Below, one piece after another: positions 1 through 64,000 of a stretch of DNA of 64,000 nucleotides. This DNA comes from Candidatus Multivorans sp. (lineage in GTDB: Bacteria; Acidobacteriota; Thermoanaerobaculia; Multivoradales; Multivoraceae). The DNA is taken from the NCBI GenBank assembly GCA_965222875.1, contig CBDCVC010000002.1:802835-866834 (forward strand), given 5' to 3'. The notes under the pieces are model-generated. The model saw only the letters and a program-made list of their open reading frames with translations. It ran no database searches and was not told the origin of the DNA. Both the position numbers and the translations under genes were made by a program. How positions within the stretch are numbered: the first letter of the stretch is position 1; the number at the start of each line of letters is the position of its first letter.

Positions 1-988
1 CCGCGAGGCGTTTGAACCGCACGTTCGTGGGAACGGCCCACCCCGACGCGTAGATCACGGTCTGCGGCGTGGCGCCCGCGCGATGGGGAATGGGGGCGAT
101 CCCCAGGTCGAGATCGCCTTCGGCGGCGTACGCCCTGAGGCGAGGCAGTTGCCAGTGCCCCGACGCCTGCATGGCCTGGAGGCCCACGAAGAAGCGACCG
201 ACGGTCATCGGGTCGGCATCGCGCTGGTACTGAAACGGCGGCACCACCTCCCACTCCGTCACCAACGACGTGAGGAACTCGAACGCCTCGACGGTCTCCT
301 CCGAATCCAAATATCCCACCGTGCGGCGTCCATCCGGATCCATGATGTCGGCACCGGCCGACCACACCCAGGGTATCCATTCGTACAACTGTCGCGGGAA
401 GTTGATGCCGTAGACGTCGGTGCGTCCGTCGCCGTCGACGTCGCGCGTGAGTCGTCGCGCCACGGCGAGAAACTCCTCCCACGTCCACCCACGTTGGTCC
501 GGCTCCGCGATGGCTCGCTCGGCGAAGAGGCGGCGGTTGTAGTACACCACCATCGGCGTGAATCCCTTGGGAAACGCAAAGAGCCGATCGCCGTTCGCGA
601 ACACGTCGAGCACCTGGGGGAACACCGCATCGGGGTCGTACCCCACCCGTGCCGCATACGGCGCGAGGTCGAGCACCAACCCCCGGTCGACGAACGCGGG
701 AATATCGGACACGTCCAAGAGAAACACATCCGGCGGGGTTCCCGCCGCGATCGACGTGATGAGTTTCTCGCCGTAGTTGGTGACAATCGACTCTACGATG
801 ACCTGCACCCCCGGACGGCTCGCCGCAAACCGATCGGCGATACGCTGCTCCATCTCGATCTCGAGGTCGGCCGCCCAATTCATGACCCGGAGCGTGACGC
901 CGGATTCGTCACTGCCGGCGTGGCACCCCGTGCCCGCAACCACGGCCACGGCCCATGCCAACCGTCGCGCAGCTCCGTACGACTTCAT
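1..988 (-). CDS. ABC transporter extracellular solute-binding lipoprotein, sugar-type; 3' end runs off the window
   Basis: The minus strand translated by hand from ATG at 988 gives MKSYGAARRLAWAVAVVAGTGCHAGSDESGVTLRVMNWAADLEIEMEQRIADRFAASRPGVQVIVESIVTNYGEKLITSIAAGTPPDVFLLDVSDIPAFVDRGLVLDL... It has a lipobox (VAGTGC) and a family-1 SBP-like composition. Its start overlaps the stop of the upstream ATPase gene by 4 nt. It is absent from the supplied ORF track because it has no stop inside the window. Confidence 0.7.
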   Translation of the reverse strand, partial: MKSYGAARRLAWAVAVVAGTGCHAGSDESGVTLRVMNWAADLEIEMEQRIADRFAASRPGVQVIVESIVTNYGEKLITSIAAGTPPDVFLLDVSDIPAFVDRGLVLDLAPYAARVGYDPDAVFPQVLDVFANGDRLFAFPKGFTPMVVYYNRRLFAERAIAEPDQRGWTWEEFLAVARRLTRDVDGDGRTDVYGINFPRQLYEWIPWVWSAGADIMDPDGRRTVGYLDSEETVEAFEFLTSLVTEWEVVPPFQYQRDADPMTVGRFFVGLQAMQASGHWQLPRLRAYAAEGDLDLGIAPIPHRAGATPQTVIYASGWAVPTNVRFKRLA

Positions 989-2073
989 GACCCCTCCTCT
1001 CCCGCCGGCGCGAGTCGCGCACCGTCAGCGCCGGCGAAGAGGTGAAGCCAGCGCCGGTCCAGGCGGACACCGATCGTGTCCCCGGGAACACACGACACAT
1101 CGGGATCGACGCGAGCAACCCAGGGCCCTCCCTGGGGACCGCCGAAGTGCACAAGGACCTCGCTCCCCAGCGGTTCCAACCGGGCCACCGTCGTGCGGAA
1201 GTCCACGTTCTCGCCATCCGTCACGAGCCTCACGGCCTCGGGGCGAACGCCCAGCGTGGCGACGCCGGCATACTCCACCAACGGCAGGTCGAGCTCCAAG
1301 TCAGTTGTGCGAAACCGGCTGGCTGAGTCTTCGGCGGTGACGTCGCCACCGACGGTATTGATCGGAGGCATCCCGATGAATCCCGCCACGAAGAGATTCG
1401 CCGGACGCCGGTAGACGTCGAGGGGCGGCGCGTACTGCTGCAATCGTCCGTCGCGCATCACCGCGATGCGATGCCCCAGGGTCATGGCCTCGACCTGATC
1501 GTGCGTGACGAACACCATCGTCGTGCCGAGCTTTTGGTGGAGGCCGGCGATCTCGGTTCGCATCTCGAGGCGAAGGCGGGCGTCGAGATTGGAGAGGGGC
1601 TCGTCGAACAGAAACACGCGAGGTTCGCGCACGAGCGCCCGCCCCAACGCCACTCGCTGTCGCTGGCCGCCCGACAGCTCGCCCGGTCTCCGGTCGAGTA
1701 GCTCCTCGACGCCCAACACCGACGCCGCCCACTCCACCTTTTCACGCGCCTCCGCCGGCTGCGTCCGCCGCATGCGGAGCCCGAAGGCGAGATTGTCGTG
1801 GACGGTCATGTGGGGATAGAGCGCGTAGTTCTGGAACACCATCGCGACGTCGCGCGCGGCGGGTTCCACCTCGTTGACGACGCGACCGTCGATCCGCACC
1901 TCGCCGGCCGTTGGCTCTTCGAGGCCGGCGATCAACCGCAACGCCGTGGTTTTGCCACACCCCGACGGTCCAAGCAACACCACGAACTCTCCTCGATCGA
2001 CCTTCAGATCGAGGGGGCGGAGCGCGGCAACCGACCCGTATCGTTTCTCCAGACCAACGAGTTCGAGGCTCAT
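985..2073 (-). CDS. ABC transporter ATP-binding protein, MalK/UgpC-type
   Basis: Walker A GPSGCGKTT, Q-loop, signature LSGGQRQRVALGRAL, Walker B LFDEPLSNLDA, H-loop VTHDQ, and a C-terminal MalK-like regulatory domain. The probable start is the internal ATG giving MSLELVGLEKRYG at 2073, rather than the ORF-track start at 2130. Confidence 0.9.
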   Translation of the reverse strand: MSLELVGLEKRYGSVAALRPLDLKVDRGEFVVLLGPSGCGKTTALRLIAGLEEPTAGEVRIDGRVVNEVEPAARDVAMVFQNYALYPHMTVHDNLAFGLRMRRTQPAEAREKVEWAASVLGVEELLDRRPGELSGGQRQRVALGRALVREPRVFLFDEPLSNLDARLRLEMRTEIAGLHQKLGTTMVFVTHDQVEAMTLGHRIAVMRDGRLQQYAPPLDVYRRPANLFVAGFIGMPPINTVGGDVTAEDSASRFRTTDLELDLPLVEYAGVATLGVRPEAVRLVTDGENVDFRTTVARLEPLGSEVLVHFGGPQGGPWVARVDPDVSCVPGDTIGVRLDRRWLHLFAGADGARLAPAGEEGS

Positions 2074-2074
2074 C

Positions 2075-4306
2075 TCACGTATAACCGATCTCGACCGGCG
2101 TCCCGACCTCGGTCTCGTACCGGTCGCCATCGACCGTAGCGGTCACGCGCGAGCCCTTCCGCATCACGGTGACATCGTGACCTCGGACCACCGCGTGCTC
2201 GACCGTTACGTCGTCCAACTCCAACGTCAACGGATCGATTGCGATGCCATCCCGCCCAGGCACGATACCGGCGACGCCGCGGAGCAGGAGGTCGAGCACC
2301 CAACTGTGTTGGTAGTCGTCGATGCCGCGGTAGACCGACGCCTGACCGGTAAACGGATTGTAATGCTCGAAGCAGTTGGGCCGGTGGACGTCGCCATTGT
2401 CGAACATCATCTCCACAAACCGCACCAGCAATCGGCCGGCCACCGGACCAACCGCTCGACGACCGCGGCGCCATTGCCGCAACAAGCCGTCGATGACGTG
2501 GCTGTTGACCATCGGCCACACGCGCCCGTTCCACGGACAGTTGTGCCGCTTTCCCTTCCATAACGGTTGGCCGGCGAAATAGGCGTCATCGAGACTGGAC
2601 GACGGTATGGGATACGGCGATCCGAACTCCTCCGGATTCTCGAGGTGCGCCACCAGCGCGCGCACGTGCTCTTCTCCGACGAGATCGGTGAGCAGCGGAT
2701 AGAAACCCACGGCGGCCTTGGCGCCAGTGCGACGCATCGTACGGGGATCGACGTCGAAGAAGAAGCCGCACTCGTCGTCCCACAGATGCTCGAGGATCGC
2801 CGCGCCGATGCGATCCGCTGCTCCACGCCATTCCGCTGACTCGTCCCCCTTGCAGAGCCGGTCGGCCATCACCGCCAGCGTCTGCTTCAGTTGATACGTG
2901 TAGACGGTGACGTCCACGCCCTTCAGTCGCAAGCCTGATTCCCGACCGTCCATATCGGCACGGTCGTCCACCGCCTGGTATCGCGCCATGTACTCCTGGC
3001 CCGTCTCGTACTGGTTCACGACGTCGTACAGACATGAGGCTTCCCGATCTCGCGTCGTGTCCAACCATCGCGCATAACGCGACAGACCGCCATACGCCGT
3101 CTCCAAGAACTCCTCGTCATCGTGTACCGCATCCACCGCCAGCACAGCATCGCCCCAGTCGGCGTGATAGAAGTCCGTGTCTTCGAGGTGGTTGGTGTAC
3201 AGACGGCCGTGCAACGATCCATCCTGGCGTTGTGCGTCCAGGAAATTCAGCAGGGTGCCGTGGGCCACATCCGGCGTTCGGCTCCACCGCATCTCCCGCA
3301 TGTGACACTGGCCGCTGTACGTAATCGGAACGTGGAAATAGCCGATCCCTTCGGCGATCGCGGGGTGCCGTACGTTGCCCGCGTCGCCGTCCAGTCGGTT
3401 GAGCCGCAAACCGAACACACGGTAATCGTAGTATCGCGTCAGGTGCTGATTGGAACAGGTGAACCGAGGAAACCCGTCAAAGAACTCTACCCACGGTGAC
3501 CGCGGATCTCGATTGCCCTGAGCTGCCACCCGACCTTTCCGCGTCTCCGGCTCCAGCCGCAGCGCGAACGACACCTCACCGGCATCGGCCAGCGGAACGT
3601 CCAGCGCCACGTACACGACATCTCGCGTTTCCACACCGCCGAGGCATACCTCGCCAGCAAGCCCCGGCGGCGATTGCTCGCGCCACTCCTCCCAGAACGG
3701 GGTCAGACGCCACAGCGGATGCATGGCACTCGGCTCCGACCGGCGCGCCGACACGAGTGCCGCGGTTCCGGCGCCCGCCGCGGCGATCGTCGCCTGCACC
3801 TGTAACGGGTGCTCGTGCCGATCGATGAGCGTGCGGCCCCACGTCAGCACGTCGCGCGCGTCGTCGCGGCGCAGGTTTTGCACGGTCTCCCACGGTTGGA
3901 CGGAAAACGCTACGAGGTGCCAGTCGCGGAGTGACGACGGCCACTCCGTAGCACCCGCGGGTTCCCAATGCGACACGAACTCACCCCCCGGCAACGCAAA
4001 CCGACGCTCGATCAACTCGGCTCGCTGCGCGCGCCACTGCACGGTCAACCCATCTGGTCGCCAATCGAGCGGCCCACGCTCCAGGGCCGCCGCCTCTCCC
4101 GTAGGACCGACCAACGCGACGGTGAACAACGGCGCGAAGGGGTGATAGTAGACGAGCGCCTCATCCCAAAACCCCGGATGGCTTAGCCATTGGGGAAACG
4201 GCGGCGCCCACACGATACCGTCCCCGCACGAGAGGTACCACTTATCGCTCCGCGCGAGAGCGTCGAGTCGATCGCCGGTAGTGGGCGCCGTGACGCCCGC
4301 GGTCAT
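2075..4306 (-). CDS. Large alpha/alpha6 (six-hairpin) glycoside hydrolase, GH63/GH133 amylo-alpha-1,6-glucosidase-like
   Basis: 743 aa rich in W/Y/D/E (e.g. FYHADWGDAVLAV, NCPWNGRVWPMVNSHVIDGLL), typical of six-hairpin glycosidases. Its stop abuts the ATPase start, in line with a sugar-uptake operon. The family assignment is by resemblance only. Confidence 0.5.
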   Translation of the reverse strand: MTAGVTAPTTGDRLDALARSDKWYLSCGDGIVWAPPFPQWLSHPGFWDEALVYYHPFAPLFTVALVGPTGEAAALERGPLDWRPDGLTVQWRAQRAELIERRFALPGGEFVSHWEPAGATEWPSSLRDWHLVAFSVQPWETVQNLRRDDARDVLTWGRTLIDRHEHPLQVQATIAAAGAGTAALVSARRSEPSAMHPLWRLTPFWEEWREQSPPGLAGEVCLGGVETRDVVYVALDVPLADAGEVSFALRLEPETRKGRVAAQGNRDPRSPWVEFFDGFPRFTCSNQHLTRYYDYRVFGLRLNRLDGDAGNVRHPAIAEGIGYFHVPITYSGQCHMREMRWSRTPDVAHGTLLNFLDAQRQDGSLHGRLYTNHLEDTDFYHADWGDAVLAVDAVHDDEEFLETAYGGLSRYARWLDTTRDREASCLYDVVNQYETGQEYMARYQAVDDRADMDGRESGLRLKGVDVTVYTYQLKQTLAVMADRLCKGDESAEWRGAADRIGAAILEHLWDDECGFFFDVDPRTMRRTGAKAAVGFYPLLTDLVGEEHVRALVAHLENPEEFGSPYPIPSSSLDDAYFAGQPLWKGKRHNCPWNGRVWPMVNSHVIDGLLRQWRRGRRAVGPVAGRLLVRFVEMMFDNGDVHRPNCFEHYNPFTGQASVYRGIDDYQHSWVLDLLLRGVAGIVPGRDGIAIDPLTLELDDVTVEHAVVRGHDVTVMRKGSRVTATVDGDRYETEVGTPVEIGYT

Positions 4307-4738
4307 CGTTCCACCAGACCGTACCCCTCACGCATGGCCCCGTCGTAGTCCCCAATCAACCGCCACCAATTGGTCAGCGGCCGGCCGCCGTACGACAGTG
4401 TGTGACCGGCGCCCGGAATGTTTTGGGTCCAGTATCGGAACCAGCCCAGGCTCGTGCACCCCCACCGCTCGCAATTCGTCCGCTGCGTGGCGCCCATGCG
4501 GTCGGGACGCCAATCTTCGCAATCGCTCTCGACGAACCGCTGATTCGCCCAGTCGTAGTCTCGCTCGCCGTTCGGCGGAATGTGCGACCACCCACACCGC
4601 GGACTCACGATACGGTGCGAGATGTCACTTCCCACGAATTTGCCCCAGAACAACAGATCGCTCCAGGCATCGTCGGGCGTCGAATCGCGCCCGTCCGCGG
4701 CATTCATCACTGCCTCCAGCTGGTGCATATGGTTTTCG
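4303..4738 (-). pseudogene. C-terminal fragment of a lipoprotein gene disrupted by an ISL3 insertion
   Basis: The ORF 4303..4764 takes its first 9 codons from the IS end and the duplicated target. Once the IS is removed it is in frame with 6087..6676. ATGA overlap with the GH gene start. Confidence 0.6.
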
Positions 4739-6078
4739 GGCGCTTCAGGGTTGTGTGTGGGCATGAAGTGACTCCGGCGCGAGGTCGAGTCCGCCGAGAT
4801 GGAAGTAGATGGCGAGCCGGAAGTGTGCTCGGTTTCGATAGCCGTGCGCTTTTCGCTTGATCTCCTGGATCTTCGCGTTGATGCCTTCGGCGCGGGCGTT
4901 GGAGATGCTGGACACAGCAGCGTTGATGACGCTATCCCAGTGGTTCTTGATCATCTTCGCCACCTGCTTGATCGGTTCCAGGCGGCTGCGGACGGCCCAG
5001 TTGTACCAGCGCTTCCACCGCCGCTCGGCCCAGCCGCGGCGCACGTAGCCCCACGAGGAGCGCGCCATCTCCTTGATCGCCCAGGCGCGGGCCACGCGAA
5101 GATGACTCGCGCGAAGAGCGGCGAAACGCCGCTGCTGCGAACCCGTCATTCCCCCACGCTTCATCAACCACAGGTAGCGGCTCCGCTTCAGACGCGAATC
5201 CCCTGCTTCGAGCAGCTCCCGCTGCTCAGCACGGCGAACCAGGTCCACGGCGTGGTTCAGGTGCGCGACGATGTGGAACCTGTCGTGCACGATGTCCGCA
5301 TCCGTGTACTCCGCCACCGAGGAGATGTAGGCCGGCCACATGTCCATCGCCACCTGCTCGATACCCGCGCAGCTTTGCTCTCCCAACTCCTCGAAGTAGC
5401 CGTCGATGGCCGACCGACCACGACCGTCGGCCACATGGGTCACCACCCCGCGTTCCAGATCGTTGACTACCGTCACGTACTCGTGGCGCTTCCGAAACGA
5501 CGTCTCGTCCACCCCGATCACCCGAGGCGGCTTCAGCTCCCGCCGTGACAGACCCCGTTCCACGGCCCGGCGCTGAATCCCCGCCGCCTGATCCCAACTC
5601 AGGCCCAGACGGCGCGCCACCGCATGCACGCTCGCCTCACGCAGCCACTCGATGGCCTCCGCCTCGAACAGCGCCGTGAACCGCGAACCCGAGTCCGCCC
5701 AAGGCACCTTCAACTGGCGAATGCCGTGCTCGACGCAACGCACCCGAGGCACCTCCGCGTGAACCCGAGTCTGGTGCTGCATCGTGTCCAAGTGACGCCA
5801 ACGGCGATGCCGCCTGTCGTACCCCGGACACGGCAAACCGCACTCCGGACAGCGCGTCTCTCCACGATGCTCGACGTGGATCTCCACCGTGCCGCCAACC
5901 ACCGGACCCCGGCGACGCGGATGGCGCTCCTCCATGCGAAGCACCACCTCCCGCACACGCCACGGCGGCTTGACCCCCAACAGCCTCTCGAACGTCTTGG
6001 CACTCTTCATCCCGCCAGTCTATGGCCGATCGGCAGCCTCTCTCCCAGCTCCATGCCCACACAACAGCCTGAAGACCC
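4739..6078. mobile_element. ISL3-family insertion sequence, about 1340 bp, with an 8-bp target-site duplication
   Basis: Imperfect terminal inverted repeats: left 4739-4765 GGCGCTTCAGGGTTGTGTGTGGGCATG and right 6053-6078 CATGCCCACACAACAGCCTGAAGACCC (the reverse complement aligns with a few mismatches). A direct 8-bp duplication GGTTTTCG lies at 4731-4738 and 6079-6086, the TSD size expected for ISL3. Confidence 0.85.
4745..6010 (-). CDS. ISL3-family transposase (IS204/IS1001/IS1096/IS1165 type)
   Basis: 421 aa with an N-terminal Cys-rich zinc-finger region ([23 protein letters not shown]) and the conserved ISL3 DDE core (VIGVDETSF..., [24 protein letters not shown]). It lies between the IRs. 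Confidence 0.9.
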
Positions 6079-6086
6079 GGTTTTCG

Positions 6087-6676
6087 ATCGCTTCCGACAG
6101 ACCGCGCTGGTAGTTGTAATGGTACACCGTATAGGTACGGCTGGTCACCGGCAGGTCGAGGGTATCGCGATCGCTGTTGCTCACGTCCCCCCAGGGACCG
6201 GCCATGTTGGACTCCCACAGGTCGATGACGCCGCCGTGATAGCCCCAGATCCACACTTCCTTCACGCCCTCGTCCTCAACCCAGCCGGCGATGTCATGAG
6301 CGGCCGCGATCGCGCCATAGTCCGTCATCGGCACGTCGTGCCCGGGTTTGTCAAAGGTGGGCAGGGGTTCGAGCCGTTCCTCCGTGTGGACCACTTGGTA
6401 GCGCAGGCTGGGAGGTGCGGCCGAGTCGACATAGGCGCGATACCGCGATCCGTCCTCGAGCGCCACGACGAGCGCCGCGGTGAGAGAATCCGTCTTCCGG
6501 CGCGTGTCGGCGATGGACTCACCCCAGTCGCCGGTGACCGATCGATCGACCACGTCACCGTCGCTCGTGGGGAGATAGCGAACCACCACCACCGGGATCT
6601 CCCACGGCGGTCCGCTCGGGCGGTCTTGGTCGGGCGCCGCCGTGCAAGCCGCGAAGAGCATGGTGCACCCCACCAC
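6087..6676 (-). pseudogene. N-terminal fragment of the IS-disrupted lipoprotein gene
   Basis: Starts MVGCTMLFAACTAAPDQ... (signal/lipobox-like). The ORF runs through the TSD into the IS and stops at 6020. It is in frame with 4303..4738 after excision of 4739-6086. Confidence 0.6.
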
Positions 6677-7154
6677 CCGGAGGGCATCGTGCGAGCCGGG
6701 GCGGCGGAGTTGCGGACGATCGGCCTGACGTTGTGACGACAGAAGAAGACTCGCGACGGGGACGGGGCTACGTTACCCGGTGCAGAGTGGAGCCCGCAAC
6801 TCGTCTGACATTCCCCTTCATCTATCCAGCTCTCTTAACATGGCGTCCGCTCCCTTTCACCACGGGTGGAGCCAGGGTGTGCCCCTACACCTGAGGTGAA
6901 TCCCTACGAAGGAAGGAAGTAGAGCCTGAACCTCCAATCGGAACAGGAACTGCGCCGCACACGGCACGCGGCCGGCCGTTTACTGCTCTCCTCTAGCAGC
7001 CCGTGGTAGAAGTCCGTGTCGCACCGAGAGCGGTCAGGCGCCCGTCCGGCAAGGCGCGACGAGGGAGCATATCGGGCCATATTCGACCGAGGAGCAACGA
7101 TGGCGGGCGGGATGCATGGCCGCTCGAATGCAGCGCGACTTCTGCCACGGGCTG

Positions 7155-10100
7155 CTAGGTCGCGACCTTGGCTTCCGTATCACCAGCCGCCAGAGCATTC
7201 ATGTACGCCAGGATCAGGTTGTTGCTCCGGTAACCACCGAACTCCGCCTCGTCCTGCCGCCGGACGATCGGAAACGTTCCCATCACATACTCCGCATCCT
7301 CGCTGGACAGTCCGTAGAGCAGGAAGTACAGCGCGTCCAAACGGGCTCGCAGGTGCCGGCGCCCCTCCTCGTCCCAGGCGAACGGCGGTCCGTCGTACCC
7401 GAGGTCCTTGGCGAACGGCTCCATGTCGTGCGCCGTGTAGGTCAGACGGAGGACGTGATCGTGGACGATGTCCAGAGCAGTCTTGTTCCCGAACTGGCGC
7501 TCGTAGTCCCCGGCCGCGATGACCGGCAACTGCTCGACGATGAACCAGTTCAGATGCTGGCCTTGGACCTTCTGCCGGGCAACGAAGTCGAACACGAAGG
7601 AGTTTAGGTTGGCGGCGAGCAGCCACAGTGCCTCGGCGTCCGCCACAGTTGAGTCGGAGCCACTGGGCACAAGCAAGGGCAGCGTGTTACCTACGCCAGA
7701 GCGAGGCACGAGAGCCGCGATCATGGTGCGGACGTTCGTCGGCGCGGTAACGTCCTTGAAGGCGAGTGCCCAATCGAGACTCCCAGGCCAGTCCATGTCA
7801 TCGGCCGACACCCAGAACTGCGGAGCGGGCGACCAACTCGGATTGGCATGCTCCTCCAACGTCGCCTCTCGCGGCTGCGCCGGACGGTTCAGGTTCTCCG
7901 GGTTCAACACCACGCTCGCCGCTCGGTGGTCGAAAGCCTGGACCATCTTGCCTTCATACAGGGGCAGCCAGGCATCCTCACCTCGTTTCCATCTATTCCC
8001 AGCGACCGGATAGCAGCCGTCTGCTTCGAGTTCCGCAGCTGTCCGAAACAGGTGGGAGTCATTCGTCATGTGGAACATCGTCTTGTAGCGAACCGGCCAT
8101 GCGCGACGCTCACCACCGCTCGACCGGTCCACCAGCACCGGATGACGTTCGTAGATGCGCCTAGTGATCTCAGCGTCTCGCCGTGTGCGGAACACCGGCG
8201 CCGTGCCGGTGTTCGGATTGACCCGCGTGAAATCGGCCGGGCTCAGGGGGAAGCACCGTTCCGGGTCGCTCAGATCTCCTGCGCTATCCAGGAAGAACCC
8301 GCACGGAGTCTCCGCGAACGTCCGTTCGGCGCCGCCGAGAATCAGAGCGGAGAACTTGAAGCTCCGGTGGACATCCGGGAAGAACGGCGGCAGACCGGTC
8401 CCGAGCCGACGATTCTCGAAGTCGAACAAGCCCGCCACCCGGCCGCGGGTGGACATCGACTGGAAGAACGGCGCGGCCGTCTTGTCGGCGTAGATACCTG
8501 AAGGCACGAGCAGCCCCATCAGGCCGCCCGGCCTGAGCACGTTCAGCGTCCGCTCGACGAACAGCGAGTACAAGTTGATGTCGCCCCTGCCGAGCAACGG
8601 ATAGTCGCCTGAAGTCCGGAACAGCCTCAGGAGGCTGTCGGCGCGTTGCTTCGCTTCGTCGAACCCGGCGGCCAGCGGTTCGCCCCGGTCGCGGAGCTTC
8701 TTGATGCCCTTCCGCCGCAAAGCCGCGGTGGGAGCGCGGGCAAGCTCCGGGTCGCGGGTCCCGAACCACTCCACTTCCTGCAGTTTGATCCGGTCCCAGG
8801 GAGGATTGCCGATCACCGCATCGAACCCGCCCTCTGGGCTGCGCCGCTGCCAATGTCGCCAGACTCCCGGGAAGGCAACCTCCCAATGCAGGAAGGTCTC
8901 CCGTTCGGCCAGGGCGCGGGCATCGCGCCATAGCTCGACGAATCTCGAGAGGCCGGCGTCGTCCGAACTGGCCGATGTCGAATCGATGGCTCCCGGACCC
9001 TCTGCGAGGAGTGAATACGCCCTGGCCGGATAGGCGCCTATCACTTCGAGCAATCCACGCGTCTCGAACTCGTTGCGCTGCTTCTTCTTCATGCCCGCGG
9101 TCAGCCAGCGCAAGGCGCACAGGAAGTCGAGCACGCGGCGTAACTCGGAGGTCGCCTGGTCGACACCCTCGAAGAGCCTGGCCGACTCTCGCACCTCCGC
9201 CACGTCCGCGTCGGACATCTCCTCGATCAGCTCCATCCCGGCAACCGCGTTCTCGGCGCCCTGGATGGCGCTGGAAGCGATCAGCCCACCAAGGCGGCTG
9301 AGTTCGTCCGTTCCATCGCCGACCCTGAGTCCGACGAGAGAATCGCCGCACCGCAGATGATGATCCAGGAACGACAGCGGCGCACCGACGGTGAAGCTGT
9401 GCAGCCACAGCGACACCTTGGCCAGCTCCACCGTCAGGCGGTTCTTGTCCACGCCGTAGATACAGCGCTTGAGCACCATCCGCCGGATGATCGCCTGATC
9501 CGTGAGTTGCGCCTCGTCGATCACCCATTCCGACTCCGCGGCTCGCAGCAGGATGCCATGACGGATGGCCTCGATGCGCCGGACCAGTGGCGACTCGTAC
9601 GGCTCTTCCAGCCAGACCGGCACCGCCGGCACGTACTCGATGAGTTCCGCCACGAAGTCGGACAGGAAGTCCACGGCAGTGACCAGGAAGTGACCGCTTC
9701 CCATTGCCGGATCGAGCACCTTTAGACCCAGCACGGCCTCCGCCGGGTCAATCAGCGCCAACTCCGCCAAGCGCTCGTCCTTGGTCCTGCGGTCGCTCTT
9801 CAGTTCCTCGGCCTTCGCCTCGAAGGCGCGTAGCCGCTCTTCCGCCAGCGGCTTCAGCGACTGCTCGACGATCAGATCGACCAACTCCTGGGGCGTGTAG
9901 AAGCTGCCACTGTCCTTGCGGGCAAAGCGGTTGGGCCGGACCTTGACCGCGCCACTCGGCTCCCGAAAAGGCTCGCGCTCCAGGAGCCGCTCGTAGAGCG
10001 AACCAAGTTGTTGGACCGACATGTCACGGTAGTTGACGAACCGGGCCCGGCCATCGGCTCCTTCCCCTAGGTGGCTGAGTCCGAAGATGACCGGCGCGGT

Positions 10101-11225
10101 CTCGCTATCGGCCAGGCGAACCTTCGCCAGCAACGGCGCCGCCTCCTCAGCGAACAGGCCACCGTTGTAGGGCGGGAGTCCGATCGACGAATCGCCGCGG
10201 TCGATCTGCCGGAAGAGCTCCAGGAGACGGTTCCAATAGTTGGCCGCCGTGCTCGAGAGCGTGTCCCGCTCAGCCACTCTGCGAGCGATGTCGTCGCGCA
10301 CCCTCCCTCGCAGTCCGTAGTCGTCGTACCTCGAATCGTTCACCGGCAGCAGGCCGCGATCCTCGGCGTAGAGCACGAACAGCAGCCGGTAGAGAAAGAT
10401 CAGCGCAGCGTCCCGGATCTCGTGGAGATCGGCTGACGGCGCCTCTGCGGCCAACGCATTCAAGAGCCGGGGAAACGCATCGTCGAAAACGACCCTGGAC
10501 AGGTCCTCGGCAACCCTCTCCTCGTAGCGTTTCCCCTCCGCGATGGCCGAGTCGATGAAGGTCTCCGTGGCGCCGTCCTGCAGAGCGAAAGCACTGCGGC
10601 CGAACAGGAGAAAGAACGTTCTCAGACCGTCCTCGTCGCCCTGTTCCAACATCGCCCGAAGGTCCGCCTCGAAGTACCCACTCGCGCGGGGGCGAGCGCG
10701 ATGGTCGTAGAGCCGCCAGACACCGCCGTTCGTCAAGATGCCCCAACGGATTCGGCCATCCGAGACACTCTCGGCGGTGGCCAGATACCGGAGAATCTGC
10801 CCGTGTGGCGTACCCACATACAAGCGACCGGCACGGTCCCGGCCATCCAGAGGCAGACCGAACCGCTTGCTCTCCTGGACCAGGAGAGCGTCGGGATAGC
10901 GGTCGCCGGGAACGGCACGTTGGTTGGCGCGGGCCTTTGATTCGGCGTCTTCGAACAGCAGGTGGTCCGGGACGTCCTCGCCCCGCGCAGTCGCCTGCTG
11001 CGGCAGGTAGTGCGACCATCCGAGCAGCTCCAGGATGGGCCGGATCAGATCCGCCTCGGTGACCGCCTCATTCGGATCGCTGGAGCGGCTGAACGCCGCG
11101 AGGAGAGTGGGGACACCCGCCTGGAACTCGGCGAAGGTCTCCGGGTCACGGACCGACTCCCGCCACTCTGCCGTGTCCCGAATACCGTCGGTGAGGAAGT
11201 ACTGGGTGAAGAGTTGGCCAGGCAA
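7155..11225 (-). CDS. Single-polypeptide restriction-modification enzyme, type IIG/IIL (Eco57I/MmeI-like): N-terminal PD-ExK nuclease, gamma-class N6-adenine methyltransferase, and C-terminal target-recognition region
   Basis: 1356 aa. The N-terminal region has PD...E-S-K-like motifs (VPDHLLFEDAESK / YPDALLVQESKRFG). AdoMet motif I is VLDPAMGSGHFLV and catalytic motif IV is VIGNPPWDRIK, followed by INLYSLFVERTLNVLRPGGLMGLLVPSG. The roughly 450-aa C-terminal region is probably the TRD. No Walker-A helicase motifs are present, so it is not type ISP. No BREX or DISARM partner genes lie nearby. Confidence 0.7.
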   Translation of the reverse strand: MPGQLFTQYFLTDGIRDTAEWRESVRDPETFAEFQAGVPTLLAAFSRSSDPNEAVTEADLIRPILELLGWSHYLPQQATARGEDVPDHLLFEDAESKARANQRAVPGDRYPDALLVQESKRFGLPLDGRDRAGRLYVGTPHGQILRYLATAESVSDGRIRWGILTNGGVWRLYDHRARPRASGYFEADLRAMLEQGDEDGLRTFFLLFGRSAFALQDGATETFIDSAIAEGKRYEERVAEDLSRVVFDDAFPRLLNALAAEAPSADLHEIRDAALIFLYRLLFVLYAEDRGLLPVNDSRYDDYGLRGRVRDDIARRVAERDTLSSTAANYWNRLLELFRQIDRGDSSIGLPPYNGGLFAEEAAPLLAKVRLADSETAPVIFGLSHLGEGADGRARFVNYRDMSVQQLGSLYERLLEREPFREPSGAVKVRPNRFARKDSGSFYTPQELVDLIVEQSLKPLAEERLRAFEAKAEELKSDRRTKDERLAELALIDPAEAVLGLKVLDPAMGSGHFLVTAVDFLSDFVAELIEYVPAVPVWLEEPYESPLVRRIEAIRHGILLRAAESEWVIDEAQLTDQAIIRRMVLKRCIYGVDKNRLTVELAKVSLWLHSFTVGAPLSFLDHHLRCGDSLVGLRVGDGTDELSRLGGLIASSAIQGAENAVAGMELIEEMSDADVAEVRESARLFEGVDQATSELRRVLDFLCALRWLTAGMKKKQRNEFETRGLLEVIGAYPARAYSLLAEGPGAIDSTSASSDDAGLSRFVELWRDARALAERETFLHWEVAFPGVWRHWQRRSPEGGFDAVIGNPPWDRIKLQEVEWFGTRDPELARAPTAALRRKGIKKLRDRGEPLAAGFDEAKQRADSLLRLFRTSGDYPLLGRGDINLYSLFVERTLNVLRPGGLMGLLVPSGIYADKTAAPFFQSMSTRGRVAGLFDFENRRLGTGLPPFFPDVHRSFKFSALILGGAERTFAETPCGFFLDSAGDLSDPERCFPLSPADFTRVNPNTGTAPVFRTRRDAEITRRIYERHPVLVDRSSGGERRAWPVRYKTMFHMTNDSHLFRTAAELEADGCYPVAGNRWKRGEDAWLPLYEGKMVQAFDHRAASVVLNPENLNRPAQPREATLEEHANPSWSPAPQFWVSADDMDWPGSLDWALAFKDVTAPTNVRTMIAALVPRSGVGNTLPLLVPSGSDSTVADAEALWLLAANLNSFVFDFVARQKVQGQHLNWFIVEQLPVIAAGDYERQFGNKTALDIVHDHVLRLTYTAHDMEPFAKDLGYDGPPFAWDEEGRRHLRARLDALYFLLYGLSSEDAEYVMGTFPIVRRQDEAEFGGYRSNNLILAYMNALAAGDTEAKVAT

Positions 11226-11584
11226 GGTCGTCTCAATGGAGCATTGAAGGCGGGGGGCGACCGAAACGTCGCCGGGTTGGCGAAAACGAGAGCCTGGAGT
11301 CTAGGGCTTTGCGCGCCAGAAGCAAGCTCGCCGCCGGGTCGGCCAGGACGCCTACCGGTCCAACCCGGACGCCTTCCCCGTCGTGAGTCCGCGGTTCACC
11401 GGTTCCGATTGAGCGGGCCCGAGGAGGGTGCCAACGGGCCATCTGCACCGAGTTAATTTACTTGTGTTTATCGAGCACACGTGCTATATTACTTGGCCTC
11501 GTCGGAGGCCCAAGACGGCCGGTTTCACGGCCTCCGACACGCGCCAACCCGGACCGTCAGGTCCCAGCCTAGGGTGCCAACCAA

Positions 11585-13030
11585 ATGATTGACAAACAAA
11601 CCGGCATGAGCAGCAAGGAGCGCATGGGCGAGGAGATCGCGGCGCTCGCCGCGCGCATTGACGCGGCGACCTATGAGCTGCTCGTCCTGATCCGCAAGTT
11701 CGATGAAAAGGAAGGCTGGAACCGCGGCTTCCTCACTTGCGCCCACTGGCTCACCTGGCGGATCGGTCTGGCGCCCGGCGCGGCCCGTGAGCGGGTGCGA
11801 GTCGCCCGGGCTCTGGGCGACCTGCCCTTGATGAGTGCGGCAATGAGCAGGGGCGAGCTCTCCTACTCCAAGGTGAGGGCGCTCACCCGCATCGCCACGC
11901 CCGACACCGAGCAGTCGCTGGTGGACCTGGGCAAGACCGGAACCGCGGCGCAGGTCGAGCGAGTGGTGAGAAGCTGGCGAAGGATCGACCGCACGGTCGA
12001 GGCCTATGACGATGAGCTGCGCGACGCGTCGAGTCACGTGACGACCCACATCGACGAGAACGGCATGTTCGTGATCCGCGGATGTCTGGCGCCGGAGGCG
12101 GGCGAAGTGCTGATGAAGGCACTCGATGCGGCGGGCGACAGGCTCTATGCCGAGCAGCGGGAAGACAAACCACCGGTCGGCAAGATCCGCGCCGATGCGC
12201 TTGCCCTCGTGGCCGAGAGCGCGCTCAGGGCCGGTCTCGATCCGGGATCGAGCGGTGACCGCTACCTGGTCGTGGTTCATGCGAACGAGGCGGAGCTGAC
12301 GGCGCAGGAGAGCGCGACGGCTGACAGCCGGGCTCACGTTCCCGCGGGAACGTCCGGGGCTCGCGTTCCCACGGAAACGCGAGGGGACCGCGACACGGAT
12401 GCGGGCGAGACGCCGGCGTTGCCAGGAGTTGCCAACGGCGCCTGGCTCGGGACCGCCCATGTCCCCGTTTCCGCGGAAACAGCCCGGAGGATCGCCTGCG
12501 ACGCCGGCAGAGTCTCGATGGCCCACCGGAACGGCCAGATCCTGAGCGTTGGCCGCAAGACCCGCACGATTCCGCCGCCGATCCGCCGGGCCCTGGAGTT
12601 TCGCGACCAGGGTTGCCGCTTCCCCGGCTGCACATCGCAGCATTGCGACGCTCACCACATCGTCCACTGGGCCGACGGCGGCGAAACGAAGCTCTCGAAC
12701 CTCGTGCTTCTCTGCCGCCGGCACCACCGCCTGCTCCACGAAGGCGGCTTCACCGTGAAGATGAACGAGGAACGCGCCGTTCAGTTCCGCGACAAACGTG
12801 GTCGGCCGCTGGAGCGCAGCCCGGCGCCGCCACCAGTTGGCTCGTACCCTGCCCGCGAGCTGATCCGCCAGTTGGAGGACGCCGGCATCCTGATCACCGG
12901 CAAGGAGTCAATGCCGGCCTGGGACGGCACACCGATGGACCTGCCCTACGTGATGGAGTGCCTGTGGCGACCGCCGCCGCATCTCGAAGCAGCGGTTGCC
13001 CGGGAACGAAACACATCGCACGCCGCGTAG
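11585..13030 (+). CDS. DUF222 / HNH endonuclease-signature protein (REP13E12-like family)
   Basis: 481 aa with an N-terminal DUF222-like region and a C-terminal HNH region with Cys/His ligands (GCRFPGCTSQHCDAHHIVHWADGGETKLSNLVLLCRRHHRLLHEGG). Confidence 0.8.
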   Translation: MIDKQTGMSSKERMGEEIAALAARIDAATYELLVLIRKFDEKEGWNRGFLTCAHWLTWRIGLAPGAARERVRVARALGDLPLMSAAMSRGELSYSKVRALTRIATPDTEQSLVDLGKTGTAAQVERVVRSWRRIDRTVEAYDDELRDASSHVTTHIDENGMFVIRGCLAPEAGEVLMKALDAAGDRLYAEQREDKPPVGKIRADALALVAESALRAGLDPGSSGDRYLVVVHANEAELTAQESATADSRAHVPAGTSGARVPTETRGDRDTDAGETPALPGVANGAWLGTAHVPVSAETARRIACDAGRVSMAHRNGQILSVGRKTRTIPPPIRRALEFRDQGCRFPGCTSQHCDAHHIVHWADGGETKLSNLVLLCRRHHRLLHEGGFTVKMNEERAVQFRDKRGRPLERSPAPPPVGSYPARELIRQLEDAGILITGKESMPAWDGTPMDLPYVMECLWRPPPHLEAAVARERNTSHAA

Positions 13031-13047
13031 AGGCCAAGGTCCGGCAT

Positions 13048-13076
13048 GACGGCGAGGTCCGGGACCTCGATTCGCC
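13048..13076 (+). repeat. Direct repeat copy 1 (28/29 nt, GACGGCGAGGTCCGGGACCTCGATTCGCC)
   Basis: Matches 13483-13510 with 2 mismatches. Reads in frame as ...DGEVRDLDSP. Confidence 0.7.
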
Positions 13077-13115
13077 ATCCGACGTGGGCTGAGGCGGTAT
13101 TCTCAACCGGCCTCG

Positions 13116-13541
13116 ATGCCAACCCCAACACCCGAAACCGACGCGATCGTCGCGACGCTGCGGTCCGAACTCCACGCCGAGCCGGACATCATCGCCGCCT
13201 ACCTCTACGGGTCCGTCGCCCGCGGCACTCAGCGCCGCGACAGCGATGTCGATGTAGGCCTCCTGCTCGAATCGGATCCTCCGGACACACTCGAGAGCCG
13301 CCGCCTGGACCTCGCCGCCCACATCGAGGAAAGGACGGGGCGACCAGCACAGATCGTCATCCTCAATCGAGCCCCGTGCGACCTCGCCCACCGGGTTCGC
13401 CGAGACGGCAAACTGCTGATCGACCGCGCCCCACGAAGCCTGGTCGCTGGCAGAACTCGCCGACCGCTTTCTCGTTCTGCGCGACGGCGAGATCCGGGAA
13501 CTCGATTCGCTGCCCGGAACGGGCGCAACCTGGAGGACACC
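13116..13541 (+). CDS. Minimal nucleotidyltransferase (MNT, Pol-beta superfamily; candidate orphan antitoxin-type NTase); the frame has no stop and runs on into the downstream VOC gene
   Basis: The GS-x9-10-DxD signature is LYGSVARGTQRRDSDVDVGLL, and the MNT core is complete by about aa 105. The same frame continues without a stop to 13973 through the VOC start codon. Confidence 0.6.
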
Positions 13542-13545
13542 ATGA
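13420..13545 (+). pseudogene. Relic of the 3' end of an ABC-transporter ATPase gene
   Basis: Frame +2 reads STAPHEAWSLAELADRFLVLRDGEIRELDSLPGTGATWRTP*. ADRxxVLRDGxI is the canonical C-terminal ABC ATPase motif. There is no start codon. The stop TGA overlaps the VOC ATG (ATGA). Confidence 0.5.
13483..13510 (+). repeat. Direct repeat copy 2 (GACGGCGAGATCCGGGAACTCGATTCGC)
   Basis: Pairs with 13048-13076. It lies inside the ABC-ATPase relic frame (DGEIRELDSL). Confidence 0.7.
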
Positions 13546-13973
13546 AGAATCCACCTGAAGGCTGGCCGAGAATCTCGTCCGCCCTCTTCTACGATGACGC
13601 GGCGGCCGCGATCGACTGGCTGACCCGGGCGTTCGGATTCGCGGTGCAGGAGCGGGTCGAGGACGAGCAGGGGAGAATCGTCCATTCGCAGCTCGTCCTG
13701 GACGGCGGTCTCATCATGGTCGGACAGACGGATCTGCAACCCGACCGGGCGTACCAGCAGTCTCCACAGGCGGTCGCCGGCGCGAACACGCAGTCGCTGG
13801 CCGTGTACGTCGACGACGCCGACGCGCACTGCGAGCGGGCGCGGGCGGCCGGCGCCGCGATCACGATCGAGCCCGCGACTCAGGACTACGGCGAGAGCTA
13901 CTGGGTCGACCGGAGCTACGGCGCCCGGGACCTTGAGGGACACTATTGGTGGTTCCTCCAGCGCCTGCGCTGA
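13542..13973 (+). CDS. VOC family protein (glyoxalase/bleomycin-resistance fold)
   Basis: RBS GGAGGACACC precedes the ATG. MKNPPEGWPRISSALFYDDAAAAIDWLTRAFGF...GESYWVDRSYGARDLEGHYWWF is the typical VOC/PhnB-like pattern. Confidence 0.75.
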   Translation: MKNPPEGWPRISSALFYDDAAAAIDWLTRAFGFAVQERVEDEQGRIVHSQLVLDGGLIMVGQTDLQPDRAYQQSPQAVAGANTQSLAVYVDDADAHCERARAAGAAITIEPATQDYGESYWVDRSYGARDLEGHYWWFLQRLR

Positions 13974-13982
13974 CGGCGCCCC

Positions 13983-14693
13983 TCACTCCCCATCCACCCC
14001 CTCGTTCAGGATCTTCAGGTACTCGCTGTAGACGTACGCCCGGTTCCGGCTGAAGCCGGTGATCTCCCGGACGAGGCCTGCGCGTTCCAGGAGTCTCAGC
14101 GCAGCCGAGACGGTCGGGAACGCGAGTCCGGTGCGCTTGCAGGTTTCCGGGATGGAGAGGATTGGACGTTCCTGTAGGGCTTCGTGGACCCGTAGTGCGG
14201 AGCCGGCGCGCCGGCCCTCCGTCGCGAGACGTTGCCGGTCGGCCGTGAATCGCTCGGTGAGGCGACCCACAGTGGCGGCGGCGTTCTCGGCCGTCTCCTG
14301 CACGCCTTGGAGGAAGAACGCCAGCCAAGCCTCCCAATCGCCGGTGTGCCGAACACGGTCGAGCAGCTCGTAGTAGCGCTCTCGATGGCGCTTGAAGTAC
14401 ACGCTGAGGTAGAGCAGCGGTTGGCGCAGTAGGCCCGCCTCGCACAGCAACAGCGTGATCAGCAGACGGCCGACGCGGCCGTTGCCGTCGAGAAACGGGT
14501 GAATCGTCTCGAACTGGACGTGAGCCAGACCAGCACGCATCAACGCCGGCAGGCCGTCGTCCTTCGCGTGCAGAAAGCCCTCGAGTTCGCCCATGCAATC
14601 GGGCACGGCGAGGTGCGGCGGCGGCACGAAGACTGCGTTGCCCGGGCGTACGGGGAACAGCAGACCCTGTTCGGCAGGTTCAGCCTTACAGCG
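13983..14693 (-). pseudogene. Fic/Doc family protein, 5'-truncated (N-terminal about 150 aa missing)
   Basis: Fic motif HPFLDGNGRVGR. The frame is open upstream only to a TGA at 14694-14696; it reads ...GNAVFVPPPHLAVPDCMGELEGFLH..., matching the Fic region just before the motif, but the expected N-terminal helices are absent. The first possible start is GTG at 14627. Confidence 0.7.
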
Positions 14694-14743
14694 TCACCGC
14701 AATGCGACGCGGTACCCTTCTCAACGGACCAGAGGCTGAACCC

Positions 14744-15706
14744 ATGTTCGACACGCGACCCGCCCTGCTCGCGATGGAGTTTCCGCCGCTCCGTCGCCGG
14801 CGCATCGCCACCTTGCAGGTGAACCTCGGCTACCGCTGCAACCTCAGTTGCGTGCACTGTCACGTCAACGCCGGCCCTCACCGGACGGAGATGATGTCCA
14901 CTGCCATCGTGGACGACGTGATCGCGGTAATCGACCGGCTGGACATCGAGACACTCGATCTCACCGGCGGAGCGCCGGAGTTGCATCCCGAGTTCCGCCG
15001 CCTGGCGAAGGAGGCGCGCCGGCGGAGCATCGAGGTGATCGACCGCTGCAACCTGACGGTGCTGTTCGAACCAGGCCAGGAGACGCTGGCCGCTTTCCTG
15101 GCCCGGGAAGAAGTCACGGTGGTGGCCTCCCTGCCCTGCTACCTCGAAGAGAACGTCGAGCAGCAGCGCGGCAAGGGCGTGTACGGGGACAGCATCCGGG
15201 CTCTCAAGCTGCTGAACGACCTCGGTTACGGACAGGACGACGCGCGGCGGCTCCACCTGGTCTTCAATCCCACGGGCGCCGTGCTGCCGCCGCCGCAGGC
15301 AGAACTCGAAGCGGACTACAAGCGCGAACTCCAGGAACGTTTCGGCGTCGTCTTCGACCAACTCTTCGTGCTCACCAACATGCCCATCAACCGCTTCGGC
15401 GCCGTCCTGAGGGCGCAGGGCAAGCTGGACGACTACATGGCGCTGCTGCGGGACAACCACAGCGCCGAGAACCTACCGACCGTCATGTGCCGCGACACGA
15501 TCAGCGCCGACTGGCAGGGCAACCTGTACGACTGCGACTTCAACCAGATGCTGGGGCTTCCGGCCATGGTGGACGGCCGACCCGCGCGCCTCGCCGATCT
15601 CGTCCGGGGCGGACCGCTCGAGAAAGCCTGTATCGCCACGGCCGGGCACTGCTTCGGCTGCACCGCCGGCCAGGGCAGTAGCTGCACCGGCGCTCTGGAC
15701 GGCTGA
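14744..15706 (+). CDS. Radical SAM / Cys-rich domain protein (ArsS / TIGR04167-like)
   Basis: CX3CX2C motif LGYRCNLSCVHCHV and a C-terminal Cys-rich tail CIATAGHCFGCTAGQGSSCTG. The probable start is MFDTRPALLAMEF at 14744; the ORF-track start is 14702. Confidence 0.7.
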   Translation: MFDTRPALLAMEFPPLRRRRIATLQVNLGYRCNLSCVHCHVNAGPHRTEMMSTAIVDDVIAVIDRLDIETLDLTGGAPELHPEFRRLAKEARRRSIEVIDRCNLTVLFEPGQETLAAFLAREEVTVVASLPCYLEENVEQQRGKGVYGDSIRALKLLNDLGYGQDDARRLHLVFNPTGAVLPPPQAELEADYKRELQERFGVVFDQLFVLTNMPINRFGAVLRAQGKLDDYMALLRDNHSAENLPTVMCRDTISADWQGNLYDCDFNQMLGLPAMVDGRPARLADLVRGGPLEKACIATAGHCFGCTAGQGSSCTGALDG

Positions 15707-15711
15707 CTGCC

Positions 15712-15775
15712 GGCCATGTGCAGGAACTTTGAATACTTCTCGTTTACGCCTTAGTTGCGCTATGATGCTCTCTTC
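15712..15775 (+). promoter_or_regulatory. AT-rich spacer upstream of imuA with promoter-like hexamers
   Basis: The local GC drop reads GGAACTTTGAATACTTCTCGTTTACGCCTTAGTTGCGCTATGATGCTC, with a TATGAT -10-like hexamer. No canonical SOS box was recognised. Confidence 0.3.
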
Positions 15776-16694
15776 CCACTTCCCGTTTCTCTCGTTCCGC
15801 TTCGACGCCGTGACTTCCCTGCCCGCAGCTCTCACCGACGCGCAGTGGCCGCGGGCACTCGTGCGCCAGCTCCGGCGCGGGCGGGAGCTGGTGGGCAATG
15901 GTCCCGCAATCGGAATCCAGGAGACGGACGCCGATCTGTTCGCCACGCGGCTTCGCGGTGTCGACCTGTTGCTCGGCGGCGGGATCTGCCGCGGGCAGAC
16001 GGTCGAGTTGGTCGGCCACCGAAGCAGCGGTCGCTTCTCCCTGGTGCTGGAGCTCCTGGCCGGCGCCACCCAGAGCGGTGAATCGGCGGCGCTGGTCGAC
16101 CTGGGAGATCACTTCGATCCACAGGCGGCGGCGCGCGCCGGGGTCGTCCTCGAACGGCTGCTCTGGGCGCGGCCCCAGCGATTGAAGCAAGCGCTGGGCA
16201 GTGCCGAAGTGCTGATCGGCGGCGGCTTCCCCCTGGTCGCGATCGACCTCGGACTGCCTCCGGTGCCCGGCGGCCGCGGCAAGGAGTCCGCGTGGTTGCG
16301 GCTGCGGCGGGCGGCGCTGGATCACCAGGCGGCGCTGCTGATCGCCAGCCCGTACCGCGCCGGCGGTACGGCGCCGCAGAAGATTCTCGAACTGGGTTCC
16401 CGCGCGTCGCCGGTCCGGAATGCGGGCGAGACGCCCGCGTTCCCAGGGGGCGAGACGCCGCCGGTTCGCGCTCTCTGGGCGCAGGCCGCGCCGAGAAGCC
16501 CGCGGTTGCTCGACGGGCTCGCGACCCGCCTGGAACTCGCCAAGTCGCGCGGCGCACGGCCGGGCGCCGCGACCGATGTCGAACTGCGCGTTCGCACCAG
16601 CAGCCTGCGGCGCCCCCTGCCCGGCACGCCGTCCCGACCTGCGAAGAACAGCTCCGCCGGCTCGCCCGCCGAGGTGCTGAGACGTGCCGGCTAA
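15762..16694 (+). CDS. imuA: ImuA-like RecA-fold protein of the imuA-imuB-dnaE2 mutagenesis cassette (start uncertain)
   Basis: The pattern TRLRGVDLLLGGGICRGQTVELVGHRSSGRFSLVLELLAGA...AALVDLGDHFDPQAAARAGVVLERLLWARP...LIGGGFPLVAIDLG is typical of ImuA/SulA-like proteins. It lies immediately upstream of, and overlaps, imuB. The ORF-track start is 15729; GTG at 15806 is an alternative start. Confidence 0.6.
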   Translation: MMLSSHFPFLSFRFDAVTSLPAALTDAQWPRALVRQLRRGRELVGNGPAIGIQETDADLFATRLRGVDLLLGGGICRGQTVELVGHRSSGRFSLVLELLAGATQSGESAALVDLGDHFDPQAAARAGVVLERLLWARPQRLKQALGSAEVLIGGGFPLVAIDLGLPPVPGGRGKESAWLRLRRAALDHQAALLIASPYRAGGTAPQKILELGSRASPVRNAGETPAFPGGETPPVRALWAQAAPRSPRLLDGLATRLELAKSRGARPGAATDVELRVRTSSLRRPLPGTPSRPAKNSSAGSPAEVLRRAG

Positions 16695-16716
16695 ACGCAA
16701 CTCCCGGATCGCCTGC

Positions 16717-18237
16717 ATGCGGGCGGCGTTGTTTCCGCTCGCGGCCTACTTGCGGGGGGCGCCGGAGCTGGCCCGCGAGGCGGTCGTGGTCCACGAAGGC
16801 CCCTCGGCGCGGATCGTCGCCGCCTCCCGGCTGGCGCGACGCGCGGGTGTGCGGCCGGGGCTGACCGTGGCGCAGGCCCGGAACATCGAGTCCGGCCTCG
16901 CCTCTCGCGTCCGCGACCCGGAGCGCGAACACACCGCGCAGGAGGTGCTGCTCGAGATCGCCGGCGCCTTCTCACCCCGGGTCGAGGACGGCGGTGAGGG
17001 CATGGTCTACCTCGACATCGCGGCCGACGACGAGCACAACCTCGGCCAGACGATGATGCGGGACATGGATGCCGCCGGCCTGCCCGGGCGGGTCGGCATC
17101 GCCGGCTGCAAGCTCGCGGCGCGGGCCGCGGCCGCCCTGCCGCGGTCGCCGAACGTCGTGGCGCCACGCGGCGAAGCCCGGTTCCTGGCGCCGTTGCCGC
17201 TCAACTCTCTGCTCGGGAGCGGCGGCAGCGGTCCCGGCAGCGACGCGGCGGACGGCGACGACCAGGAAATCCTCCACACGCTGAAGCTCTGGGGCCTGCG
17301 CACCGTCGGCGATCTGGCCGGCCTGCCGGCGGGCGAGATCCACAGCCGTCTCGGCGAGCACGGCACAGCGCTCCATGCCGCCGCCCGAGGCGTCGATCCG
17401 GCGCCGCTCACTCCCCGTCCGCCGCCGCCCACCTTCCGCGAGTCGCAGACTCTGGAATGGCCAATCGACAACCTGGAACCGTTCCTGTTCGTCGCCCGCG
17501 CCGCGGTCGAACGCCTTGTCACCCGGCTCGAAGCCCGGGGCATGGGCTGCAAGCGGCTCGAACTGTCGCTCAAGCTCGAACCCGAGGGCCTTCACGAGCT
17601 GGCGATCGAACTGCCGGCGCCCACACGCGAGGCCCGGACGTTGCTGTCGCTCGTCCACCTCCACCTGGAGGGAGAGCCGCCCCGGGCACCGATTGTCGGC
17701 ATGCAGCTTTCGGCTCACCCCGATGCCCCGCGCCAGGCCCAACTCAGCCTGCTCGGTCCGGCCGCCCTGTCGCCAGATCGCCTGGCCGCCGTCACCGCCC
17801 GGCTGCTCGCCCTGCTCGGCCCAAACCGGGTCGGCTCGCCGCGCACCAGAAACGGCCATCTGCCGGAACGCTTCCGGCTCGCCGACTACGACCCGCCCCC
17901 GCCGCCCCGCATCCGGCTCGAACCCCGGCCGGGCCGCGGCATGCTGGCGGTGCGCACCTTGCGGCCCCCGGTCGAGGTCGAGGTGCTGACGGCCGAAGGT
18001 TCCACTCTCTGCCCCGCACCGGTGCAGATCAACCCCCTGCCGACCGACGAACGCCACGTCCGCATCGAGGGCGCGGTCCGGACCGCCGCCGGCCCCTGGG
18101 AGATCGAAGAGGGCTGGTGGCGGGAGGCCCCTGCGCTGCGGGACTACTGGGACGTGGAACTGCGGAACGGCGCGGTGTGCCGGATCTACCGTGACCGGAC
18201 GTCGGAGCGCTGGTTCGCGGATGGGGTGTACGACTGA
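16717..18237 (+). CDS. imuB: ImuB, an inactive Y-family polymerase-like protein
   Basis: The N-terminus MRAALFPLAAYLR fits the ImuB pattern. It has a Y-family fold-like composition without the catalytic acidic triad context. It is adjacent to imuA, with dnaE2 downstream. Confidence 0.7.
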   Translation: MRAALFPLAAYLRGAPELAREAVVVHEGPSARIVAASRLARRAGVRPGLTVAQARNIESGLASRVRDPEREHTAQEVLLEIAGAFSPRVEDGGEGMVYLDIAADDEHNLGQTMMRDMDAAGLPGRVGIAGCKLAARAAAALPRSPNVVAPRGEARFLAPLPLNSLLGSGGSGPGSDAADGDDQEILHTLKLWGLRTVGDLAGLPAGEIHSRLGEHGTALHAAARGVDPAPLTPRPPPPTFRESQTLEWPIDNLEPFLFVARAAVERLVTRLEARGMGCKRLELSLKLEPEGLHELAIELPAPTREARTLLSLVHLHLEGEPPRAPIVGMQLSAHPDAPRQAQLSLLGPAALSPDRLAAVTARLLALLGPNRVGSPRTRNGHLPERFRLADYDPPPPPRIRLEPRPGRGMLAVRTLRPPVEVEVLTAEGSTLCPAPVQINPLPTDERHVRIEGAVRTAAGPWEIEEGWWREAPALRDYWDVELRNGAVCRIYRDRTSERWFADGVYD

Positions 18238-18355
18238 GGGGGTCCACATGGACTCGAGACCTACAGATTCCAGATGGCTGCCATCGGCCCACTTATAGAG
18301 TTCTGCCCGGCTTTTATCGATTCTCGCTATAAACGGCCGACAGGAGAAGAACAGC

Positions 18356-18790
18356 ATGAAGAACCAATGGATCTTCCCGACCCTCACCGGGATCAACTTC
18401 GCACTCCTGGCATTGCTCCTGTTGCTGCCCTACCTCACGAAGGCGGACGCCGCCGAAGACACCGTCCTGCGTGGCACGGGGATCGAGATCGTGGACCGTG
18501 ACGGACGCTTGCGGGCGCAGCTCGTCCTGGAGCCCGAAAACCCCGACTACGAGTGGCCGGACGGGCGAATCGGGTATCCCGAAACCGTCATCCTCCGGCT
18601 GATCACCGCTGACGGAAAGCCGCGGGTCAAGATCACGACTTCCGAGGAGGACTCCGGCCTCATGCTCCTCGGGGCGTCCGACACGACCCACACGATTCTC
18701 AAGGCGTTTCGGGACGAGACGTCTCTGTTGTTGCGGAACGACGCCACGGCCCAACGACTGCTGACGCCCGGCGTGTCGGCAGCCCGGTAG
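18356..18790 (+). CDS. Hypothetical exported or membrane-anchored protein
   Basis: RBS AGGAGAAG, and an N-terminal hydrophobic segment FPTLTGINFALLALLLLLPYL. Confidence 0.55.
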   Translation: MKNQWIFPTLTGINFALLALLLLLPYLTKADAAEDTVLRGTGIEIVDRDGRLRAQLVLEPENPDYEWPDGRIGYPETVILRLITADGKPRVKITTSEEDSGLMLLGASDTTHTILKAFRDETSLLLRNDATAQRLLTPGVSAAR

Positions 18791-18806
18791 TCCGAACGCG
18801 CCGGCC

Positions 18807-19196
18807 TCAATCGTCCGGCAGGGCGGGTCCCGGCACCCGCCCGCCGATGACCTGCTCCGTCACCACACGGCCACCGATCAGGTGTTCCTGGATCACTCGT
18901 TCCAGCACCTCGGGCGTGCAACCCCAGTACCAGACGCCCTCCGGGTAGACCACCGCGATCGGGCCGGCGTCGCAGATCCGGAGGCAGTTCGCCTTCGTCC
19001 GCATGACCGTGCCGGACTCCGTCAGGCCGATCTCGACCAAGCGGCGCTTGAGGTAGGACCACGACTCGAGTGACGTCTCCAGCTCGCAGCACTTGGGCGT
19101 CGTCTGGTCGCAGCACAGAAAGATGTGCCGCTGCACGTTCGAGATGCCGATCGACTCGGCCTTGCGCCGGGCGCGGTCGAGCGCTTCGCGGTCCAT
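18807..19196 (-). CDS. Thioredoxin-like [2Fe-2S] ferredoxin
   Basis: HIFLCCD...KCC...[22 protein letters not shown] matches the Cys ligand pattern of thioredoxin-like 2Fe-2S ferredoxins. Confidence 0.75.
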
Positions 19197-19249
19197 GGCG
19201 CCGATGATTCCATGACCGGCGCGGAGCTCCAGCGATAGTCTGCGATGCC

Positions 19250-19624
19250 ATGAAGCTGTTCGAAGCCGCCTACCCGTTCCAGGACGACGTGCTCGCCCTG
19301 CCGGTAGACGATCTTGACGCCACCGCGAAGTGGTACGCGGACGCCTTCGGGCTCCAGGAGGTCGAACGGCGCGAGGAACCGGCGCCGACGGTCATTCTCG
19401 AACGCGACGGCGTCCGGATCGGCTTCGCGATCAACGGCGGCGACGCAAGCATGGACGGCGCCGCGATCCTGGTCACCGACATCAAGCGAGCGCGGACCGA
19501 GCTCAAGAGCAACGGCATCAAGGTCAAGAACTGGCGCATCGACAAGCGGGACGGCAAGAAGTTCCGGGTCTTCTTCGTCGTCGCGCCGGACGGACTCTGC
19601 TACTACTTCCATCAGGAGGTCTGA
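19250..19624 (+). CDS. VOC family protein (glyoxalase-like)
   Basis: 124 aa with VOC-like beta-alpha-beta3 composition ([15 protein letters not shown]...GVRIGFAI...[18 protein letters not shown]). Confidence 0.65.
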
Positions 19625-19683
19625 CGGGGCGACCGTCGGTCACGGTAAGATCGGGCGTCCACGGCTTCAGGGGCACGTACTTC

Positions 19684-20019
19684 ATGCTCACGCTTGACCC
19701 CGACGAACAGACTTGGCTCGACGACTACCGGAAGGCGCTCCGAGAACAGCACCCGGACGCCGTCCGGCGCATGGTCGTCTACGGCTCAAAGGCCCGTGGC
19801 GACGCCCGCGAAGACAGTGATCTGGACATCCTGCTCCTGGTTGCCGACGAGGCCGCGGACCTCCAGCGGCGCCTCAGGCGCATCGGCTACCACCTCGCCG
19901 CGGCCACGCCGATCGCGCCCTCGATCATGGCGTACACGAAAGGAGCGTGGGAGACACAGAAGAACCGCGGCTTCCCATTCCAGCTCGCCGTTGAGCGCGA
20001 CGCCGTCTCGGTTCTGTGA
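19684..20019 (+). CDS. Minimal nucleotidyltransferase (second MNT, orphan)
   Basis: MVVYGSKARGDAREDSDLDILLLV is the GS-x9-DxD MNT signature. The stop TGA abuts the ATG of a 16-codon ORF (MLYLLTKGLTEDDLAC*) at 20020-20070. Confidence 0.7.
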   Translation: MLTLDPDEQTWLDDYRKALREQHPDAVRRMVVYGSKARGDAREDSDLDILLLVADEAADLQRRLRRIGYHLAAATPIAPSIMAYTKGAWETQKNRGFPFQLAVERDAVSVL

Positions 20020-20097
20020 ATGCTCTATCTGCTGACGAAGGGACTGACCGAAGACGATCTTGCGTGCTGAGGAACTCGAGGGACCCGGTTCTGAGGG

Positions 20098-21846
20098 ATG
20101 GCAATCGGCTTGCGAATGACAGTTCACTCCGAAAGACGGGAGGTCGTCGCAGCCGTCATGGTCGGCGTGGCGCTCCTTCTTCATCAGGCCGCCAACGCCC
20201 AGGACTTCGCCGAACTCCTGGAGATCCGGCGCGTCAAGGAGACGCTGGACCTGAGCGAGGTGCCGGAACCGGACCTGACCGGGGTTCCCGCGGTCGACGG
20301 GCAGCGTCTTCAGGAGTACCGGTCGCTCACCGCGAACGCCCTGGAACACGCCGCGGGGCCTCTCGAGGCGCAGTTGGCGGCGAACACCTACGGCGACCTG
20401 TGCGCGCGCTACCTGCACTACGAGCTCCACGACGCGGCGGCCGGCTGCCTGGATCAGATCAGGGAGCTGGCGCCGGCGGACTTCCAGTGGGCCTACTTCC
20501 AGTTGCTGCTGGACATTGCGACCGGCAACTTTGAAGGCGCCCTCTCGAGCGCCGAACAGGCGCTCGCCATGCGGCCGGACGACCCGCCGACCTTGATTCG
20601 CCTGGCCGAACTCCACGTCGCGGCCGGCGACATCGACGCCGCCGAAGCCGCGTACGAAGCGGCGCTTGCGGCCTATCCGGAGAGCGCCACGGCCCGCGTC
20701 GGCCTCGGCTACATCGCAATGGAACGCGGCGATCCGGCGCGCGCGCTCGAGATCTTCCAGGAAGTCGCCGCGTCGCAGCCCGAGGGCAGCGAGGCGAATC
20801 ATCACGTCGGCCTCGCCTACCGCGCATTGGGTGATGGCGACCGGGCCGTCGAGGCGTGGCGCCTGAACCAGGACATTCAGATCCCGATGTACGACCCGCT
20901 GATCGAACGCCTCAGGCCGCTCGAGGAAGATGTGATCCTGCCGCTCGACCGCGCCGTCGCCGCCGCCGCGGAGGGCGACCACCAACGGGCGGTCGGGCTG
21001 TACGAAGAGATCCTCCAAGCGAACGAGGCGGACGACGAAGCGCACTTCCGCCTGGCGGGCTCGCTGCTGGTGCTCGGCGAGGCCGTGCGCGGCGAAGGGC
21101 ATCTACGCCGGGCGATCGCGCTGAACACCGATCACGCCGGAGCGCACTTTGCCCTCGCCATGTTCCTCGCTCAAGCCGGACGCCGCAGCGACGCCGCCCA
21201 ACACCTGGAACGGGCGGCCGATCTCGCGCCCCAGAACCTGCCCTGGCGTCTTCAGCGGGCGCAGATGCGGGCCGCCTCGGGCAACACCGCCGGCGCCATC
21301 GACGAACTCAGGCAGATCGTGGCCCTCGACCCCGGGATGATCGAAGCACGGCGACCGCTCGCCGCCCTGCTCGTCGGCGCGGGCCGGGCCGAAGAAGCCG
21401 CCGCCCAGTTGCAGGCCCTGGTCGCGCTGACGCCGGACGATCTGCAGGCGCGCTTCAACCTCGGGCTGATGCTGTTCCAGACCGGCCGCTACACCGAGGC
21501 GCGCGCGGCTCTGGACGAAGCTCTGGGGCGCTTCCCCAGCGACATCGCCACCCGCCACCTGCTGGCGCGGCTGCTTGCCGTGAGCCCCGACGAGGCGGTG
21601 CGCGACGGCGCACGGGCGGTCGAGCTGGCGCAGTCGGTGGTCGACGAACAACCCGCACTCGACCACCTCGAGACGCTGGCGATGGCCCTGGCCGAGGCCG
21701 GGCGGTTCGACGACGCCGTCGCTTGGCAGCAACGGACGCTCGAACGGGAACGGGCCGAGGCCGGTGGTAACTCGTCCCAACGGCTCGATCGGCTGGCGCT
21801 GTACCAGGCGCGGCAGCCGCTGCGGGCCCCGCGGCGTCAGAACTAG
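20098..21846 (+). CDS. TPR-repeat protein with N-terminal signal peptide
   Basis: Signal-like VAAVMVGVALLLHQAANAQD, followed by many Ala-rich TPR-like repeats. Confidence 0.7.
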   Translation: MAIGLRMTVHSERREVVAAVMVGVALLLHQAANAQDFAELLEIRRVKETLDLSEVPEPDLTGVPAVDGQRLQEYRSLTANALEHAAGPLEAQLAANTYGDLCARYLHYELHDAAAGCLDQIRELAPADFQWAYFQLLLDIATGNFEGALSSAEQALAMRPDDPPTLIRLAELHVAAGDIDAAEAAYEAALAAYPESATARVGLGYIAMERGDPARALEIFQEVAASQPEGSEANHHVGLAYRALGDGDRAVEAWRLNQDIQIPMYDPLIERLRPLEEDVILPLDRAVAAAAEGDHQRAVGLYEEILQANEADDEAHFRLAGSLLVLGEAVRGEGHLRRAIALNTDHAGAHFALAMFLAQAGRRSDAAQHLERAADLAPQNLPWRLQRAQMRAASGNTAGAIDELRQIVALDPGMIEARRPLAALLVGAGRAEEAAAQLQALVALTPDDLQARFNLGLMLFQTGRYTEARAALDEALGRFPSDIATRHLLARLLAVSPDEAVRDGARAVELAQSVVDEQPALDHLETLAMALAEAGRFDDAVAWQQRTLERERAEAGGNSSQRLDRLALYQARQPLRAPRRQN

Positions 21847-21898
21847 CAACACCGGTTCATACCGGCGCTGCGCCGGATGCGGGCAAGATGCCCGTGTT

Positions 21899-21955
21899 CC
21901 ATCCGTGCGCCCGATGGCGGGCGCACGGAGTGGTTCGCGGGTGGCGCGGAATCGC
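21899..21955 (+). repeat. Conserved palindromic hairpin element, copy A
   Basis: CCGTGCGCCCG-ATGG-CGGGCGCACGG (11-bp perfect stem at 21904-21929) followed by GAGTGGTTCGCGGGTGGCGCGGAATCG. About 57 nt recur at 43531-43590 with 5 mismatches. Confidence 0.6.
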
Positions 21956-22060
21956 GCCGCCCGGGTTCCCAGGGCGGATAAGCGCGGCGATCTCCCGGCT
22001 GTCGACGCCTGGGTTCCCAGAGGTCTTGCTATCCATTACCGCCTGATTTACGCTTACCGG

Positions 22061-25000
22061 ATGGCTCCCAAGGTCAAAGTACCGGCCCGCAACATGGGGC
22101 TGTCCGGCTCGATGCGCAAGGGCAGCAACCGCGGCGGCGGTAACGGCAACGGCCTGCTCGACGCCCGGGGCGAGCCGAACCCCGGCTATGCCGCGCCGGG
22201 GGCGGTCAAGGAGCAACTGCGCCGGCGCGACCTCCAGCCCCCGCCGAAGCGCCGTCGACGGCCGCCGTCCTACGCCGAACTCCACGCTGCCTCGTCGTTC
22301 TCCTTCCTGCGCGGCTCGTCGCAGCCCGAGGATCTGGTGGCGCGGGCGGCGGCGCTCGGGCTGCCGGCGGTCGCCCTGCTCGACCGGAACGGCGTCTCCG
22401 GCGCGCCGCGCTTCTACAAGGCGGCGCGGGAGGCGGGGATCCGGGCGCTGGTCGGCGCCGAGGCGGTCATCGACCGGCCGCAGGCGTCGGCGGTTTCGCG
22501 GCAGCGCGAGGAGCGGCCGATGCTGGACGATCAGGAAACCCGCGTCCAGCTTCTGGTGAGGAGCCGACAGGGCTACCGCAACCTCTGCCGCCTGCTGACC
22601 GCCGGGGCGCTCAACCACCCGAAGGGCGAGGCCCGGATCGACTGGACGCTGCTCGAGGAGCACGCGGCCGGGCTCCACTGCCTGGCCGGCGCCGCAGCCG
22701 ACCCGATCGGACGGGCGCTGACGCGGGAAGGGCAGGAAGCGGCCGGTCGCCAGCTCGAACGGCTGCACGCCGTCTTCCCGGGCCGCCTGCATGTGGAGCT
22801 CGCGCGGCACGGCATCCGCGCCGAGGAACATCGCAACCAGGCCCTGGTCCGGCTGGCGCAGAGGCTGGCGGTACCCGTTGTGGCCACCGGCGGCGTGCGC
22901 TACGCCACCGCCGCCGACAAGCCCCTCTACGATCTGATGACCGCGATCCGGCACCACGTAACGGTCGACGACGCCGGCGCGCGCCTCGCCCGCTGCCGGC
23001 AGCGGCGTCTGAAGAGCCCGGAAGAGATGCACCGGCTGTTCGCCGATCTGCCGCAGGCCGTCCACGCCGCGCACGAACTGGCCGCGGAACTCGACTTCAC
23101 CCTCGCCGACCTCGGCTACCGCTTCCCGGACTACCCGCTTCCCGCCGGCGAGACGGCGATCTCCCATCTCCGCGAACTGACCTGGCAGGGGGCGCGGGAG
23201 CGATTCCGGCCGCTCACCGCCCGCGCCGGGGCGCAACTCGAGAAGGAGCTCGCGCTGATCGAGAAGCTCGACCTCGCCGGCTACTTCCTGATCGTCTGGG
23301 ACATCGTCCGCTTCTGCAAGGAGCAGCGGATCTTCGCCCAGGGCCGCGGCTCGGCCGCCAACTCCGCGGTCTGCTATGCGCTCTCGATCACCGCGGTGGA
23401 CCCGGTGAAGATGGACCTCCTGTTCGAGCGCTTCCTGTCCGAAGAACGGGGCGAATGGCCGGACATCGACATCGATCTGCCGTCCGGCGACCAGCGCGAG
23501 AAGGTCATCCAGTACGTCTACCGGCGCTACGGCCGGCACGGCGCGGCGATGACCGCGAACGTGATCACCTACCGCGACCGCATGGCCGCGCGCGAGGCGG
23601 CCAAGGCGCTGGGGTGCTCCAAGTCCCAGGTCGACCGGCTGGCCAAAGGCCTCGGCCACTGGCACTCCGCCCTGAGATACAGCGGCCTCTCCCGCGGCGA
23701 CAGCAAGGAGATGGACGAGGAACTGACGGAGCTCGGGTTCGATCCCCGCGACCGGCGCATCCAGATCTTCGTCCGGTTGTGGCGGCAGCTTCAGAACCAT
23801 CCCCGCCACCTGAGCCAGCACTCGGGCGGCATGGTGCTCTGCGCCGGCCGACTGGACGAGATCGTGCCGCTCGAACCGGCGGCGATGGAGAACCGGGTCA
23901 TCGTCCAGTGGGACAAGGACGACTGCGCCGATCTGGGGCTGATCAAGGTCGACCTGCTCGGCCTCGGCATGCTGAATGCGCTGGAGGAGGCGGTGCCCCT
24001 GATCCACCGGCACGAAGGCAGGGAGATCGACCTGGCTCACCTGCCGCCCGACGACCCGGCGGTCTACGAGATGATCTGCCGCGCCGACACGGTCGGGGTC
24101 TTCCAGATCGAGAGCCGGGCGCAGATGGCGTCCCTGCCGCGCCACCGGCCATACAAGTTCTACGATCTCGTGATCCAGATCGCGATCATCCGCCCCGGCC
24201 CGATCGTCGGCGGGATGGCCCATCCCTTCTTCGAGCGCCGGGTGGGCCGCGAGGAGGTCACCTACCCTCACCCGCTGCTCGAGCCGATCCTGCGCCGCAC
24301 CCTCGGCGTACCGATCTTCCAGGAACAGATCCTCAAGGTCGCCATGGTCGCGGCCGGCTTCAGCGGCGGCGAGGCGGAGGATCTGCGGCGCGCGATGGGC
24401 TTCAAACGCTCCGTCGAGCGAATGCAGGAGATCGAACGCCGCTTACGTTCCGGCATGAACGAACGCGGCATCCAGGGCGTTGCCCAGGAACAGATCGTCA
24501 AGGCGATCACGTCGTTCGCGCTCTATGGTTTCCCGGAGTCGCACTCCGCCAGCTTCGCCCTGATCGCCTACGCCAGCGCCTACCTGAAGCGGCACCATCC
24601 GACCGCCTTCTTCCTGTCACTCCTGAACGCCTGGCCGATGGGCTTCTACCACCCGGCGACCCTGGTCCGCGAAGCGCAGCGCGCGGGCAGCGTGGTGCTG
24701 CCGATCGACGTGAACGAATCGGGGGTCAGGTGCCGTTGGGAAGACAGGCCGGCGGAGAGCGACGGGGTGGCGCGGCGCGGGCGCGCGGGCGATCCGCCGC
24801 GGGGAGCGATCCGCCTCGGGCTGCGCTACGTCAAGGGACTGCGGCACGAGGCGGCCGAACAGATCGAAGCCGAGCAGGCGGGAAAGCCGTTCGGGAGCAT
24901 TGAGGATCTGGCCGAGCGCTGCCGCTTGCGCCGGAAGGAACTCGCGGCGCTGGCGTCCATTGGCGCGTTGCCAGAGCGCGGCCGGCGGGCCGCGCTGTGG

Positions 25001-25492
25001 CAGGCGGCCCAGGTCGAGAAGCCGAAGGGGCCGTTGTTCGCGAGTCTTCCAACCGCCACCCCCTCGCCGCTCGACGAGATGACGCCAATGGAAGAGACCG
25101 CCGCCGACTTCCGCGTCGCCTCGATCACCACCGGACCTCACCCGATGGAGTACTACCGCCGGGCGCTCCACCGCCGCCGCGTCGTGCCCGCCGCCAAGCT
25201 CCCGGACCGGCCCGCCGGCCGCCGCGTGCGCACCGCCGGCTCGGTCATCGTCCGCCAGCGCCCCGGCACCGCCCGCGGGCTGCTGTTCCTGACCCTCGAG
25301 GACGAAACCGGCATGAGCCAGGCGGTCGTCATGCCGGACCAGTTCAAGAAGCACCGCCGCACGATCGTCTCGTCCTCCGGCCTGATCGTCGAAGGCGTGC
25401 TGCAGAAGAAGGACGGCTCGCTATCCGTCAAGGCGGACAAGTTCTGGCCGATCGACCGGCTGGAGAGAGTACCGAGCCACGACTTCCGGTGA
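22061..25492 (+). CDS. dnaE2: Error-prone DNA polymerase III alpha, DnaE2 (ImuC); start uncertain (22061, 22094 or 22112)
   Basis: PHP-domain start YAELHAASSFSFLRGSSQPEDLVARAAALGLPAVALLDRNG and the DnaE2-type polymerase core. The N-terminal extension is Gly/Arg-rich. Confidence 0.85.
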   Translation: MAPKVKVPARNMGLSGSMRKGSNRGGGNGNGLLDARGEPNPGYAAPGAVKEQLRRRDLQPPPKRRRRPPSYAELHAASSFSFLRGSSQPEDLVARAAALGLPAVALLDRNGVSGAPRFYKAAREAGIRALVGAEAVIDRPQASAVSRQREERPMLDDQETRVQLLVRSRQGYRNLCRLLTAGALNHPKGEARIDWTLLEEHAAGLHCLAGAAADPIGRALTREGQEAAGRQLERLHAVFPGRLHVELARHGIRAEEHRNQALVRLAQRLAVPVVATGGVRYATAADKPLYDLMTAIRHHVTVDDAGARLARCRQRRLKSPEEMHRLFADLPQAVHAAHELAAELDFTLADLGYRFPDYPLPAGETAISHLRELTWQGARERFRPLTARAGAQLEKELALIEKLDLAGYFLIVWDIVRFCKEQRIFAQGRGSAANSAVCYALSITAVDPVKMDLLFERFLSEERGEWPDIDIDLPSGDQREKVIQYVYRRYGRHGAAMTANVITYRDRMAAREAAKALGCSKSQVDRLAKGLGHWHSALRYSGLSRGDSKEMDEELTELGFDPRDRRIQIFVRLWRQLQNHPRHLSQHSGGMVLCAGRLDEIVPLEPAAMENRVIVQWDKDDCADLGLIKVDLLGLGMLNALEEAVPLIHRHEGREIDLAHLPPDDPAVYEMICRADTVGVFQIESRAQMASLPRHRPYKFYDLVIQIAIIRPGPIVGGMAHPFFERRVGREEVTYPHPLLEPILRRTLGVPIFQEQILKVAMVAAGFSGGEAEDLRRAMGFKRSVERMQEIERRLRSGMNERGIQGVAQEQIVKAITSFALYGFPESHSASFALIAYASAYLKRHHPTAFFLSLLNAWPMGFYHPATLVREAQRAGSVVLPIDVNESGVRCRWEDRPAESDGVARRGRAGDPPRGAIRLGLRYVKGLRHEAAEQIEAEQAGKPFGSIEDLAERCRLRRKELAALASIGALPERGRRAALWQAAQVEKPKGPLFASLPTATPSPLDEMTPMEETAADFRVASITTGPHPMEYYRRALHRRRVVPAAKLPDRPAGRRVRTAGSVIVRQRPGTARGLLFLTLEDETGMSQAVVMPDQFKKHRRTIVSSSGLIVEGVLQKKDGSLSVKADKFWPIDRLERVPSHDFR

Positions 25493-25505
25493 CAACCACC
25501 CAGTA

Positions 25506-27938
25506 CTACCGGCCCGACCGCACCGGTACGCCCTGCCGGTACTGCTCCAGTCTCCGGTTCAGAAGCTCAAGCAGCCGTTCCCGGTCGGCCGGGGCCGCCT
25601 GCTGCCGTCCCGTGCCGCCGCGGATGGCCTCCAAGGCGGTCTCGATGGTCCGGATCGCGGCATCGAAGTCGCCGGTCTCGGCGTAGGCGGCGGCCAGAGT
25701 CTCGAGCAGAGCCGGCTCGGTGCCGCCGGCGACCGCATTCAGTTCGAGTGCGATGATCAGGGCGAGTTGGCCGTCGCGGCGGCCGGCATCCCGATCGGTC
25801 GCCAGGGTCCAGGCGAGGTCGTTGCCACGCGCGAGCAGACGCTCGTCCTCGACGTAGGCGCGCCGCAGGTGCTCCGTGCCTTCCAGAGCGCCCTCCGGTC
25901 CGCTACGCAGAAGAGTCAGCCCGAGTTCGTGGCGGCCGGCGGCGTGATTGGGGTCATGCTCCAGGAGCGATCGGTAACGCTTCACCGCTTCGTCCAGACG
26001 GCCCGTACCGGCAGCCACCTGAGCGGCGCCGTAGAGGGCGTCGACGTCGCGAGGCGCCACGTCGAGAATCGCCCGGTAGTGCGCCGCGGCGGCCTCCGGG
26101 TAGCCGCTGCGGACCGCCGCGACGGCCAGGATCCCGTGCGCCTCGACGTGCCGCGGATCGCGGTCGACGACCGCGGCGAACTGCTCCATCGCCGCAGCCA
26201 GCCGGTCCAGCTTGCCGAGCAACTGGCCGTAGAGGTATCTGAGATCCACATCGTCGGGGCTCTGCTCCACGGCGCGACCGAGTTCATCTGCCGCGGCCTC
26301 GGTTTGCCCCTCGCTGTCCAGGAGTTCGGCCAGCCGCACCCGGGCGGCGACATCGCCGGGATCCGCCGCCAGCGCCGACTCCACTTCGGCACGTACCTGG
26401 TCCACGTCGCCGGCGTCGACCAGGGCGTTCTGGTAGGCCATCCGCGCACCTGGATCGTCCGGTTCGAGGTCCAGGGCGGCGCGGGCGTGACGCGCGGCGG
26501 CCTGGTTGTCGCCGCGCCGGCTCTCGATCACCGCCAACCGCTGGAGTGACTTGAACAGCCGGTCCCGCGCACCGCGCTGCTCGAACGAGGCTCTCCCACC
26601 GCCGTCCGCCCGGCTGCCGTCCAGCCGCGCCTGCTCCACCTCCACCGACCGTTGCAGGAAGTCCACGGACTCGGTGGGGAAACGGTCCTCGAACCAGCGC
26701 GCGTAGCTGGCCAGCGACACCTCGTCCGGCGGCTCGGTGAACCAACGGCCGGCGACCGGCGCCGAGGCCGCCCGCAGCGCGGAGCGCGGAGCGTCGAGTA
26801 GTTCGAGGTCGGCCAGAAGATCGCCGGCGGTCACACCGCCACGGTAGAGAACGGCGACCCGGCCCTCGCCGTCGATCAGCATGGAGAACGGCAGCGACAG
26901 CGGGAAGCGGCGGTCGAACAGCGAGCGCTTGACGATCTCGACCTTGTCGAGGGTCTCCTCGGTCGCCATCCCGTTGCGGAACGGAAAGCCGATCCCGTCC
27001 ATGAACTCTCGGGCCGACTCCTCAGTCGTGGTCGGCACGTCGCCCATGCCATCGGTCGACAGCGCCGCGATCTCGAGCCCGGCTGCGCGTAGCGCATCCT
27101 CTGCGGCCGTCAGGTCGCGCAGCTCTGACCGGCAGGGAGCGCACCAGCTCGCCCAGATGTTGAGCAGTACGGGGCGACCCCGGCCGATCGCGACCGACGC
27201 CGGTTCCGAGGCGCCGAAGGGACGGAGCGTTAGCTGCGGCGAAGGCGGCCGCGGCGCCAGCACGACGCGGGCGCCCGTGATCGGCGCGGGCGGCTGCTGC
27301 TCACCGGGTTCGAGCGCTGTCTGCCGCCTTCGCGCGGGCGCCGGCGCCGCCCGGCCGCTGCCCTGGACGATCCGGTAGCGGCCGCCGGCCGCAATGCCGC
27401 TGAACGTCTCCCGGCCGGCGCCGGGCCAGTGGACCGTCACCACGCTCGCCGGTTGGCCGTCGCCGAGGCCGAAGTGCAGCCAGCGGCTGGACTGGGAGAG
27501 GAAGCCCTCGCCGGCGCGCACCGAGCGCCGCAAGACGCCGTCCGTCGTCCCAAGCTCGACCCGGGCGCCCACCGCGTCGCGGTTCGTGCCGGCGCCGTCG
27601 CCTTCGAGGTGCAGCGCGACAAAGCGGTCGTCCGCGGCCAACTCGTTGCGCATCAGCCGCAGCCGGGGCGCGGTCCGGTTGCTGATCGCCACATCCAGGT
27701 CGCCGTCGCCCTCCAGGTCGAGGAAGGCGACGCCGCGGCCGTCGTCCGGAAAGTCCAGACCGCTCACCGCCGAGGCGTTGGCAAAGGCGCCGCCCGCCCG
27801 GCCGGGGTTCAGGAAAACGCAGTTCCGTTCGTTGCCGCTGAAGGACAGCCCCTCGTCGAGCCGCTCGTGGAGCGCGCGCAGGGATTCGAGATAGGGCTCG
27901 AGCGAGCGGTCATCGGGAGTTCTGGGCGCACGCGGCAC
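25506..27938 (-). CDS. C-terminal part of a CRTAC1-like protein: ASPIC/UnbV, thioredoxin-like (TlpA) and TPR. It is separated from its upstream part by one in-frame TGA.
   Basis: ASPIC/UnbV motifs NRDAVGARVEL...SGEGFLSQSSRWLHFGLGDG...VTVHWPGAG, thioredoxin-like WASWCAPCRSE, and C-terminal TPR repeats. It is in the same frame as 27960..29784. Confidence 0.7.
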   Translation of the reverse strand: MPRAPRTPDDRSLEPYLESLRALHERLDEGLSFSGNERNCVFLNPGRAGGAFANASAVSGLDFPDDGRGVAFLDLEGDGDLDVAISNRTAPRLRLMRNELAADDRFVALHLEGDGAGTNRDAVGARVELGTTDGVLRRSVRAGEGFLSQSSRWLHFGLGDGQPASVVTVHWPGAGRETFSGIAAGGRYRIVQGSGRAAPAPARRRQTALEPGEQQPPAPITGARVVLAPRPPSPQLTLRPFGASEPASVAIGRGRPVLLNIWASWCAPCRSELRDLTAAEDALRAAGLEIAALSTDGMGDVPTTTEESAREFMDGIGFPFRNGMATEETLDKVEIVKRSLFDRRFPLSLPFSMLIDGEGRVAVLYRGGVTAGDLLADLELLDAPRSALRAASAPVAGRWFTEPPDEVSLASYARWFEDRFPTESVDFLQRSVEVEQARLDGSRADGGGRASFEQRGARDRLFKSLQRLAVIESRRGDNQAAARHARAALDLEPDDPGARMAYQNALVDAGDVDQVRAEVESALAADPGDVAARVRLAELLDSEGQTEAAADELGRAVEQSPDDVDLRYLYGQLLGKLDRLAAAMEQFAAVVDRDPRHVEAHGILAVAAVRSGYPEAAAAHYRAILDVAPRDVDALYGAAQVAAGTGRLDEAVKRYRSLLEHDPNHAAGRHELGLTLLRSGPEGALEGTEHLRRAYVEDERLLARGNDLAWTLATDRDAGRRDGQLALIIALELNAVAGGTEPALLETLAAAYAETGDFDAAIRTIETALEAIRGGTGRQQAAPADRERLLELLNRRLEQYRQGVPVRSGR

Positions 27939-27959
27939 GACCTGCCGCCAAAAGAAGCT

Positions 27960-29784
27960 TCACAGGTCGTCCGGGAGGGTCTGGGTCAGGTTGCCGTTGG
28001 CTACCACCAGGTCCTCCCAGCCATCGTTGTTGATGTCCGCGAACACCGACGACCAGGACCACCGGCCCATCGCTACGTCGGCCTGGACGCTCCGGTCGAC
28101 GAAGCCGCCGCCTGTGCCCGCGAACAGCGAATTGCCGCGCGCCATCCGCTGGACCTCCGCCAGCGGACCGGCGCGCTGCCGGTCGCGCTCGAACTTCCGC
28201 TGGTAGGTGATCCGGTTGCCCGCGGCCGAGAACATGTTGCCGACGTAGACGTCCATGCGGCCGTCGCGGTTGTAGTCGGCCCAGCTCACCGACATCCCGG
28301 ACGAGATGTCCTCGACTCCGGCATCCGCCGCCACGTCGACGAACGTGCCGCCGTCGTTGCGGTACAGGTTGTTGCGGCCGTAGTCGTTCGCCACGTAGAG
28401 GTCGGCGTCGCCGTCGCCGTCGTAGTCCTCCCACGACGCCGCCAGGCTGAAGCGGCGGTTGTTGCGGTCGAGCCCCGCCGAGGCCGTCGCGTCGACGAAC
28501 CGGAAACCGCCGTCGTTGCGGAGCAGCACGTTGCGGCCGCCGTTGTTCGCGTCGTGGTACGGCACCGGGCTCGCCACCCCGCGCTCGTCGTAGGCGCGGC
28601 GGTAGGCGCAGACGTAGAGGTCGAGGTCGCCGTCGCCGTCGTAGTCGGCCGCCGACAGCGAGTTGCTGTCGGGGATGTCGCCGGCGATGTAGCGGACGCG
28701 GGCGAAGCCGCCGTCGCCGTCGTTCTCGAGCACCAGCACCGCCGGCCGGCTGGAGAGCGCCAGGTCCGGGTCGCCGTCGTTGTCGAGATCGACGAACAGC
28801 CCGGCGAGGGCGCGCTCCAGGTAGTCGACCGCCGCCGCTGCCGAGCGGTCGTCGAACGTGCCGTTCGGGTTCTGTAGGTAGAGACGGTTCGGCAGTCCGC
28901 CCTGCTCGGGCAGGAAGATGTCCTCCAGACCGTCGCCGTTGACGTCGGCGACGGACACGCCCTGCCATCCCGTCTTGTTGTAGCCCGCCGCCTTGGTGAT
29001 CCGGTTGAGCCAGGCGTCCGGCGGCTGCAGCAGTTGCTCCCGGTAGCTCGGGTTGTGACCGACGGCGGCTTCGGTGACGTCAACGAACAGGGGCCCTCCG
29101 GCCGCGGAGGTCTCCTCGTAGTCGCTCACCTCGACCGTGCGCAGGAGCGGCTGGCCGGCGCCGTCCGGCGGCACCGTCCAGGTCGTCGTCCAGACCGCGT
29201 TCAACTGGCGACTGCCGCCTGCTCCCGGTGCCGACGCCTCGAAGTAGGAGCGGGTACTGAAGCTCGCCGCGTCGCCCTCGATCGTGAAGAGCTTGAAGTC
29301 GGCCCGCGGCGATCCGCTGCCGGTCAAGCGCCCGCCCAACACCAGCAGCGCGTCCACGAAACCCTCGACGCCCCTATAGGCGAAGCGCCCGGGCTGGCCA
29401 ACACTCACAGCGAAAGTCGCACCGGTGTAGCGCTCGCTCAATTCATCGGGGACGAAGCCCCGGGTCTCGAACGTCTCGTCAACCGCCTCATCCAACGCAT
29501 CCAGCGACACCGCGGCCACGCCGCCTACGAGCCAGCCCGCGATGCGCTTGAGCTGCGCCTCGGCCTGTTCGCTGAGCGCTTCGCTGTCCCAGCCATCGGC
29601 ACGGGGATCAACGGCAGCGGCGAAGTTCTCCGGCCCGAAGGCGGGAGATGTCTCAACAGCCGCGGCCGCCGCGCGGCGATCCTGTGCCACCGCCGTCGGT
29701 GAGGCGCCCAGCAGGACTATCGCCGAGAACGTAGCCGCAGCAGGCAGAACAGACGGTGGCTTCAACAAGTTCTTGAGTGCCATT
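27960..29784 (-). CDS. N-terminal part of the same CRTAC1-like protein: signal peptide plus FG-GAP/VCBS repeats
   Basis: The probable start MALKNLLKPPSVLPAAATFSAIVLLGASPTAVAQD is at 29784. Repeated DxDGDGDxDL FG-GAP motifs follow. It ends at TGA 27960-27962. Confidence 0.7.
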
Positions 29785-29989
29785 CGGCACGCGGATGGTG
29801 AGTTCCGCGAAAGCGGCGTCTTCAAGCCGGGCGAACGAAACGCCCTCGGCAGGAGGCGGCGATCCCGCGACGGGGCACACAGCGCGTTGGACTCTATCGG
29901 CAGCGCGCCGAATCCAGAGCCGCCGGCAAGCCCGCAACTTGCTATCATTTCGCCTGCAACACGCCCTTGGGCCGAAGGGAGAGTACGAA

Positions 29990-30226
29990 ATGGGGAACTT
30001 GACTGTCCGCAACCTCGACGATCGCGTTGTCGATCAACTAAAGGAGAAAGCACGGGAGAACCACCGCTCCCTGGAGGCCGAGGTTCGCCACCGTCTCACC
30101 GAGAGCGTCTCGAACCGGCTCCGCATGGCAACGTTCCGCGAGCGCACGAGGCGTCTTGCAGAGGCGACAGCCGGCACACCTCAAACGGACAGCACGATCC
30201 TGATACGCGAAGATCGAGACCGTTGA
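29990..30226 (+). CDS. RHH/FitA-like antitoxin (VapB-type)
   Basis: RBS GGGAGAG precedes the ATG. MGNLTVRNLDDRVVDQLKEKARENHRSLEAEVRHRL is the ribbon-helix-helix plasmid-stability antitoxin pattern. Its stop overlaps the next start (TTGA). Confidence 0.7.
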   Translation: MGNLTVRNLDDRVVDQLKEKARENHRSLEAEVRHRLTESVSNRLRMATFRERTRRLAEATAGTPQTDSTILIREDRDR

Positions 30227-31059
30227 GGGTCACGGTCGATGCGAGCGGCGTCATCAAGTGGTACGTGGCCGAGCCACGGCGGGCTGAAGCGCGCCTTCTG
30301 CTTGAAGACGGCATCGACTGCCACGCGCCCGACTTCGTCCTGATCGAATGCGCCAACGTTCTCTGGAAGAAGAGTCGCCGGAAAGAGATCGCAGACCCGG
30401 CTACTCTTCTCGAAGAGATCCAACGGTCGAAAGTCGTCAAGCTTCACCCTTCGGCCAGCCTGCTACTCGATGCGACGAAGACGGCGGAGGCGATAGATCA
30501 CCCCGTCTACGACTGTCTCTACATCACCTGCGCTCAGCACACCGGCTCCACGCTGGTCACCGACGATCGACGGCTGACGAGCGTCGTCAAGGAGAGACTG
30601 CCGTCACTCCCGGTACTGAACCTCCAGGACCCGGAGGCGGCCCAGACGATCGCAGCAGCAGCTATCCGGCTAGTCATAGACCCGGGAAGGCTCGATGAGC
30701 TACTCGGCGCCGTTCGTCGGCTCGACGCGACCAGCAAGAACATCTTCGAGAGCTGGCTCCGTGAAACAGGCGGATCCAGGGACGCCGAGCCTGAAGAACG
30801 CGCGCTACTTGAGGATTCGATCCCCGTCCAGGAACTGCTCCGTCTCATCGGTGGGTTGAGCGACGACGAGCGAGTCGACCTACTGGCTCTCGGCTGGCTC
30901 GGCATGAGCAGCTCGGAAACGGAATCCTGGGATCGCCTGCTCATCCGCGCGAGTGAATCGGCCGGGGGGTTCGACGCTCGGCAGATTGCGAATCTCTGCC
31001 ACTACTGGGCCAAGGGTCGGGACCGCCTCGCCAAGCTCCGCACGCACCCTCCCGCGTAA
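30223..31059 (+). CDS. PIN-domain (VapC-like) protein with a roughly 125-aa C-terminal extension of unknown function
   Basis: VTVDASGVIKWYVAEP...DFVLIECANVLWKK...VYDCLYITCAQHTGSTLVTDD is a PIN acidic-residue pattern. The extra C-terminal region RLVIDPGRLDELLGAV...CHYWAKGRDRLAKL follows in the same frame. Confidence 0.6.
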   Translation: MRVTVDASGVIKWYVAEPRRAEARLLLEDGIDCHAPDFVLIECANVLWKKSRRKEIADPATLLEEIQRSKVVKLHPSASLLLDATKTAEAIDHPVYDCLYITCAQHTGSTLVTDDRRLTSVVKERLPSLPVLNLQDPEAAQTIAAAAIRLVIDPGRLDELLGAVRRLDATSKNIFESWLRETGGSRDAEPEERALLEDSIPVQELLRLIGGLSDDERVDLLALGWLGMSSSETESWDRLLIRASESAGGFDARQIANLCHYWAKGRDRLAKLRTHPPA

Positions 31060-31112
31060 CGACGCCTCCTGGCGCCGGCCTACCAACCCATCCCCTCTTC
31101 TATGATCGACCC

Positions 31113-33329
31113 GTGAGCCCCGGTTCCAGGATCCCCTTCGGCCTGGGGCAAACCAAGCCGCACCACTTCCTGGAGATGGCCAAGGTGGCCTGGCGGAACC
31201 GGGACGAGGGCGGCTACGCGTGGCGCATCCTGCGCGACGGGGTCTGCGACGGCTGCGCGCTGGGCACTTCGGGTTTGCGTGACTGGACACTGGACGGCGT
31301 CCACCTGTGCATGGTGCGTCTCGATCTGCTGCGGCTGAACACGATGCCGGCCCTCGACCCGGCCGTCCTCGCCGATGCCGACGCTCTCTCCGCCCGCGAC
31401 TCCACGGCGCTGCGCGGTCTGGGACGCCTCGCTCACCCGATGCTGCGACGGGCCGGAGAGCCAGGGTTCCGGCGGATCGGCTGGCCCGAGGCGACCGACA
31501 TCACGGCGTCCAGGCTCGCGGACGTCCGGCAGCGCGACCCCACGCGGGCGGCCTTCTTCCTGACCTCGCGCGGCATTCCCAACGAGACCTACTACGTGGC
31601 GCAGAAGGCCGCCCGCTTCTTCGGCACGCCCCACGTAGACACCGCTGCCCGCCTCTGCCACGCCGCCTCCACGGTGGCGTTGCATCGCGCGCTGGGATTC
31701 GGCGCCGCGACCAACTCCTACCGCGACTGGCTCGACGCGGACCTGATCGTGTTCTTCGGCTCGAACGTGCCGAACAACCAGCCGGTGACGATCAAGTATC
31801 TCCACTTCGCCCGCCGCCGGGGCGCCGAGATCGCGGTCGTCAACCCGTATCGCGAACCCGGCCTCAAGCGCTACTGGGTGCCGTCGGTCCCTTCGAGCGC
31901 CCTGTTCGGCACCGACCTCGCCCAGCACTGGTTCGCGGTCGACACCGGCGGCGACCTCGCCTTCCTGAACGGCACGATGAAGGCCCTGCTCGATCTGCCC
32001 GGAGGCGTCGCGCGCGACTTCGTCGATCGCTCCACCGAGGGCTTCGCCGAGGTCGAGGCGGCGCTGAGAGGAACCGGCTGGTCCGAGCTCGAGAGCTCGA
32101 GCGGCGCCTCGCGTGCCGAGATGGAGCGATTCGCCGGGCTTCTCTGCTCCAAGCCGAAGACCGTCCTGGTCTGGTCGATGGGGCTGACCCAGCACCGCCA
32201 CGGTGTCGACACCGTGCTCGCGATCTGCAACCTCGGCCTGATGCGCGGCCTCCCGGGCCGCCCCGCCGCGGGCCTGGTTCCGATCCGCGGCCATTCCGGC
32301 GTCCAGGGCGGGTCCGAGGTCGGCTGCGCACCGGTGACCGAAGCGCAGACGCTCGATCGTTGGGCCGGGGTCTGGGGTTTCGAGCCCCCGCGCGGCCCCG
32401 GACTGGCCGCGACCGGCCAGATCGAGGCGGCGGCGGCCGGAGACATCGACGCGTTCTGGATACTCGGCGGCAACTTCCTGGAAACGACGCCGGACCGGGA
32501 GCGAGTAGAGAGCGCGCTGCACCGGCCGAAGCTCCGGATCCACCAGGACATCGTGCTCAACAGCGCGATGCTGGTCGAACCAAGCGACACGGTGCTGCTG
32601 CTGCCGGCTACGACCCGCTACGAGATCCCCGGAGGCGTGACCGAGACGACGACAGAGAGGCGGATCGTCTACTCGCCGCCGATCGACTACGGGGGCGCCG
32701 GGGCGCGGCGGCTCGGCGAATGCCGCCCGGAGTGGGAAGTGCTGTGCGAGATCGTCTCCAGGGTCCGGCCCGAGCCGCGAGGCGTCCTCGACTTCGCCGA
32801 CACGGCCGCGATCCGCGACGAGATCGCACGCGCCGAACCGCGCTACGCCGGCATCGAGCACCTGAAGCAGAAGGGCGACGAGGTCCAGTGGGGCGGTCCG
32901 CGCCTGTTCAAGGATGGACGCTTCGCGACCCCCTCGGGCCGAGCCGGCTTCCATGCCGTCGAACCGCCCGCGGAGCGCGGCCTCGAGGATGGCGAGCTCT
33001 TCCTCTCGACCCGCCGCGGCCGCCAGTTCAACTCGATGGTCCATCACGGGCGCGATGCCCTGACCGGTCTGGAACGCTCCGACCTGCTGATGAACGCCGA
33101 GGACGGTCGTATCCGGGAGATCGCGGACGGCGACCGCGTGGTCGTCTCGTCTCCCGTTTCGCAGGTCGAACTGGTGGCGCGCTTCCAACCGATCAAGGCG
33201 GGCAACGTCGAAGCGCACTGGCCGGAGTGCATGGAGCTGCTGCCCTGGTCACTGGATCCCGACTCCGGCGAGCCCGAATACGGCGTTCGGGTCAAGGTCG
33301 AACAGGTGGGCGCGAGCCGTGACGGCTAG
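31113..33329 (+). CDS. Molybdopterin oxidoreductase alpha subunit, FdhF/YdeP family (formate dehydrogenase-like)
   Basis: The N-terminal Fe-S Cys motif is VCDGCALG. MopB-domain composition; C-terminal molybdopterin dinucleotide-binding-like region. Confidence 0.75.
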   Translation: MSPGSRIPFGLGQTKPHHFLEMAKVAWRNRDEGGYAWRILRDGVCDGCALGTSGLRDWTLDGVHLCMVRLDLLRLNTMPALDPAVLADADALSARDSTALRGLGRLAHPMLRRAGEPGFRRIGWPEATDITASRLADVRQRDPTRAAFFLTSRGIPNETYYVAQKAARFFGTPHVDTAARLCHAASTVALHRALGFGAATNSYRDWLDADLIVFFGSNVPNNQPVTIKYLHFARRRGAEIAVVNPYREPGLKRYWVPSVPSSALFGTDLAQHWFAVDTGGDLAFLNGTMKALLDLPGGVARDFVDRSTEGFAEVEAALRGTGWSELESSSGASRAEMERFAGLLCSKPKTVLVWSMGLTQHRHGVDTVLAICNLGLMRGLPGRPAAGLVPIRGHSGVQGGSEVGCAPVTEAQTLDRWAGVWGFEPPRGPGLAATGQIEAAAAGDIDAFWILGGNFLETTPDRERVESALHRPKLRIHQDIVLNSAMLVEPSDTVLLLPATTRYEIPGGVTETTTERRIVYSPPIDYGGAGARRLGECRPEWEVLCEIVSRVRPEPRGVLDFADTAAIRDEIARAEPRYAGIEHLKQKGDEVQWGGPRLFKDGRFATPSGRAGFHAVEPPAERGLEDGELFLSTRRGRQFNSMVHHGRDALTGLERSDLLMNAEDGRIREIADGDRVVVSSPVSQVELVARFQPIKAGNVEAHWPECMELLPWSLDPDSGEPEYGVRVKVEQVGASRDG

Positions 33330-34242
33330 GCCGCCTGAGACCACTGAGCGCCCCGCAGCCCGCGCGGCGCTGGTCGAGCGGGACGCCGGCGAGGTGCGGA
33401 GCGACCGGGTGGCGATCGAAGAGCCGCTGGAGATCCGCGTCGACGGCGAGGCCCTCGTGGTCACCATGCGCAGTCCGGGCGACGACGCGGAACTGACCCT
33501 GGGATACCTCTATGCCGAGGGCTGGATCGAAGAACTCGCCGATGTCGACGCGGTCACCGCCGGCAGCGCGGCGCCCACCGGCGGGCAGCATGACACTCAC
33601 GCGGCCGCCGACTCGACCAGCGTCTCGGGCTCGATCGTCGATGTCCGGCTATCCGGCAAGGGGCGTAGACGCTCCCGCCTGCGGGCCGACGCGAGCGAGC
33701 GCGAGCGCGCTTTCCGCGTCACCAGCGCCTGCGGCGTCTGCGGCAAGCCCTCGCTCGAAGACCTGTGGGTCCGCCTGCCGGCGATCCGGCCGCTGGCCCT
33801 CGAACCGGACCGCGAACGACGACTGGTGCAGGGCCTGCCCGCGGCGATGCAGGAACGCCAGGCGCTGTTCAGCGACACGGGAGGCGTTCATGCGGCCGCC
33901 CTGTTCGACGTCGACGGCAGCCGCGCCGAGCTGCTGTGGCTCTTCGAGGACATCGGCCGTCACAACGCGGTCGACAAAGTCGTCGGGCGGGCGCTTCGAT
34001 CGGGACGACTGCCCCTGGAATCCACCATGCTGGCTGTGAGCGGCCGCCTCGGCTTCGAGATCGTCCAGAAGGCGGCGGTCGCCGGCGTACCCCTGATTGC
34101 CGCCGTTGGAGCGCCGTCCAGCCTGGCGCTGGACATTGCCCACCTGGCTGGTATCCGCATCTACGCCTTCGTTGCCGGCGACCGCAGCAACCTTTATCCC
34201 GCGGCGCCGGTCGAGGCGCGCCAGGTAACCGGCGCCGATTGA
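33319..34242 (+). CDS. fdhD: Formate dehydrogenase accessory sulfurtransferase FdhD
   Basis: SACGVCGK and GRHNAVDK motifs. It overlaps the 3' end of the oxidoreductase gene. Confidence 0.85.
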   Translation: MTARPPETTERPAARAALVERDAGEVRSDRVAIEEPLEIRVDGEALVVTMRSPGDDAELTLGYLYAEGWIEELADVDAVTAGSAAPTGGQHDTHAAADSTSVSGSIVDVRLSGKGRRRSRLRADASERERAFRVTSACGVCGKPSLEDLWVRLPAIRPLALEPDRERRLVQGLPAAMQERQALFSDTGGVHAAALFDVDGSRAELLWLFEDIGRHNAVDKVVGRALRSGRLPLESTMLAVSGRLGFEIVQKAAVAGVPLIAAVGAPSSLALDIAHLAGIRIYAFVAGDRSNLYPAAPVEARQVTGAD

Positions 34243-34303
34243 CGGTTCCGACTCGCGGGCATAGGTTGACCCGCAGGAGGCTTCTCTACAGGGAGAGACA
34301 ACG

Positions 34304-34320
34304 ATGACGAGGACCTTGAA

Positions 34321-34324
<4 letters not shown>
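34304..34324 (+). other. 6-codon upstream mini-ORF (MTRTLK*) with a perfect SD, its stop overlapping the GTG start of gdh
   Basis: GGGAGAG lies 7 nt upstream of ATG 34304. The TGA at 34322-34324 overlaps GTG 34321 (GTGA). Confidence 0.3.
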
Positions 34325-35778
<1,454 letters not shown>

Positions 35779-35800
35779 TCCGCCACGGCGCCGACGCCTC

Positions 35801-36750
35801 TTGATCTCCGTACTCCTCATCGTGCTCGGCATCGCCGTGCTCTGGGCCGGCGGCGAGATCCTCGTGCGCTCGGTGACCGGTCTGGCGGCGTTGCTGGGAG
35901 TAAGCCCGACGGTGATCGGTCTGACCGTTGTCGCCTTCGGCACCTCGGCGCCGGAACTGGTGGTGGCAATCAGCGCCGCGCTGCGCGACTCCCCCGGCCT
36001 GGTCTATGGCAACGTGGTCGGATCGAACATCGCCAACGTCGGTCTGATCCTGGGGCTATCGGCGCTGGCAGCACCGCTCCGCGGCAACGACCAGGCTAGC
36101 GAGCGCCAGGCCATCCGCCTCGTCCGCCGCGAGTTGCCCTTCATGCTCGCCACCGCGCTGCTCGTGCTGGCCTTTGTCGCTCTTGGCCAGCTCGGGCGAA
36201 TCGAAGGCGGCATCCTCCTCGCGCTGATGGCCTACTTCCTCGTCGTCCTGGTGCGCACCGGCGACGTCGAAGCGCCAAGCCCGCACGGCGGGAGTGGACT
36301 CAAGTCCATCCTGGGCACGCTAGTGGGACTGACGTTGCTCATCGTAGGCGCCGGCGAGCTCCTGGTTCCGGCAGCAGAGGATCTCGCCCGTGCAGTCGGC
36401 GTCAGCGAACGCGTGATCGGCCTCACCGTCGTAGCCTTCGGAACCAGCGTGCCGGAGCTGGCTGCCTGCCTGGTAGCGGCATACCGCCGTCACCACGGCA
36501 TCGTGCTGGGAAACATCATCGGCTCGAACGTGTTCAACATCCTGCTCGTCCTGCCGGCCGCGGTGCTCATCCGTCCCTTTGCCACGACCTTCTCCGCCGA
36601 GGGACTGGACGCCGTCGTGATGCTCGTCTTCAGCTCGCTCCTGTTCCTCGCCATCTACATGCTGAGGCACGGGCGCAGCATCGGACGAACCTGGGGCATC
36701 CTGCTGCTCGCGGTCTACGGCCCCTACGTAGCCTGGCTCTTCACCGAACG

Positions 36751-36754
<4 letters not shown>
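35801..36754 (+). CDS. CaCA-family cation (Ca2+/Na+):H+ antiporter
   Basis: Two alpha-repeats with GTSAPEL / GTSVPEL motifs, and 10 or more hydrophobic helices. Confidence 0.8.
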
Positions 36755-39678
<2,924 letters not shown>

Positions 39679-39899
39679 TAGCGAGGAAGCCGTCCGGCGG
39701 CAGGTGTAGCAGCTGCCGCGGCTCTGCGGACACGCCGCCATCCGCCTGTTTCTCGCCGTGGTCGAAGTCGATGTAGTGACCTTCACCTGACGGCTTGATG
39801 ATGAACGCGTAGCGGTAAGAGGAGCCTTCGGTGCCGGGATCGTCTCAGTCCCACCGGATCTCCAGTCTCTGGGTCTTGGTCAGCGGCGGACGTCCAGTG

Positions 39900-39940
39900 G
39901 TGCGTCAGTTTGAGATCGGGTAGTGCGTCAGTTTGAGATC
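39900..39940 (+). repeat. Tandem direct repeat, 18-bp unit GTGCGTCAGTTTGAGATC x2 (period 23)
   Basis: Copies at 39900-39917 and 39923-39940. It lies inside a roughly 400-bp spacer between the convergent gcvP and metallopeptidase genes. Confidence 0.6.
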
Positions 39941-40075
39941 TTCGGCGCGGCTAGTCATCTCTGCCCCGTCCCGCGACCCACGCTTGCGTTGGACCTGGAC
40001 CAACCACCTTTCCGGCGCCCGTGAGTCCTCCGGAAGACCGAACACGCGATCTCATGGTAGGTCCCGGCTGGTGCT

Positions 40076-43000
40076 TTAGGGGCGGCAACTATCAGTGAAC
40101 GCACCACTGTCCGTAATGGCCGGTGCCGGTGGACCGGGCTCCTTCGTGTATGTCCAAATCGTGTCCGTGTCCGTGTCGGTGACCGTGATGTCGAGCCCCA
40201 GGTCCGTGGCGGCAGCCGAGTACACCCAGTGGTTGCCGTTCACGGCACAACCGTCGAGCACTTTGATCAGCATCTCCCAGTTGTTCGGATCGAAGAAGTA
40301 GAAGAGGCCGGAGTTGTTCGTCCCGCCGGGCACCATGCTCGCTGCACCCTCTTGACCATCCGCCGTGGACCAGTCCACCTTCACCTCGAAGCGGCCATCG
40401 ACGAGGCACAGGGACGAACCCGCTTCCCCGCAACCCGAATGGGAGGCGGCAGGGTGGGTCAGCGACTCCGACGCGATCGGGGCGACTGACGAGGAGCAGG
40501 CCTGTGGGAATGCCGTGGCGTCCGTGATGGCGGGAGCCGGTTGTCCGGGCTCGTTTCGGTACTCTCTGAAGCCGCCAGTGCTGGTGTTCGTGACCCGGAT
40601 CGAGTAGCCGAGGTCCGTGGTCGAGGCTCCGTACACCCAGTGGTTGCCGTTGACTGTGCAGCCGTCCAACACCTTGACAAGGATCTCCCAGTTGTCCTCG
40701 TCGAAGAACCGGAACAGCCCGGAGTCCTCCGTGGCCTTGGGCACCACCACAGCCGGACCGCTTCTGGCGTCGCTGGTCCACCACTTCGCCTCCACCTTGT
40801 AGAGACCGTCGTGGAGACAGAGAGTCAGGTCGCTCGCCTCGCACGGTCGGCCGGGGGTCGGATCCGGATCTGGGTCCGGGTCGGGTTCAGGGTCCGTCGT
40901 GGAGATGTTGGCGGAGAACTGCGACCGTCCACCCGTGATGTGGCTCCAGTAATCCGCTACCTGGTCGCGGAATCGAGCTTGCAGAGCCAGCCCGTCGCGG
41001 TCAGGCGATGTGCCCGGTTCCAGCAGATAGACGAAGCCCGCGTTGAAGTCCTTTTTGGCGTTCGCCGCCGAGGGTTTCCGCATGCCGTGGACATCCAGGA
41101 CCTGCTGGATCGACACATTCTCACGCACACCTGTGTACCGCATGCCGGACTGCCTCCGCCCATTCCTGAGGATGAAGAAATCGGGCACTTCGCCTACGTC
41201 GGCGAGCCCCATCAGGTACAGGTCGAGCCAGGAGAAGCCGCCGTTCCACACGCCGTTCAGCTCCGTGAATGTGCCGTCATCGTTGCTGCGCCAATCTCGC
41301 CCTCCCATCAAGGATCTCGGACCGGCCTGGTCCGGGTGCCAGGGGAAGGCCGCGGGTGCATGAAGCCATGCCTGCCAGTGGCACAGGCAACCGTCCCCGA
41401 CCAGCGGTGACGACCGACCATTGCGGTTCCGGGAGACATAGGCGAGCCACAAGTGCGAGAACTCGTGCGCGAACAACCACAGCCCGTAGTCGTAGCGGCT
41501 GTCTTCCCTGACGCCACTCCGGTACACGCGGTCTGAGTAGATCCAGACGGGGGAGACCCACCTGCCCTTGAGTCGCTTTGCACCGCAGGGGGGACCGTCA
41601 ATGGTGCCGCCACGCCCCACGCCCGTCACGGGATCGTTCCCGAAGAACGGCCTGAACGGTGTCGTGGCTTCTTGCTTGTCGGTGCGAAACTGGCTGTGGA
41701 AGACCAACAGATCGAACTCGTCGCCCAAGGAGTTGGCCACGTGACATGCAATGCTGTCGAGATTCCCCACCGTCGCGTAGTTGAACACTTCGTACTGGTA
41801 CTGGGCGGACAGGTTGCTGGTCTCCGACAGGTTCGTGTTGGGGCCGGTCGCACTCGGCAGTCGGAAGAACGCCACTTCGGACGATTCCCCCTCGACGAAG
41901 CTCCCGCCGGCAAAATCAGACGAATTGGCGAACACCGCTACGGGCACTCCCTCAAGGCCAGTGATGTTCGCGAGCAACGCGATGCGGCTGGGGTCTGTCG
42001 TCTCTACGACTCCCGCAACGCCCGCGCCGGATGCCAGCGTCAGCCCCGCATCCGTCACGTAGAGCCGCCAGTCGAAGTCCGAGTCCTCCGAGCCGGTCCA
42101 CCAGGGCTGCTCCACGTCGAAGAACAGGCGGTACACGTACAGGTGCCCCGATGGCGGCACCGGGATCGGCTCTCTCATCGCGAACTCGACGATCACGCCA
42201 CCCGTACCCGACTCCTGCAGTGTCACCTTCAGCAAGTCGAGGTAGCCCGGCAGGCCGGTGTTCCGGCCGTGGCCTATCTCCGTGATGAGGGCTCCCCGCG
42301 TCTTCCTCTCGGGTCCCAGCAGCCCGACAATGCCGTCGCGGAAGGAGATGCTGTTGTCGTAGTTGAGGCGGACACTTCCATCCGCCGCCAGGACGGCCTG
42401 GAAGCGGGTCGGCGTCTGTGGAGCCACACCATGCACGTAGTAAACCGGCTCGGTAGTGGTCCAGGTGACGACCACCCGGTCGACCTGGTGGGCGACGTGC
42501 TGCTTTGCTCCGTGTTGGTCGTAGAACCCACCGAGCAGCGGCTTGAAAAGAGCACTGATGGCCGTCTCATCCACCAGCTTGTGGTTGAGCTGCTGTATCG
42601 TCTCAAATCGGAGCCCGGTGTTCACGTAGTCGTACTGCAGCGGCTTACCGAACGTGATGATGCCCCGGCGACTGACGAACAACGAAGTCCACGTTCTGCC
42701 GGCGAACTCGAAATCGAAGCCCTGGAACGACACCTCCTCACCGGAGCGGACTCGCTCGCCGATGTTCCGCTCCCAGGCAACCGACTGGACCGACCGGAAG
42801 TAGCCGCCTTGCCCATCCGGTGTGAACACCACGGTGCGCCCGCTCAAGTCGAAGAGGTTGGCATCAGTGATGTCGCTCGGCGCGAGTTTCAGGATGATCT
42901 GGTTGTCCGTTGTGGTCCGTACGGTTCTCGACGCCGAATCCACCCGGACGGGGCCATCGTTCACCAGATCGCCCAGGTTGAGGAAGTCGACGGCACCCGG

Positions 43001-43186
43001 TTCAGTGAGATCGACGGGTGGGAGTCGCATGAGCGTGTCCCGGATCTCCTCCGATGCCGACTCGGCGGTACCCGGGACGTTGCCCACCACCGTGAGCACA
43101 GACGCCAGCACCAGCCCGACGCGCAACCGTCTCACGGAGCTCCGCCTCGAATCGTCAAGCGTAGATGATAGCCATGACGCGATCAC
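40076..43186 (-). CDS. Large secreted multidomain protein with a HExxH zinc-metallopeptidase motif and two tandem C-terminal Cys-bounded domains
   Basis: HExxH is [12 protein letters not shown] (PD)n linker reads [11 protein letters not shown]. Two roughly 115-aa repeats each begin C-x-L-C-L-xDGxF-V-xW and contain [21 protein letters not shown]...ITD..AF...C. Confidence 0.6.
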
Positions 43187-43530
43187 GGCCCCAGAGGCCT
43201 TCCCGGACGCCTGTCGGAGACAACTCGGTCGGTGACGATCGCCCCCAGCGTCAGACGCCGCAGGCGTGCTGCCGAAGAAGGCGTACCTGTCGGCCGCCGA
43301 TCGGGACCTCGCCGAAATGGAAGCCGTCCGACGCGAACGACAAATCAGAAACCTGCAGCGTCAGGCCCGGCGCCTGAATCTGGCTCTCGTGCCCACCGAA
43401 CATGCCGCCTGAATCGCGCAACCTGCGCAGCCAACGAGGAACCGCTACACGTTTGTTCCATGGAAGCCGGCGCGGCAGGAACTGGGTGCGCCGGTCCTCT
43501 GGCCGCCAGTCGGCGCGAAGCGGCGGCTGC

Positions 43531-43590
43531 CATCCGTGCGCCCGCTGACGGGCGCACGGACTGGTTCACGGGTCGCGCGGATCGGCCCAC
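43531..43590 (+). repeat. Conserved palindromic hairpin element, copy B
   Basis: CCGTGCGCCCG-CTGA-CGGGCGCACGG (stem 43535-43560), then GACTGGTTCACGGGTCGCGCGGATCGG. It lies 11 bp outside the left IR of the IS1182-family element. Confidence 0.6.
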
Positions 43591-43611
43591 CCCGGTGCCG
43601 GACCTTCTGCC

Positions 43612-45254
43612 GCGCTAGCAGTCTGTCGGACTTCTGCGCGTTGATCTGGGGGTCTGGTGGTTTGTCGGTTAGTTTCGGTGTTCAAGGGAGGTCGACAGGT
43701 ATGCCGAAGTTCATCGAGGCTCACCGCAACCAGCCGTTCCTGCTTCCTCCGGACCTTCGGGACTGGATGCCGGAAGACGATCTGGCTCATTTCGTGGTGG
43801 AGGCGGTGGAACGTGTGCCGATGGAGTCGTTCGTGGTGAACGAGCGGGGTACGGGTTCGGCTCAGTACCCGCCTCGTCTGATGCTGGCTCTTCTGGTGTA
43901 CTGCTACGCGAACGGCGTATTCGGTTCACGCCGAGTCGAGCGTGCGACGTATCGGGATGTCGGGGTGCGTTACCTGGCGGCGAATCTGCATCCGGACCAC
44001 GACACGATCTGCACGTTTCGTCGCAACAACGTGGATGCGATTGCTTCGGCGTTCGAGCAGGTGCTGTTGATGGCGCGGGAGTTGAAGCTGTTGCGGGTGG
44101 GGATGGTGAGCGTGGACGGCACGAAGGTGGACGCGAACGCGAGCAAGCGGAACAGTCTGCGTTACGACCGTGCGATGGAGTTGCGGGCGCAGTTGCAGGA
44201 GGAGATCGCGGGTCTGTTGGAGGAGGCGGAGCGTGCGGACGGCAAGGGCGTTGCCGACCAGGAGGGCTTGCCGGACGAGTTGAAGCGTCGCCGGCGGTTG
44301 AAGGAGAAGCTGGACGAGGCATGCGAGACGACGCTGGAGCGGCGTGCGCTGAGGCGTGCGGAGCGTGAGCGTGTCGAGTACGAGCGCAGGTTGGCGGAGC
44401 GAGAGGAGCGGCCGCCCAATCGTCGTAGCCGCAAGCCGAAGCCTCCGCGCGAGGAGCCGGAGGCGAAGAAGCAGATCAACCTGACGGACAAGGACAGCGG
44501 CCTGATGAAGAAGAGTCGGCGCAGCGAGTACCGCCAGGCGTACAACGCTCAGGCGGTGGTGGACGCCGAGGGGAGTCAGTTGGTGCTGGGCGCCCGCGTC
44601 AGCGGCTGCGCGAACGACAAGCACGAACTGGTCGCGGACGTGGACTCGATGCCGGAGTCGGTGGGAACGGTCGAGCGAGCGCTGGCGGACAACAGTTTCG
44701 CGACTGGCTGCGAGGTGAAGACGCTCGAGGACCGGGGCATCGACGTCCTGGTGTCGACCCGGAAGGAGGACCGTCGCCACCAGCACGACTTCCGGCCCGA
44801 GACTGAGGCGAAGCCCCGGAAAGAGCCGAAATCCGAATGGGTGCGGAAGATGCAGGAGAAGCTGGCCCAGGACGACAACCGCAAGAAGTACAGTCTGCGC
44901 AAGCAGACGGTGGAACCGGTATTCGGGATCGTCAAACACGTCCTGGGATTCCGCCAGTTTCACCTGCGCGAGCTGACGAAGGTGGACGGCGAGTGGAAGC
45001 TCGTCATGCTGGCCTACAACTGCAAGCGCCTGCACAACCTGCTCGCCGCCTGAGCGCCCGTGGGCGCCTCGTCTTCCCTGCGAAAACCGCCTCAACGGCC
45101 GTCGGGCGCGAGCACACGCTCTGCCATCGGCCCCACGAACACGAAATAGCCGATCCGAACGCGACACGATCGCTCACGGCACCACGCCCGAACCGCCTCT
45201 CAGGCTTCGTCGCCCGCCTCCCCGCCGTCCCAAGTCCGACAGACTGCTAGCGCG
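43612..45254. mobile_element. IS1182-family insertion sequence, about 1.64 kb
   Basis: Perfect 23-bp terminal inverted repeats CGCGCTAGCAGTCTGTCGGACTT at 43612-43634, with the reverse complement at 45232-45254. It carries a single transposase gene. No clear TSD was found. Confidence 0.8.
43701..45053 (+). CDS. IS1182-family (IS5-like) transposase
   Basis: RBS GGGAGG. MPKFIEAHRNQPFLLPPDLRDWMPEDDLAHFV is the characteristic IS1182 N-terminus. A central charged coiled region; the DDE-bearing region with C-terminal ...KLVMLAYNCKRLHNLLAA. Confidence 0.9.
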   Translation: MPKFIEAHRNQPFLLPPDLRDWMPEDDLAHFVVEAVERVPMESFVVNERGTGSAQYPPRLMLALLVYCYANGVFGSRRVERATYRDVGVRYLAANLHPDHDTICTFRRNNVDAIASAFEQVLLMARELKLLRVGMVSVDGTKVDANASKRNSLRYDRAMELRAQLQEEIAGLLEEAERADGKGVADQEGLPDELKRRRRLKEKLDEACETTLERRALRRAERERVEYERRLAEREERPPNRRSRKPKPPREEPEAKKQINLTDKDSGLMKKSRRSEYRQAYNAQAVVDAEGSQLVLGARVSGCANDKHELVADVDSMPESVGTVERALADNSFATGCEVKTLEDRGIDVLVSTRKEDRRHQHDFRPETEAKPRKEPKSEWVRKMQEKLAQDDNRKKYSLRKQTVEPVFGIVKHVLGFRQFHLRELTKVDGEWKLVMLAYNCKRLHNLLAA

Positions 45255-45262
45255 CCAACTAG

Positions 45263-46828
45263 CTAGTCAGTCAGTCCGTACTCAATCGCGTCGGACAGGG
45301 CTTCCCAGCTCGCTTCGATGATGTTCGTCCCCGCCCCGACCGTGGTCCACCGCTCGCCGCCGGCGACGAAGTCCACGAGCACCCGGGTGATCGCGGCCGT
45401 CCCCTGAGCACTGTCCAGGATGCGGACCTTGTAGTCGGCCAGGCGCATCTCGGCCAGTTGCGGGTAGTGCGGTTCCAGCGCCTTCCGCAGAGCGTGGGCC
45501 AGGGCGTTGACCGGGCCGTTGCCCTCGGAGGCAGTATGGGCGATCGTGCCGCCCGGCACCTCGACCTTGACCGTCGCCTCGGCGACCAGGCCGCGGCCGT
45601 CGCGATGTTCCACCACGGTCAGAAAGTCGATCAACCGGAACGGCGGCTCGTATCCGGGTTCCGCGCGGCGCAGCATGAGCTCGACGGAGGCTTGGGCCGC
45701 CTCGAAGCTGTAGCCGCGGTTCTCGAGTTCCTTGACCTTGTGCAGCACCTCGCGTGCATACGGTGTGTCGGCGCCGACGCCGGTGCTCTCGGCCAGGTGG
45801 ACGATGTTGCCGCGCCCCGAGAGTTCGGAGACCACGGTACGCATCTCGTTGCCGACCACCTCCGGCTCGACGTGCTGGTAGCTGGTCGGCTCCTTGAGCA
45901 TTGCCGCCACGTGGATGCCGCCCTTGTGGGCGAAGGCGCTCCGCCCCACGTAGGGCAGGTGGTCGTCATGGGCGATGTTGACGACCTCGGCGACGTAGCG
46001 CGACAGCGCGGTCAGCTCACGCAGGCTCTCGTCCGAAACGCAGGAGAATCCCATCTTGCACTGCAGGTCCGGCACGATGGTGACCAGGTTCGCGTTCGCC
46101 ACCCGCTCGCCGTAGCCGTTGATCGTGCCCTGCACCATGACCGCGCCGGCCCGCACCGCCGCCAGCGAATTGGCGACGCCGCAGCCGCCGTCGTCGTGGG
46201 TGTGGATGCCGATCCGAACATCCGGGCCGAGTTCGGCCCGCGCGGCGTCGACACCCGCCTCGATCTGCCACGGCAGGGCGCCGCCGTTCGTGTCGCAGAG
46301 CACGATGTAGTCGGCGCCCGCCGCAGCCGCCGCGCGGAGCGTGCCGAGAGCGCACTCCGAGTTCCCGGCCAGGCCGTCGAAGAAGTGCTCGGCGTCGTAG
46401 ATCACGTCGCGGCCGAGGTCCTTGAGGTAGCCGACGGTGTCGCCGATCATCGCCTCGTTCTCTTCGGCGTTCGTCTCGAGGACCTTCTCGATGTGCAGAT
46501 CCCAGCTCTTGCCGACCAGCGTGACGGTCGGCGTCTCCGCAGCGACCAGCGCCTGGACGTTGCCGTCGTGGGCGCACGCGCTGTGCTTGCGCCGCGTGCT
46601 GCCGAAGGCGCAGATTCTCGCCTGCTCCAGTTCGACCCCGCGAATGGCCTCGAAGAAGTCGGCGTCCTTCGGGTTCGAGCCGGGCCAGCCGCACTCGATG
46701 TAGGGGATGCCGAAGGCGTCGAGGCGCCGGGCGATCGCCACCTTGTCGGCCAGGGACAGCGAGATGTTCTCGCGCTGCGTGCCGTCGCGCAACGTCGTGT
46801 CGTAGAGCTCGATCCGGGAAGTCGTCAC
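45263..46828 (-). CDS. cimA: (R)-citramalate synthase, LeuA-family
   Basis: MTTSRIELYDTTLRDGTQRE and the HxH metal site (IHTHDDGG); about 520 aa with the LeuA-dimer C-terminal domain. GTG start at 46828 with SD GAGGATGG. Confidence 0.75.
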   Translation of the reverse strand: MTTSRIELYDTTLRDGTQRENISLSLADKVAIARRLDAFGIPYIECGWPGSNPKDADFFEAIRGVELEQARICAFGSTRRKHSACAHDGNVQALVAAETPTVTLVGKSWDLHIEKVLETNAEENEAMIGDTVGYLKDLGRDVIYDAEHFFDGLAGNSECALGTLRAAAAAGADYIVLCDTNGGALPWQIEAGVDAARAELGPDVRIGIHTHDDGGCGVANSLAAVRAGAVMVQGTINGYGERVANANLVTIVPDLQCKMGFSCVSDESLRELTALSRYVAEVVNIAHDDHLPYVGRSAFAHKGGIHVAAMLKEPTSYQHVEPEVVGNEMRTVVSELSGRGNIVHLAESTGVGADTPYAREVLHKVKELENRGYSFEAAQASVELMLRRAEPGYEPPFRLIDFLTVVEHRDGRGLVAEATVKVEVPGGTIAHTASEGNGPVNALAHALRKALEPHYPQLAEMRLADYKVRILDSAQGTAAITRVLVDFVAGGERWTTVGAGTNIIEASWEALSDAIEYGLTD

Positions 46829-46858
46829 GGCGCCATCCTCACATGCGCCATCCTCACA
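46829..46858 (-). repeat. 15-bp tandem duplication (TGTGAGGATGGCGCA/C x2) that forms the entire SNF2-cimA spacer
   Basis: The minus strand reads ...CCCATGA TGTGAGGATGGCGCA TGTGAGGATGGCGCC GTG. Each unit carries an SD-like GAGGATGG and an ATG-TGA start-stop. Confidence 0.55.
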
Positions 46859-49800
46859 TCATGGGGAAGCATCTTCCAGCCCCGGTCCCTGCAGCAGCTC
46901 GATCAGTTCCTCGCGCGAGAAGATCTTGTTCAGACGCGGATCGTCCTCCTGCACCACGCTCTCCATCAGGCGGCGCTTGCGGTCGATGATCGCCGCGATC
47001 CGTTCTTCCAGCGTCTCCTCGGTGAGCAGCTTGAACACGTGTACGACCCGCTTCTGGCCGATGCGGTAGAGGCGGTCGGTCGCCTGGTCCTCCCGGGCGG
47101 CATTCCACCAGCGGTCGTAGTGGATCACGACCGAACCGCCAACCAGGTCGATGCCCGTGCCGCCGGCCTTCAGGCTGCCCAGGAACACCCGGCACTCCTC
47201 GTCGTTGTTGAACCGGTCGACGACCTTGCCGCGTTCGCGGGTCGAACCCGTCAGGGTGACGTAGTCGATGCCCAGCTTCGTCAGATGGCGCTCCAGGATC
47301 GCGATCATGCCCAGGTACTGGGTGAAGACGACCACCTTCTGACCGCTGTCGAAGCTCTCCTCCAGGAGCTCCTTGCATAGGTCCCACTTCCCCGACTCGT
47401 AGTTCTCGTAGCGATCCAGATCGCCGACCGCCAAGGCGGGATGATCGCAGATCTGCTTCAGCATGTTCAGCAGGGCGAAGATGTGAATGTAGGGCAACGA
47501 GCCCCGTTCGCTCCGCAGCGTCTTCATCAGCGCCGCGCCCTTGGTCTCGATCGTCTGCCGGTACATGCCGAACTGCTCCTCGCTCAGGCGGCAGGTGCGG
47601 ACATCCTCGATCTTCTCCGGCAGTTCGTCCAGAACCGCAGTCTTGACCCGCCGCAGAACGAAGGGTGCGGTCAGACGCCGCAGGTTGACCGCGTACCACG
47701 AATCGGCATCCAGTTCGTTCGGTCCCATGAAATCGACGTAACTGTCGTCACCCCCCAGATAGCCGGGCAGCACGAGATCGAACAGTCCCTTCAGTTCGGT
47801 CAACGAGTTCTCGATCGGCGTACCGGTCAGCCCGAGCTTCATGCGCGCCTCGAGCGCCACCGCGGCGCGGTAGCCCTGCGTGCTGCGGTTCTTGATCTGC
47901 TGAACTTCGTCGAACACGATCAAGCCCCACAGTCGCTCGCCGAATCGCTCGACATCGTTGCGCATCACACCGTACGAGGTGAGCACCACGTCGCCCTGGG
48001 CCAGCGATTCCTCCAGATTGCGGTGCGGTCCGTGGTAGTAGACCGGCCGCAAACCCGGAGCGTACTCCCGCAGCTTGTTCCGCCAGTGGCTGATCACGGT
48101 GCGGGGGCAGACGACCAGAATCGGCAGGCCCACAGCCAACTGTTCGCGCAGAATGACCATCAGGGCCATCGCCTGGTGGGTCTTCCCCAACCCCATGTCG
48201 TCGCACAGCAAGCCGGCCAGACCGTTCTCGTACAGAAACTTCAGCCACTCGACGCCCAGCTTCTGGTAGGGCCTCAGGATGCTCGTCAACCCCTCCGGCT
48301 CGACCAGCGGATCGGCGGGCCTCAGGGCCAGGAATCGACGAAGAAAATCCGTCCGGCTTCCCTCGCCCTCAACCCGGATCGGCGCCGCGCTCGAGGCCTG
48401 AAGCCGCAGCAGTTCAGCCGACGAAAGGCGCACGCGGCCCGCGCCGCCGTTGCCCCCGGCGCCGGTCCGCCCGGCACGCTCCCGACGACCGGGCAGCGAG
48501 CCCAGATTCCGCAACGCCGGCGCGTTCAGATCGATCCAGCCGGAGGCCGTCTCGAGATAGGGCTGGCCCGCCCGTTTCGCTTCGAGCAGCTCGTTCAGCC
48601 CCACGTCGCCGCTGCCGAAGCCGTAGCGGATCGAAAGCAGGTCGTCCTCTTCGTCCTCGCCCTCGGGCGCGATCTCGATGTAGTCGAACTCGGTCAGAAT
48701 TCCGAGGCTGGCCAGGGGATTCTCGGCCAGGGTCGGCGCAGGTTCCAGGGTCGGCGGCGCCGAGCGAAACGTGCCGATGGCCGCGGTCTCGAGATCCAGA
48801 AACCTGGGTTCGCGCCAGCTTCCTTCGCCTCGTGCCGACCGCCGCACGAGAATCCCCAGCTCCTCGAGGAACACAAGGTCGCCGTACTGGAAGCGATCAC
48901 GCCCGGGTTCGTCGAGAATCTCCTCGCCCTCCGCGGCGAGGCTCAGGACATCGACCTTCCGCTTCTCTTCGATCCTCGTGTCCGGCCCGACGTAGAAGAG
49001 GTCGGCGGCCGGCAGCGGTGCAACCGAGACCTGCCCCGTCTCCGCCAGCAGCGCGAGCGCGTCGGCCACCCGCCTGCGCGGCACCGCAATGTGAAAGCGA
49101 CCCGAGGCATCGGAATCGACCAGAACCTTCAGAAACAGGCTGCCGCTACGGAGGTCGATCGCGGGCTCGAGCCGGATCCGGGCCTTCACAAGCTCCGCCA
49201 TGCCCGGCGCGCCACCGGGGATATCGCCAACCTCCCGTAGCGCGTGGTAGGCGACGCGGCACCAGAGACTCCGCTCGAAGAACTGCCGGTTCGTCTGCAT
49301 CCCGGCCTTGTTCAGGTGCTGCTCCTCGGGTGTACGCATGAAGGTCGAGAGACGCTCGAGGAGACCCGAACGATCGGCCACCGAGGTGCCGGACGAGAGC
49401 TTCCCGATCCGCTCGAGGAAGCGAACCACCGATGGAGACTGCTCCAGGTAGCGGAGCACTTCCACCCCACCCGGCGAAAACAGACGGATCGGCCCGCCCG
49501 GCCGCTCCTGCAGAACGCTGCAATCCGAAGCGGAAGGAAGATTGTCCGCAAAGAGCGTCTGAGCGAGCCGGAACCAGCCGCTGCGTGTGAACAGGTCGAC
49601 CCAACTGCCGCCGAGAGCACGATGGAACTCCCGGATCTGGCCTTCGAGCTGCTTCAGATGGCGGCAGCCGCTCCGCCGCCCGGCCGAACAACTGCAGAAC
49701 GTGAGTGGCCGCTTCGACCCCGCCACGTTGGCGAGATGCACCGCCGAACCCGGTTCCGGATCGTGCGGATCGGGCAGCAGTCCGATGCCGGTTCGGTGGA

Positions 49801-49882
49801 ATTCGAGGCGGGGAAAGAGCTTCACGACAGAGTCGCCCAAGGACTTGGAGACACTGGGCTTCGGGGCAAGGCGGAAACACAC
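46859..49882 (-). CDS. SNF2-family helicase with N-terminal SWIM zinc finger
   Basis: SWIM is FCSCSAGRRSGCRHL. SNF2 motifs LLCDDMGLGKTHQAMAL, DEVQQIKN (DExx), and the helicase-C region with GGTGIDLVGGSVVIHYDRWWN. Confidence 0.8.
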   Translation of the reverse strand: MCFRLAPKPSVSKSLGDSVVKLFPRLEFHRTGIGLLPDPHDPEPGSAVHLANVAGSKRPLTFCSCSAGRRSGCRHLKQLEGQIREFHRALGGSWVDLFTRSGWFRLAQTLFADNLPSASDCSVLQERPGGPIRLFSPGGVEVLRYLEQSPSVVRFLERIGKLSSGTSVADRSGLLERLSTFMRTPEEQHLNKAGMQTNRQFFERSLWCRVAYHALREVGDIPGGAPGMAELVKARIRLEPAIDLRSGSLFLKVLVDSDASGRFHIAVPRRRVADALALLAETGQVSVAPLPAADLFYVGPDTRIEEKRKVDVLSLAAEGEEILDEPGRDRFQYGDLVFLEELGILVRRSARGEGSWREPRFLDLETAAIGTFRSAPPTLEPAPTLAENPLASLGILTEFDYIEIAPEGEDEEDDLLSIRYGFGSGDVGLNELLEAKRAGQPYLETASGWIDLNAPALRNLGSLPGRRERAGRTGAGGNGGAGRVRLSSAELLRLQASSAAPIRVEGEGSRTDFLRRFLALRPADPLVEPEGLTSILRPYQKLGVEWLKFLYENGLAGLLCDDMGLGKTHQAMALMVILREQLAVGLPILVVCPRTVISHWRNKLREYAPGLRPVYYHGPHRNLEESLAQGDVVLTSYGVMRNDVERFGERLWGLIVFDEVQQIKNRSTQGYRAAVALEARMKLGLTGTPIENSLTELKGLFDLVLPGYLGGDDSYVDFMGPNELDADSWYAVNLRRLTAPFVLRRVKTAVLDELPEKIEDVRTCRLSEEQFGMYRQTIETKGAALMKTLRSERGSLPYIHIFALLNMLKQICDHPALAVGDLDRYENYESGKWDLCKELLEESFDSGQKVVVFTQYLGMIAILERHLTKLGIDYVTLTGSTRERGKVVDRFNNDEECRVFLGSLKAGGTGIDLVGGSVVIHYDRWWNAAREDQATDRLYRIGQKRVVHVFKLLTEETLEERIAAIIDRKRRLMESVVQEDDPRLNKIFSREELIELLQGPGLEDASP

Positions 49883-50033
49883 GCAGAAGCGAGACCGGAG
49901 CGGCCCATCGGGCCGATCCGCTACGCTGAGCGCGTAAACGCTCGATCCTATCGCCGATTCGGTGGCCTGTGGGGCTCAAACCACTCGACGATCTGCCCGT
50001 CTTCGACGGAGGGCACGGCGCTCCAGGGGGACG

Positions 50034-52823
50034 CTAGAAGTCCAACGTCAGGCGCAGCGTCAGCCGCCGCGGCAGCAGGAAGTTCAGAGGTACGAGATTG
50101 CCGTTCCGGTAGCCGGCCCTCTGCCACTGGTCCCAGCCATCGTCGTTGAGTACGTTCTGGACCTGCAGGTCGACCCCCAACGCGCGGCCGTTCCCGAGCG
50201 AGAACGAGCGCCCGAGGCCGAGGTCCAGGAAGGTGTTGCCGGGCAGCCGGACGCCGTCCTCGTGCGGGTGCAGAGCGATCTCGGTCAACCCCTGGTTCAA
50301 GCGCACGCGCGTATGGACCGTATACGGCCGGCCGTCCTGGACCCTGAGCACTCCGACCGCCCTCAGATTCCAGGGCAGCTCGACATGCCCCTGGGCCAGG
50401 AACATCAGCTTCCGATCCGCCTGGTAGAGCCCGTCCCCGTTCAGATGATGATTCGGATCGGTGCCCTCCTGGTTGCTGAAGAAGGGCTGACCCTGGATCT
50501 GGTTCAGAGGGCGCGTGTTTCGTCCCGTCGACTTCGAGTAGCCGAGAGAAGTGTTCAGCCCCCAGCGCCCGACCTGGCGTTTCCTGAGGGTCAGGAAGAA
50601 ACCCTCGTAGTCCTGGTAGTACTTCGCATCGGGCGGCGCGTTCGCCCCGGGACCCGGGCTGTTGCCCTTCCGGCGCGTCGGCTCCTCGATGATGCTGAAC
50701 AGAGTCATGGTCTCGCCCGTTTCCGGGTTGACGAAGGGCACATTCTCGTAGACGCCGTCATCCAGGATGTGCCAGCCGATCAGGTTCGTGCCTTCCTTGA
50801 TGACCACCTCGGCACCGATTGTGAGGGTGTCGCTGAGCTGCTGCTCGTAGCCCACGGCGTACTGGTCGAACTCGGGGGGCTTCATGTTCGGGTCCGGCGG
50901 ATCGAGGTTCTCGTCCGTGACCGTTCGGAAGTAGGTGAAGGGGCCGTACCGATTGGCGCTGAAGCCGAACTTCGCCTCCGGCCGGTTGGGATGGGGCCCG
51001 TTCCACATTGCCGTGTTGTTGCTCTCGAAGTACTTGCCGTAGGACACCCGCAGTACGCCCTGCTTCGAGCCCTCGCCGACCTGGTAGGCCAGCCCGACGC
51101 GCGGAGAGATGGTCTCCCAGTCCACGACGTCCCTGTAGGCGGGATGCACGTTCCCGGTCTTGACGCCCTGGTTCTCGCCGCCGAAGTGCTGCAAGAGCTC
51201 AGGGAAGGGCGGGATGTCGCCGTTGTCCTGGTCGTAGCGGACGCCCAGGTTCAGAGTCAGCCTGTCGCCCACGCTCCACGAGTCGTCCGCGAAGATCCCC
51301 AGCCCGGTCGCGTCGCTGCCGTAGTAGTGGGGTCGGCGAGCGTAGATGAAGTAGTACGGCGCACCGTAGAAGTTGTACAGGTAGTAGTACTTGCCGCTGG
51401 CGCCGGGATAGATCGCGGCGGTCTGGATCGAAGCGTCGGTGAACTGGACGCCGAATTTGAACTCGTGGCTGCCGCCGAGGTCGTCCGCGAAGTGCGTCAA
51501 CTTCGCGCTCGCCCTGGTCATTTCCGGCGGGTAGTCGTACGGATATTTCACCCCGCCGACCGTGGTCGGCACCGGTGCCGTGTAGTCGATGACCGGCGCG
51601 GCGATGCTTCCGGTCACCGAGGCGACGCGGTCGTAGTTCTCAAACGCGCCGACGCTGACCTCGAAGAAGGTCCTGTCCGTGACCACGGACTGCCAGCCCA
51701 GCTTCCATCCCGGCTTGATTCCGAACTCGTGCGATGTCGCGTCCTCGTCCGTGAAGGGATCCGCGGTCTGCTGCCAGTCGTAGTCCTCGTACTGGCCGCT
51801 GAACGTCAGGGTATTCGACTCAGTGAGCGACCAGTCGAGCTTGAGGTTGTAGCGCTCCCACTTGTCCGGCCGGATCAACTCGCGTACCTGACCGGGCTCC
51901 CCCAACGCGTCCTCCTTGTACTCCAGCGACACGTAGTACCACAACTTGTCCCGCTCGAAGGGGCCGCCGAGCGCCAGGGTGTAGTTCTGGAAGCTGTCTC
52001 GATAGAAACCGGTCTCCTCGCCACCCAGCCCTGCCGCCTTGGGACCCTCGGCGGTCGTGCCCGCGTACTGACCGAAGTAGTTCAGACGACCGCTCAGGTC
52101 GTTGGTCCCGGACTTCGTGACCACATTGATGGCCGCGCCCGACATGCCTCCGTACTCGGCCGGCGCGCCCACTCCCAGCACCTGAATCTCGGCGATCGTG
52201 TCGGGGTTGATCCACCACCACACGTTGCTGTTCTCGTGAAGAGAGGCATTGAGACCGTCGACGTTCCAGGAGTTCGCGGCCATGCCGCCGCCGTAGGCCG
52301 AGTAGCGGTACTCCGCGTAGGTTTGGTCGCGGCCCATGTTGCTCATGCCCTTGGCGAATCCCGCGTAGTCCTGGAAGTTGCGGTTCGTGGGCAGGGGGTC
52401 GATGAACTCCTCCGGCAGGTTCGTGCTGATGACATTGCTCGTCACGTCGACGATCGGCCTCTCCGAGGTCACCGTGATCGTCTCTTCGGCCGCGACGAGG
52501 CGGAGCACCAGATTCACCGTACTGGTCGCCGAGATCGAGATGCGCACGTCCTCGACCGTTTCGTCCGCGAACCCTTCGAGCGTTCCCGTTACGGTGACAG
52601 TGCCCGGCGGCAGCGCCGTCACCAGGTACTCCCCGGTGGCCCCGGTGGTCGTCGCGCGCTCACCACGCACGATGTCCCCTGTCACCTCCACCAGGACTCC
52701 CGGCAGCGCGTCGCCGTTCGCGTCGCGAACCTCTCCGCGCACCGTTCCGACGTTCTGGGCCAGGGCCGGCGTCGCCGCCAGCAAGAGAAACGAGACTGCA
52801 ACCAGGAATCGAACCTTGGACAT
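50034..52823 (-). CDS. TonB-dependent receptor with N-terminal carboxypeptidase-regulatory-like domain
   Basis: The start is taken at MSKVRFLVAVSFLLLAATPALAQN (SD GGAGGG), not at the longer ORF-track start. N-terminal CarbopepD_reg-like segment VRGEVRDANGDALPGVLVEV. The C-terminal residue is F. Confidence 0.75.
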   Translation of the reverse strand: MSKVRFLVAVSFLLLAATPALAQNVGTVRGEVRDANGDALPGVLVEVTGDIVRGERATTTGATGEYLVTALPPGTVTVTGTLEGFADETVEDVRISISATSTVNLVLRLVAAEETITVTSERPIVDVTSNVISTNLPEEFIDPLPTNRNFQDYAGFAKGMSNMGRDQTYAEYRYSAYGGGMAANSWNVDGLNASLHENSNVWWWINPDTIAEIQVLGVGAPAEYGGMSGAAINVVTKSGTNDLSGRLNYFGQYAGTTAEGPKAAGLGGEETGFYRDSFQNYTLALGGPFERDKLWYYVSLEYKEDALGEPGQVRELIRPDKWERYNLKLDWSLTESNTLTFSGQYEDYDWQQTADPFTDEDATSHEFGIKPGWKLGWQSVVTDRTFFEVSVGAFENYDRVASVTGSIAAPVIDYTAPVPTTVGGVKYPYDYPPEMTRASAKLTHFADDLGGSHEFKFGVQFTDASIQTAAIYPGASGKYYYLYNFYGAPYYFIYARRPHYYGSDATGLGIFADDSWSVGDRLTLNLGVRYDQDNGDIPPFPELLQHFGGENQGVKTGNVHPAYRDVVDWETISPRVGLAYQVGEGSKQGVLRVSYGKYFESNNTAMWNGPHPNRPEAKFGFSANRYGPFTYFRTVTDENLDPPDPNMKPPEFDQYAVGYEQQLSDTLTIGAEVVIKEGTNLIGWHILDDGVYENVPFVNPETGETMTLFSIIEEPTRRKGNSPGPGANAPPDAKYYQDYEGFFLTLRKRQVGRWGLNTSLGYSKSTGRNTRPLNQIQGQPFFSNQEGTDPNHHLNGDGLYQADRKLMFLAQGHVELPWNLRAVGVLRVQDGRPYTVHTRVRLNQGLTEIALHPHEDGVRLPGNTFLDLGLGRSFSLGNGRALGVDLQVQNVLNDDGWDQWQRAGYRNGNLVPLNFLLPRRLTLRLTLDF

Positions 52824-53009
52824 ACCAACCCTCCGATGTTGTCTAGAGCATTGCAAACTATATACTCTCTGAGCGCGAAGGACCGAGAGAAAATGGGATT
52901 TTGTTAGAAAAGCTTTGCGCGTAGCGCCCGACGAACCACAACCATCGAGAAACCGGCTCCCCTTGACAAGGAGACTGGCCGACGATTCCGAAAGAGGGAG
53001 ATTCCTGGA

Positions 53010-54389
53010 ATGAGCGAGACGAGCAGACCCAGGACAAGCAATCGCCGCGACTGCATCAAGACCATGGCGGCCGCCGGCGGCGCCGCGGCTCTGGCGAGCT
53101 GCACACCAGGCACAGAAGGTGCACTGGGAGCCTCTGACGATCAGGGATCGGCAGACGTGGAAGCGCGACACTTCCCGGAGGGGTACCCGCCCTATCCGTC
53201 GGCCGAGGCCACCGAGACCGCCTTCGCGGAGCACGTGTCCCCGGGGAACGTGGGGGTCATGAGAGCGTTCGGCACCGAGCTTCACTTCGGCCAGCGCGAG
53301 GGCGCGCGCGTCCAGGACGCCTTCACCGGGAAGTGGTACTGGGATTGCCACCGCAACGGCACGCTCTACAACCTCGGCCACCGCAACCCGGACATCATCG
53401 CGGCGGTCAAGGAGGCACTGCACCAGCTCGAGATCGGCAACCTGCTGCTGGTTTCCGGTTACAAGGCGAAGGCGGCCGAAAAGCTGATTGTCAGCACCGA
53501 TGGCGCACTGACCGGGGTCACCTACACGGCCAGCGGCGCCGAGTCCACCGAGGTCGCGATCCGCGCCACTCGAGGCATGACCCGGCGTACGAAGCTCGTT
53601 TCGATCGAGGCTTCCTACCATGGCCACACCTGCTTCGCGATGGCCGCCGGCGACAGCGCCGACAACCACGAGCGCTATCTGCTCGACTTCGACGATTTCG
53701 TCTTCGTGCCGTACAACGATGTCGACGCCATGGCAGCGGCAGTCGATGACGCGACCGCGGCCGTAATGATCGAGTCCTCACCGGCGCAGGCGGGTTTCCC
53801 GGTGCCCGACCCCGGCTACTTCCAGGCCGTCATGGACATCTGCCGGAAGCACGGCGCCAAGCTGATTGTCGACGAGGTGCAAACGGGCCTCGGCGCGACC
53901 GGAAAGTTCTGGTTCTGGCAACACCACGGGATCGTCCCGGACATCATGACGACGGCGAAGGGTCTCGGCGGCGGCATCCTCGCCAACGCGGCCGTACTGC
54001 TCGCCCCCGAGGTCAAGGAGTGGTTCTTCGACACGGCGATACCCCACTCCTCGACTTTCGGCGGCAACGAACTGGGCTGCGTGGCGACCGCCAAGGTCTG
54101 CGATCTGACCATGGCGCCAGCCTTCCTGGAACATGTGAACGCGCTCTCCGAGCAGTTCGCCGAGGGTCTGCGCGGCGGTCCCTACCAAGTAAACCAGCAC
54201 GGACTGTGCATGGGCATCCTCTCCCAGGAAATGGGCAAGATGGAGATGACGGCTAGGCTGTTCGAGGCCGGAATCTTCACCGTGCCCGCCTGGTACACGG
54301 ACGGCGGAGTGGAGTTCCGGCCCATCCTGACGCTCACCGAGAACGAGGCGGACGAGATCATCGGCATCTTCCGGGATACCGTCGGATAA
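53010..54389 (+). CDS. Class-III (ornithine/acetylornithine/GABA-type) PLP aminotransferase with a Tat signal and lipobox
   Basis: Twin-arginine motif SNRRDCIKT, then a hydrophobic stretch and LASC. The mature part has the AT-III fold-type I pattern (SGAESTEVAIR, DEVQTGLGATG, the TTAKGLGGG lysine region). Confidence 0.75.
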   Translation: MSETSRPRTSNRRDCIKTMAAAGGAAALASCTPGTEGALGASDDQGSADVEARHFPEGYPPYPSAEATETAFAEHVSPGNVGVMRAFGTELHFGQREGARVQDAFTGKWYWDCHRNGTLYNLGHRNPDIIAAVKEALHQLEIGNLLLVSGYKAKAAEKLIVSTDGALTGVTYTASGAESTEVAIRATRGMTRRTKLVSIEASYHGHTCFAMAAGDSADNHERYLLDFDDFVFVPYNDVDAMAAAVDDATAAVMIESSPAQAGFPVPDPGYFQAVMDICRKHGAKLIVDEVQTGLGATGKFWFWQHHGIVPDIMTTAKGLGGGILANAAVLLAPEVKEWFFDTAIPHSSTFGGNELGCVATAKVCDLTMAPAFLEHVNALSEQFAEGLRGGPYQVNQHGLCMGILSQEMGKMEMTARLFEAGIFTVPAWYTDGGVEFRPILTLTENEADEIIGIFRDTVG

Positions 54390-54423
54390 GCGCCGCCTCG
54401 ACGGCGCCAGGCCCGCGGCCCAC

Positions 54424-54687
54424 TTGACAGCCGCTCCATTCCTCCCCTACGCTCCCCGGCACGCTTTGCCGCACGGCAGCAAACCCATACCCAGCAGGAC
54501 ACTCGAACCAGCCATGACGCGCTTGGCACCAGGATGGCCTCGACGAAGTGCGCGGACGCCTCTTCGCGGCGCCCGGCCCGTCGTCGTCGCCCGCGTCCTG
54601 TCGCGGCCGATCGTGGACTTCGCCGGTGCAGCCGGCCTCCTGCTACTGGTTCTGATTCTGGTTCTTGCCGTCCAGGGGGCTAACTAG
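54424..54687 (+). CDS. Small hypothetical protein with a C-terminal transmembrane segment (low confidence)
   Basis: The C-terminus is FAGAAGLLLLVLILVLAVQGAN. It is followed directly by an intrinsic terminator. Confidence 0.3.
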   Translation: MTAAPFLPYAPRHALPHGSKPIPSRTLEPAMTRLAPGWPRRSARTPLRGARPVVVARVLSRPIVDFAGAAGLLLLVLILVLAVQGAN

Positions 54688-54716
54688 GCGCACCAACCGG
54701 AACCTGACCGACCTAG

Positions 54717-54747
54717 AGCCCCCAGCACCGCCTGGGGGCTTTTTTGG
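54717..54747 (+). terminator. Rho-independent terminator
   Basis: AGCCCCCAG-CACCGC-CTGGGGGCT followed by TTTTTT. Confidence 0.75.
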
Positions 54748-54787
54748 TTCGGCGCCCCGGAATCCACCATGAAACACCAAACGGCTA

Positions 54788-54834
54788 TTGAACCACCCGT
54801 AGGACTTGTTGAACCACCCACATGACTATTGAAC
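54788..54834 (+). promoter_or_regulatory. Three phased direct repeats TTGAACCACCC / TTGAACCACCC / TTGAAC (spacing 21 and 20 bp) covering the ilvE start
   Basis: Copies at 54788-54798, 54809-54819 and 54829-54834. There is no SD in front of the ilvE ATG at 54822. Confidence 0.45.
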
Positions 54835-55778
54835 GATCTGAGTGGATCTGGCTCGAGGGCCAGTGGACGCCCTGGGCCGAGGCGAACGTCCACATCACGA
54901 CCCACGGCCTCCACTACGGCTCGTCGGTCTTCGAGGGCATCCGCGCCTACGACACCGGCGAAACGACCAGTATCTTCCGGCTCGGCGCCCACATCCGGCG
55001 CCTGTTCGACAGTTGCCGGATCATGCGCATGGATCCGGGCTACGTCCAGGACCAGATCGAGGAGTTGTGCATCGAGGCGGTGGCCCGCAACCGCCTGGAG
55101 TCCTGCTACATCCGGCCGCTGATCTACCGCGGCGCCGAGAGCCTGGGACTCAACCCCACGGACTGCGAGGTGAAGCTCGCGATCTTCGCGGTCCGCTGGG
55201 GGCGCTACCTCGGCGAGGAGGCGATCGAACAGGGCGTCGACGCCGCGGTCTCCTCCTGGCGGCGCTTCAACTCCAACACCGGCGCCCCCCTGGGAAAGAT
55301 CAGCGGGCAGTACGTGACGAACCAGTTCGTCTCAGTGGAGGCGCGCCAGAACGGCTACGCCGAGGGCATCATGCTCGACGAGCGCGGCCTGGTCTGCGAG
55401 GGCCCCGGCGAGAACCTGTTCCTGATCAAGGACGGCGTGATCTACACACCGCCGAGCCACAACTCGATTCTGAACGGCATCACCCGCGATTCGGTGATCA
55501 CGATTGCCCAGGATCTGAAGTTCGACGTACGCTTCGAGCCGATCAGCCGCGAGGAACTGTACCTGGCCGACGAACTGTTCATGACCGGCACCGCGGCTGA
55601 AGTCAGCCCGGTGCGCTCCGTGGACCAGATTCCGATCGGTAACGGCAGCCGCGGCCCGATCACGCACCGCCTGCAGGAGGAGTTCTTCGGCCTGGTGGAA
55701 GGCCGGCTCCCCGACCGCCACAACTGGCTCACTCCGGTATCCCGATTGGCTGCGGCGGCACAGCCGGCGGCGGGCTGA
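54822..55778 (+). CDS. ilvE: Branched-chain amino acid aminotransferase (class IV)
   Basis: LHYGSSVFEGIRAY and the ExGxxNlF motif (CEGPGENLFLI); 318 aa. Confidence 0.9.
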   Translation: MTIERSEWIWLEGQWTPWAEANVHITTHGLHYGSSVFEGIRAYDTGETTSIFRLGAHIRRLFDSCRIMRMDPGYVQDQIEELCIEAVARNRLESCYIRPLIYRGAESLGLNPTDCEVKLAIFAVRWGRYLGEEAIEQGVDAAVSSWRRFNSNTGAPLGKISGQYVTNQFVSVEARQNGYAEGIMLDERGLVCEGPGENLFLIKDGVIYTPPSHNSILNGITRDSVITIAQDLKFDVRFEPISREELYLADELFMTGTAAEVSPVRSVDQIPIGNGSRGPITHRLQEEFFGLVEGRLPDRHNWLTPVSRLAAAAQPAAG

Positions 55779-55792
55779 GCGAGGAGGTCAAG

Positions 55793-57703
55793 ATGGCCGA
55801 AGAAACGACCGCAACGGACAGCGAACACACCGAGACGGGCATGGGCACGGACGCAGTCGTCCTGACCGGCGCCGAGATCGTCTGCGAGTGCCTGCTCCGC
55901 GAGGGGATCGACATCGTCTTCGGCTATCCGGGCGGGGCCATCCTGCCCACGTACGACGCGCTGACCAGGTACCCGCAGCTCCACCACGTTCTGGTCCGTC
56001 ACGAGCAGGGCGCGTCCCACATGGCGGACGGCTACGCGCGCGCCACCGGCAAGGTCGGCGTAGCGATGGCGACCAGCGGCCCCGGCGCCACCAACCTGGT
56101 CACCGGCATTGCCACCGCGTTGATGGATTCCTCCCCGATCGTCTGCATCACCGGCCAGGTACCGACCGGCGCCATTGGAACGGACGCGTTCCAGGAAACG
56201 GACGTCACCGGCATCACGATTCCGATCACGAAGCACAACTACCTGGTCACGAGCGTCGACGAACTGGCCGACGTGATGCGCGAGGCGTTCCACATCGCCC
56301 GCACCGGCCGTCCCGGCCCGGTCCTGGTCGACATCCCGAAGGACGTGCAGACTCAGACGACCGAGTTCGTCTACTCCGAGGAACCCATCACCCTGCCCGG
56401 TTACCGGCCGCCGCTCAAGGGCCGTGCCGACCAGATCGACCGAGCCCTGAAGCTCATCCGCGAGTCGAAGCGGCCGCTGATCCTGGCCGGACACGGGATC
56501 TCCATGGCGGGCGCCAACCGCGAACTCGCCGAACTCTGCGAGCGCGCGCAAATCCCGGTCGCCCTGACCCTGCTCGGCAAGGGCGCCATCTCGGAACACC
56601 ATCCGCTGTGCCTGGGGATGATGGGCATGCACGGCGGCGCGGAGGTCAACCACGCGATCCAGGAGGCCGACCTGCTGATCGCCCTCGGCATGCGGTTCGA
56701 CGACCGGGTGACCGGCAACCTGGCGACCTACGCCCAGAAGTCGCGCAAGATCCACGTCGACATCGATCCCTCGGAGATCAACAAGAACGTCAGAGTCGAC
56801 GTAGGCGTCGTCGGCGACCTCGGCGAGGTGTTGCGGCAACTGCTGGAACGGGCCGAGCGCCCCTGGGACGAGGCCTGGCTCGACCGGATCGCCGAGTGGC
56901 GGGCGGACTCCGAGCAGCGGGAAATCGTGAGGCCGGCGAGCGAACCCCAGCACCCCGCGGTCCCCGATGGCAAGCTGCTCGGCGCCCAGGTCATCCGGGA
57001 TCTGTTCGAGTTCACTGATGGCAACGCCGTGACCGTCACCGATGTCGGCCAGCACCAGATGCTGGAGGCGCAGTACTACCAGCACGAGCGGCCGCACAGC
57101 CTGATCACCAGCGGCGGCCTGGGCACGATGGGCTTCGGGCTGCCGGCGGCGATCGGCGCCAAGATGGCCCTCCCCGACCAGGAAGTCTGGGCGATCATCG
57201 GCGACGGCGGTTTCCAGATGACGATGATGGAACTCGCCACCGCCGTCCAGGAACAGGCGAACGTTCACATCGCCATCATCAACAACGGCTTTCTCGGCAT
57301 GGTCCGCCAGTGGCAGGAGTTCTTCTACGACGAGCGGTACAGCCAGACACCCATGGTCAACCCCGACTTCTGCAAGCTGGCGGCCGCCTATGACATCCCC
57401 GCGATCCGGGTCACTGAACGCGGCAAGATCGAGGAAGCGGTCAGCGCATCGCGGGCACACACAGGCGGTCCCACCCTGATCGAGTTTGTCGTCGAGAAGG
57501 AAGAGATCGTCTACCCCATGGTGCCGACCGGCGCCGACCTCGACGACATGATCCGCCGCCCGACGCCGGAGGAGTTCCAGCGCAAGCGCCGCGAGCAAGC
57601 GGCGGTATTCGAGACGCCCGAGCGCGAGACGCCCGGGCCAGAGGCGCCTGAGCCCGAGGCGCCGGCAGCCGCGGCGGCCATTGGAACACGGTTCGGAGCC
57701 TGA
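55793..57703 (+). CDS. ilvB: Acetolactate synthase large subunit
   Basis: SD GAGGAGG; ThDP motif GDGGFQM...N, and the FAD-binding region. Confidence 0.9.
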   Translation: MAEETTATDSEHTETGMGTDAVVLTGAEIVCECLLREGIDIVFGYPGGAILPTYDALTRYPQLHHVLVRHEQGASHMADGYARATGKVGVAMATSGPGATNLVTGIATALMDSSPIVCITGQVPTGAIGTDAFQETDVTGITIPITKHNYLVTSVDELADVMREAFHIARTGRPGPVLVDIPKDVQTQTTEFVYSEEPITLPGYRPPLKGRADQIDRALKLIRESKRPLILAGHGISMAGANRELAELCERAQIPVALTLLGKGAISEHHPLCLGMMGMHGGAEVNHAIQEADLLIALGMRFDDRVTGNLATYAQKSRKIHVDIDPSEINKNVRVDVGVVGDLGEVLRQLLERAERPWDEAWLDRIAEWRADSEQREIVRPASEPQHPAVPDGKLLGAQVIRDLFEFTDGNAVTVTDVGQHQMLEAQYYQHERPHSLITSGGLGTMGFGLPAAIGAKMALPDQEVWAIIGDGGFQMTMMELATAVQEQANVHIAIINNGFLGMVRQWQEFFYDERYSQTPMVNPDFCKLAAAYDIPAIRVTERGKIEEAVSASRAHTGGPTLIEFVVEKEEIVYPMVPTGADLDDMIRRPTPEEFQRKRREQAAVFETPERETPGPEAPEPEAPAAAAAIGTRFGA

Positions 57704-57732
57704 GGGCGCGCGGGTTCTGAGGGCACTGCGAT

Positions 57733-58278
57733 ATGGCAAAACACATCCTGGCCGCTCTGGTCGAGAACCGTCCGGGCGTCCTGGCCCGTGTGGCGAACCT
57801 CTTCCGGCGGCGCAGCTTCAACATCGACAGCCTGTCCGTCGGACGCACCCAGCGTGACCACGTCTCGCGGATGACGATCGTCATGGAGTCGGACGCCGGG
57901 GAGGCGGACCGCCTGGTGAAGAACCTCTACAAGCTGGTCGACGTCGTCCACGTCGATCACCTCCACGGCCAGCCCGCCGTCGCCCGTGACATGGCCCTGG
58001 TCAAAGTCAAGGCCGACTCCTCGAACCGGCGGGAGGTCATCCAGATCTGCGACATCTTCCGCGCCCGGATCATCGACGTCGGCGCGGAATCCCTGGTCGT
58101 CGAGATCACTGGCGAAGAGGAGAAGATCGAGCACTTCACCGAACTCGTCCGTCCGTTCGGCATTGTCGAGATGGTTCGCACCGGCGTCATCGCCATGGGC
58201 CGCGGCAGCCACACGCTGAAGGACGCGGGCTTCAAGCCGAACCGCGGCGGATCCAGGGCCAGGCGAAGCGTGCTCTAG
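57733..58278 (+). CDS. ilvN: Acetolactate synthase small (regulatory) subunit
   Basis: ACT-domain start [34 protein letters not shown]. Confidence 0.9.
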
Positions 58279-58343
58279 AACCGCGCCAGGAACCACACTA
58301 CCGACGCTTCCGCTCAGATCACACAGACGAGGAACCTATCCAG

Positions 58344-59345
58344 ATGGCAAAGCTCTACTACGACGACGACGCGGATCTCTCCCGGCTCGAGGGCCGCACC
58401 GTCGCGGTCATCGGCTACGGCAGCCAGGGCCACGCCCATGCCCTGAACCTGCGCGACAGCGGGGTCGAAGTCGTTGTCGGCCTCCGGGAGGGGAGCAGGA
58501 GCCAGACGAAGGCCGAGGCCGACCGTCTCGAGGTGCTGAGCAACGCGGAAGCCGTGGCCCGGAGTCGGATGATCATGATCCTGGCCCCCGACACCGTCCA
58601 GGCGGAGCTGTACGAACAGGACGTCGCGCCGAACCTCGAACCCGGCGACACCCTGATGTTCGCGCACGGTTTCAACGTCCGCTACGGCGAAATCGAGGCG
58701 CCTCAGAACGTCGACGTGTCCCTGGTGGCGCCGAAGGCGCCCGGACACCGGGTGCGCGAGGTGTTCACCGAGGGCGCCGGTACGCCCGGTCTCGTTGCCG
58801 TGGCGAACGACGCCACAGGAAGCGCTCTGGCGGACGCCCTGGCCTACGCCAAGGGGATCGGCTGCACGCGCGCCGGCGTCATCGAAACCACCTTCGCCGA
58901 AGAGACCGAAACCGACCTCTTCGGCGAGCAGATCGTGCTCTGCGGCGGCGCCTCGGCCCTGGTGCGCGCCGGCTTCGAGAAGCTGGTGGCGGCCGGCTAC
59001 CAGCCCGAGGTCGCCTACTTCGAGTGCCTGCACGAACTGAAGCTGATCGTCGACCTGATGTACGAAGGCGGACTCGGCTACATGTGGTACAGCGTCTCCG
59101 ACACCGCCGAGCACGGCGGCTACCACGCCGGCGACCAACTGATCACGAAGGACGTGCGCGCGGTGATGGACAAGGTGCTGAGCGACATCCAGGACGGCAC
59201 CTACGCGCGCGACTGGATCGCGGAGAACCGGAACGGCCGTCCCCGCTTCGATCCCCGCCGGGAGACGGAGAGAACGCATCCGATCGAGGAGGTCGGCCGG
59301 GAACTGCGTCGAATGATGCCGTTCCTGGACGCGAAGGAGGTGTAG
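58344..59345 (+). CDS. ilvC: Ketol-acid reductoisomerase
   Basis: [17 protein letters not shown] Rossmann motif and the KARI C-terminal domain. Confidence 0.9.
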
Positions 59346-59347
59346 CG

Positions 59348-60972
<1,625 letters not shown>

Positions 60973-60976
<4 letters not shown>

Positions 60977-62394
60977 CCCCAAATCAGACTTTGTTCGAGA
61001 AGATCTGGCGGCGCCACCTGGTCACCGCCGAGGCCGAAGGCCTGCCGGCGACCCTCTTCGTCGACCTGCACCTGGTTCACGAAGTGACCTCGCCCCAGGC
61101 GTTCACCGATCTGGCCGAGCGGGGTCTGAGCGTGCGGCGACCCGATCTCACCCTGGCGACGATGGACCACTCGACGCCCACCGACCCGACGATCGACGGC
61201 GCGAGGCTGCGTGTACTGGACCCGGAGGGGTTCGCACAGCTCGACCAACTGCAGGCGAACTGCGAACGTCACGGCATTCCGCTGTACGCCATGGGCGACG
61301 AGCGGCGCGGCATCGTGCACGTGATCGGACCAGAGCTCGGCGCCACCCAGCCAGGGATGACGGTCGTCTGCGGCGACAGCCACACCAGCACCCACGGCGC
61401 GGTCGGCGCGCTTGCCTTCGGCATCGGAACCAGCGAAGTCGGCCACGTCCTGGCCACGCAGTGTCTGTTGCAGCATCGCCCGAAGACCTACGAGGTCCGC
61501 GTCGACGGCCGCCTGCGGGAAGGCGTGGTCGCCAAGGACATCATTCTGGCCGTGATCGCCAAGCTCGGGATCGGCGGCGGCACGGGTCACATCTTCGAGT
61601 ACACGGGAACGGCGATCCGCGCGCTCGACATGGAAGGCCGCATGACGGTCTGCAACATGTCGATCGAGGGCGGCGCCCGCGCCGGTCTGATCGCGCCCGA
61701 CGACGTGACCTTCGACTACCTCCAGGGCCGGCCGATGGCGCCGTCGGGCGACGCCTGGGAGGCGGCGCTCGAGGACTGGCGGTCCCTGCCCACCGACGAG
61801 GGGGCGGTCTACGACCGGACGACGGCCCTTGACGGCTCGTTGCTCGAACCGATGGTCACCTACGGCACCAACCCCGGCATGGCGATCCCGATCTCCGGCG
61901 CGATTCCTGAAGATGCAGCGGTCCAACCCGCGAAGCGGGCCTCCTTCCGCAAGGCGCTCGACTACATGGCGCTCGAACCGGGCCAGCAGCTTCAGGGCAA
62001 GCCGATCGACGTCGTCTTCGTCGGCAGTTGCACGAACTCACGCTACAGCGATCTTGCGGCCGCCGCGAGCGTCCTGCGCGGGCGAAAGGTGGCCGAGGGC
62101 CTGCGGGTGCTGGTCGTGCCCGGATCGGACGCGGTCAAGCGGCAGGCGGAGAGAGACGGTCTCGCCCAGGTGTTCGTCGACGCCGGGGCCGAATGGCGCG
62201 AGGCGGGATGCTCCATGTGCCTGGCGATGAACGGCGATCAACTGGCGCCGGGCCAGTACGCGGTCAGCACGTCCAACCGCAACTTCGAGGGCCGGCAGGG
62301 CGCCGGCGGACGCACCTTCCTGGCCAGTCCCCTCACCGCCGCGGCATCGGCGATCACCGGCAGAGTCACCGACGCGCGCGAGGTCCTGTCATGA
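60973..62394 (+). CDS. leuC: 3-isopropylmalate dehydratase large subunit
   Basis: Aconitase-family Cys ligands ([15 protein letters not shown]). Confidence 0.9.
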
Positions 62395-63014
62395 GCATCC
62401 GCTTCGACCGCTTCACCGGCACGATGGCGCCGCTGCCTACCCAGAACATCGACACCGACCAGATCATCCCGGCGTCCTACCTCAAGGTCACTGACCGCTC
62501 GGGTCTGGCCTCCGGCCTCTTCTGCCGCTGGCGCTATCGCGACGGCACCCCGGAGGGCTACCGAAACGAGGGCTTCGTGCTCAACCAGCCCCAGCATCAG
62601 GACGCGCGGATCCTGCTCGCCGGCGACAACTTCGGCTGCGGCAGCTCCCGCGAGCACGCGCCATGGGCGCTGGTCGGCTATGGCTTCCGCGCCGTGATCA
62701 GCACCTCCTTCGCCGACATCTTCTGCAGCAACGCGCTGAAGAACGGCCTCCTGGTCGTGCCGGTGAGCGAGGACGTCTCCGCCGCGCTGTTCGACGCCGT
62801 GGCAAACGACCCGGCAACCGAAGTCACGATCGACCTGGAAGCGCAGACAATCAGCCTGCCCGGCGGCGGCGAAGCGACGTTCGACGTCGACCCGTTCGCC
62901 CGCCGCTGCCTGCTCGACGGCACGGACCAGCTCGGCTACCTGCTTCAGCAGGCGCCTGCGATCCAGGCGTTCGAGGCCGGCCATCCCGCCCGGCTCGACA
63001 CGCGGTCGGCCTGA
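62391..63014 (+). CDS. leuD: 3-isopropylmalate dehydratase small subunit
   Basis: [27 protein letters not shown]; ATGA overlap with leuC. Confidence 0.9.
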
Positions 63015-63113
63015 GCGGGCCACCCGCGTCCCAGCCCTGAATTCCGTCTGAGTCCCATAGAGGCCGGAGCAAGACCCGGCGCGCGGCGGACTACAGAAAG
63101 GAGTTCAGAGTCA

Positions 63114-63611
63114 ATGCAGGAGATCGCAGTAGAATCCAGCACGGTATCGGCGCAGCGGAAGCTGCTCTTGGAGGCTGGCTTCGATGACGATCAGGCTCGG
63201 GCGGTAATCGACGTGACCGGCACAGGCAGCGAACAGCTCGCGCTCCGGACGGACTTGGCCGAGTTGAGGCGGGACGTCACCGTATTGAAGCAGGACGTCG
63301 CTGTACTCAAGCAGCAGACGGCGTCGCTCAACGAGCGGTTCGACAGCTTCCGGGACGAGGTCGCAGCCCGCATTGAGGCGTCCGAAGGGCGCGTCAAGAG
63401 CGAGATCGCAAGCGTCCGGAGCGAAATCGCCACGCTCTGCACCGAAATCCGGGGTCACGTCGAAGCGCTTCGGCTCGAGGCCAAAGCAACCGCAAAGGGA
63501 CAGGACGATCGGACGAAGCTGATCGTGTGGCTGCTGGGAGCGGGGCTGACGCTCTACACAGGCACGGTGGTTTCGTTGATGTTCCTCCTGTTCCGGGGCG
63601 TCGTGGCCTGA
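63114..63611 (+). CDS. Hypothetical coiled-coil protein with a C-terminal transmembrane helix (DUF1640-like)
   Basis: SD AAAGGAG; heptad-rich LRTDLAELRRDVTVLKQDVAVLKQQ..., with C-terminal KLIVWLLGAGLTLYTGTVVSLMFLLF. Confidence 0.55.
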   Translation: MQEIAVESSTVSAQRKLLLEAGFDDDQARAVIDVTGTGSEQLALRTDLAELRRDVTVLKQDVAVLKQQTASLNERFDSFRDEVAARIEASEGRVKSEIASVRSEIATLCTEIRGHVEALRLEAKATAKGQDDRTKLIVWLLGAGLTLYTGTVVSLMFLLFRGVVA

Positions 63612-63646
63612 GCCCCAGCCGGAAGAGCGCCAGCTACAATCGGCAA

Positions 63647-63808
63647 ATGGCCGAAGCGTTCGTCAAACTGATCAGCCTGCGCGGAGTTACCGACCCGGTG
63701 CATCGCCGGCTGACGATCGTCGTCTGGCTTCTGGCAGCATTCCTCACGGTCTCCGCAGCCACGACAACCCTGGTGATGATTCTCCTTTTCCGCCACATCC
63801 CGGGCTGA
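63647..63808 (+). CDS. Possible small membrane protein resembling the C-terminal tail of the preceding gene (low confidence)
   Basis: MAEAFVKLISLRGVTDPVHRRLTIVVWLLAAFLTVSAATTTLVMILLF parallels the ...KLIVWLLGAGLTLYTGTVVSLMFLLF tail of the 63114 gene. Confidence 0.25.
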   Translation: MAEAFVKLISLRGVTDPVHRRLTIVVWLLAAFLTVSAATTTLVMILLFRHIPG

Positions 63809-63872
63809 TTCGAGATCTCCCAGTCCCGCAAGCAGCGCCGCCGAAAGGGTTCGGCAACAGAGTGCCCATCTC

Positions 63873-64000
63873 ATGCAAGCGAACATCGTCCTCCTGCCCG
63901 GCGACGGGATCGGCCCCGAGGTCACCGCCGAGGCGGCCCGCGTTCTGAAGGTCGTCGCCGACCTCGGCGAACACAGCTTCCAGCTCGACGCCCACCCCAT
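63873..64000 (+). CDS. leuB: 3-isopropylmalate dehydrogenase (5' part; continues beyond the window)
   Basis: MQANIVLLPGDGIGPEVTAEAARVLKVV is the canonical LeuB N-terminus. Confidence 0.85.
   Translation, partial: MQANIVLLPGDGIGPEVTAEAARVLKVVADLGEHSFQLDAHP

Follow-up and report, generated by a model that had tools for sequence, protein, structure and literature searches.

The region analysed here lies at one end of a 64-kb window (the whole stretch of contig DNA under study, from Candidatus Multivorans) and contains a complete insertion sequence (IS) of the ISL3 family that sits within the first gene of a minus-strand cluster, referred to here as gene X. The IS spans 4739..6078 on the minus strand, is 1,340 bp long and carries one transposase gene without passenger genes. 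Its left, transposase-proximal terminal inverted repeat (6052..6078, minus strand, reading GGGTCTTCAGGCTGTTGTGTGGGCATG on that strand) was defined by repeat alignment and related copies, and the first 23 nt of this repeat are conserved in nearly all of the 16 copies compared. The right terminal inverted repeat (4739..4765, minus strand) reads GGCGCTTCAGGGTTGTGTGTGGGCATG on the plus strand. Both repeats, which begin GGGTCTTC/GGCGCTTC, are imperfect and some 23-27 bp long, with 24 of 31 positions matching from ends 4739 and 6078, and a repeat search returned the arms 4743-4768/6049-6074 as the longest inverted pair of the region (85% complementarity over 26 nt). Directly outside the IS are two copies of the octamer GGTTTTCG, at 4731..4738 and 6079..6086, which are the only plus-strand copies in the window; alleles without the IS have a single copy. 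Every coordinate that the first-pass annotation had given for an ISL3 element with an 8-bp duplication at these positions is correct, and the inverted repeats that it placed at 4739-4765 and 6053-6078 hold on re-alignment. Chance is ruled out as the source of these ends and of the duplication by the empty-site alleles and by the exact end-points of other copies, both described below. A search of the whole 64-kb window for further copies of the IS or for other ISL3 transposases was negative.

The transposase gene (4745..6010, minus strand) encodes 421 aa with zinc ribbon, HTH and DDE domains, and its stop codon falls within the right inverted repeat. The product matches the full profile of PF01610 (DDE_Tnp_ISL3) at 3.3e-74 as well as PF13542 (HTH_Tnp_ISL3, 1.8e-15) and PF14690 (Zn_ribbon_ISL3, 4.4e-10), and it scores 327.7 bits against NCBIfam NF033550 (transpos_ISL3), for which the cutoff is 180. 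Elements of the ISL3 family, as described in ISfinder, are about 1.2-1.55 kb in length and are filled by a single transposase ORF; the present IS is 1,340 bp long, and ORF 4745-6010 likewise fills it, leaving 68 nt upstream. Terminal repeats were judged against the family pattern of imperfect repeats of about 15-40 bp starting GG(G/C)(T/G)CTTC. Membership in ISL3 is indicated by the transposase domains, the terminal repeats, the 8-bp duplication and the presence or absence of the element at the site, together with several copies per genome. The likeness to ISKox3-type elements on enterobacterial plasmids and to the ISL3-type ends of Tn7546 from Staphylococcus hominis extends over the zinc ribbon/HTH/DDE_Tnp_ISL3 architecture, the single ORF, the 1.34-kb length, the terminal repeat starts, the 8-bp duplication and AT-rich targets. 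In contrast, the host is an uncultured Acidobacteriota/Thermoanaerobaculia lineage, and the transposase shares only about 36-40% identity with named ISL3 relatives from plasmids (about 40% with ISKox3-type). An ISL3-type element reported in PMC9782665 also makes an 8-bp target duplication, and its terminal repeat (GGGTCTTCGGA) has the same GGGTCTTC terminus as the present IS. The present element probably has no name yet, and the event is an ordinary one, being a further example of a known family. It is of modest importance that an ISL3-type element, probably active, is documented for an uncultured lineage of Thermoanaerobaculia; a search of the literature on 'Candidatus Multivorans' found nothing useful.

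We located 15 further full-length copies of the IS in chromosomes of Ca. Multivorans/Thermoanaerobaculia, all of which terminate at exactly the same bases. Perfect 8-bp duplications flank 12 of these 15, and the octamers are all different. For example, OZ242353.1 carries six full-length copies, and OZ245033.1 carries four together with one interrupted (L029) and one fragmentary (L038) copy. Sister copies in Ca. Multivorans MAGs (OZ245033.1, OZ242353.1, OZ244782.1, OY762911.1 and OZ244152.1) are 83-99% identical at the nucleotide level over the full 1,340 bp and have the same end-points and 8-bp duplications, but they occupy different insertion sites. Some related copies are truncated or interrupted (L014, L029, L030, L032 and L038). 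These comparisons show the IS to be a multi-copy mobile element. Additionally, the 8-bp duplications are AT-rich (45% versus 64% GC, P about 1e-5), and the insertion target in gene X is the lowest-GC 14-mer of that gene (tied rank 1 of 1,013). At this AT-richest spot the IS cuts gene X within the codons for an invariant E-N|H-x-H-Q helix (E-N-H-M-H-Q here). A preference for AT-rich targets in a genome of 65-67% GC would steer IS insertions to particular codons, in this case those of the invariant E-N-H-M-H segment.

Gene X is now split into ORFs of 218 aa and 153 aa. Its 5' part (6087..6676, minus strand; possible starts GTG 6676, GTG 6673 and ATG 6661) holds codons 1-197 of the 341-codon reading, and its 3' part (4303..4738, minus strand) continues from codon 198. 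Deletion of 4739-6086 leaves 1,026 nt, which translate as a 341-codon ORF plus stop with the junction ...GLSEAIEN|HMHQLEAV..., as had been proposed from the in-frame joining of the two ORFs. The first-pass annotation also had the 5' fragment reading 22 codons into the IS. The present 5' ORF (6020-6676) does enter the IS, where it ends at a stop (6020-6022) 9 nt ahead of the transposase ATG, but its 218 aa consist of 199 native and 19 IS-derived codons, and to reach about 22 the second repeat copy has to be included. The nine IS codons that the 3' fragment was said to borrow are present: its ORF starts at an IS-borne ATG (4764), takes MPTHNPEAP from the IS end and, at its own end, shares an ATGA with the next gene. 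This outward-reading ATG (4764-4762) is contained in the right inverted repeat, and the GGAG that precedes it lies in the IS just past the inner edge of the repeat. That the fragments are colinear is confirmed by intact homologues that match the restored protein at 90-91% identity and 100% coverage, gap-free at the junction. Because gene X is split in two ORFs it is predicted to be inactivated, with loss of its function; in annotation, the fragments (213/218 aa and 153 aa) are best joined and marked as a single pseudogene.

Scans of Pfam and NCBIfam with the restored protein X gave no family match, and a profile search of PDB sequences returned only a chance match to an antibody light chain (E 0.43). 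At 50% identity the protein X family comprises at least 2,317 representatives. About 65 of its residues are invariant, among them those of the motifs WESN, YHYNYQRG, E-[ND]-H-x-H-Q-x-E and DGRD; its conserved helix, SEAIENHMHQLEAV in protein X, has the invariant pattern E-x-x-E-[ND]-H-x-H-Q-x-E. The domain also occurs in larger proteins, where it is fused with subtilase, C39-like peptidase, C-type lectin and PA14/dockerin modules. As lipoprotein criteria we used a signal peptide with a positively charged n-region, a hydrophobic core, a lipobox [LVI][ASTVI][GAS]C and a Cys at about residue 15-35. Protein X has an L-F-A-A-C motif, and the Cys in its lipobox context is conserved in closer homologues (P0005, P0008 and P0011); in more distant ones the signal peptide is of the ordinary kind and the Cys is absent. 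The segment before the Cys is 5-10 residues long and contains neither K nor R; the start chosen by gene callers is that of MLFAAC. Between 6676 and an in-frame TAA 40 codons upstream there is no ATG, GTG or TTG, so that the segment has at most 10 residues, and a longer N-terminus is ruled out in this species, for intact alleles as well. That protein X is a lipoprotein is only suggested by these features. The nearest solved fold is that of adamalysin/ADAM-type metzincin catalytic domains, with TM-scores of only about 0.3, but at the sequence level protein X matches nothing in Pfam, NCBIfam or PDB and does not contain the zinc-binding motif HExxHxxGxxH/D; metzincin membership was rejected because this motif is missing. 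We offer only tentatively the suggestion that the family comprises secreted or surface proteins, possibly a new class of extracellular metallohydrolase. Were this so, the IS polymorphism would constitute a natural knock-out within one population. As a member of a large, widespread and unannotated family that may provide a lead for enzyme discovery, the disrupted gene may outweigh the IS in interest.

Gene X is first in the cluster, as previously proposed, and is followed on the minus strand by an MGH1-like/GH63-clan glycoside hydrolase gene as cluster gene 2 (2075..4306, 743 aa; Pfam PF22422 2.8e-44, Trehalase 2.5e-9), a UgpC/MalK-type ABC ATPase gene (985..2073, 362 aa from ATG 2073; NCBIfam UgpC 429.5 bits, MalK 348.5 bits; Pfam ABC_tran and TOBE_2) and the 5' part of a solute-binding protein gene (SBP_bac_1, 1..988, minus strand) that extends past the window edge. 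This order agrees with the domain matches and with the gene junctions, which are ATGA overlaps at 4303-4306 and 985-988 and a 1-nt gap at 2073-2075. Related longer contigs have two permeases and a second GH63-like gene beyond the SBP gene; with these permeases, the co-oriented, overlapping hydrolase, ATPase and SBP genes have the make-up of a CUT1-type carbohydrate-uptake operon. An identical hydrolase protein adjoins intact gene X in five other contigs. Among 80 metagenomic gene X loci, an MGH1-like neighbour is found in two and ATPase-like neighbours (39% identity) in two that are near-identical, a sugar-binding protein or permeases are found beside gene X in none, and no neighbour family exceeds 8 of the 80. 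At locus L044 an MGH1-like hydrolase adjoins a gene X homologue, and downstream of a 90%-identical orthologue is an S9 peptidase gene. Operon context was rejected as a clue to gene X function, given that five inspected contexts all differ and the 80 loci have no conserved neighbour. Judged by these loci, gene X is not a conserved part of sugar operons and its association with them is lineage-specific.

In co-occurring, near-identical strains (loci L008-L010, L012 and L013) the IS is absent, one octamer is present and the sequence is otherwise 99.5-100% identical, with window positions 6997..6079 and 4746..1 adjoining directly. The uninterrupted allele with one octamer, sought in related sequences, is thus on record. 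The product of the intact gene in these strains is identical to restored protein X; one synonymous nucleotide separates the restored gene from the L012 allele. The insertion had been thought recent, which is borne out by the perfect duplication, the intact transposase and this protein identity. The same insertion is present in an independent assembly (contig ctg778582_6x_l, 6x) without mismatch in the IS or gene X, and a 2.07-Mb contig also carries the gene X fragments. Given the empty-site strains, the independent assembly and the relatives' copies with the same ends and their own duplications, the insertion is, on the sequences compared, real, derived, recent and polymorphic, with co-occurring strains keeping the intact allele. 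Related genomes have several copies of the element, and repeats are places where a metagenome assembly may be joined wrongly, but it is highly improbable that a repeated IS was misplaced into gene X during assembly: a perfect 8-bp target duplication is not a product of misjoins, both junctions recur in the independent contig from another assembly, and the window holds a single IS copy. It is just as hard to credit an ancestral IS-bearing state from which intact alleles arose by precise excision. Presence/absence polymorphism by itself has no direction, but none of the orthologues at 57-91% identity, from MAGs labelled Gemmatimonadota, Planctomycetota or Verrucomicrobiota, has an interruption at the insertion position, the gene X fragments are without decay, and the data run opposite to the basal, diverse IS-bearing haplotypes of such a history. 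Precise IS excision leaving one repeat copy is rare. With the IS boundaries, duplication, empty site, transposase family, fragment colinearity and multi-copy mobile nature established, we consider it very probable that a 1,340-bp ISL3-family DDE element transposed by a cut-and-paste route into gene X of an uncultured bacterium. Its insertion where the gene is richest in AT would have produced the two copies of the 8-bp target GGTTTTCG and would have split and inactivated gene X, in a recent event that still segregates beside the intact allele and has presumably weak polar effects. Filled site, empty site and orthologues are all known, which makes this a fully resolved case of a gene split, and presumably inactivated, by an IS and still segregating in a natural population.

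The first-pass annotation had called the insertion probably polar. Polarity on the downstream hydrolase and ABC genes is expected to be only weak, since the transposase gene points the same way as the cluster, a scan for terminators predicts none on the minus strand inside the IS (with E. coli-type patterns, which may not fit this phylum), the region is almost continuously translated with untranslated gaps of about 9 nt, and the IS end has a GGAG-7 nt-ATG that is in frame with the gene X 3' fragment and would restore coupling to the hydrolase gene, the start of which shares an ATGA with the stop of this fragment. These same features make it rather unlikely that the insertion silences the hydrolase and ABC sugar-uptake genes besides gene X, although 1.3 kb of foreign DNA in the first cistron of a tightly coupled, ATGA-overlapping cluster would favor strong polarity and the premature stop at 6020-6022 could permit Rho-dependent termination. 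The sole terminator-like site of the scan is upstream of gene X (6967-6952, minus strand); no sigma-70 promoters were found in 4200-7300 with an E. coli-type consensus, which may not fit this phylum, and Rfam and tRNA scans of the whole window gave no matches. Finally, several independent IS events have occurred at the locus, among them an IS1634-type element at a CTAG upstream of gene X, present in the population in two orientations, and a DDE_3 element in a neighbouring restriction-modification gene, and the assembled state of the 2.07-Mb contig is the IS allele. Such events could point to an adaptive insertion, either through selection for loss of a surface or secreted protein X or through an IS-driven gain of downstream expression. 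We regard this as improbable, as there is no sign of a sweep, AT-rich target preference alone accounts for the site, and where one sample has both alleles the intact ones are on the higher-coverage contigs (6x versus 30x and 43x, figures taken from contig names).

Within the 64-kb window the + strand has the octamer GGTTTTCG only at 4731-4738 and 6079-6086, and the sequence bounded by these copies starts with GGCGCTTCAGGGTTGTGTGTGGGCATG at 4739-4765 (+) and ends at 6052-6078 with the reverse complement of GGGTCTTCAGGCTGTTGTGTGGGCATG. The element (4739-6078) encodes on the minus strand a 421-aa ISL3 transposase (4745-6010) with the Pfam domains Zn_ribbon_ISL3, HTH_Tnp_ISL3 and DDE_Tnp_ISL3 (3e-74), and this protein scores 327.7 bits against the NCBIfam ISL3 equivalog model (cutoff 180). 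Re-examination bears out all coordinates that the first-pass annotation gave for the IS, its repeats and the octamer, and the terminal inverted repeats survive re-alignment with 24 of 31 positions matching and no longer inverted pair in the region. Removal of 4739-6086 (1,348 bp) joins 6087-6676 to 4303-4738, which reproduces the proposed in-frame fusion of the two parts of a minus-strand gene (here gene X) as a 1,026-nt ORF of 341 codons plus stop with the junction GLSEAIEN|HMHQLEAV. The 3' fragment does borrow 9 codons from the IS, its ATG lying inside the IS end, but the 5' fragment consists of 199 native codons followed by 19, not 22, that derive from the IS.

The uninterrupted allele, predicted to carry a single octamer, is present in related strains. 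The 743-aa hydrolase adjoining gene X is found as an identical protein on six public contigs, and in five of these (L008, L009, L010, L012 and L013) it lies downstream of an intact 336-aa gene X. On these five contigs window 6997..6079 abuts 4746..1 at 99.5-100% identity, the alignments overlapping by 16 nt, which amounts to one octamer copy and a few chance matches. L012 encodes exactly the restored protein, its gene differing by one synonymous nucleotide. The sixth contig (ctg778582_6x_l) has the same IS at the same site and matches the window perfectly throughout the IS and gene X, and a 2.07-Mb contig, probably the window's own, is also recorded as carrying both gene fragments. In sample ERZ25067264, the label of the contig that carries the IS allele is 6x, and contigs with intact alleles bear the labels 30x and 43x; allele coverage is inferred from these contig names. 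An orthologue from another species (L001, 92% nucleotide identity) has neither interruption nor gap at the junction. As orthologues of other species are uninterrupted and gap-free there, the insertion is the derived state; it is recent, still polymorphic and of an ordinary kind.

Allelic variation at the locus extends beyond the IS. The other IS-bearing contig has 22 mismatches to the window, of which 19 fall in 204-842 (640 nt) of the solute-binding protein gene, with ~3% divergence there versus ~0.03% elsewhere; this stretch may be a recombination tract or a consensus of mixed strains. Additionally, the "intact" alleles of L009, L010 and L013 encode P317L (codon 317, window 4379), a proline that is invariant in a 13-sequence family alignment, so judging by sequence conservation some IS-free alleles may be impaired as well.

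The unannotated family to which gene X belongs is the sole part of this finding with some discovery potential. A search of the 90% database with the restored protein returned over 1,175 homologues, the top ones matching at 90-91% identity over 100% of its length, and no Pfam domain or name was found among the closest. An exhaustive profile search gave 2,317 representatives at 50% identity. Many members are domains in larger proteins with subtilase, C39-like peptidase, C-type lectin, PA14/dockerin or Ig-like modules, fusions that point to an extracellular role. The AlphaFold model of the restored protein is confident (pLDDT 91.7), with a fold that is remotely adamalysin-like and lacks HExxH. 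The IS splits helix 193-212 between N199 and H200; 65 columns are invariant across 75 sequences, among them E195, E198, H200, H202, Q203 and E205 around the insertion point. We can safely infer that the insertion inactivates gene X, and function in either fragment is very unlikely. The product is no more than a possible lipoprotein: the L-F-A-A-C motif and a lipobox Cys are kept among closer relatives, but an upstream in-frame TAA, with no start codon between it and GTG 6676, limits the segment before the Cys to 5-10 residues, none of them basic.

Gene X does head a minus-strand sugar-utilisation cluster in this lineage. Gene X ends, and the hydrolase gene begins, within an ATGA at 4303-4306, and 1 nt separates the hydrolase stop codon (2075-2077) from ATG 2073, the likely first codon of the ATPase gene. 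The end of the ATPase gene in turn overlaps the beginning of the binding-protein gene (985-988), and on longer related contigs genes for two permeases and another GH63-like gene follow downstream. This setting is a trait of the lineage, not of the gene X family. For example, an S9 peptidase follows the 90%-identical orthologue, and four further contexts all differ, one including an MGH1-like hydrolase. Among 80 metagenomic loci, an MGH1-like neighbour appears in only 2, ATPase-like matches (39% identity) in 2 loci that are nearly identical, and the sugar-binding protein or permeases in none; no neighbour is conserved, the top neighbour family reaching at most 8 of the 80.

The insertion was initially proposed to be probably polar; strong polarity is rather unlikely. 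The transposase gene is co-directional with the operon, the truncated 5' ORF ends 9 nt ahead of the transposase ATG, and the transposase stop codon lies within the right inverted repeat. ATG 4764, with GGAG 7 nt ahead of it, begins a reading frame that continues in frame into the 3' part of gene X and finishes at the ATGA shared with the start of the hydrolase gene, and the IS contains no predicted terminator-like site. Such an arrangement would leave little untranslated RNA exposed and makes it plausible that transcription from the gene X promoter or the transposase promoter reads through.

In a scan that took one genome per species, 25 loci related to the element turned up, nearly all of them in chromosome-level MAGs that bear the name Candidatus Multivorans, Multivoraceae or Thermoanaerobaculia. 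Fifteen are full-length copies (83-96% nucleotide identity) whose alignment spans element positions 1-1,340 and stops there, and 12 of the 15 sit between perfect 8-bp duplications, no two of which are alike. The GC content of the 13 duplications, the window's included, averages 45% versus 64% in flanking 8-mers (resampling P ~1e-5), and the gene X target falls within that gene's lowest-GC 14-mer (tied rank 1 of 1,013). A published ISL3-type element has the terminus GGGTCTTC and an 8-bp duplication (PMC9782665), and the window's element agrees in both. The closest named transposases in a plasmid collection, of the ISKox3 type, are ~40% identical to the window's. By these sequence features the ISL3 family gains a new member, one that looks active. 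The copy nearest to it (99.3% nucleotide identity), at another locus of a related genome (OZ244152.1:3811109-3818362), lacks the first 84 nt, left inverted repeat included, and is dead.

In this population the locus around gene X is a playground for ISs. Strains with intact gene X carry another IS, absent from the window, at a CTAG (window ~6993-6997) in the intergenic stretch that separates gene X from the restriction-modification gene. This IS1634-family element (574-aa transposase, NCBIfam 346.5 bits) is full length in L012 (2685-4657, 1,973 bp), reversed with a 314-bp internal deletion in L010 (3004-4657) and L009 (3017-4657), and also present in L013 (1-207). The opposite orientations imply either that the site was hit twice independently or that the element inverted in place. 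The gene immediately upstream of gene X, 7155-11225 (-), encodes an Eco57I-like (type IIG-like) methyltransferase/restriction protein as a single polypeptide of 1,356 aa (Pfam Eco57I 6e-18), with weak PglX/MmeI-like matches as well. L008 has a variant in its place with only 84% nucleotide identity, and in L009 the gene contains a ~1.2-kb insertion (L009:628-1842, window ~8161-8166) encoding a DDE_3 (IS630-type) transposase, gene and insertion having been merged by the gene caller into a 1,424-aa product. A 481-aa DUF222/HNH endonuclease protein is encoded at 11585-13030 (+), and this family is frequently associated with mobile DNA. In another genomic locus (L026), a region 80% similar to 11585-13030 adjoins a further copy of the ISL3 element.

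Follow-up and report, generated by a model that had tools for sequence, protein, structure and literature searches.

The window analysed here, a stretch of 64,000 nucleotides from Candidatus Multivorans (Acidobacteriota), carries a gene whose product is predicted to combine a nuclease, a methyltransferase and a recognition region. The gene occupies a variable island between an imuA-imuB-dnaE2 cassette and a sugar-uptake cluster. Its parts, in the order of the protein, and the features around it are the following.

7155-11225, minus strand: whole gene of the predicted fused nuclease-methyltransferase-recognition enzyme, 1356 aa, stop codon at 7155-7157
10536-11225, minus strand: PD-(D/E)xK nuclease domain, aa 1-230, with D87 at 10965-10967 and E118-S-K120 at 10866-10874
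9936-10535, minus strand: helical spacer domain, aa 231-430
9276-9935, minus strand: N-terminal part of the methyltransferase, aa 431-650, with motif X (GSFYTP, 440-445), motif I (DPAMGSGHF, 505-513) and YGVDKN (590-595)
8856-9275, minus strand: segment inserted between motif I and motif IV, aa 651-790, with predicted helices, closing with the family hallmark FLHWEVAFPGVW
8346-8855, minus strand: catalytic part of the methyltransferase, aa 791-960, with FDAVIGNPPW (801-810), LYSLFVER...GGLMGLLVPSG (885-910) and the Pfam Eco57I match
7806-8345, minus strand: conserved C-terminal scaffold 1, aa 961-1140, containing NPNTGTAPVFR, MFHMTNDS and LPLYEGKMVQAFDHRAA
7491-7805, minus strand: exchangeable cassette, aa 1141-1245, candidate specificity-determining part
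7158-7490, minus strand: conserved C-terminal scaffold 2, aa 1246-1356, mean pairwise identity 0.80
985-2130: full-length ABC ATPase (ABC_tran and TOBE), member of the sugar-uptake cluster
4739-6078, minus strand: insertion sequence of the ISL3 family, with transposase Pfam matches and inverted repeats at 4743-4768 and 6049-6074
11585-13030, plus strand: DUF222-HNH gene (Pfam DUF222 and HNH), divergent from the enzyme gene
13116-13973: single ORF joining an MNT domain and a VOC/glyoxalase domain, a fusion made by deletion
13983-14627: truncated SoFic-like Fic gene
46859-49882: distant SNF2 gene among housekeeping genes

The reading frame starts with TTG. Close homologs open with the identical MPGQLFT, the GC content by codon position (0.68/0.46/0.81) is a coding pattern for DNA of 65% GC, and database matches at E<=1e-10 number more than 5,000, a very large family; a chance ORF can therefore be dismissed. 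Each of the best 120 matches shares at least 68% identity with the protein, and 118 span its full length. Nuclease and methyltransferase lie within this single uninterrupted frame, as a PD-(D/E)xK fold and an Eco57I/N6_Mtase domain. Pfam Eco57I is matched with 66 bits (6e-18, cutoff 25.3), which answers the profile check proposed in the earlier note. In PADLOC, whose models come without curated cutoffs, DrmMI PDLC02643 is the best match (8e-84) and type IIG is nearly as good (8e-67). When the protein is divided into an N-terminal, a central and a C-terminal fragment, each is matched by the type IIG models PDLC03613 and PDLC03620, and for the C-terminal fragment type IIG models are the only ones that match. 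The core reading of the earlier note, namely one polypeptide in which a nuclease of the PD-ExK type is followed by a gamma-class m6A methyltransferase and a recognition region at the C-terminus, is borne out by the Eco57I score, by the end-to-end type IIG match and by the nuclease fold, and all motifs quoted there are present in the protein. Its proposed comparison with the MmeI family models gave no match above cutoff: MmeI_hel (20 bits) and MmeI_Mtase (19 bits) stay below the 27 bits required, and MmeI_N, MmeI_TRD and MmeI_C are unmatched. No characterised member of the family and no solved structure was found.

For the N-terminal part, an AF2 model was obtained with a pLDDT of 83, and fold comparison of this predicted structure identifies a PD-(D/E)xK fold, resembling the nuclease of type I HsdR. 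The catalytic triad combines both strings that had been offered as alternatives: D87 sits in PDHLLF, and E118-x-K120 in QESK. The triad and the QxxxY motif (Q143...Y147) are invariant in an alignment of 68 sequences, and of 60 diverse relatives about 43 retain them. The expected PD-ExK fold with intact catalytic residues is thus found. The adjoining spacer, of the type IIG/HsdM kind and about 200 residues long, is helical in the same model, and Pfam finds no ATPase or helicase domain anywhere in the protein.

The methyltransferase shows the gamma-class m6A motif order X, I, IV. D505, G509, S510 and F513 are invariant among 60 diverse relatives, and so is motif IV, NPPW at aa 807-810 (60 of 60). 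In profile comparisons with the PDB, aa 431-650 weakly match CamA, RM.BsaXI, PglX/BrxX and MmeI. The spacing of about 300 aa noted between motifs I and IV was confirmed: D505 and N807 are 302 residues apart, as against about 110 in CamA (HMMER alignment). The responsible insertion at aa 651-790, which belongs to the less conserved segments of the protein, is real; the helical nature ascribed to it is predicted at low confidence only.

The C-terminal module had been described as a target-recognition domain of some 450 aa. A recognition region is retained in our reading, but most of it is conserved scaffold and the swappable part comprises just about 105 residues. We mapped this part by comparing alleles among close strains. 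Among alleles that otherwise agree at about 90-100%, identity falls to 36-40% over approximately aa 1101-1200 and to about 0.60-0.66 over 1201-1250. Over 8,128 pairs, cassette identity correlates with core identity at 0.23, compared with 0.57-0.92 for the other segments; when core identity is at least 0.90, 38% of the pairs fall below 0.6 in the cassette and 0% in any other segment. At least eight cassette types occur. Judging from these alignments, only approximately aa 1141-1245 behaves as a candidate swappable recognition cassette. Within the scaffold, aa 1001-1100 rank among the best conserved stretches of the whole protein (identity 0.79-0.86), and scaffold 1 is also present in the helicase-operon relatives discussed below.

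The divergence of the cassette could have a cause other than specificity switching. Comparing paralogs within genomes does not locate the specificity region consistently, as three pairs disagree, and the pair P0006/P0007 has nearly identical cassettes, contrary to what diversified specificities predict. Local phase-variable shuffling of the cassette was rejected, with neither a silent copy nor an inverted repeat in the window. At 15 of 80 related loci, additional copies of the aa 1246-1356 end only are found beside the gene; the window has none.

No Pfam domain was found in the C-terminal module, searching C-terminal fragments of eight diverse members. Single sequence and close-homolog profile retrieved nothing from the PDB, and a diverse profile gave weak core-methylase matches only; the module has no PDB sequence relative. 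For aa 430-1356, the AF2 prediction reached a mean pLDDT of 51, too poor for a fold search. The call as a probable DNA-recognition domain hence rests on position, exchange pattern and analogy. The module matches 6,295 cluster representatives. Tentatively, and with more doubt than belief, we consider it a naturally modular recognition scaffold, in which the cassette might pass from one genome to another and thereby change specificity, while the conserved frame around it is common to stand-alone restriction enzymes and DISARM/ARMADA methylases; in some lineages the conserved 3' end of the gene might serve as a landing site for toxin-antitoxin cassette arrays.

As to the neighbourhood, the gene had been described as standing by itself in a variable island strewn with remains of defence genes and mobile elements, and the clustered flanks agree: no flank family is common to more than 11 of 76 related loci. 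Recurrent families at these loci are generic (MNT/HepT, SDR, ABC, Fic), and three Pfam-annotated relative contexts have no neighbours in common. The largest upstream-flank clusters are restricted to Acidobacteriota relatives. The gene said to be split by an IS lies downstream, in pieces at 6087-6676 and 4303-4738. The ISL3 element between them is bordered by an 8-bp target duplication, GGTTTTCG at 4731-4738 and 6079-6086; removing it restores the ORF, and L058, a strain 99% identical, carries this gene unbroken. The element itself is no part of the predicted system. The split gene was rejected as a partner, since its restored ORF has the look of a secreted protein, gives no Pfam match and differs from the gene that lies downstream in L001. 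The DUF222-HNH gene and the truncated Fic were found as described, and the former is no functional partner. The orphan MNT and the VOC gene exist as domains, but fused in one ORF. The supposed ABC-gene relic was not found; the ABC ATPase of the window is full length. Neither BREX, DISARM or helicase partner genes nor brxC or pglZ occur in the window, in accordance with the earlier note, which had also listed type ISP partners as absent. Likewise, drmA, drmB (DUF1998), drmD (SNF2) and drmC (PLD) are absent within 10 kb, are nowhere else in the window in an operon-like arrangement, and are absent at the 76 related loci. The distant SNF2 gene was rejected as DrmD because of its housekeeping surroundings. 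With no conserved neighbour at 76 loci and no ATPase domain, the enzyme would act without separate subunits or a motor.

From these observations of sequence and fold, we predict that the product of the gene is a restriction-modification enzyme of the type IIG-like kind, autonomous and consisting of one polypeptide, with a probability of roughly 0.8. It is most likely an ordinary, though large, Eco57I-like type IIG enzyme, and as such a kind of system already known; among its relatives it would be a nuclease-retaining cousin of the DISARM/ARMADA phage-defence methylases. Compared with DrdV (7lo5) and BpuSI (3s1s), with chains of 1016 and 870 residues, it is about 330-480 residues longer, and about 190 residues are inserted between its motifs I and IV. 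The C-terminal module of about 400 residues also sets it apart from the solved type IIG enzymes, having neither a Pfam model nor detectable sequence similarity. With the MmeI family (type IIL; PDB 5hr4) it shares the domain order, the single chain and the spacer between nuclease and methylase, and by analogy one-strand methylation would be expected as well.

The alternative that survives best is that the gene, though full length, has lost its restriction function in this strain, being silenced or active in methylation only. It would then persist because it is selfish and spreads horizontally, or because it serves as an epigenetic methylase. Relatives at least 59% identical occur in MAGs whose labels span eight phyla or more, which suggests recent spread. 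Many related assemblies look like complete long-read MAGs. Many related MAGs are presumably of sponge-microbiome origin, judging from the style of their bin names; a literature search on the habitat of the source clade found nothing. The island holds IS and toxin-antitoxin debris, and copies in three relatives (L047, L058 and L079) are frameshifted, so the gene is able to decay. No promoter-like site was detected at the gene, but that scan was limited to a sigma-70-type consensus and carries little weight for this organism; terminator-like matches do not exceed chance expectation. Against this alternative stands strong conservation over the whole length, including the nuclease triad, which a methylation-only role would not preserve. 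We regard it as unlikely.

Less probable still is an orphan methylase of the DrmMI/ArmB type, left over from a degraded DISARM/ARMADA system, that would only methylate and whose nuclease-like domain would be non-catalytic. The best PADLOC match speaks for it, as do the decayed island with its deletions and IS elements and the homology to the helicase-operon methylase P0232, which extends over aa 139-1346 (32% identity, E 1e-159) and thus over nearly the whole length, including helical spacer, motif I-IV insertion and C-terminal module. Triad-less relatives adjoin a DEAD-helicase-DUF1998 protein and an SNF2 protein in all three informative contexts. PADLOC assigns these partner genes best to DruE and DpdE, with DrmA and DrmD lower, and the description of ARMADA fits them at least as well as canonical DISARM (PMC13463889); the operons appear, by sequence, DISARM class 1/ARMADA-like. 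However, such operon-embedded relatives show 'ISH...IHL' in place of the PD...ExK positions and have lost QxxxY as well, whereas D87/E118/K120 and QxxxY persist in our enzyme and in every close homolog. Moreover, no DrmA, DrmB, DrmC or DrmD-like gene lies beside the gene, here or at the 76 related loci, and the C-terminal fragment prefers type IIG models exclusively. In Serratia, DrmMI places m6A on one strand of the non-palindromic ACACAG (bioRxiv 10.1101/2021.12.28.474362). This sequence-specific one-strand methylation lends support to the predicted type IIG-like enzyme at the level of the wider DrmMI class.

A BREX PglX-like methylase without its system is very improbable. The PglX models of NCBIfam score 13-31 bits against cutoffs of 400-900, brxC and pglZ are missing from the window, and a nuclease domain with a conserved triad is present. 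PglX (PDB 8c45, 9ewz) is not known to have a PD-(D/E)xK nuclease domain. The invariant triad, the low BREX scores and the placement of triad-less relatives in helicase operons settle, at the level of sequence, the choice between a classical type IIG enzyme and a degenerate PglX-like orphan in favour of type IIG. A type ISP-like enzyme (LlaGI/LlaBIII-like), translocating along DNA before cutting, is suggested by the HsdR-like nuclease with QxxxY and can practically be dismissed, as a 200-residue helical spacer at aa 231-430 takes the place of the helicase-like motor.

As to recognition site, cleavage position and activity, we infer that the C-terminal module of the type IIG-like enzyme would read a short asymmetric DNA site, with the cassette 1141-1245 deciding which one. 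The methyltransferase would use SAM to put m6A on one strand of host sites, and foreign DNA lacking this methylation would be cut by the same protein, the helical spacer fixing the distance of the cut, presumably with no translocation. Cleavage probably requires several bound molecules or sites, as is the case for MmeI and DrdV.

From the view of annotation, the gene can be entered as an intact, autonomous type IIG-type restriction-modification gene, as predicted from its sequence. In all contexts that were checked, the presence or absence of PD...ExK/QxxxY told the stand-alone enzymes apart from the methylases of helicase operons; this rule could help annotators of defence systems, who now give both labels. 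Specificity-swap experiments have reportedly been done with MmeI, and the mapped candidate cassette 1141-1245 offers a concrete target for swaps of this style.

The gene at 7155-11225 on the reverse strand is real and intact. It forms a single ORF that starts with TTG and spans 1356 codons, its codon-position GC (0.68/0.46/0.81) is a coding signature at 65% GC, and the N-terminus MPGQLFT is common to the enzyme and its close homologs. A protein search returned more than 5,000 matches at E<=1e-10; identity is at least 68% throughout the best 120 of these, 118 of which are full length (approximately 1,345 aa). The earlier note proposed a type IIG/IIL enzyme, and each motif it quoted was found in the ORF.

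In Pfam, the protein matches Eco57I (66 bits, cutoff 25.3) and N6_Mtase, with MmeI_hel and MmeI_Mtase both sub-threshold. PADLOC reports DrmMI (8e-84) as well as type IIG models (8e-67 and 2e-58). All NCBIfam models stay below their cutoffs, those for BREX PglX by a wide margin. The nuclease triad consists of D87 (in PDHLLF) with E118-S-K120 (in QESK), and a QxxxY motif is formed by Q143 and Y147; all these residues are invariant in an alignment of 68 sequences. The gamma-class methyltransferase motifs are GSFYTP (440-445), DPAMGSGHF (505-513) and NPPW (807-810), the last being invariant in 60 diverse relatives. The 302-residue spacing from motif I to motif IV is an insertion found family-wide, which a low-confidence prediction suggests to be helical.

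An alignment of 60 diverse full-length relatives was used to survey the triad. 17 of them carry 'ISH...IHL' at the triad positions and have no QxxxY, yet retain NPPW and the C-terminal module. Four of the 17 were looked up, one on a contig too short to inform. In all three informative contexts, the methylase gene directly follows a SNF2 gene (approximately 940-990 aa), which in turn is preceded by the gene of a protein of approximately 1,740-1,800 aa; DEAD-helicase and MZB/DUF1998 Pfam matches were recorded for this protein in two of the three. For the partner genes, PADLOC ranks DruE and DpdE best, and DrmA and DrmD lower. This layout fits published DISARM class 1, and also the DISARM-related ARMADA array (ArmC, ArmA, ArmB). 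Across residues 139-1346, the window protein shares 32% identity with one of these helicase-operon methylases, and this kinship makes it a nuclease-keeping, autonomous cousin. The question of a degenerate orphan is thereby answered: the window protein retains the triad and has no such partners, in contrast to the triad-less relatives in operons. The kinship itself is not new, since the type II/IIG likeness of DrmMI-type genes has been noted before (PMC7365801, PMC9881135).

No helicase, ATPase, PLD, BrxC or PglZ partner is encoded within 10 kb of the enzyme gene. Three Pfam-annotated homolog contexts have zero neighbours in common, and in the flanks of 76 loci, drawn from one-genome-per-species data, every family is limited to 11 loci or fewer; those that recur are generic (MNT/HepT, SDR, ABC, Fic). 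A DUF222-HNH gene was observed beside the enzyme gene in the Acidobacteriota relatives only. The window contains the following features:

Within 10 kb of the enzyme gene: sugar-uptake cluster (SBP, ABC ATPase, glycoside hydrolase)
Within 10 kb of the enzyme gene: DUF222-HNH gene
4739-6078: ISL3-family element with 8-bp target duplication GGTTTTCG
13116-13973, forward strand: MNT-VOC/glyoxalase fusion ORF, 285 aa, junction near 13438/13526
13983-14627, reverse strand: SoFic-like Fic gene, truncated, without its first approximately 150 residues
14702-15706, forward strand: radical SAM/DUF3641 gene
15729-25492: mutagenesis cassette of imuA-like (RecA fold), imuB (IMS) and dnaE2 genes, with a TPR gene between imuB and dnaE2
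46859-49882, reverse strand: SNF2 helicase, 1007 aa, best PADLOC matches DpdE and ZorD

The ISL3-family insertion is recent; the gene it splits (approximately 330-370 aa, no Pfam match, apparently secreted, unrelated) is uninterrupted in L058, a 99%-identical strain. Compared with L001, a related locus, the MNT-VOC fusion corresponds to a deletion of approximately 4.5 kb, in which HepT, an Rce1-like gene, a methyltransferase, an HNH gene and a DDE_3 transposase were lost, and the radical SAM/DUF3641 gene occupies the place of the DNA encoding the Fic N-terminus. The SNF2 gene lies 36 kb from the enzyme gene, and because its neighbours are housekeeping genes (leuA-like, gcvP, gdh), its product is probably RapA-like and outside any defence system. 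A 1036-aa ORF (40076-43186, reverse strand) with coding-type GC3 and no match in Pfam or PADLOC adjoins a DDE_Tnp_1 transposase (43536-45053).

With residues 941-1356 as query, 6,295 cluster representatives were matched, including 1,563 with E<=1e-30. No Pfam model matched this C-terminal module in eight diverse members, and PDB sequence searches yielded no relative. Identity is uniformly high along the 118 close homologs, residues 1001-1100 being among the best conserved, a pattern unlike that of a diversifying recognition domain. In most blocks, two alleles (L004 and L007) match the window protein at 90-100% identity, and they drop to 0.38 at 1151-1200 and approximately 0.6 at 1201-1250; a third (L008) drops to 0.36-0.40 at 1101-1200. 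The divergent block is still alignable, with scaffold motifs retained and intervening residues swapped. Over 8,128 pairs, identity in residues 1141-1245 correlates with core identity at 0.23, versus 0.57-0.92 for other segments. Where core identity is at least 0.90 (259 pairs), 38% fall below 0.6 in 1141-1245 and none in any other segment. These residues fall into at least eight types, and the pattern points to recombinational exchange of a recognition cassette. Local inversion has been described for some relatives; since neither a silent cassette nor an inverted repeat was found in the window, exchange between genomes is indicated instead.

The window flanks are matched at approximately 99% by Candidatus Multivorans (Acidobacteriota, Thermoanaerobaculia). 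In L058, flanking DNA (1-4746, 6079-6997) is 98.6-99.9% identical, versus only 87% across 7179-13037 (enzyme and DUF222-HNH); the locus is a hot spot of allelic replacement. In the L058 enzyme copy, a frameshift lies near residue 960, and an additional 3 kb downstream carries a 574-aa ORF. By their titles, relatives of 59-70% full-length identity (L004-L083) come from MAGs labelled as at least eight phyla (Chloroflexota, Latescibacterota, Nitrospirales, Binatia, Spirochaetia, Fidelibacterota, Flavobacteriales, Terriglobia). Those of approximately 48-50% occur in Alphaproteobacteria, including plasmid copies annotated 'restriction endonuclease' or 'Eco57I ... domain-containing protein'. Phage records gave weak partial matches only, and viral contigs at most 52% identity. 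Many of the bin names (SB06xx, COS, RHO, Plut) look like those of sponge or coral microbiome bins; if true, this would imply spread of the enzyme gene within one habitat.

Besides the intact enzyme gene, 15 of 80 related loci carry one to four further copies limited to its last 45-150 codons, on the same strand and at a distance of 0.5-8 kb (L060, at 13909-18981, and L011, L015, L031, L032, L034, L040, L045, L052, L054, L061, L063, L066, L068 and L077); none of these fragments occurs in the window. The last 141 nt of the gene are present five times in L060, as the gene's own end and four copies (68-84% identity), and these repeats separate cassettes of 1.0-1.7 kb with two MNT-HepT pairs, a PIN-like gene and one other ORF. 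The arrangement is reminiscent of an integron-like array, or of repeated insertion at the 3' end of the enzyme gene. No integrase was observed.

The analyses demonstrate a nuclease fold, conserved catalytic motifs and cassette exchange in an enzyme with neither motor nor partners. By analogy with type IIG enzymes and the Serratia DrmMI, which methylates ACACAG (bioRxiv 10.1101/2021.12.28.474362), it would recognise a specific DNA site, methylate one strand (m6A) and cleave at a fixed distance. The interpretation of the earlier note is supported and sharpened. The side findings that deserve follow-up are the sequence rule for autonomous versus operon-embedded relatives, the cassette as mapped here, and the arrays of 3'-end fragments that relatives carry.

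What the first reader, a model, noticed from the sequence alone, without database searches (positions are those of the whole stretch)
13040..13560. MNT gene bracketed by 28-nt direct repeats that encode an ABC-ATPase C-terminal motif; its ORF has no stop and runs into the VOC gene
GACGGCGAG[G/A]TCCGGGA[C/A]CTCGATTCGC occurs at 13048-13076 and at 13483-13510 (26/28 identical), on either side of the roughly 330-bp MNT core. Both copies read in frame as DGE[V/I]R[D/E]LDS. The downstream copy extends upstream to ...AELADRFLVLRDGEIRELDSLPG..., the hallmark C-terminus of ABC ATPases, and ends in a TGA that overlaps the VOC ATG. So an ABC ATPase gene once preceded the VOC gene and has been almost entirely replaced. 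The two mismatches fall on codon positions that keep conservative amino acids. This suggests two diverged homologous gene ends rather than a fresh target-site duplication, though an att-like duplication is not excluded. The MNT frame itself has no stop codon for 858 nt and becomes the VOC frame.
Basis: seen in the sequence. Interest (0 to 1): 0.5.

Follow-up and report, generated by a model that had tools for sequence, protein, structure and literature searches.

The report
Recombination scar: two ABC-gene tails
The repeat is real, but it is an ordinary recombination scar: two leftover 3' ends of the same ABC-ATPase gene family flank a truncated antitoxin gene, left behind when a toxin-antitoxin cassette was inserted and a later deletion removed about 3-4 kb of a transporter operon.

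Summary
The 26/28 direct repeat lies at 13048-13075 and 13483-13510 and extends to 37 nt. The reading frames, the ATGA overlap with the VOC start, and the 858-nt stop-free MNT-to-VOC ORF are all as described.

Relatives from sponge-symbiont Acidobacteriota show how it arose. The ancestral order is DUF222-HNH / CPBP protease / (SAM methyltransferase) / permease / ABC ATPase / VOC, with one repeat copy at the ABC C-terminus.

- **Right copy:** the native ABC tail (codons 183-219), about 99% identical to close relatives.
- **Left copy:** a 54-bp tail of a diverged ABC allele. In some genomes that allele is followed directly by an MntA-HepT type VII toxin-antitoxin pair.
- **How the left copy got here:** the tail travelled with MntA-HepT as a roughly 0.95-kb segment inserted into the HNH-CPBP spacer. 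The same left junction is seen in L006, L025, L026 and L007.
- **Second event:** in the window, an illegitimate join at a 9-bp microhomology (CCCACGAAG, 13430-13438) removed the mntA 3' end, hepT, CPBP, the permease and ABC codons 1-182.

The repeat is therefore neither a target-site duplication nor an att site. No MNT-VOC fusion protein turned up among the homologues searched. VOC keeps its own Shine-Dalgarno sequence and ATG. Interest is low.

The parts
11585..13030 (+). DUF222-HNH endonuclease gene (481 aa), intact. It is the conserved left border of the variable locus.
   Evidence: Pfam DUF222 at 9.6e-22 and HNH at 5.8e-07. Syntenic in L001-L007 and most genome loci.
13031..13037 (+). Last bases of the HNH 3' flank still shared with relatives (..AGGCCAA). 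The left breakpoint lies at 13037/13038.
   Evidence: BLAST alignments to L001, L002 and L004 end at 13035-13037. The sequences following the HNH stop codon are compared across loci.
13039..13092 (+). Orphan 3' tail of a diverged ABC-ATPase allele (17 codons plus stop, VRHDGEVRDLDSPSDVG*). It contains the left repeat copy (13048-13075; extended form 13039-13075).
   Evidence: Translation. Collinear with the end of the full-length ABC' gene of L004 (..VLRNGEVLEVDSLSDAD*), which continues into the same spacer and MNT gene. The same tail follows HNH in L006, L025, L026 and L007.
13093..13115 (+). Spacer between the ABC' tail and the mntA start. It is part of the transposed segment.
   Evidence: Aligned with L006 and L004. 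L004 carries 17 extra nt here.
13116..13438 (+). Truncated mntA (type VII antitoxin adenylyltransferase), residues 1-107 of about 136. The GS..DxD nucleotidyltransferase motif is present and the C-terminal 29 residues are missing.
   Evidence: NCBIfam MntA_antitoxin 71.4 bits (cut-off 60), covering only profile positions 2-82 of 106. Full-length relatives are 136-138 aa. No HepT anywhere in the window.
13430..13438 (+). Right breakpoint: the 9-bp microhomology CCCACGAAG, shared by mntA (codons 105-108) and the ABC gene (codons 182-185).
   Evidence: L004 and L026 mntA read ..GACCGCGCCCCACGAAGGCGCATCGCC... L001, L002 and L037 ABC read ..GTCGCAACCCACGAAGCCGGGTCGC... The window switches from one to the other inside the 9-mer.
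13432..13545 (+). Native ABC-ATPase 3' remnant (codons 183-219 plus TGA, from the H-loop His to the end). It contains the right repeat copy (13483-13510).
   Evidence: tblastn of the L001 ABC protein against the window matches here, and the true homology covers the last 37 codons. The DNA is 98.7% identical to L001 and L002 from 13430 onward. There are two substitutions, G186W and R218T.
13542..13973 (+). VOC/glyoxalase-family gene, intact (143 aa), with its own Shine-Dalgarno sequence GGAGGA at 13532-13537.
   Evidence: Pfam Glyoxalase at 1.5e-13. 97% identical to the L001 and L002 proteins; all but one of the listed homologues with 84% identity or more are 143 aa. Sequence read.
13116..13973 (+). 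Accidental 285-aa ORF: the mntA fragment, then about 35 codons of the ABC tail read out of frame, then VOC.
   Evidence: ORF list. No homologue of either half has this architecture or length.

Best explanation
The two repeat copies are the 3' ends of two alleles of the same ABC-ATPase gene. Two illegitimate recombination events in a hypervariable locus brought them within 435 bp of each other.

**Ancestral state (shown by relatives).** The order was DUF222-HNH / CPBP protease / (SAM methyltransferase) / permease / ABC ATPase / VOC. The ABC stop overlaps the VOC start (ATGA).

**Event 1 (shown by shared junctions; direction inferred).** In another allele, an MntA-HepT type VII toxin-antitoxin pair lies directly downstream of the ABC gene. 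A segment of about 0.95 kb from that arrangement was inserted into the HNH-CPBP spacer. The segment began 54 bp before the ABC stop codon and ran through mntA and hepT. This is how a diverged ABC tail came to lie upstream of the resident operon.

**Event 2 (junction shown; mechanism inferred).** A join at the 9-bp microhomology CCCACGAAG linked mntA codon about 107 to ABC codon 183. It removed the mntA 3' end, hepT, CPBP, the permease and ABC codons 1-182, roughly 3.4-4.3 kb in all. This was either an intrachromosomal microhomology-mediated deletion or a homology-facilitated illegitimate recombination between alleles of co-occurring strains. The evidence does not separate the two.

**Consequences (inferred).** The mntA fragment and both ABC tails are non-functional remnants. 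VOC is intact and is most likely translated from its own Shine-Dalgarno sequence and ATG, and it may now be transcribed from the toxin-antitoxin promoter. The 285-aa MNT-VOC ORF is a by-product of the frames involved.
For: **Ancestral order.** L001 and L002 have HNH-CPBP-permease-ABC-VOC with a single repeat copy. L037 adds the SAM methyltransferase. Most of the species-representative genomes fetched have PERM-ABC-VOC, with one repeat copy at the ABC C-terminus wherever the repeat was detected.

**Origin of the left copy.** L003-5 and L018 have a complete ABC' gene, 87% identical to ABC, followed directly by mntA. Window 13049-13438 is collinear with L004 5917-6323.

**Shared left junction.**
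- Window 12410-13438 aligns without a break to L006 (92.0%), L025 (92.1%) and L026 (92.3%).
- L026 shows HNH / tail-MntA-HepT / CPBP. The HNH-CPBP spacer sequence resumes after hepT.

**Right junction.** Homology to mntA ends at 13438 and homology to ABC starts at 13430. The shared 9-mer is present in both parental genes.

**Family assignments.** Full-length relatives pass the NCBIfam MntA_antitoxin and HepT_toxin cut-offs. The window copy covers only profile positions 2-82 of 106. HepT, CPBP and the permease are absent from the whole window.

**Not an assembly artefact.** L007, a separately assembled contig, carries the same mosaic at 99.89% identity over 7.1 kb.

**Backbone identity.** The window is 99-100% identical to L002 at 11.5-12.4 kb and 98.7-99.3% identical to L001 and L002 at 13430-13880. 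The cassette part is only about 92% identical to its nearest relative.
Against: - The exact predicted intermediate (HNH / tail-MntA-HepT / CPBP / permease / ABC / VOC on one molecule) was not found. L026 has the cassette next to CPBP but has lost the permease, ABC and VOC.
- The closest backbone relatives (L001, L002) lack the cassette entirely. Allele exchange between strains therefore has to be invoked.
- Site-by-site phasing of the HNH gene did not reveal a clear crossover point.
- The direction of event 1 is inferred from the fact that only an ABC gene can be the source of the tail. A tandem-duplication ancestor followed by deletions cannot be formally excluded.
- No expression data exist for the 285-aa ORF.
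Confidence: 0.8

Rival explanations
1. The repeats are att-like sites, or a target-site duplication, produced when a mobile MNT cassette integrated into the 3' end of the ABC gene.
For: There are direct repeats on both sides of the MNT core. In type B genomes, the sequence diverges from the VOC-type arrangement immediately after the repeat, so the repeat's 3' edge coincides with a real rearrangement boundary.
Against: - The copies differ at 2 of 28 positions (6 of 37 in the extended form).
- The left copy is not attached to an ABC gene. It abuts the HNH 3' flank.
- Cassette-bearing relatives L006, L025 and L026 have only the left copy.
- The true right end of the inserted segment lies after hepT, in the HNH-CPBP spacer.
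- The right copy has 52 bp of native ABC sequence upstream of it, and the mntA/ABC joint is a 9-bp microhomology.
- No integrase or transposase lies next to it in the window.
Confidence: 0.03
2. The 285-aa ORF encodes a genuine, selected MNT-VOC fusion enzyme.
For: There is one uninterrupted frame from the MNT ATG to the VOC stop. The nucleotidyltransferase GS..DxD motif is retained. The same ORF occurs in L007.
Against: - VOC homologues among the best 120 listed are 131-156 aa, and MNT homologues are 100-180 aa. None has the fusion architecture.
- The linker is the ABC tail read out of frame.
- MNT lacks its last 29 residues.
- VOC keeps the conserved Shine-Dalgarno sequence and ATG that it uses in relatives.
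- L007 is 99.9% identical, so it provides no independent evolutionary support.
Confidence: 0.05
3. The mosaic is a metagenome-assembly chimera that joins reads from a cassette-bearing strain and a VOC-type strain.
For: Several related strains with different alleles co-occur in one sample: L001, L002, L006, L007 and L037 all come from ERZ25067264. The flanks and the middle of the mosaic have different nearest relatives.
Against: The right joint shares only 9 bp between the two parental sequences, which is too short to merge assembly paths. A separately assembled contig, L007, has the identical structure with a few differences. The left joint is shared by four further contigs from three samples.
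Confidence: 0.03
4. The locus once held two tandem copies of the CPBP-permease-ABC operon with MntA-HepT between them. All present forms, including the window, are deletion derivatives of that ancestor, and the left copy is the remnant of the first ABC gene left in place.
For: This model explains every variant by deletions alone: type A, type B, the L026 type, and the window. L026 has MntA-HepT upstream of a CPBP gene, and L016 has MntA-HepT upstream of permease-ABC-VOC.
Against: No genome with two operon copies was found among 37 loci. In L026 the cassette is bounded on both sides by HNH-CPBP spacer sequence, as expected for an insertion. The L016 cassette has no ABC tail. The more diverged species have the single VOC-type operon without MNT.
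Confidence: 0.09

Closest known systems
Orphan 3' gene remnants left by displacement events in polymorphic loci (Rhs/CDI orphan C-terminal ends; T6SS effector-immunity arrays in Vibrio cholerae, PMC5361080)
   Same: Successive illegitimate or one-sided-homology recombination events in a strain-variable locus leave short, diverged 3' ends of the same gene family lying as direct repeats next to newly arrived small modules.
   Different: Here the gene is an ABC ATPase of a CPBP/permease operon, not a toxin. The remnant travelled with the incoming module rather than being displaced by it. There is no constant-5'/variable-3' logic and no evidence of any selective benefit.
Homology-facilitated illegitimate recombination and microhomology-mediated deletion (PMC3240628; de Vries and Wackernagel 2002, and Prudhomme et al. 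2002, as cited in PMC5361080)
   Same: The joint lies at a short GC-rich microhomology (9 bp), with near-identical homologous sequence on the flanks and loss of the intervening recipient DNA.
   Different: Donor and recipient cannot be identified. A simple intrachromosomal deletion gives the same product. Natural competence or conjugation in these uncultured symbionts is unknown.
Type VII MntA-HepT (MNT-HEPN) toxin-antitoxin modules (PMC7641770)
   Same: The MNT fragment belongs to the MntA antitoxin family (71 bits against a cut-off of 60). Its full-length relatives sit next to HepT toxins with 4-nt overlaps.
   Different: In the window the antitoxin is truncated and the toxin is gone, so no toxin-antitoxin function can remain.

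Membership tests
Type VII toxin-antitoxin system, MntA antitoxin (NCBIfam NF047752) | Sequence scores above the curated family cut-off | tested here: met
   71.4 bits against a cut-off of 60 for window 13116-13430. The full-length relative in L006 scores 83 bits.
Type VII toxin-antitoxin system, MntA antitoxin (NCBIfam NF047752) | Complete domain, including the C-terminal part | tested here: not met
   Only profile positions 2-82(86) of 106 are matched. Relatives continue ..RRRIAWEVKSRNEYFDMEPIRRLYRHG.. for another 29 residues.
Type VII toxin-antitoxin system, MntA antitoxin (NCBIfam NF047752) | Adjacent HepT (HEPN RNase) toxin gene | tested here: not met
   tblastn with two HepT proteins finds nothing in the 64-kb window. 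Relatives L016, L025, L026 and L027 have HepT directly downstream of mntA.
ABC transporter ATP-binding protein (Pfam PF00005) | Walker A, signature and Walker B motifs in one reading frame | tested here: not met
   Only the last 37 codons (right copy) and the last 17 codons (left copy) are present. The complete 219-aa orthologue in L001 matches ABC_tran and many NCBIfam ABC models.
Target-site duplication or att sites of a mobile element | Repeats bound the inserted element at both ends, and the empty site carries one copy at the insertion point | tested here: not met
   The inserted segment's right end lies after hepT in the HNH-CPBP spacer, not at the right copy. Relatives carrying the cassette have only the left copy. 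The copies differ at 2 of 28 positions.
VOC / glyoxalase-bleomycin resistance superfamily (Pfam PF00903) | Full-length domain match in an intact ORF with its own start | tested here: met
   Glyoxalase at 1.5e-13, residues 14-138 of 143. 97% identical to the 143-aa orthologues. Shine-Dalgarno sequence GGAGGA lies 4 nt upstream of the ATG.
Homology-facilitated illegitimate recombination product | Microhomology at the illegitimate joint | tested here: met
   The 9-bp CCCACGAAG is shared by both parental genes at the joint.
Homology-facilitated illegitimate recombination product | An identifiable homologous anchor tract derived from the donor on one side | tested here: inconclusive
   Informative sites in the HNH gene show no clean switch from L002-like to L006-like sequence. 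A plain deletion in a cassette-bearing ancestor fits equally well.

The most novel reading that the evidence does not exclude
The roughly 0.95-kb MntA-HepT module may be an actively relocating unit within the variable region around the DUF222-HNH endonuclease gene. It was found at four or more different positions in related genomes: after the ABC gene; between HNH and the permease; between HNH and CPBP; and beyond the Eco57I-like gene. On this reading, breaks next to the HNH gene drive capture of DNA fragments, so that the module picks up pieces of neighbouring genes such as the ABC tail. The repeat would then be a footprint of a break-and-capture mobility route for toxin-antitoxin modules that needs no recombinase.
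Probability: 0.1. Interest if true: 0.45.

Novelty: new member of a known kind. Interest (0 to 1): 0.15.

Why it matters
The main value is for annotation and for reading genome history. The 285-aa "MNT-VOC" ORF should not be annotated as a fusion enzyme, and neither should the 170-171-aa ORF that a gene caller predicted across the mosaic in L007. The mntA fragment and both ABC tails are pseudogene remnants.

The locus also gives a clean, base-resolved example of three things in uncultured sponge-symbiont Acidobacteriota. A toxin-antitoxin module moves within a variable island. It carries a fragment of its former neighbour with it. Microhomology-mediated joins then erase whole operons while sparing the last gene. 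It does not reveal a new kind of system.

Tried and rejected
- **Exact-sequence look-ups.** Look-ups of the window's VOC protein, of P0001 and of the 285-aa ORF found no record, so the source contig could not be retrieved.
- **JGI metagenome scans.** The cassette left-junction 26-mer found nothing. The MntA protein found only distant relatives at 31-56% identity.
- **Promoter and terminator scan.** The consensus scan of 12800-14100 found nothing, so transcription of VOC from the toxin-antitoxin promoter remains an inference.
- **Phasing the HNH gene.** Site-by-site phasing against L001, L002, L006 and L004, meant to locate a homologous crossover, gave no clear switch. This would have distinguished homology-facilitated illegitimate recombination from plain deletion.
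- **Left breakpoint at a microhomology.** I considered whether the left breakpoint used the ACGGCG(N)GG similarity between the HNH-CPBP spacer and the ABC tail. I rejected this because the window keeps 11 nt of ABC-derived sequence upstream of that motif.
- **Search for the intermediate.** The last context look-ups (P0129, P0003) did not yield the predicted full intermediate.

Full report
**Observation**

The region was read directly. The 28-nt repeat lies at 13048-13075 and 13483-13510 and is identical at 26 of 28 positions. The repeat finder extends it to 37 nt at 84% identity (13039-13075 and 13474-13510). A degenerate search allowing 3 mismatches finds only these two copies in 64 kb, and none appeared in 100 shuffles.

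The left copy reads ..VRHDGEVRDLDSPSDVG* with its stop at 13090-13092. The right copy reads ..HEAWSLAELADRFLVLRDGEIRELDSLPGTGATWRTP*, and its TGA overlaps the ATG at 13542. ORF 13116-13973 is open for 285 codons. It carries a Polbeta/NTP_transf_2 domain at residues 16-105 and a Glyoxalase domain at residues 156-280.

**Surroundings**

The neighbouring genes are, in order:
- a 1356-aa Eco57I-like enzyme on the minus strand;
- a DUF222-HNH gene (11585-13030);
- the region in question;
- VOC (13542-13973);
- an N-terminally truncated Fic gene on the minus strand;
- an ArsS-type radical SAM gene;
- imuA-, imuB- and dnaE2-like genes.

VOC homologues place the organism among sponge-associated Holophagales/Thermoanaerobaculia MAGs named "Ca. 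Multivorans".

**The ancestral arrangement**

A contig whose VOC is 97% identical (L001), and a second strain from the same sample (L002), carry this order: Eco57I-like(-) / DUF222-HNH / Rce1-like CPBP protease / 415-aa membrane protein / 219-224-aa ABC ATPase / VOC / Fic / radical SAM / ImuA / ImuB. Their ABC gene ends ..THEAGSLAELADRFLVLRDGEIRELDSLPGTGATWRRP*, with the same ATGA overlap onto VOC. Each has one copy of the repeat. L037 additionally has a SAM methyltransferase gene in the operon.

A scan of one genome per species returned 17 loci. Most of them show permease-ABC-VOC, and the repeat occurs once, at the ABC C-terminus, in every locus where it was detected. So an ABC gene did precede VOC. 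Window 13432-13545 is what remains of it: codons 183-219, 98.7% identical to L001 and L002 at the DNA level.

**Where the left copy comes from**

The closest full-length MNT relatives are 136-138 aa and pass the NCBIfam cut-off for the type VII antitoxin MntA. Their downstream partners pass the HepT toxin cut-off.

In L003-5 and L018, which represent the same 4.6-Mb circular genome, the same locus reads HNH / CPBP / SAM methyltransferase / permease / ABC' / MntA... with no VOC. ABC' is 87% identical to ABC and ends ..LVLRNGEVLEVDSLSDAD*. Window 13049-13438 is collinear with L004 5917-6323. That stretch covers the end of ABC', the spacer and mntA. The left copy is therefore the last 17 codons of an ABC' allele that has mntA as its downstream neighbour. 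ABC and ABC' diverge from each other right after ..GATTCGCTG, which is why the repeat ends where it does.

**The left junction is old and shared**

Window 12410-13438 covers the HNH 3' end, the ABC' tail and mntA. It aligns without interruption to L006 (92.0%), L025 (92.1%) and L026 (92.3%), and at 99.9% to L007. The five sequences following the HNH stop codon are collinear through the junction, apart from scattered substitutions.

L026 shows the full context: HNH / tail-MntA-HepT / CPBP. After hepT, the sequence returns to the HNH-CPBP spacer known from L002, L004 and L021. A segment of about 0.95 kb, starting 54 bp before the ABC' stop and running through hepT, was therefore inserted into that spacer, replacing a few tens of bases.

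The MntA-HepT pair also occurs without any ABC tail at two other positions. One is between HNH and the permease (L016). The other is beyond the Eco57I-like gene (L027-30). The module is evidently mobile within this island.

**The right junction**

Homology to mntA ends at 13438, and homology to ABC begins at 13430.
- mntA of L004 and L026 reads ..ATCGACCGCGCCCCACGAAGGCGCATCGCC..
- ABC of L001, L002 and L037 reads ..CTCGTCGCAACCCACGAAGCCGGGTCGCTGG..
- The window reads ..ATCGACCGCGCCCCACGAAGCCTGGTCGCTGG...

The switch lies inside the shared 9-mer CCCACGAAG, and there is patchy similarity on either side. This is the signature of a microhomology-mediated illegitimate join.

Relative to an ancestor with the cassette upstream of an intact operon, the join removed the last 29 codons of mntA, hepT, CPBP, the methyltransferase if it was present, the permease and ABC codons 1-182. 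That amounts to about 3.4-4.3 kb. None of these genes is found anywhere in the window.

**Deletion or inter-allele recombination?**

The window's backbone is 99-100% identical to L002 at 11.5-12.4 kb and 98.7-99.3% identical to L001 and L002 at 13430-13880. Both of those relatives lack the cassette. The cassette part is only about 92% identical to any relative. The alleles of this locus are therefore exchanged among co-occurring strains.

Two routes give the same product. In one, a cassette-bearing ancestor with an L002-like backbone suffered an internal deletion. In the other, a fragment from a cassette-bearing strain entered a VOC-type chromosome by homology-facilitated illegitimate recombination, which combines one homologous end with one microhomology end (PMC3240628). 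Phasing of informative sites in the HNH gene did not resolve a crossover. I leave this step open.

**What the pieces do now**

- The MntA fragment lacks its C-terminal quarter (profile positions 2-82 of 106) and has no toxin to neutralise. MntA normally inactivates HepT by polyadenylylation (PMC7641770).
- Both ABC tails lack all the ATPase motifs.
- VOC is intact. It retains the GGAGGA sequence 4 nt before its ATG, which is conserved in relatives.
- The 285-aa ORF exists only because the mntA frame, read across the out-of-frame ABC tail, happens to meet no stop before entering the VOC frame. Among the listed VOC homologues (131-156 aa) and MNT homologues (100-180 aa), none has this architecture.
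- On L007, a gene caller predicted a 171-aa protein in a third frame across the mosaic. This shows how such scars mislead annotation.

**Rivals**

An att site or target-site duplication, a genuine fusion enzyme, an assembly chimera, and a tandem-operon ancestor were all considered. Each is contradicted or left unsupported by the relatives; the details are in the rival-explanations section.

**Comparison with what is known**

The closest parallels are orphan 3' gene ends in polymorphic loci, such as Rhs/CDI orphans and the T6SS effector-immunity arrays that have been proposed to arise by homology-facilitated illegitimate recombination (PMC5361080).

The same locus in relatives holds several further scars:
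- an in-frame MntA::HepT fusion caused by an internal deletion in L004;
- a HepT 3' stub between HNH and the permease in L017;
- an ABC(1-152)/VOC(90-143) join in L022;
- a Fic gene split by an IS21-family element in L026.

The finding is a real, well-resolved, but ordinary recombination scar.

Noticed in passing
window 19684-20016 (within ORF 19330-20019) and ORF 20016-20534: There is a second, unrelated MNT-type nucleotidyltransferase gene. It matches Pfam NTP_transf_2 at 5.7e-09 and is 55% identical to the MNT gene of an MNT-HEPN pair at L037 14653-15407. The overlapping downstream ORF in the window matches no family, and L037's HEPN protein does not match it.
   Followed up: partly
window 13983-14627 (-): The Fic gene lacks its N-terminal 164 residues. 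It aligns to residues 165-384 of the 385-aa protein of L004. The same truncation occurs in L001, whereas L011, L014, L017, L021 and L037 have full-length copies.
   Followed up: partly
window 14702-15706 (+): An ArsS-type arsenosugar radical SAM gene (TIGR04167, 440 bits) sits alone between Fic and imuA. In L025 it lies on the other side of Fic, and in many relatives it is absent.
   Followed up: no
window 15729-25492 (+): This is an imuA-like (RecA fold), imuB-like (IMS) and dnaE2-like (DNA_pol3_alpha) cassette. It forms the conserved right border of the variable locus. G+C rises to 73-75% at 16-18 kb.
   Followed up: no
L004 6001-6495 (= L018 7683-8177): mntA and hepT are fused in frame by an internal deletion of about 280 bp. 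The 164-aa product ends with the HepT ..FRNILVHEY.. part. A DDE_Tnp_1 insertion sequence follows directly.
   Followed up: partly
L017 about 5580-5740; L022 5561-6174: Two further deletion scars occur in the same locus. L017 keeps only the last 25 nt or so of hepT between HNH and the permease (compare L016). L022 joins ABC residues 1-152 to VOC residues 90-143.
   Followed up: partly
L007 6001-6516 (= window 13046-13558): A gene caller predicted a 171-aa protein (P0144, no Pfam domain) in a third reading frame across the whole mosaic. All three forward frames are open across about 13420-13540.
   Followed up: yes
window 11368-11517 and 12267-12402: Identity to close relatives is patchy. At 11368-11517 the window is 74.5% identical to L001 but 98.7% to L002. 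At 12267-12402 it is 72.6% identical to L006 but 98.5% to L001 and 99.3% to L002. This points to frequent recombination among co-occurring strains.
   Followed up: partly
L016 4632-5680 and L017 7001-8049: In these two genomes the ABC alignment spans 229 codons and overlaps the VOC gene by 66 nt instead of 4 nt. The ABC C-terminal tail therefore differs again in these lineages.
   Followed up: no

Follow-up and report, generated by a model that had tools for sequence, protein, structure and literature searches.

A direct repeat shared by the imuA and dnaE2 promoters points to common damage control of a split translesion mutasome in Candidatus Multivorans

The ImuA-ImuB-DnaE2 translesion mutasome of a sponge/coral-associated Candidatus Multivorans (Thermoanaerobaculia, Acidobacteriota) is probably encoded by two separate transcription units under one damage-responsive repressor, most likely LexA, and not by a broken operon. 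Here, we analyzed a 64,000-nt stretch of this genome (the window), in which the gene order is imuA-imuB, a ferredoxin gene (fdx), VOC, MNT, TPR, and dnaE2, all on the forward strand except the antisense fdx (Table 1). An earlier note, made from the letters alone, had described the imuA-imuB-dnaE2 cassette as split. This was confirmed, with imuA-imuB and dnaE2 lying 3.8 kb apart, and every gene that it listed was found at or near the position given, the start of imuA being the one correction. Relatives were reached by homology search. Specifically, 28 species-level relatives with ImuB identities of 74 to 94%, taken from 39 loci, covered the whole imuB-dnaE2 interval, and five genomes with ImuB 53 to 57% identical served as outgroups (21-kb loci).

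Table 1. Features of the split mutasome locus in the window
Feature	Coordinates	Strand	Remarks
imuA promoter core	15744-15766	+	repeat TTACGCC-TTAG-TTGCGCT at 15744-15761, overlapping -10-like TATGAT at 15761-15766
imuA	15810-16694	+	294-aa accessory protein with a RecA fold; likely start GTG 15810 (revised)
imuB	16717-18237	+	catalytically dead Y-family polymerase homologue; IMS domain 46.8 bits (Pfam)
small exported protein	18356-18790	+	recent variable insertion at the imuB-fdx junction
fdx	18807-19196	-	thioredoxin-like [2Fe-2S] ferredoxin; conserved cargo; convergent with imuB
VOC protein	19250-19624	+	glyoxalase / bleomycin-resistance fold; PF00903 Glyoxalase 32.7 bits
MNT nucleotidyltransferase	19684-20019	+	orphan, antitoxin-type half of MNT-HEPN; NTP_transf_2 38.8 bits
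HEPN remnant	20020-20070	+	16 codons, MLYLLTKGLTEDDLAC; like C-terminal ...IRQYLLAKGLPEDEI... of relatives' HEPN
TPR protein	20098-21846	+	582 aa; signal-peptide-like N-terminus; multiple TPR families; conserved cargo
hairpin cluster	21847-21975	+	GC-rich, after TPR stop codon; RNA fold -84.5 kcal/mol, z = -5.15
REP/MITE-like insertion	21901-21970	+	~70 nt, within hairpin cluster; second window copy at 43532
dnaE2 promoter	22026-22060	+	-35-like TTGCTA at 22026-22031; -10-like TACGCT at 22049-22054
dnaE2 (imuC)	22061-25492	+	error-prone C-family polymerase, 1143 aa; NF004225

A direct repeat, TTACGCY-N4-TTACGCY, lies in the core promoters of both imuA (15744-15761) and dnaE2 (22037-22054) and is predicted from its sequence and placement to act as an operator. 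Upstream of dnaE2, the putative operator reads ATTACCGCC-TGAT-TTACGCT (22035-22054). With up to two mismatches allowed, the window contained exactly two matches, both on the coding strand and upstream of imuA and dnaE2, against ~0.5 expected. On both strands of the 39 related loci, 726 kb in total, 68 matches were recorded, every one at an imuA or dnaE2 promoter. The repeat was conserved at imuA in 36 of 36 loci and at dnaE2 in each locus reaching its promoter; among these are L025 and L032, whose usual cargo is lost or replaced. An initial 20-nt pattern, derived from both sites of the window, had produced an extra 3-mismatch match in arsS, at chance level, which the 18-nt pattern removed. A 35-nt palindrome that precedes imuA in relatives was likewise considered, either as a LexA box or as a dispersed repeat, and was rejected as a conserved control element because it occurs once per locus, is missing in many, and has only half left in the window.

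The outgroups clarify the promoter context of the repeat. Their five imuA promoters consist of a -35 hexamer (TTGAYT), the two repeats, and then the -10, such that the repeat takes up the spacer within a near-consensus TTGACT-17 nt-TAnnnT promoter; it is the sole repeat of this kind in each 21-kb locus. The dnaE2 promoter of L040 carries the same repeat. In the window, the repeats occupy the same promoter region as in the outgroups, overlapping the -10. The repeat period is 11 bp, except at the Multivoraceae dnaE2 promoter, where it is 12 bp and offset by ~6 nt from the hexamers. A scan of 15.5 to 25.8 kb with an E. coli-type promoter consensus returned nothing, and the window hexamers match E. 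coli ones poorly; the window promoters were assigned by aligning them with those of the outgroups, which are better. At dnaE2, the ATG follows the -10 after only 6 nt, and the mRNA would probably be leaderless. Both in the outgroups and among the metagenome matches listed (see below), the repeat is always oriented with transcription and always within the core promoter, as might be expected of an 18- to 20-nt element that served for promoter recognition only, e.g., by an alternative sigma factor, and not as a repressor site. We consider this very unlikely, because the outgroup and metagenome repeats sit between good sigma-70-type TTGACT and TAnnnT hexamers, in a spacer that is normally unconstrained, and because the targets, lexA among them, are those of a damage regulon.

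The identities of the three mutasome genes were examined by profile searches and alignment. ImuA matched Pfam RecA (49.6 bits) and solved RecA cores (~1e-11), has a degenerate P-loop (Walker A; GHRSSGRFS), and is encoded immediately 5′ of imuB, as is an imuA-type gene in all 40+ loci. Its scores against the curated models for ImuA (NF033429, 31.8 bits versus a cut-off of 150) and ImuA′ (NF058630, 29.8 versus 65) were both far under threshold. Judging from these features, the protein is ImuA-like in position and fold, yet belongs to a divergent subfamily. The imuA start is most likely GTG 15810, since this is the sole in-frame start after a stop codon in most relatives, and ATG 15762 is disfavored because it falls in sequence conserved as -10 box and 5′ untranslated region. 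ImuB has a Y-family fold from which the catalytic carboxylates have been lost: in an alignment with DinB, the pair D103/E104 is replaced by G/M. It extends ~150 residues beyond the IMS_C region and includes, as read off the sequence, the candidate clamp-binding motif QLSLL. An alternative imuB start, GTG 16684, overlaps the 3′ end of imuA; exact-sequence look-up of window ImuB with either start returned no record, and JGI names the homologues of relatives ImuB. DnaE2 scored 1,256 bits against the NCBIfam error-prone DNA polymerase model (cut-off of 939) and contains all five Pfam domains (PHP, pol III alpha, finger, HhH, and OB), preceded by a conserved 68-aa N-terminal extension. The extension is in frame in 29 of 29 relatives, with length differences that are multiples of three, which supports ATG 22061 as the start. 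In L034, an earlier dnaE2 ATG is out of frame and the following ATG restores the frame.

The repeat extends beyond the family. A metagenome scan with the exact pattern, including the -35 box, over contigs that carry no taxonomic placement yielded at least 120 sites, of which at least 49 were at imuA(-imuB), at least 21 at dnaE2, at least 18 at an HTH_3/XRE gene, and at least 7 at lexA. A radical-SAM gene was also among the targets, and recA was absent from the matches listed. The lexA product of L078 matched both LexA_DNA_bind (68.7 bits) and Peptidase_S24 (96.3 bits), and at least seven metagenome contigs with the motif at lexA had an ImuA, ImuB, or DnaE2 that was 38 to 81% identical to that of the window over the aligned stretches. 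Searches by tblastn of the window and 45 loci, with LexA of E. coli and B. subtilis and RecA of E. coli as queries, found neither lexA nor recA; the sole match was the RecA-like region of ImuA.

In Alphaproteobacteria, the site bound by LexA is a direct repeat with 11-bp spacing, GTTC-N7-GTTC, and the LexA box of Acidobacterium capsulatum is reported to be of the same type (Mazon et al. 2006). In Acidobacteria, recA has been described as outside LexA control. The window sites resemble this box in being direct repeats with an 11-bp period in SOS-gene promoters, but differ in the repeat unit (TTACGCY versus GTTC), and LexA binding to them is a prediction. By this analogy, LexA is the probable repressor at the TTACGCY repeat, and expression of imuAB and dnaE2 is expected to be damage inducible. 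Alternatively, the repeats of the two units could be bound by an XRE-family (HTH_3) damage regulator, DdiA- or DdrO-like, with lexA merely one of its targets. Motif sites at the XRE gene (at least 18) versus lexA (at least 7) fit autoregulation of such a protein. However, XRE/Cro-type dimers usually bind palindromes, whereas 11-bp direct repeats have a LexA precedent. Moreover, the targets lexA, imuAB, dnaE2, and the radical-SAM gene resemble core LexA regulons elsewhere, no IrrE-like protease gene adjoins the metagenome XRE gene, and neither the window nor the Multivoraceae loci, each a minor fraction of its genome, showed an XRE gene. DdiA, an XRE protein of Myxococcus xanthus, does control dnaE2 independently of LexA (PMC12288472); all in all, we judge an XRE binder rather unlikely. 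The repeat shared by both promoters, together with its pattern in relatives and metagenomes, makes one damage-inducible regulon of two transcription units the most likely reading of the split cassette. More tentatively, and with somewhat more doubt than confidence, we propose that TTACGCY-N4-TTACGCY is a previously undescribed damage operator, either a native LexA box or an XRE-repressor site, shared by a large clade of Acidobacteriota with Thermoanaerobaculia and many soil groups among its members.

The earlier note had interpreted the ~4 kb between imuB and dnaE2 as a secondary insertion. The comparison supports this only in part, and does not support an insertion of the whole 4 kb specific to this genome. 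In the 28 relatives, the gap holds fdx in 26, the TPR gene in 27, and VOC in 21, in the same order. In the five outgroups, imuA-imuB is a two-gene unit, dnaE2 is never adjacent, and the genes after imuB are entirely different from the window cargo. Similarly, about a dozen longer metagenome contigs (1.4 to 6.5 kb checked) showed no dnaE2 after imuB and at least seven showed no imuB before dnaE2, the exception being L148, with 2.1 kb of cargo between them. On these gene orders, the separation of imuAB and dnaE2 is old and normal in the lineage. Three parts of the gap alone are recent and variable: the ~70-nt hairpin element, the MNT(-HEPN) module, and the small exported protein. Two junctions, imuB-fdx and VOC-TPR, are prone to insertion and have gained and lost the small exported protein, ATPases, insertion sequences, and the MNT-HEPN pair. 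The small exported protein occurs in 3 of the 39 loci (L002, L003, and L005), has no family that could be found in Pfam or NCBIfam, and coincides with a drop in GC to 0.61 to 0.64, in dips that span 18.0 to 18.75 kb.

These GC dips, and the variability of the small exported protein, MNT, and hairpin element among close relatives, are what would be expected had a contiguous imuA-imuB-dnaE2 operon been broken recently by ~4 kb of foreign cargo, leaving dnaE2 behind a palindrome and without its native control. The location of dnaE2 on the same strand, a few kilobases 3′ of imuB, in the window, L040, and L148 also fits an ancestral cassette, although one parted long ago. Nevertheless, a recent break is highly improbable, given the near-constant fdx and TPR content of the gap, the split already present in outgroups and metagenome relatives, and the dnaE2 promoter and putative operator kept in every relative; for the core cargo, it is largely refuted. 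The palindrome in question, CCGTGCGCCCG-N4-CGGGCGCACGG, lies at 21903-21928, with a second copy at 43534-43559 and 0 expected by chance. The earlier note was correct in placing a repeated hairpin upstream of dnaE2 but missed the conserved promoter that lies nearer to the gene. L003 has the hairpin element at the orthologous site and L038 a weaker opposite-strand copy (12/58 mismatches). As a dnaE2 control element it was rejected, and it appears dispensable, since L001 and L004 lack it and keep the promoter.

The MNT gene, which the earlier note had described as an orphan with a 16-codon HEPN stub, proved to be just that, the stub being the C-terminal end of a HEPN that is intact in relatives. 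An intact HEPN (~130 to 140 aa) follows MNT in eight of them (L001, L004, L022, L023, L024, L027, L028, and L029; PF05168 at 57.3 bits in L004), where the MNT (NTP_transf_2) and HEPN (PF05168) genes overlap at the VOC-TPR junction. HEPN is disrupted in L003 and also missing in L002 and L030. In contrast to the overlapping pairs of relatives, the window has MNT with no adjacent HEPN gene; since deletion has left only 16 codons of the toxin-type partner and MNT stands alone, no functional toxin-antitoxin system is predicted.

As to the remaining cargo, fdx scored below cut-off in both NCBIfam (2Fe-2S ferredoxin, 54.8 bits versus 150) and Pfam (17 versus 24.8). Its six cysteines, read off the sequence, form two CC pairs and a C-x3-C and could be the source of four cluster ligands. 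The earlier note had named the presence of the inserted genes in relatives as a conserved, co-regulated unit as grounds against its insertion reading. Conservation was indeed found, and of co-regulation there was no sign. The family-wide gene order is the kind of pattern expected if fdx, VOC, and TPR were functional partners of the mutasome selected as a co-regulated unit, with VOC, for instance, sequestering a bleomycin-like DNA-damaging compound; in this respect, VOC weakly matches a bleomycin-resistance-like N-terminal domain (19.9 bits, under the cut-off). Such a partnership is extremely unlikely, considering that no TTACGCY repeat operator was found before fdx, VOC, or TPR in the window or related loci, that fdx is antisense, that VOC is absent in 7 of 28 relatives, that L025 and L032 replaced the cargo while keeping the dnaE2 promoter, and that outgroups have different genes 3′ of imuB. 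The conservation of the cargo looks like ordinary family-level synteny, since the downstream flanking gene is equally conserved. Other searches returned no Rfam family in 14 to 28 kb, no tRNA within the window, no plasmid match, and only a background level of predicted terminators.

Our preferred model comprises a first unit, P(imuA)-imuA-imuB, and a second, P(dnaE2)-dnaE2. An operon across the gap is not expected because fdx is antisense, an antisense GYD gene lies between TPR and dnaE2 in most relatives, and a strong hairpin cluster follows TPR in the window. A repressor bound to the TTACGCY repeats would block RNA polymerase at both promoters. When DNA is damaged, LexA would cleave itself under RecA stimulation and release the imuA and dnaE2 promoters together, so that ImuA, ImuB, and DnaE2 would be made in step despite the 3.8-kb gap. 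The fdx, VOC, and TPR genes would be bystanders that have resided in the gap since before the family diversified, and the MNT-HEPN pair would have been gained at a gap junction and have decayed to MNT alone in this genome.

The split layout itself is already known and ordinary; it is the operator motif that may be undescribed. Mycobacterium tuberculosis and M. smegmatis have a split imuA′-imuB/dnaE2 mutasome (Warner et al. 2010, in PMC6511836), all three proteins of which are needed for damage-induced mutagenesis. In both systems, the gene for a catalytically dead Y-family ImuB is paired with that for a RecA-like accessory protein, and DnaE2 is encoded separately; in the window, however, dnaE2 follows on the same strand after only 3.8 kb, and the lineage is known from sequence alone. 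The LexA box also differs, being a GAAC-N4-GTTC palindrome in Actinobacteria as opposed to the predicted 11-bp-spaced direct repeat of the window. M. xanthus has an imuA-imuB operon and a separate dnaE2 (MXAN_3990/MXAN_3982) under mixed LexA/DdiA (XRE) control (PMC12288472). This is reminiscent of the window in its imuAB operon, a dnaE2 few genes off, and an XRE regulator in the damage network. DdiA, however, activates dnaE2 directly or indirectly, and a shared operator is not described (PMC12288472), whereas the two window units share a predicted repressor-type site that the related metagenome XRE gene carries too. Finally, the canonical LexA-regulated imuA-imuB-dnaE2 cassette, present in Caulobacter and across many phyla (Galhardo 2005; Erill 2006; both as cited in other papers), has the same three genes, a presumed single repressor, and a small core SOS regulon including lexA. 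The window differs from it by having two promoters and putative operators instead of one, and by a regulon from which recA is apparently excluded, as judged from its absence among the metagenome matches listed.

If the more tentative proposal of an undescribed operator is true, the minimal regulon would comprise lexA, the XRE regulator, imuAB, and dnaE2, with recA excluded, and a native LexA box would differ from the Alpha-type box of A. capsulatum. Common control would also account for the coordination of a permanently split mutasome. In addition, the conserved gap between the two putatively co-regulated units can serve as a landing pad for defense genes, insertion sequences, and toxin-antitoxin modules that leave the flanking units undisturbed. 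If confirmed, the repeat would represent a second case of a damage repressor that uses direct repeats instead of palindromes and would provide a damage-response operator for a large, mostly uncultured group of Acidobacteriota, whose SOS-type regulon would become predictable from sequence.

The ~4 kb of cargo between imuB and dnaE2 had been read in the earlier note as a secondary insertion. The split itself was confirmed. We queried species-level representatives with ImuB and mapped the window proteins onto 39 related loci, of which 28 span the imuB-to-dnaE2 stretch. The nearest ImuB relatives (74 to 94% identity) are encoded in metagenome-assembled genomes under the names Candidatus Multivorans, Multivoraceae or Thermoanaerobaculia (Acidobacteriota), and older labels (e.g., Holophagales or Acidobacteria bacterium) persist in some titles; regional GC in the window is ~0.65 to 0.75. 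Between imuB and dnaE2, the antisense ferredoxin gene (fdx) occurs in 26/28 loci, the TPR gene in 27/28, VOC in 21/28, MNT in 9/28, and the small exported protein in 1/28 (3/39 of all loci). The usual cargo is swapped for defence-like genes or insertion sequences in L025 and L032, both of which retain the dnaE2 promoter. In five more distant genomes (ImuB 53 to 57% identical), imuA and imuB form a unit of two genes with unrelated genes after it; L040 is the sole outgroup with dnaE2 within 10 kb, at a distance of 9 kb and behind different cargo. The shared cargo of the relatives and the two-gene imuA-imuB of the distant genomes argue that the separation is older than the family, and within this part of the phylum a split cassette appears to be the rule. 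The reading as a secondary insertion is only partly supported: it fits the variable parts of the gap, and not fdx or the TPR gene. The neighbour upstream of imuA also varies; in the window it is an ArsS-type radical SAM gene (arsenosugar biosynthesis), a placement shared by few relatives (L005, L022, L030, L031, and L035). Downstream of dnaE2, an antisense TPR/ASPIC gene is conserved in most relatives.

The imuB/fdx junction measures just 21 to 124 nt in 14 loci and is occupied in the window by the small exported protein. In other loci the occupants are an antisense AAA_16 ATPase, an AAA_15/AAA_21 ATPase paired with a PIN protein, an S41 peptidase, or IS3-/IS4-type transposases. Among relatives the junction is a hot spot for insertions and resembles a small islet of defence and mobile-element genes. 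Insertions lie in L002, L003, L005, L007, L010, L013, L016, L017, L019, L022 to L024, L027 to L031, L038, and L025 (11.9 to 17.3 kb); the antisense AAA_16 ATPase of ~396 aa was gained at this convergent junction in ~16 loci. The cargo listed previously was recovered in full: the exported protein (no match in family profile searches), the antisense ferredoxin-like gene (weak profile matches), VOC, MNT (NTP_transf_2, 38.8 bits), and the 582-aa TPR protein. At the VOC/TPR junction, eight relatives carry an overlapping MNT-HEPN pair (HEPN, 57.3 bits), and the window, L002, and L030 lack the HEPN gene. The 16-codon window stub MLYLLTKGLTEDDLAC agrees with the HEPN C-terminus (...YLLAKGLPEDEI...), so the toxin-antitoxin remnant proposed earlier was correct. 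Most relatives have a TPR-to-dnaE2 spacer of ~720 nt with an antisense GYD-domain gene in it; the window has instead a hairpin cluster (z = -5.15) that includes a ~70-nt insertion, missing in L001 and L004, with the same site occupied in L003 (about 20115). A second window copy precedes an IS5/IS1182-type transposase gene by ~140 nt. The element, low-copy, hairpin-rich, and REP/MITE-like, may derive from, or be mobilised by, that adjoining insertion sequence. It also occurs in L038 (about 4323, minus strand).

Profile searches bore out the three mutagenesis gene calls. Window DnaE2 scored 1256 bits against a cut-off of 939 with the curated error-prone polymerase model, with all C-family domains present, and ImuB has a Y-family IMS domain. 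In an alignment with E. coli DinB, the catalytic D103-E104 is replaced by G-M, which fits the description of ImuB as catalytically dead in PMC6511836. A RecA fold (Pfam RecA, 49.6 bits; ~1e-11 to RecA structures) and a degenerate P-loop characterise the protein encoded upstream of imuB. Because it falls far under the cut-offs of both curated ImuA and ImuA' models, it is called ImuA-like by fold and position. Its start was moved to a GTG, most likely the true one, which in most of 33 relatives is the sole start codon after a near-upstream in-frame stop. The ATG used previously is in frame merely by chance, inside the conserved -10 box. As judged from sequence, the dnaE2 start is right. The N-terminal extension of ~68 to 115 aa is open and in frame in 29/29 relatives examined, with length differences in multiples of three (in L034 the automatic ATG choice was wrong, and the next ATG is in frame). 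It had no match in a Pfam search and may be a stretch that contacts ImuB or the clamp. Two blocks are conserved family-wide, VPARNMGLSGS-RKGS and LLDARGEPNPGYAAPGAVKEQLRRR, the second partly kept in metagenome relatives.

Features of the window and their positions
Feature	Position	Remark
ArsS-type radical SAM gene	14702-15706	TIGR04167, 440 bits vs cut-off 300
Left arm of 35-nt palindrome	15722-15736	joined directly to imuA promoter
Putative imuA operator	15744-15761	
Rejected imuA start	15762	ATG
Probable imuA start	15810	GTG
~70-nt insertion	21901-21970	
Putative dnaE2 operator	22037-22054	
Predicted dnaE2 start	22061	ATG
DnaE2 N-terminal extension	22061-22264	
Antisense TPR/ASPIC gene	25506-27938 (-)	810 aa; FG-GAP/ASPIC-UnbV, thioredoxin-like (AhpC/TlpA-type), TPR repeats
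~70-nt element, second copy	43532-43590	
IS5/IS1182-type transposase gene	43701-45053	DUF772, DDE_Tnp_1

Alignment of upstream regions uncovered a conserved block in every relative before both imuA (...CGTTTACGCCTTAGTTGCGCTATGAT...) and dnaE2 (...CTTGCCTTCCGTTACCGCCTGATTTACGCTTACCGGATGG), each with two TTACGC-like heptamers 11 to 12 bp apart. The setting is clearer in the outgroups, where the five imuA promoters and the L040 dnaE2 promoter consist of a -35 TTGAYT, the direct repeat TTACGCY-N4-TTACGCY, and a -10 TAnnnT, with no further such repeat in each 21-kb locus. Allowing up to two mismatches, this putative operator has only two matches in the window (~0.5 expected by chance), and a search of both strands of the 39 related loci (726 kb) placed 68/68 matches at imuA or dnaE2 promoters, including four first labelled "other" that are dnaE2 promoters in loci with a partial DnaE2 match. 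None of the cargo genes in the window or these loci has a site. The -10-like hexamer at dnaE2 ends 6 nt before the ATG, and window dnaE2 has no Shine-Dalgarno sequence, which together suggest that its mRNA is likely leaderless; many metagenome dnaE2 promoters among the matches listed have the same short distance. A 35-nt perfect-arm palindrome, GGAACTTTGAATAAGGG-N3-CCCTATTCAAAGTTC, lies once per locus ~100 nt upstream of the imuA promoter in many relatives (L001, 8996-9030; equivalent site in ~15 other loci), and synteny is lost just upstream of it. The window has the left arm alone, and some loci have an insertion with a single arm on each flank. The palindrome may serve in recombination or attachment, or bind a regulator.

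A single scan of a metagenome collection with the exact pattern TTGAYTTACGCYNNNNTTACGCY returned at least 120 stretches. Downstream of the motif were imuA(-imuB) at no fewer than 49 sites, dnaE2 at 21 or more, lexA at seven or more, and an HTH_3/XRE-family regulator (~150 to 350 aa) at 18 or more; at least 12 stretches were too short for classification, and the remaining sites preceded other genes (a radical-SAM protein and a methyltransferase-like gene among them) or formed tandem arrays. Among the matches listed, none preceded recA, imuB was not found directly before a dnaE2 promoter, and dnaE2 never directly followed imuB in about a dozen contigs checked over 1.4 to 6.5 kb; the exception in proximity is L148, where imuB, 2.1 kb of cargo, and dnaE2 follow one another much as in the window. 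E. coli LexA/RecA and B. subtilis LexA sequences served as search probes alone, and the LexA call was also tested against Pfam in contig L078 (LexA_DNA_bind, 68.7 bits; Peptidase_S24, 96.3 bits). The lexA leader is conserved and GC-rich, with ~110 nt from operator to start codon (...GGCCGATGGGCCGTTCCCTGGGCCCGGGAGCGGCCGCGGTGGTCC...; L047, L055, L061, L078, L079, L088, and L097), and may act as a structured 5′ UTR or contain a small upstream ORF. Three to four tandem TTGAYTTACGCY units occur in L046 (about 1465), L074 (about 165), and L135 (about 1296), with no recognisable damage gene downstream.

Split imuA'-imuB/dnaE2 cassettes are established in mycobacteria (PMC6511836), and in M. xanthus a few genes separate imuAB from dnaE2 (PMC12288472). 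The window carries a split-type cassette of known sort, in a phylum not previously looked at this way. A limited search of the searchable literature did not find the TTACGCY direct-repeat operator, possibly the one new item. Its simplest reading would be a small damage-inducible regulon, with a repressor acting on direct repeats within core promoters. LexA is the favoured putative repressor. An operator at lexA fits autoregulation, and the motif targets (lexA, the mutagenesis cassette, and a radical-SAM/SplB-like gene) agree with core SOS regulons elsewhere. LexA reads 11-bp-spaced direct repeats in Alphaproteobacteria, and for Acidobacterium capsulatum an Alpha-type LexA box is reported. In Acidobacteria, recA is reported outside LexA control, which fits its absence among the matches listed. 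The XRE regulator as binder of the repeats is a serious alternative, if a less likely one: the operator is more often at the XRE gene than at lexA (18 versus 7 among the matches listed), and M. xanthus dnaE2 is controlled by the XRE protein DdiA (PMC12288472). This stand-alone, conserved regulator (...LNGLGQALRWLRDRQGKKQYQVAEAAGITKGMLSAYETGRQRPSLETLEKIL...) has the operator in its own promoter (L058, L072, L080, L091, L103, L104, L106, L117, L121, L126, L137, L139, L149, L154, L156, L158, L159, and L163) and no adjacent IrrE-like protease gene in these metagenome loci; it is a candidate co-regulator of the damage response in Acidobacteriota. Whether LexA, the preferred repressor, or the XRE protein binds, the three genes would stay coupled despite the split.

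Follow-up and report, generated by a model that had tools for sequence, protein, structure and literature searches.

Among the systems described so far, those closest to the locus considered here are the small hairpin repeats of bacterial chromosomes. Di Nocera et al. 2013 (PMC3733652) divide REPs (repetitive extragenic palindromes, whose mosaic pairs are known as BIMEs) into superfamilies by the unpaired tetranucleotide, GTAG or CGTC, that tags one end of the stem-loop. REPs lie mostly downstream of genes, with some found inside replication and repair genes, and some families sit within small, repeated, GC-rich palindromes, as does the GTAG-23 REP of Thermomicrobium roseum (T. roseum), which is held within CCGSSCC-n3,4-GGSSCGG; for the CGTC REPs, no dedicated transposase has been identified (PMC3733652). 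A REPIN (Bertels and Rainey; PMC3116915, PMC3337134) is made up of two inverted copies of one REP with a spacer between them, and the pair folds as a single long hairpin. In the literature that we searched, coverage of which is incomplete, we found no report of REPs in the phylum or class of the present host, and none that describes such repeats in Thermoanaerobaculia or Ca. Multivorans. We propose that the palindrome described below is very probably part of a dispersed, non-autonomous, REP/BIME-like mobile DNA of the Thermoanaerobaculia that is recognised as folded DNA. What is new here is best filed as this particular family of REP/BIME-like hairpin repeats in an uncultured clade; the general phenomenon is already familiar.

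Within the 64-kb window (i.e. the whole stretch of DNA that was analysed) the palindrome CCGTGCGCCCG-N4-CGGGCGCACGG is matched exactly twice, at 21903-21928 (loop ATGG) and at 43534-43559 (loop CTGA), both on the + strand and both followed by the same 3' flank, TGGTTCNCGGGTNGCGCGGA. No further match was found in the window even with up to three mismatches, nor any in 100 dinucleotide-preserving shuffles; the chance expectation is none. The exact pattern scan and the shuffles thus bear out what the earlier note had described, namely a palindrome with identical stems, different loops and a conserved 3' flank at two sites. The palindrome and flank are real, but the extent given to them was too small: the true repeated unit is 68-69 bp long (69 bp for copy A and 68 bp for copy B; Table 1) and consists of two adjacent GC-rich hairpins, such that the ‘flank’ is in fact a second hairpin (HP2), and the stem of the first (HP1) is four pairs longer than reported. 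The boundaries of the unit were set from the family alignment together with filled and empty insertion sites.

In a repeat search the two window copies pair over 66 nt at 83% identity (21899-21964 versus 43530-43595), and no convincing alignment of the two regions was found beyond ~75 nt, their likeness ending at the ends of the element and of its host repeats; with similarity confined in this way, the pair does not belong to any long segmental duplication. A profile search detected no full copy in the window besides A and B (a density of 1 per 32 kb), and a count of just two is what a chance or segmental two-copy duplication in this genome would give. That explanation is nevertheless extremely improbable, not only because of where the likeness stops but also because hundreds of copies exist elsewhere: the earlier note had named two copies inside a larger duplication as the case that would speak against its reading, and we instead find 127 full copies in genome loci and 86 additional ones in metagenome loci.

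Table 1. Positions in the window of the two copies, the repeats that host them, and related sites.
Feature	Positions	Strand	Details and evidence
Copy A core (TCCAT...CCCGGGT)	21898-21966	+	nhmmer 21896-21972, 66.7 bits; ends from type-1 filled/empty comparison
Copy A HP1	21899-21933	+	Perfect 11-bp stem 21903-21913 / 21918-21928, loop ATGG; fold and pair counts
Copy A HP2	21938-21963	+	Arms 21938-21948 / 21953-21963, loop GAAT, one T.G pair
Copy A host, left part	21862-21897	+	Small hairpin CCGGCGCTGCGCCGG, then type-1 hairpin GGATGCGGGCAAGATGCCCGTGT
Copy A host, right part (TCCCAGG)	21967-21973	+	Same host without core elsewhere
Copy B core (GCCAT...CCCCGGT)	43529-43596	+	nhmmer 43528-43601, 61.8 bits
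Copy B composite host, left part	43470-43528	+	TIR-like GCGCGGCAGGAAC 43470-43482; unfilled type-2 hairpin ACTGGGTGCGCCGGTCCTCTGGCCG 43481-43505; small hairpin CAGTCGGCGCGAAGCGGCGGCT 43507-43528
Copy B composite host, right part	43597-43618	+	GCCGGACCTTCTGCCGCG then CTAG; inverted partner of TIR-like end 43604-43615
Insertion sequence (IS), 1628 bp	43619-45246	+	Terminal inverted repeats CAGTCTGTCGGACTT / AAGTCCGACAGACTG; transposase ORF 43701-45053
Site in dnaE-type gene matching the L023 composite insert	24756-24765	+	blastn 91% / 87% identity on the two sides; alignment, translation, Pfam
Unfilled 166-bp MITE-like repeat	6993-7158	-	TIR CAGCCCGTGGYAGAAGTC, CTAG at both ends; core site elsewhere = 7096/7097; filled/empty alignment
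Unfilled type-1 hairpin, target intact	16418-16447	+	GAATGCGGGCGAGACGCCCGCGT^TCCCAGG
Second unfilled type-1 hairpin	12397-12426	+	GGATGCGGGCGAGACGCCGGCGT^TGCCAGG

The gene context first reported for the two copies is likewise confirmed. Copy A begins 51 nt after the stop codon of a TPR gene (20158-21846), and ~94-95 nt separate its end from the start codon (ATG, 22061) of a gene for a DnaE-type polymerase (22061-25492), a protein with PHP, DNA_pol3_alpha, finger, HHH_6 and OB domains (Pfam); neither a sigma-70-like promoter nor a T-tract terminator was detected around copy A (21700-22200 holds 0 terminator-like sites). An insertion sequence, the transposase of which matches DDE_Tnp_1, DUF772 and DDE_Tnp_1_6 in Pfam, stands 22 bp away from copy B. 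With the IS conceptually removed, copy B falls 34 nt past the stop codon of a LeuA/CimA-type gene (45263-46828, - strand; product HMGL-like plus LeuA_dimer in Pfam), a distance near the median of the family. Direct repeats of CTAG border the IS on both sides (43615-43618 and 45247-45250), which indicates that the IS inserted at the terminal CTAG of the composite repeat hosting copy B (43470-43618), and did so later than that host. The palindrome is therefore not itself the target of the IS, as had been suggested; the target is the CTAG of another, larger repeat, 22 bp from the core. Within the window, a type-1 hairpin repeat lying between the TPR and dnaE-type genes holds copy A, and a composite MITE-like repeat downstream of the LeuA/CimA-type gene holds copy B; the IS entered the latter repeat afterwards. 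A search of the whole window against Rfam gave no match at gathering score; those below it at copy A were weak and no better than chance, the best being TLS-PK4 (21.7 bits versus a gathering score of 80).

Across the family, the consensus reads (T)GCCAT-CCGTGCGCCCG-(A/C)TGA-CGGGCGCACGG-A-N-TGG-TTC-R-CGGGTGGCGCG-GAT-CGCGCCACCCG-GGT(TC), or, for the 68-69 bp unit, GCCAT-CCGTGCGCCCG-ATGA-CGGGCGCACGG-ACTGG-TTC-R-CGGGTGGCGCG-GAT-CGCGCCACCCG-GGT. HP1 is the reported palindrome lengthened by four pairs, CCAT / A-N-TGG, with one nucleotide bulging out; in copy A this extension takes the form CCAT / A-G-TGG with G21930 bulged; HP2 has the consensus CGGGTGGCGCG-GAT-CGCGCCACCCG. The two hairpins are unlike in sequence and fold separately, the ends of the element (GCCATCCG... 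and ...CCCGGGT) bear no inverted-repeat relation to one another, and the unpaired ‘heads’ are CCAT / CAGT for HP1 and GTTC(R) / GAACC for HP2. HP1 folds as predicted in both window copies, and the region around copy A has an RNA fold z of -5.8. In copy B, HP1 is perfect; its HP2 (43569-43593) has decayed by several mismatches and is not formed in the fold.

Pairing has been preserved in both hairpins through compensatory changes. When an alignment of 123 sequences was scored against a hand-written structure, 96.3% of cells were paired, as against 27-47% in controls with slid partners, and double (compensatory) changes were seen in 13 of the 26 pairs. Cells changed on both sides numbered 59, compared with 10.0 +/- 2.6 in shuffles, and the observed value was reached in 0 of 500 of these by any measure; since the index copies were chosen by an exact HP1, these counts register variation in that hairpin solely through extra copies, and the copies are related by descent. 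Examples include a GGG/CCC to GTG/CAC change in HP2, shared by 20 sequences, and column 13/33 of HP1, where T-A is replaced by A-T, G-C or C-G. These values support the earlier suggestion of selection on pairing. The sequence of the HP1 stem and loop is nearly invariant across the family, and 99 of 123 copies have an ATGA or CTGA loop there; the loop of HP2 is variable. Mismatches of the G.T and A.C kinds are about equal in number (30 versus 40) and so do not point to selection on pairing in a single transcribed strand, although this is a weak indication as both orientations occur. RNAalifold, run on the 123 sequences, returned solely four HP2 pairs at -2.2 kcal/mol and missed HP1, probably owing to gapped columns in the loop.

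The same compensatory changes bear on a proposal that the palindrome is an operator for a dimeric regulator (LexA or other) of dnaE2, as was raised when the site was first noted as a possible dimeric-protein site in the dnaE2 promoter region. Copy A does lie ~95 nt before the start codon of the dnaE-type gene, and its stem is a perfect inverted repeat. However, the changes preserve pairing and not half-site sequence, such that compensated stems would lose any sequence-specific half-site; the identical palindrome also stands beside more than 200 unrelated genes in more than 20 genomes, mostly at their 3' ends, and at one locus (L023) the element sits within the orthologous gene rather than upstream of it. 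We consider an operator role highly improbable.

Counting beyond the window, as the earlier note had proposed, places the two copies in a large family. A palindrome scan allowing loops of 3-8 nt, with one genome per species, gave at least 112 stretches. Among the matches listed, ~100 came from ~21 MAGs labelled Thermoanaerobaculia, Candidatus Multivorans (Acidobacteriota), ‘Holophagales’, ‘Vicinamibacteraceae’ or ‘Acidobacteria’. Ten matches in Kitasatospora, Streptomyces, Oscillospiraceae and others were set aside as unrelated, with loops of different length and no shared flank. An nhmmer profile built from oriented copies then located the 127 full-length copies in 0.96 Mb of genome loci (~21 Thermoanaerobaculia genomes), and a metagenome scan added 77 loci holding the 86 further full copies (0.57 Mb). 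Leaving aside the index copies, the density is 24 per 803 kb and 13 per 543 kb, i.e. ~1 per 33-42 kb, which extrapolates to roughly 100-160 copies per genome of 4.5-5.4 Mb. The viral contigs searched for the element gave no match. Copies at orthologous sites exist in different species, which shows long vertical persistence.

The core is carried by several different outer repeats, and for every one of these host families unfilled copies exist. One of them, a 166-bp MITE-like repeat, lacks the core (‘empty’) in the window and at one other locus and carries it (‘filled’) at seven more, the junctions reading CATCGT^TGCTCC when empty and CATCGT[GCCAT...CCCGGGT]TGCTCC when filled. The type-1 hairpin host, GGATGCGGGCRAGAYGCCCGCGT^TCCCAGG, is empty at four other loci as well as twice in the window, where the same host at 21875-21973 is filled by copy A; many empty copies are found of the type-2 hairpin host, GCGCCGGCCT^TCTGGCCGGC, and the host of copy B is empty at one further locus, as GCGCCGGCT^GCCGGACCTTCTGCCGCGC. 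The element is, as these sites show, a discrete insertion with fixed ends and without target-site duplication. Flanks fall into 34 distinct contexts among 122 copies, and taking one representative per context, G is found at -2 in 25/34, T at -1 in 32/34, T at +1 in 24/34 and C at +2 in 21/34. The insertion point is 5'-(S)GT^TC-3', between both T; G^TTC is equally valid, one T being ambiguous. A 2-bp target duplication of GT was considered and is excluded, as CT^TC hosts keep GGGT at the right end.

The landing site is often the foot or the loop of another GC-rich hairpin repeat, and the core, once nested in host hairpin repeats in this way, spreads along with them. Three contexts hold 48, 20 and 14 copies, so that much of the copy number represents amplified composite hosts, and independent insertions of the core are fewer than its copies.

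Placement relative to genes, also tabulated at the earlier note's suggestion, is far from even. With genes called by a self-trained codon-usage caller after masking of the elements, and hence approximate, tandem, convergent and divergent regions number 67, 36 and 10 among the 113 intergenic regions with copies, and 474, 124 and 111 in the background of the same loci (chi-square p = 1.5e-4 when regions are counted and 1.9e-7 when intergenic length is used); convergent regions are thus enriched and divergent ones depleted. Some copies stand directly upstream of start codons. Copies follow the upstream stop codon at a median of 35 nt. In tandem regions 43 are in sense and 26 in antisense orientation (binomial p = 0.053), and in convergent regions the split is 19/17. 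We found no association between orientation of the element and local GC skew, and hence no sign of lagging-strand targeting. An apparent difference in orientation between the first and second halves of chromosomes was dropped, as the assembly checked, OZ251997.1, does not start at dnaA, so that position 0 is no safe stand-in for the origin, and as local GC skew showed no association.

This distribution could be read as the signature of host-selected RNA 3'-end elements, either U-tract-less terminators (which the earlier note had entertained) or stabilisers against 3' exonuclease, with copy number arising from that role. Enrichment after stop codons and in convergent regions fits such a role, as do very stable hairpins with conserved pairing, and REPs are reported to act in this manner in other bacteria (PMC3733652). 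However, both hairpins lack a following T-tract whichever way they are read (the tails being ACTGGTTC and GGTTCC), and copies lie before start codons, in the 10 divergent regions, and in frame within three genes, which speaks against a terminator as the primary identity of the element. Neither insertion into other repeats at a fixed target nor a near-invariant HP1 stem and loop, superfluous for a generic RNA hairpin, would be expected, and the G.T and A.C counts given above argue weakly in the same direction. A primary RNA 3'-end role is, in our judgement, quite unlikely. We suggest instead that the bias towards 3' ends could result from purifying selection against insertions into promoters and coding sequence, with any effect of the hairpins at RNA 3' ends being secondary.

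The earlier candidate of a REP/MITE-like element gains support from the hundreds of copies, the filled and empty sites, the enrichment at gene 3' ends and the occurrence of both orientations. Like REPs and BIMEs, the family is one of short GC-rich stem-loops in high copy, placed downstream of genes in both orientations with some in-frame intragenic copies; as in BIMEs, two unlike palindromic units form a fixed pair, and as with REPs, the core is nested in small, repeated GC-rich palindromes. As for the CGTC REPs, no mobilising enzyme was found, here in the loci searched. It differs from REPs in that it has neither a GTAG nor a CGTC tag, its heads being CCAT (CAGT on the other strand) and GTTC, and from both REPs and BIMEs in that its 11-bp core stems are perfect, its mobile unit is a fixed heterodimer, and no RAYT was found nearby. 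With the ends of IS200/IS605 elements, and with their miniature derivatives (PATEs), the core shares subterminal hairpins at both ends, asymmetry, a lack of TIRs and of target duplication, and a short specific target. In IS608-type elements, the hairpins of the two ends are similar and cleavage takes place at sites 10-19 nt from the hairpins. The core hairpins, in contrast, differ from one another, the core ends 3-5 nt from their stems, and no TnpA gene was found.

REPIN-RAYT systems offer a further parallel, being non-autonomous repeats of ~70-110 bp with hairpins kept by selection, hundreds of copies, long vertical inheritance and movement thought to proceed through single-stranded DNA without target duplication; the present core, however, is made of two unrelated hairpins side by side, and no single-copy RAYT flanked by repeats was seen in 1.5 Mb. 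Rickettsia palindromic elements (RPE) are similar in being palindromic repeats able to sit in frame within protein genes, but the core is intragenic in just 3/127 copies, the sequences are unrelated, and the tag of RPE is CGTC (PMC3733652). Classical MITEs, for example Correia and ERIC, as well as the CTAG-flanked MITE-like repeats of the window, are likewise small, non-coding, multi-copy and intergenic, and the core rides inside such repeats; unlike them, it has no TIRs and no target-site duplication beyond the one ambiguous T, which makes a DDE transposase mechanism unlikely for the core.

We infer that an enzyme supplied in trans recognises the hairpins as folded single-stranded DNA; the likeliest candidate would be a tyrosine nuclease/transposase of the HUH class, RAYT-like or IS200/IS605-like, with its cut at S^T(K)C beside a hairpin foot. 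An HUH Y1 enzyme is favoured here as such systems join hairpin recognition, asymmetric ends and duplication-free insertion near a short motif (PMC3337134, PMC3733652). Searches for a Y1 gene by tblastn with IS200 TnpA, IS608 TnpA and E. coli RayT, using approximate query sequences and hence of limited sensitivity, gave spurious matches alone across the ~1.5 Mb (0.96 + 0.57) around 213 copies, and a regular expression for the HUH...Y motif returned nothing but spurious matches in the window and the genome loci (0.96 Mb). Apparent enzyme matches that were set aside comprise a PD-(D/E)xK-like ORF, an antisense frame of a VOC-family gene, a sulfotransferase and a translated repeat. Clustering of neighbouring proteins revealed no recurrent gene family, mobile-element and recombinase genes included; the ORFs between inverted pairs of copies encode PIN, UbiA, sulfatase and C39 peptidase proteins and no transposases, and among the copies examined none had its two halves parted by an ORF. 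Absence of the enzyme from these loci is weak evidence, as by our estimate ~3% of copies were sampled, and a single-copy gene could lie elsewhere.

It is also possible, though we think it unlikely, that the same mobile element moves as a circle, through a site-specific recombinase (tyrosine, serine or IS110-like) acting at a shared G^T(T/G)C core. Both junctions of filled sites are indeed alike, with SGT|GCC or SGT|TCC on the left and GGGT|TCC on the right, without duplication. In addition, tandem head-to-tail arrays are present at four loci, with the number of units differing between close relatives, and these show the junction GGGT-(G/T)(C/T)CAT, as a circle junction would; that no Y1 gene was seen in the loci searched fits as well. 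Against this, a double-strand core site has no need of compensated pairing in two hairpins, no recombinase gene recurring near copies was found, and the shared core is just 3-4 nt long. Recognition of folded DNA is the reading that we prefer. A further and quite tentative version, to which we give a small share of our confidence, would have the family represent a third REP-like kind: one with neither a GTAG nor a CGTC tag, in which a fixed hairpin heterodimer seeks out GT^TC in the foot or loop of other hairpin repeats, with targets perhaps recognised by their fold, and in which the enzyme would be something other than a repeat-flanked RAYT, maybe from an undescribed HUH or recombinase lineage of the Thermoanaerobaculia.

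Small palindromic repeats shape bacterial intergenic regions by placing RNA hairpins at gene ends, by attracting IS elements, by breaking assemblies and, on occasion, by adding peptides. The present family documents nested insertion without duplication unusually cleanly, through filled and empty sites of several host repeats, some of these sites lying in the same window. For annotation, the palindrome upstream of dnaE2 is explained without regulation, its link to that gene being incidental, and the ~100 similar sites per genome are not to be taken for operators, terminators or sRNA genes; the mobilising enzyme, if identified, could widen the known range of hairpin-guided DNA transposition.

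Three of the 127 copies lie in frame within genes. Six candidates were considered, and three of these were dropped as read-through meets stop codons. One of those retained lies within a prolyl oligopeptidase, where a single Pfam propeller match runs across the insert, and another within a GltD-like oxidoreductase. The third is the L023 copy noted above, in the ortholog of the dnaE-type gene of the window, where ~172 extra nt, made up of a type-2 hairpin, the core and three 33-nt tandem repeats, replace window positions 24756-24765.

Copies of the core, the two-hairpin REP/BIME-like repeat, lie in frame within genes at two of the related loci, namely in the beta-propeller of a prolyl oligopeptidase (L009, 3858-3938) and in a GltD-like pyridine-nucleotide oxidoreductase (L004, 5682-5762), and in each case the insert is spanned by a Pfam domain match; such intragenic, in-frame copies, with a domain match running across them, resemble the Rickettsia RPEs. 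Compared with the window (24756-24765), the dnaE-type ortholog of L023 (5545-5726), another Thermoanaerobaculia genome, carries an in-frame insertion of ~57 codons, which sits immediately ahead of the HHH_6 domain and consists of a type-2 hairpin (a small GC-rich host repeat), the core and three tandem copies of a 33-nt unit that encodes GDAAGGEAPGP.

The window at 16418-16472 is itself longer than a related contig (L051, 6987-6996) by ~51 nt, or 17 codons; this surplus includes an ‘unfilled’ type-1 hairpin repeat, i.e. a host repeat that lacks the core, and falls within coding sequence according to purpose-made gene callers. Judged from this difference, the small host hairpins are also gained and lost, perhaps in frame.

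A second class of small hairpin, CCGGCGC-GAA-GCGCCGG, occurs in the window (43507-43528 and 21862-21876) and across the loci generally, and has a CATCCG head in common with hairpin 1 of the core. Among the loci, a perfect hairpin follows CATCCG in 14.8% of occurrences, as against 0.3-0.8% for control hexamers; hairpin 1 itself makes up most of this excess (~100/140 cases), so that support for a shared head comes from the ~25 second-class copies.

The core also forms head-to-tail arrays (see table), in which some units carry a variant hairpin 1 (CCGGGTGCTCG...) and some have a different stem (CGTCTTG...CAAGACG) in place of hairpin 2; the number of units varies among closely related genomes (L068 versus L011, and L066 versus L059). 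Downstream of copy A, which lies upstream of the dnaE-type gene, the motif GGGTTCCCAG is found twice (21963-21973 and ~22010-22022), the second looking like a remnant of the right end of the core plus its host junction, and a similar partial duplication is present at L086.

Repeat-bearing features of the window and core tandem arrays at related loci
Feature	Location	Strand	Description
Core array	L026 1962-2185		head-to-tail, 2-3 units
Core array	L068 5078-5226		head-to-tail, 2-3 units
Core array	L066 4358-4507		head-to-tail, 2-3 units
Core array	L006 3629-3778		head-to-tail, 2-3 units
MITE-like repeat, 166 bp	window 6993-7158		18-bp terminal inverted repeats (CAGCCCGTGGYAGAAGTC); CTAG at each end
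IS, 1628 bp	window 43619-45246		DDE_Tnp_1 / DUF772 / DDE_Tnp_1_6 transposase; 15-bp IRs; CTAG direct repeat on flanks
ORF, 1016 aa	window 40076-43126	minus	strong coding signal; immediately downstream of copy B region

The MITE-like repeat is multi-copy among related genomes, its window copy being without a core insertion. The IS has inserted into the CTAG terminus of the composite repeat, next to copy B; an IS of this type may prefer repeats with CTAG ends as its targets.

The 1016-aa ORF gave zero Pfam matches at E <= 0.001, and holds an internal 163-nt direct repeat (40173-40335 / 40584-40746). Several families of GTCGCCGTCGCCGTCGTAGTC-rich, 30-50-nt direct repeats lie at 28240-28950, within the gene at 27960-29690, and appear to correspond, on the minus strand, to an Asp/Gly-rich protein motif that recurs.
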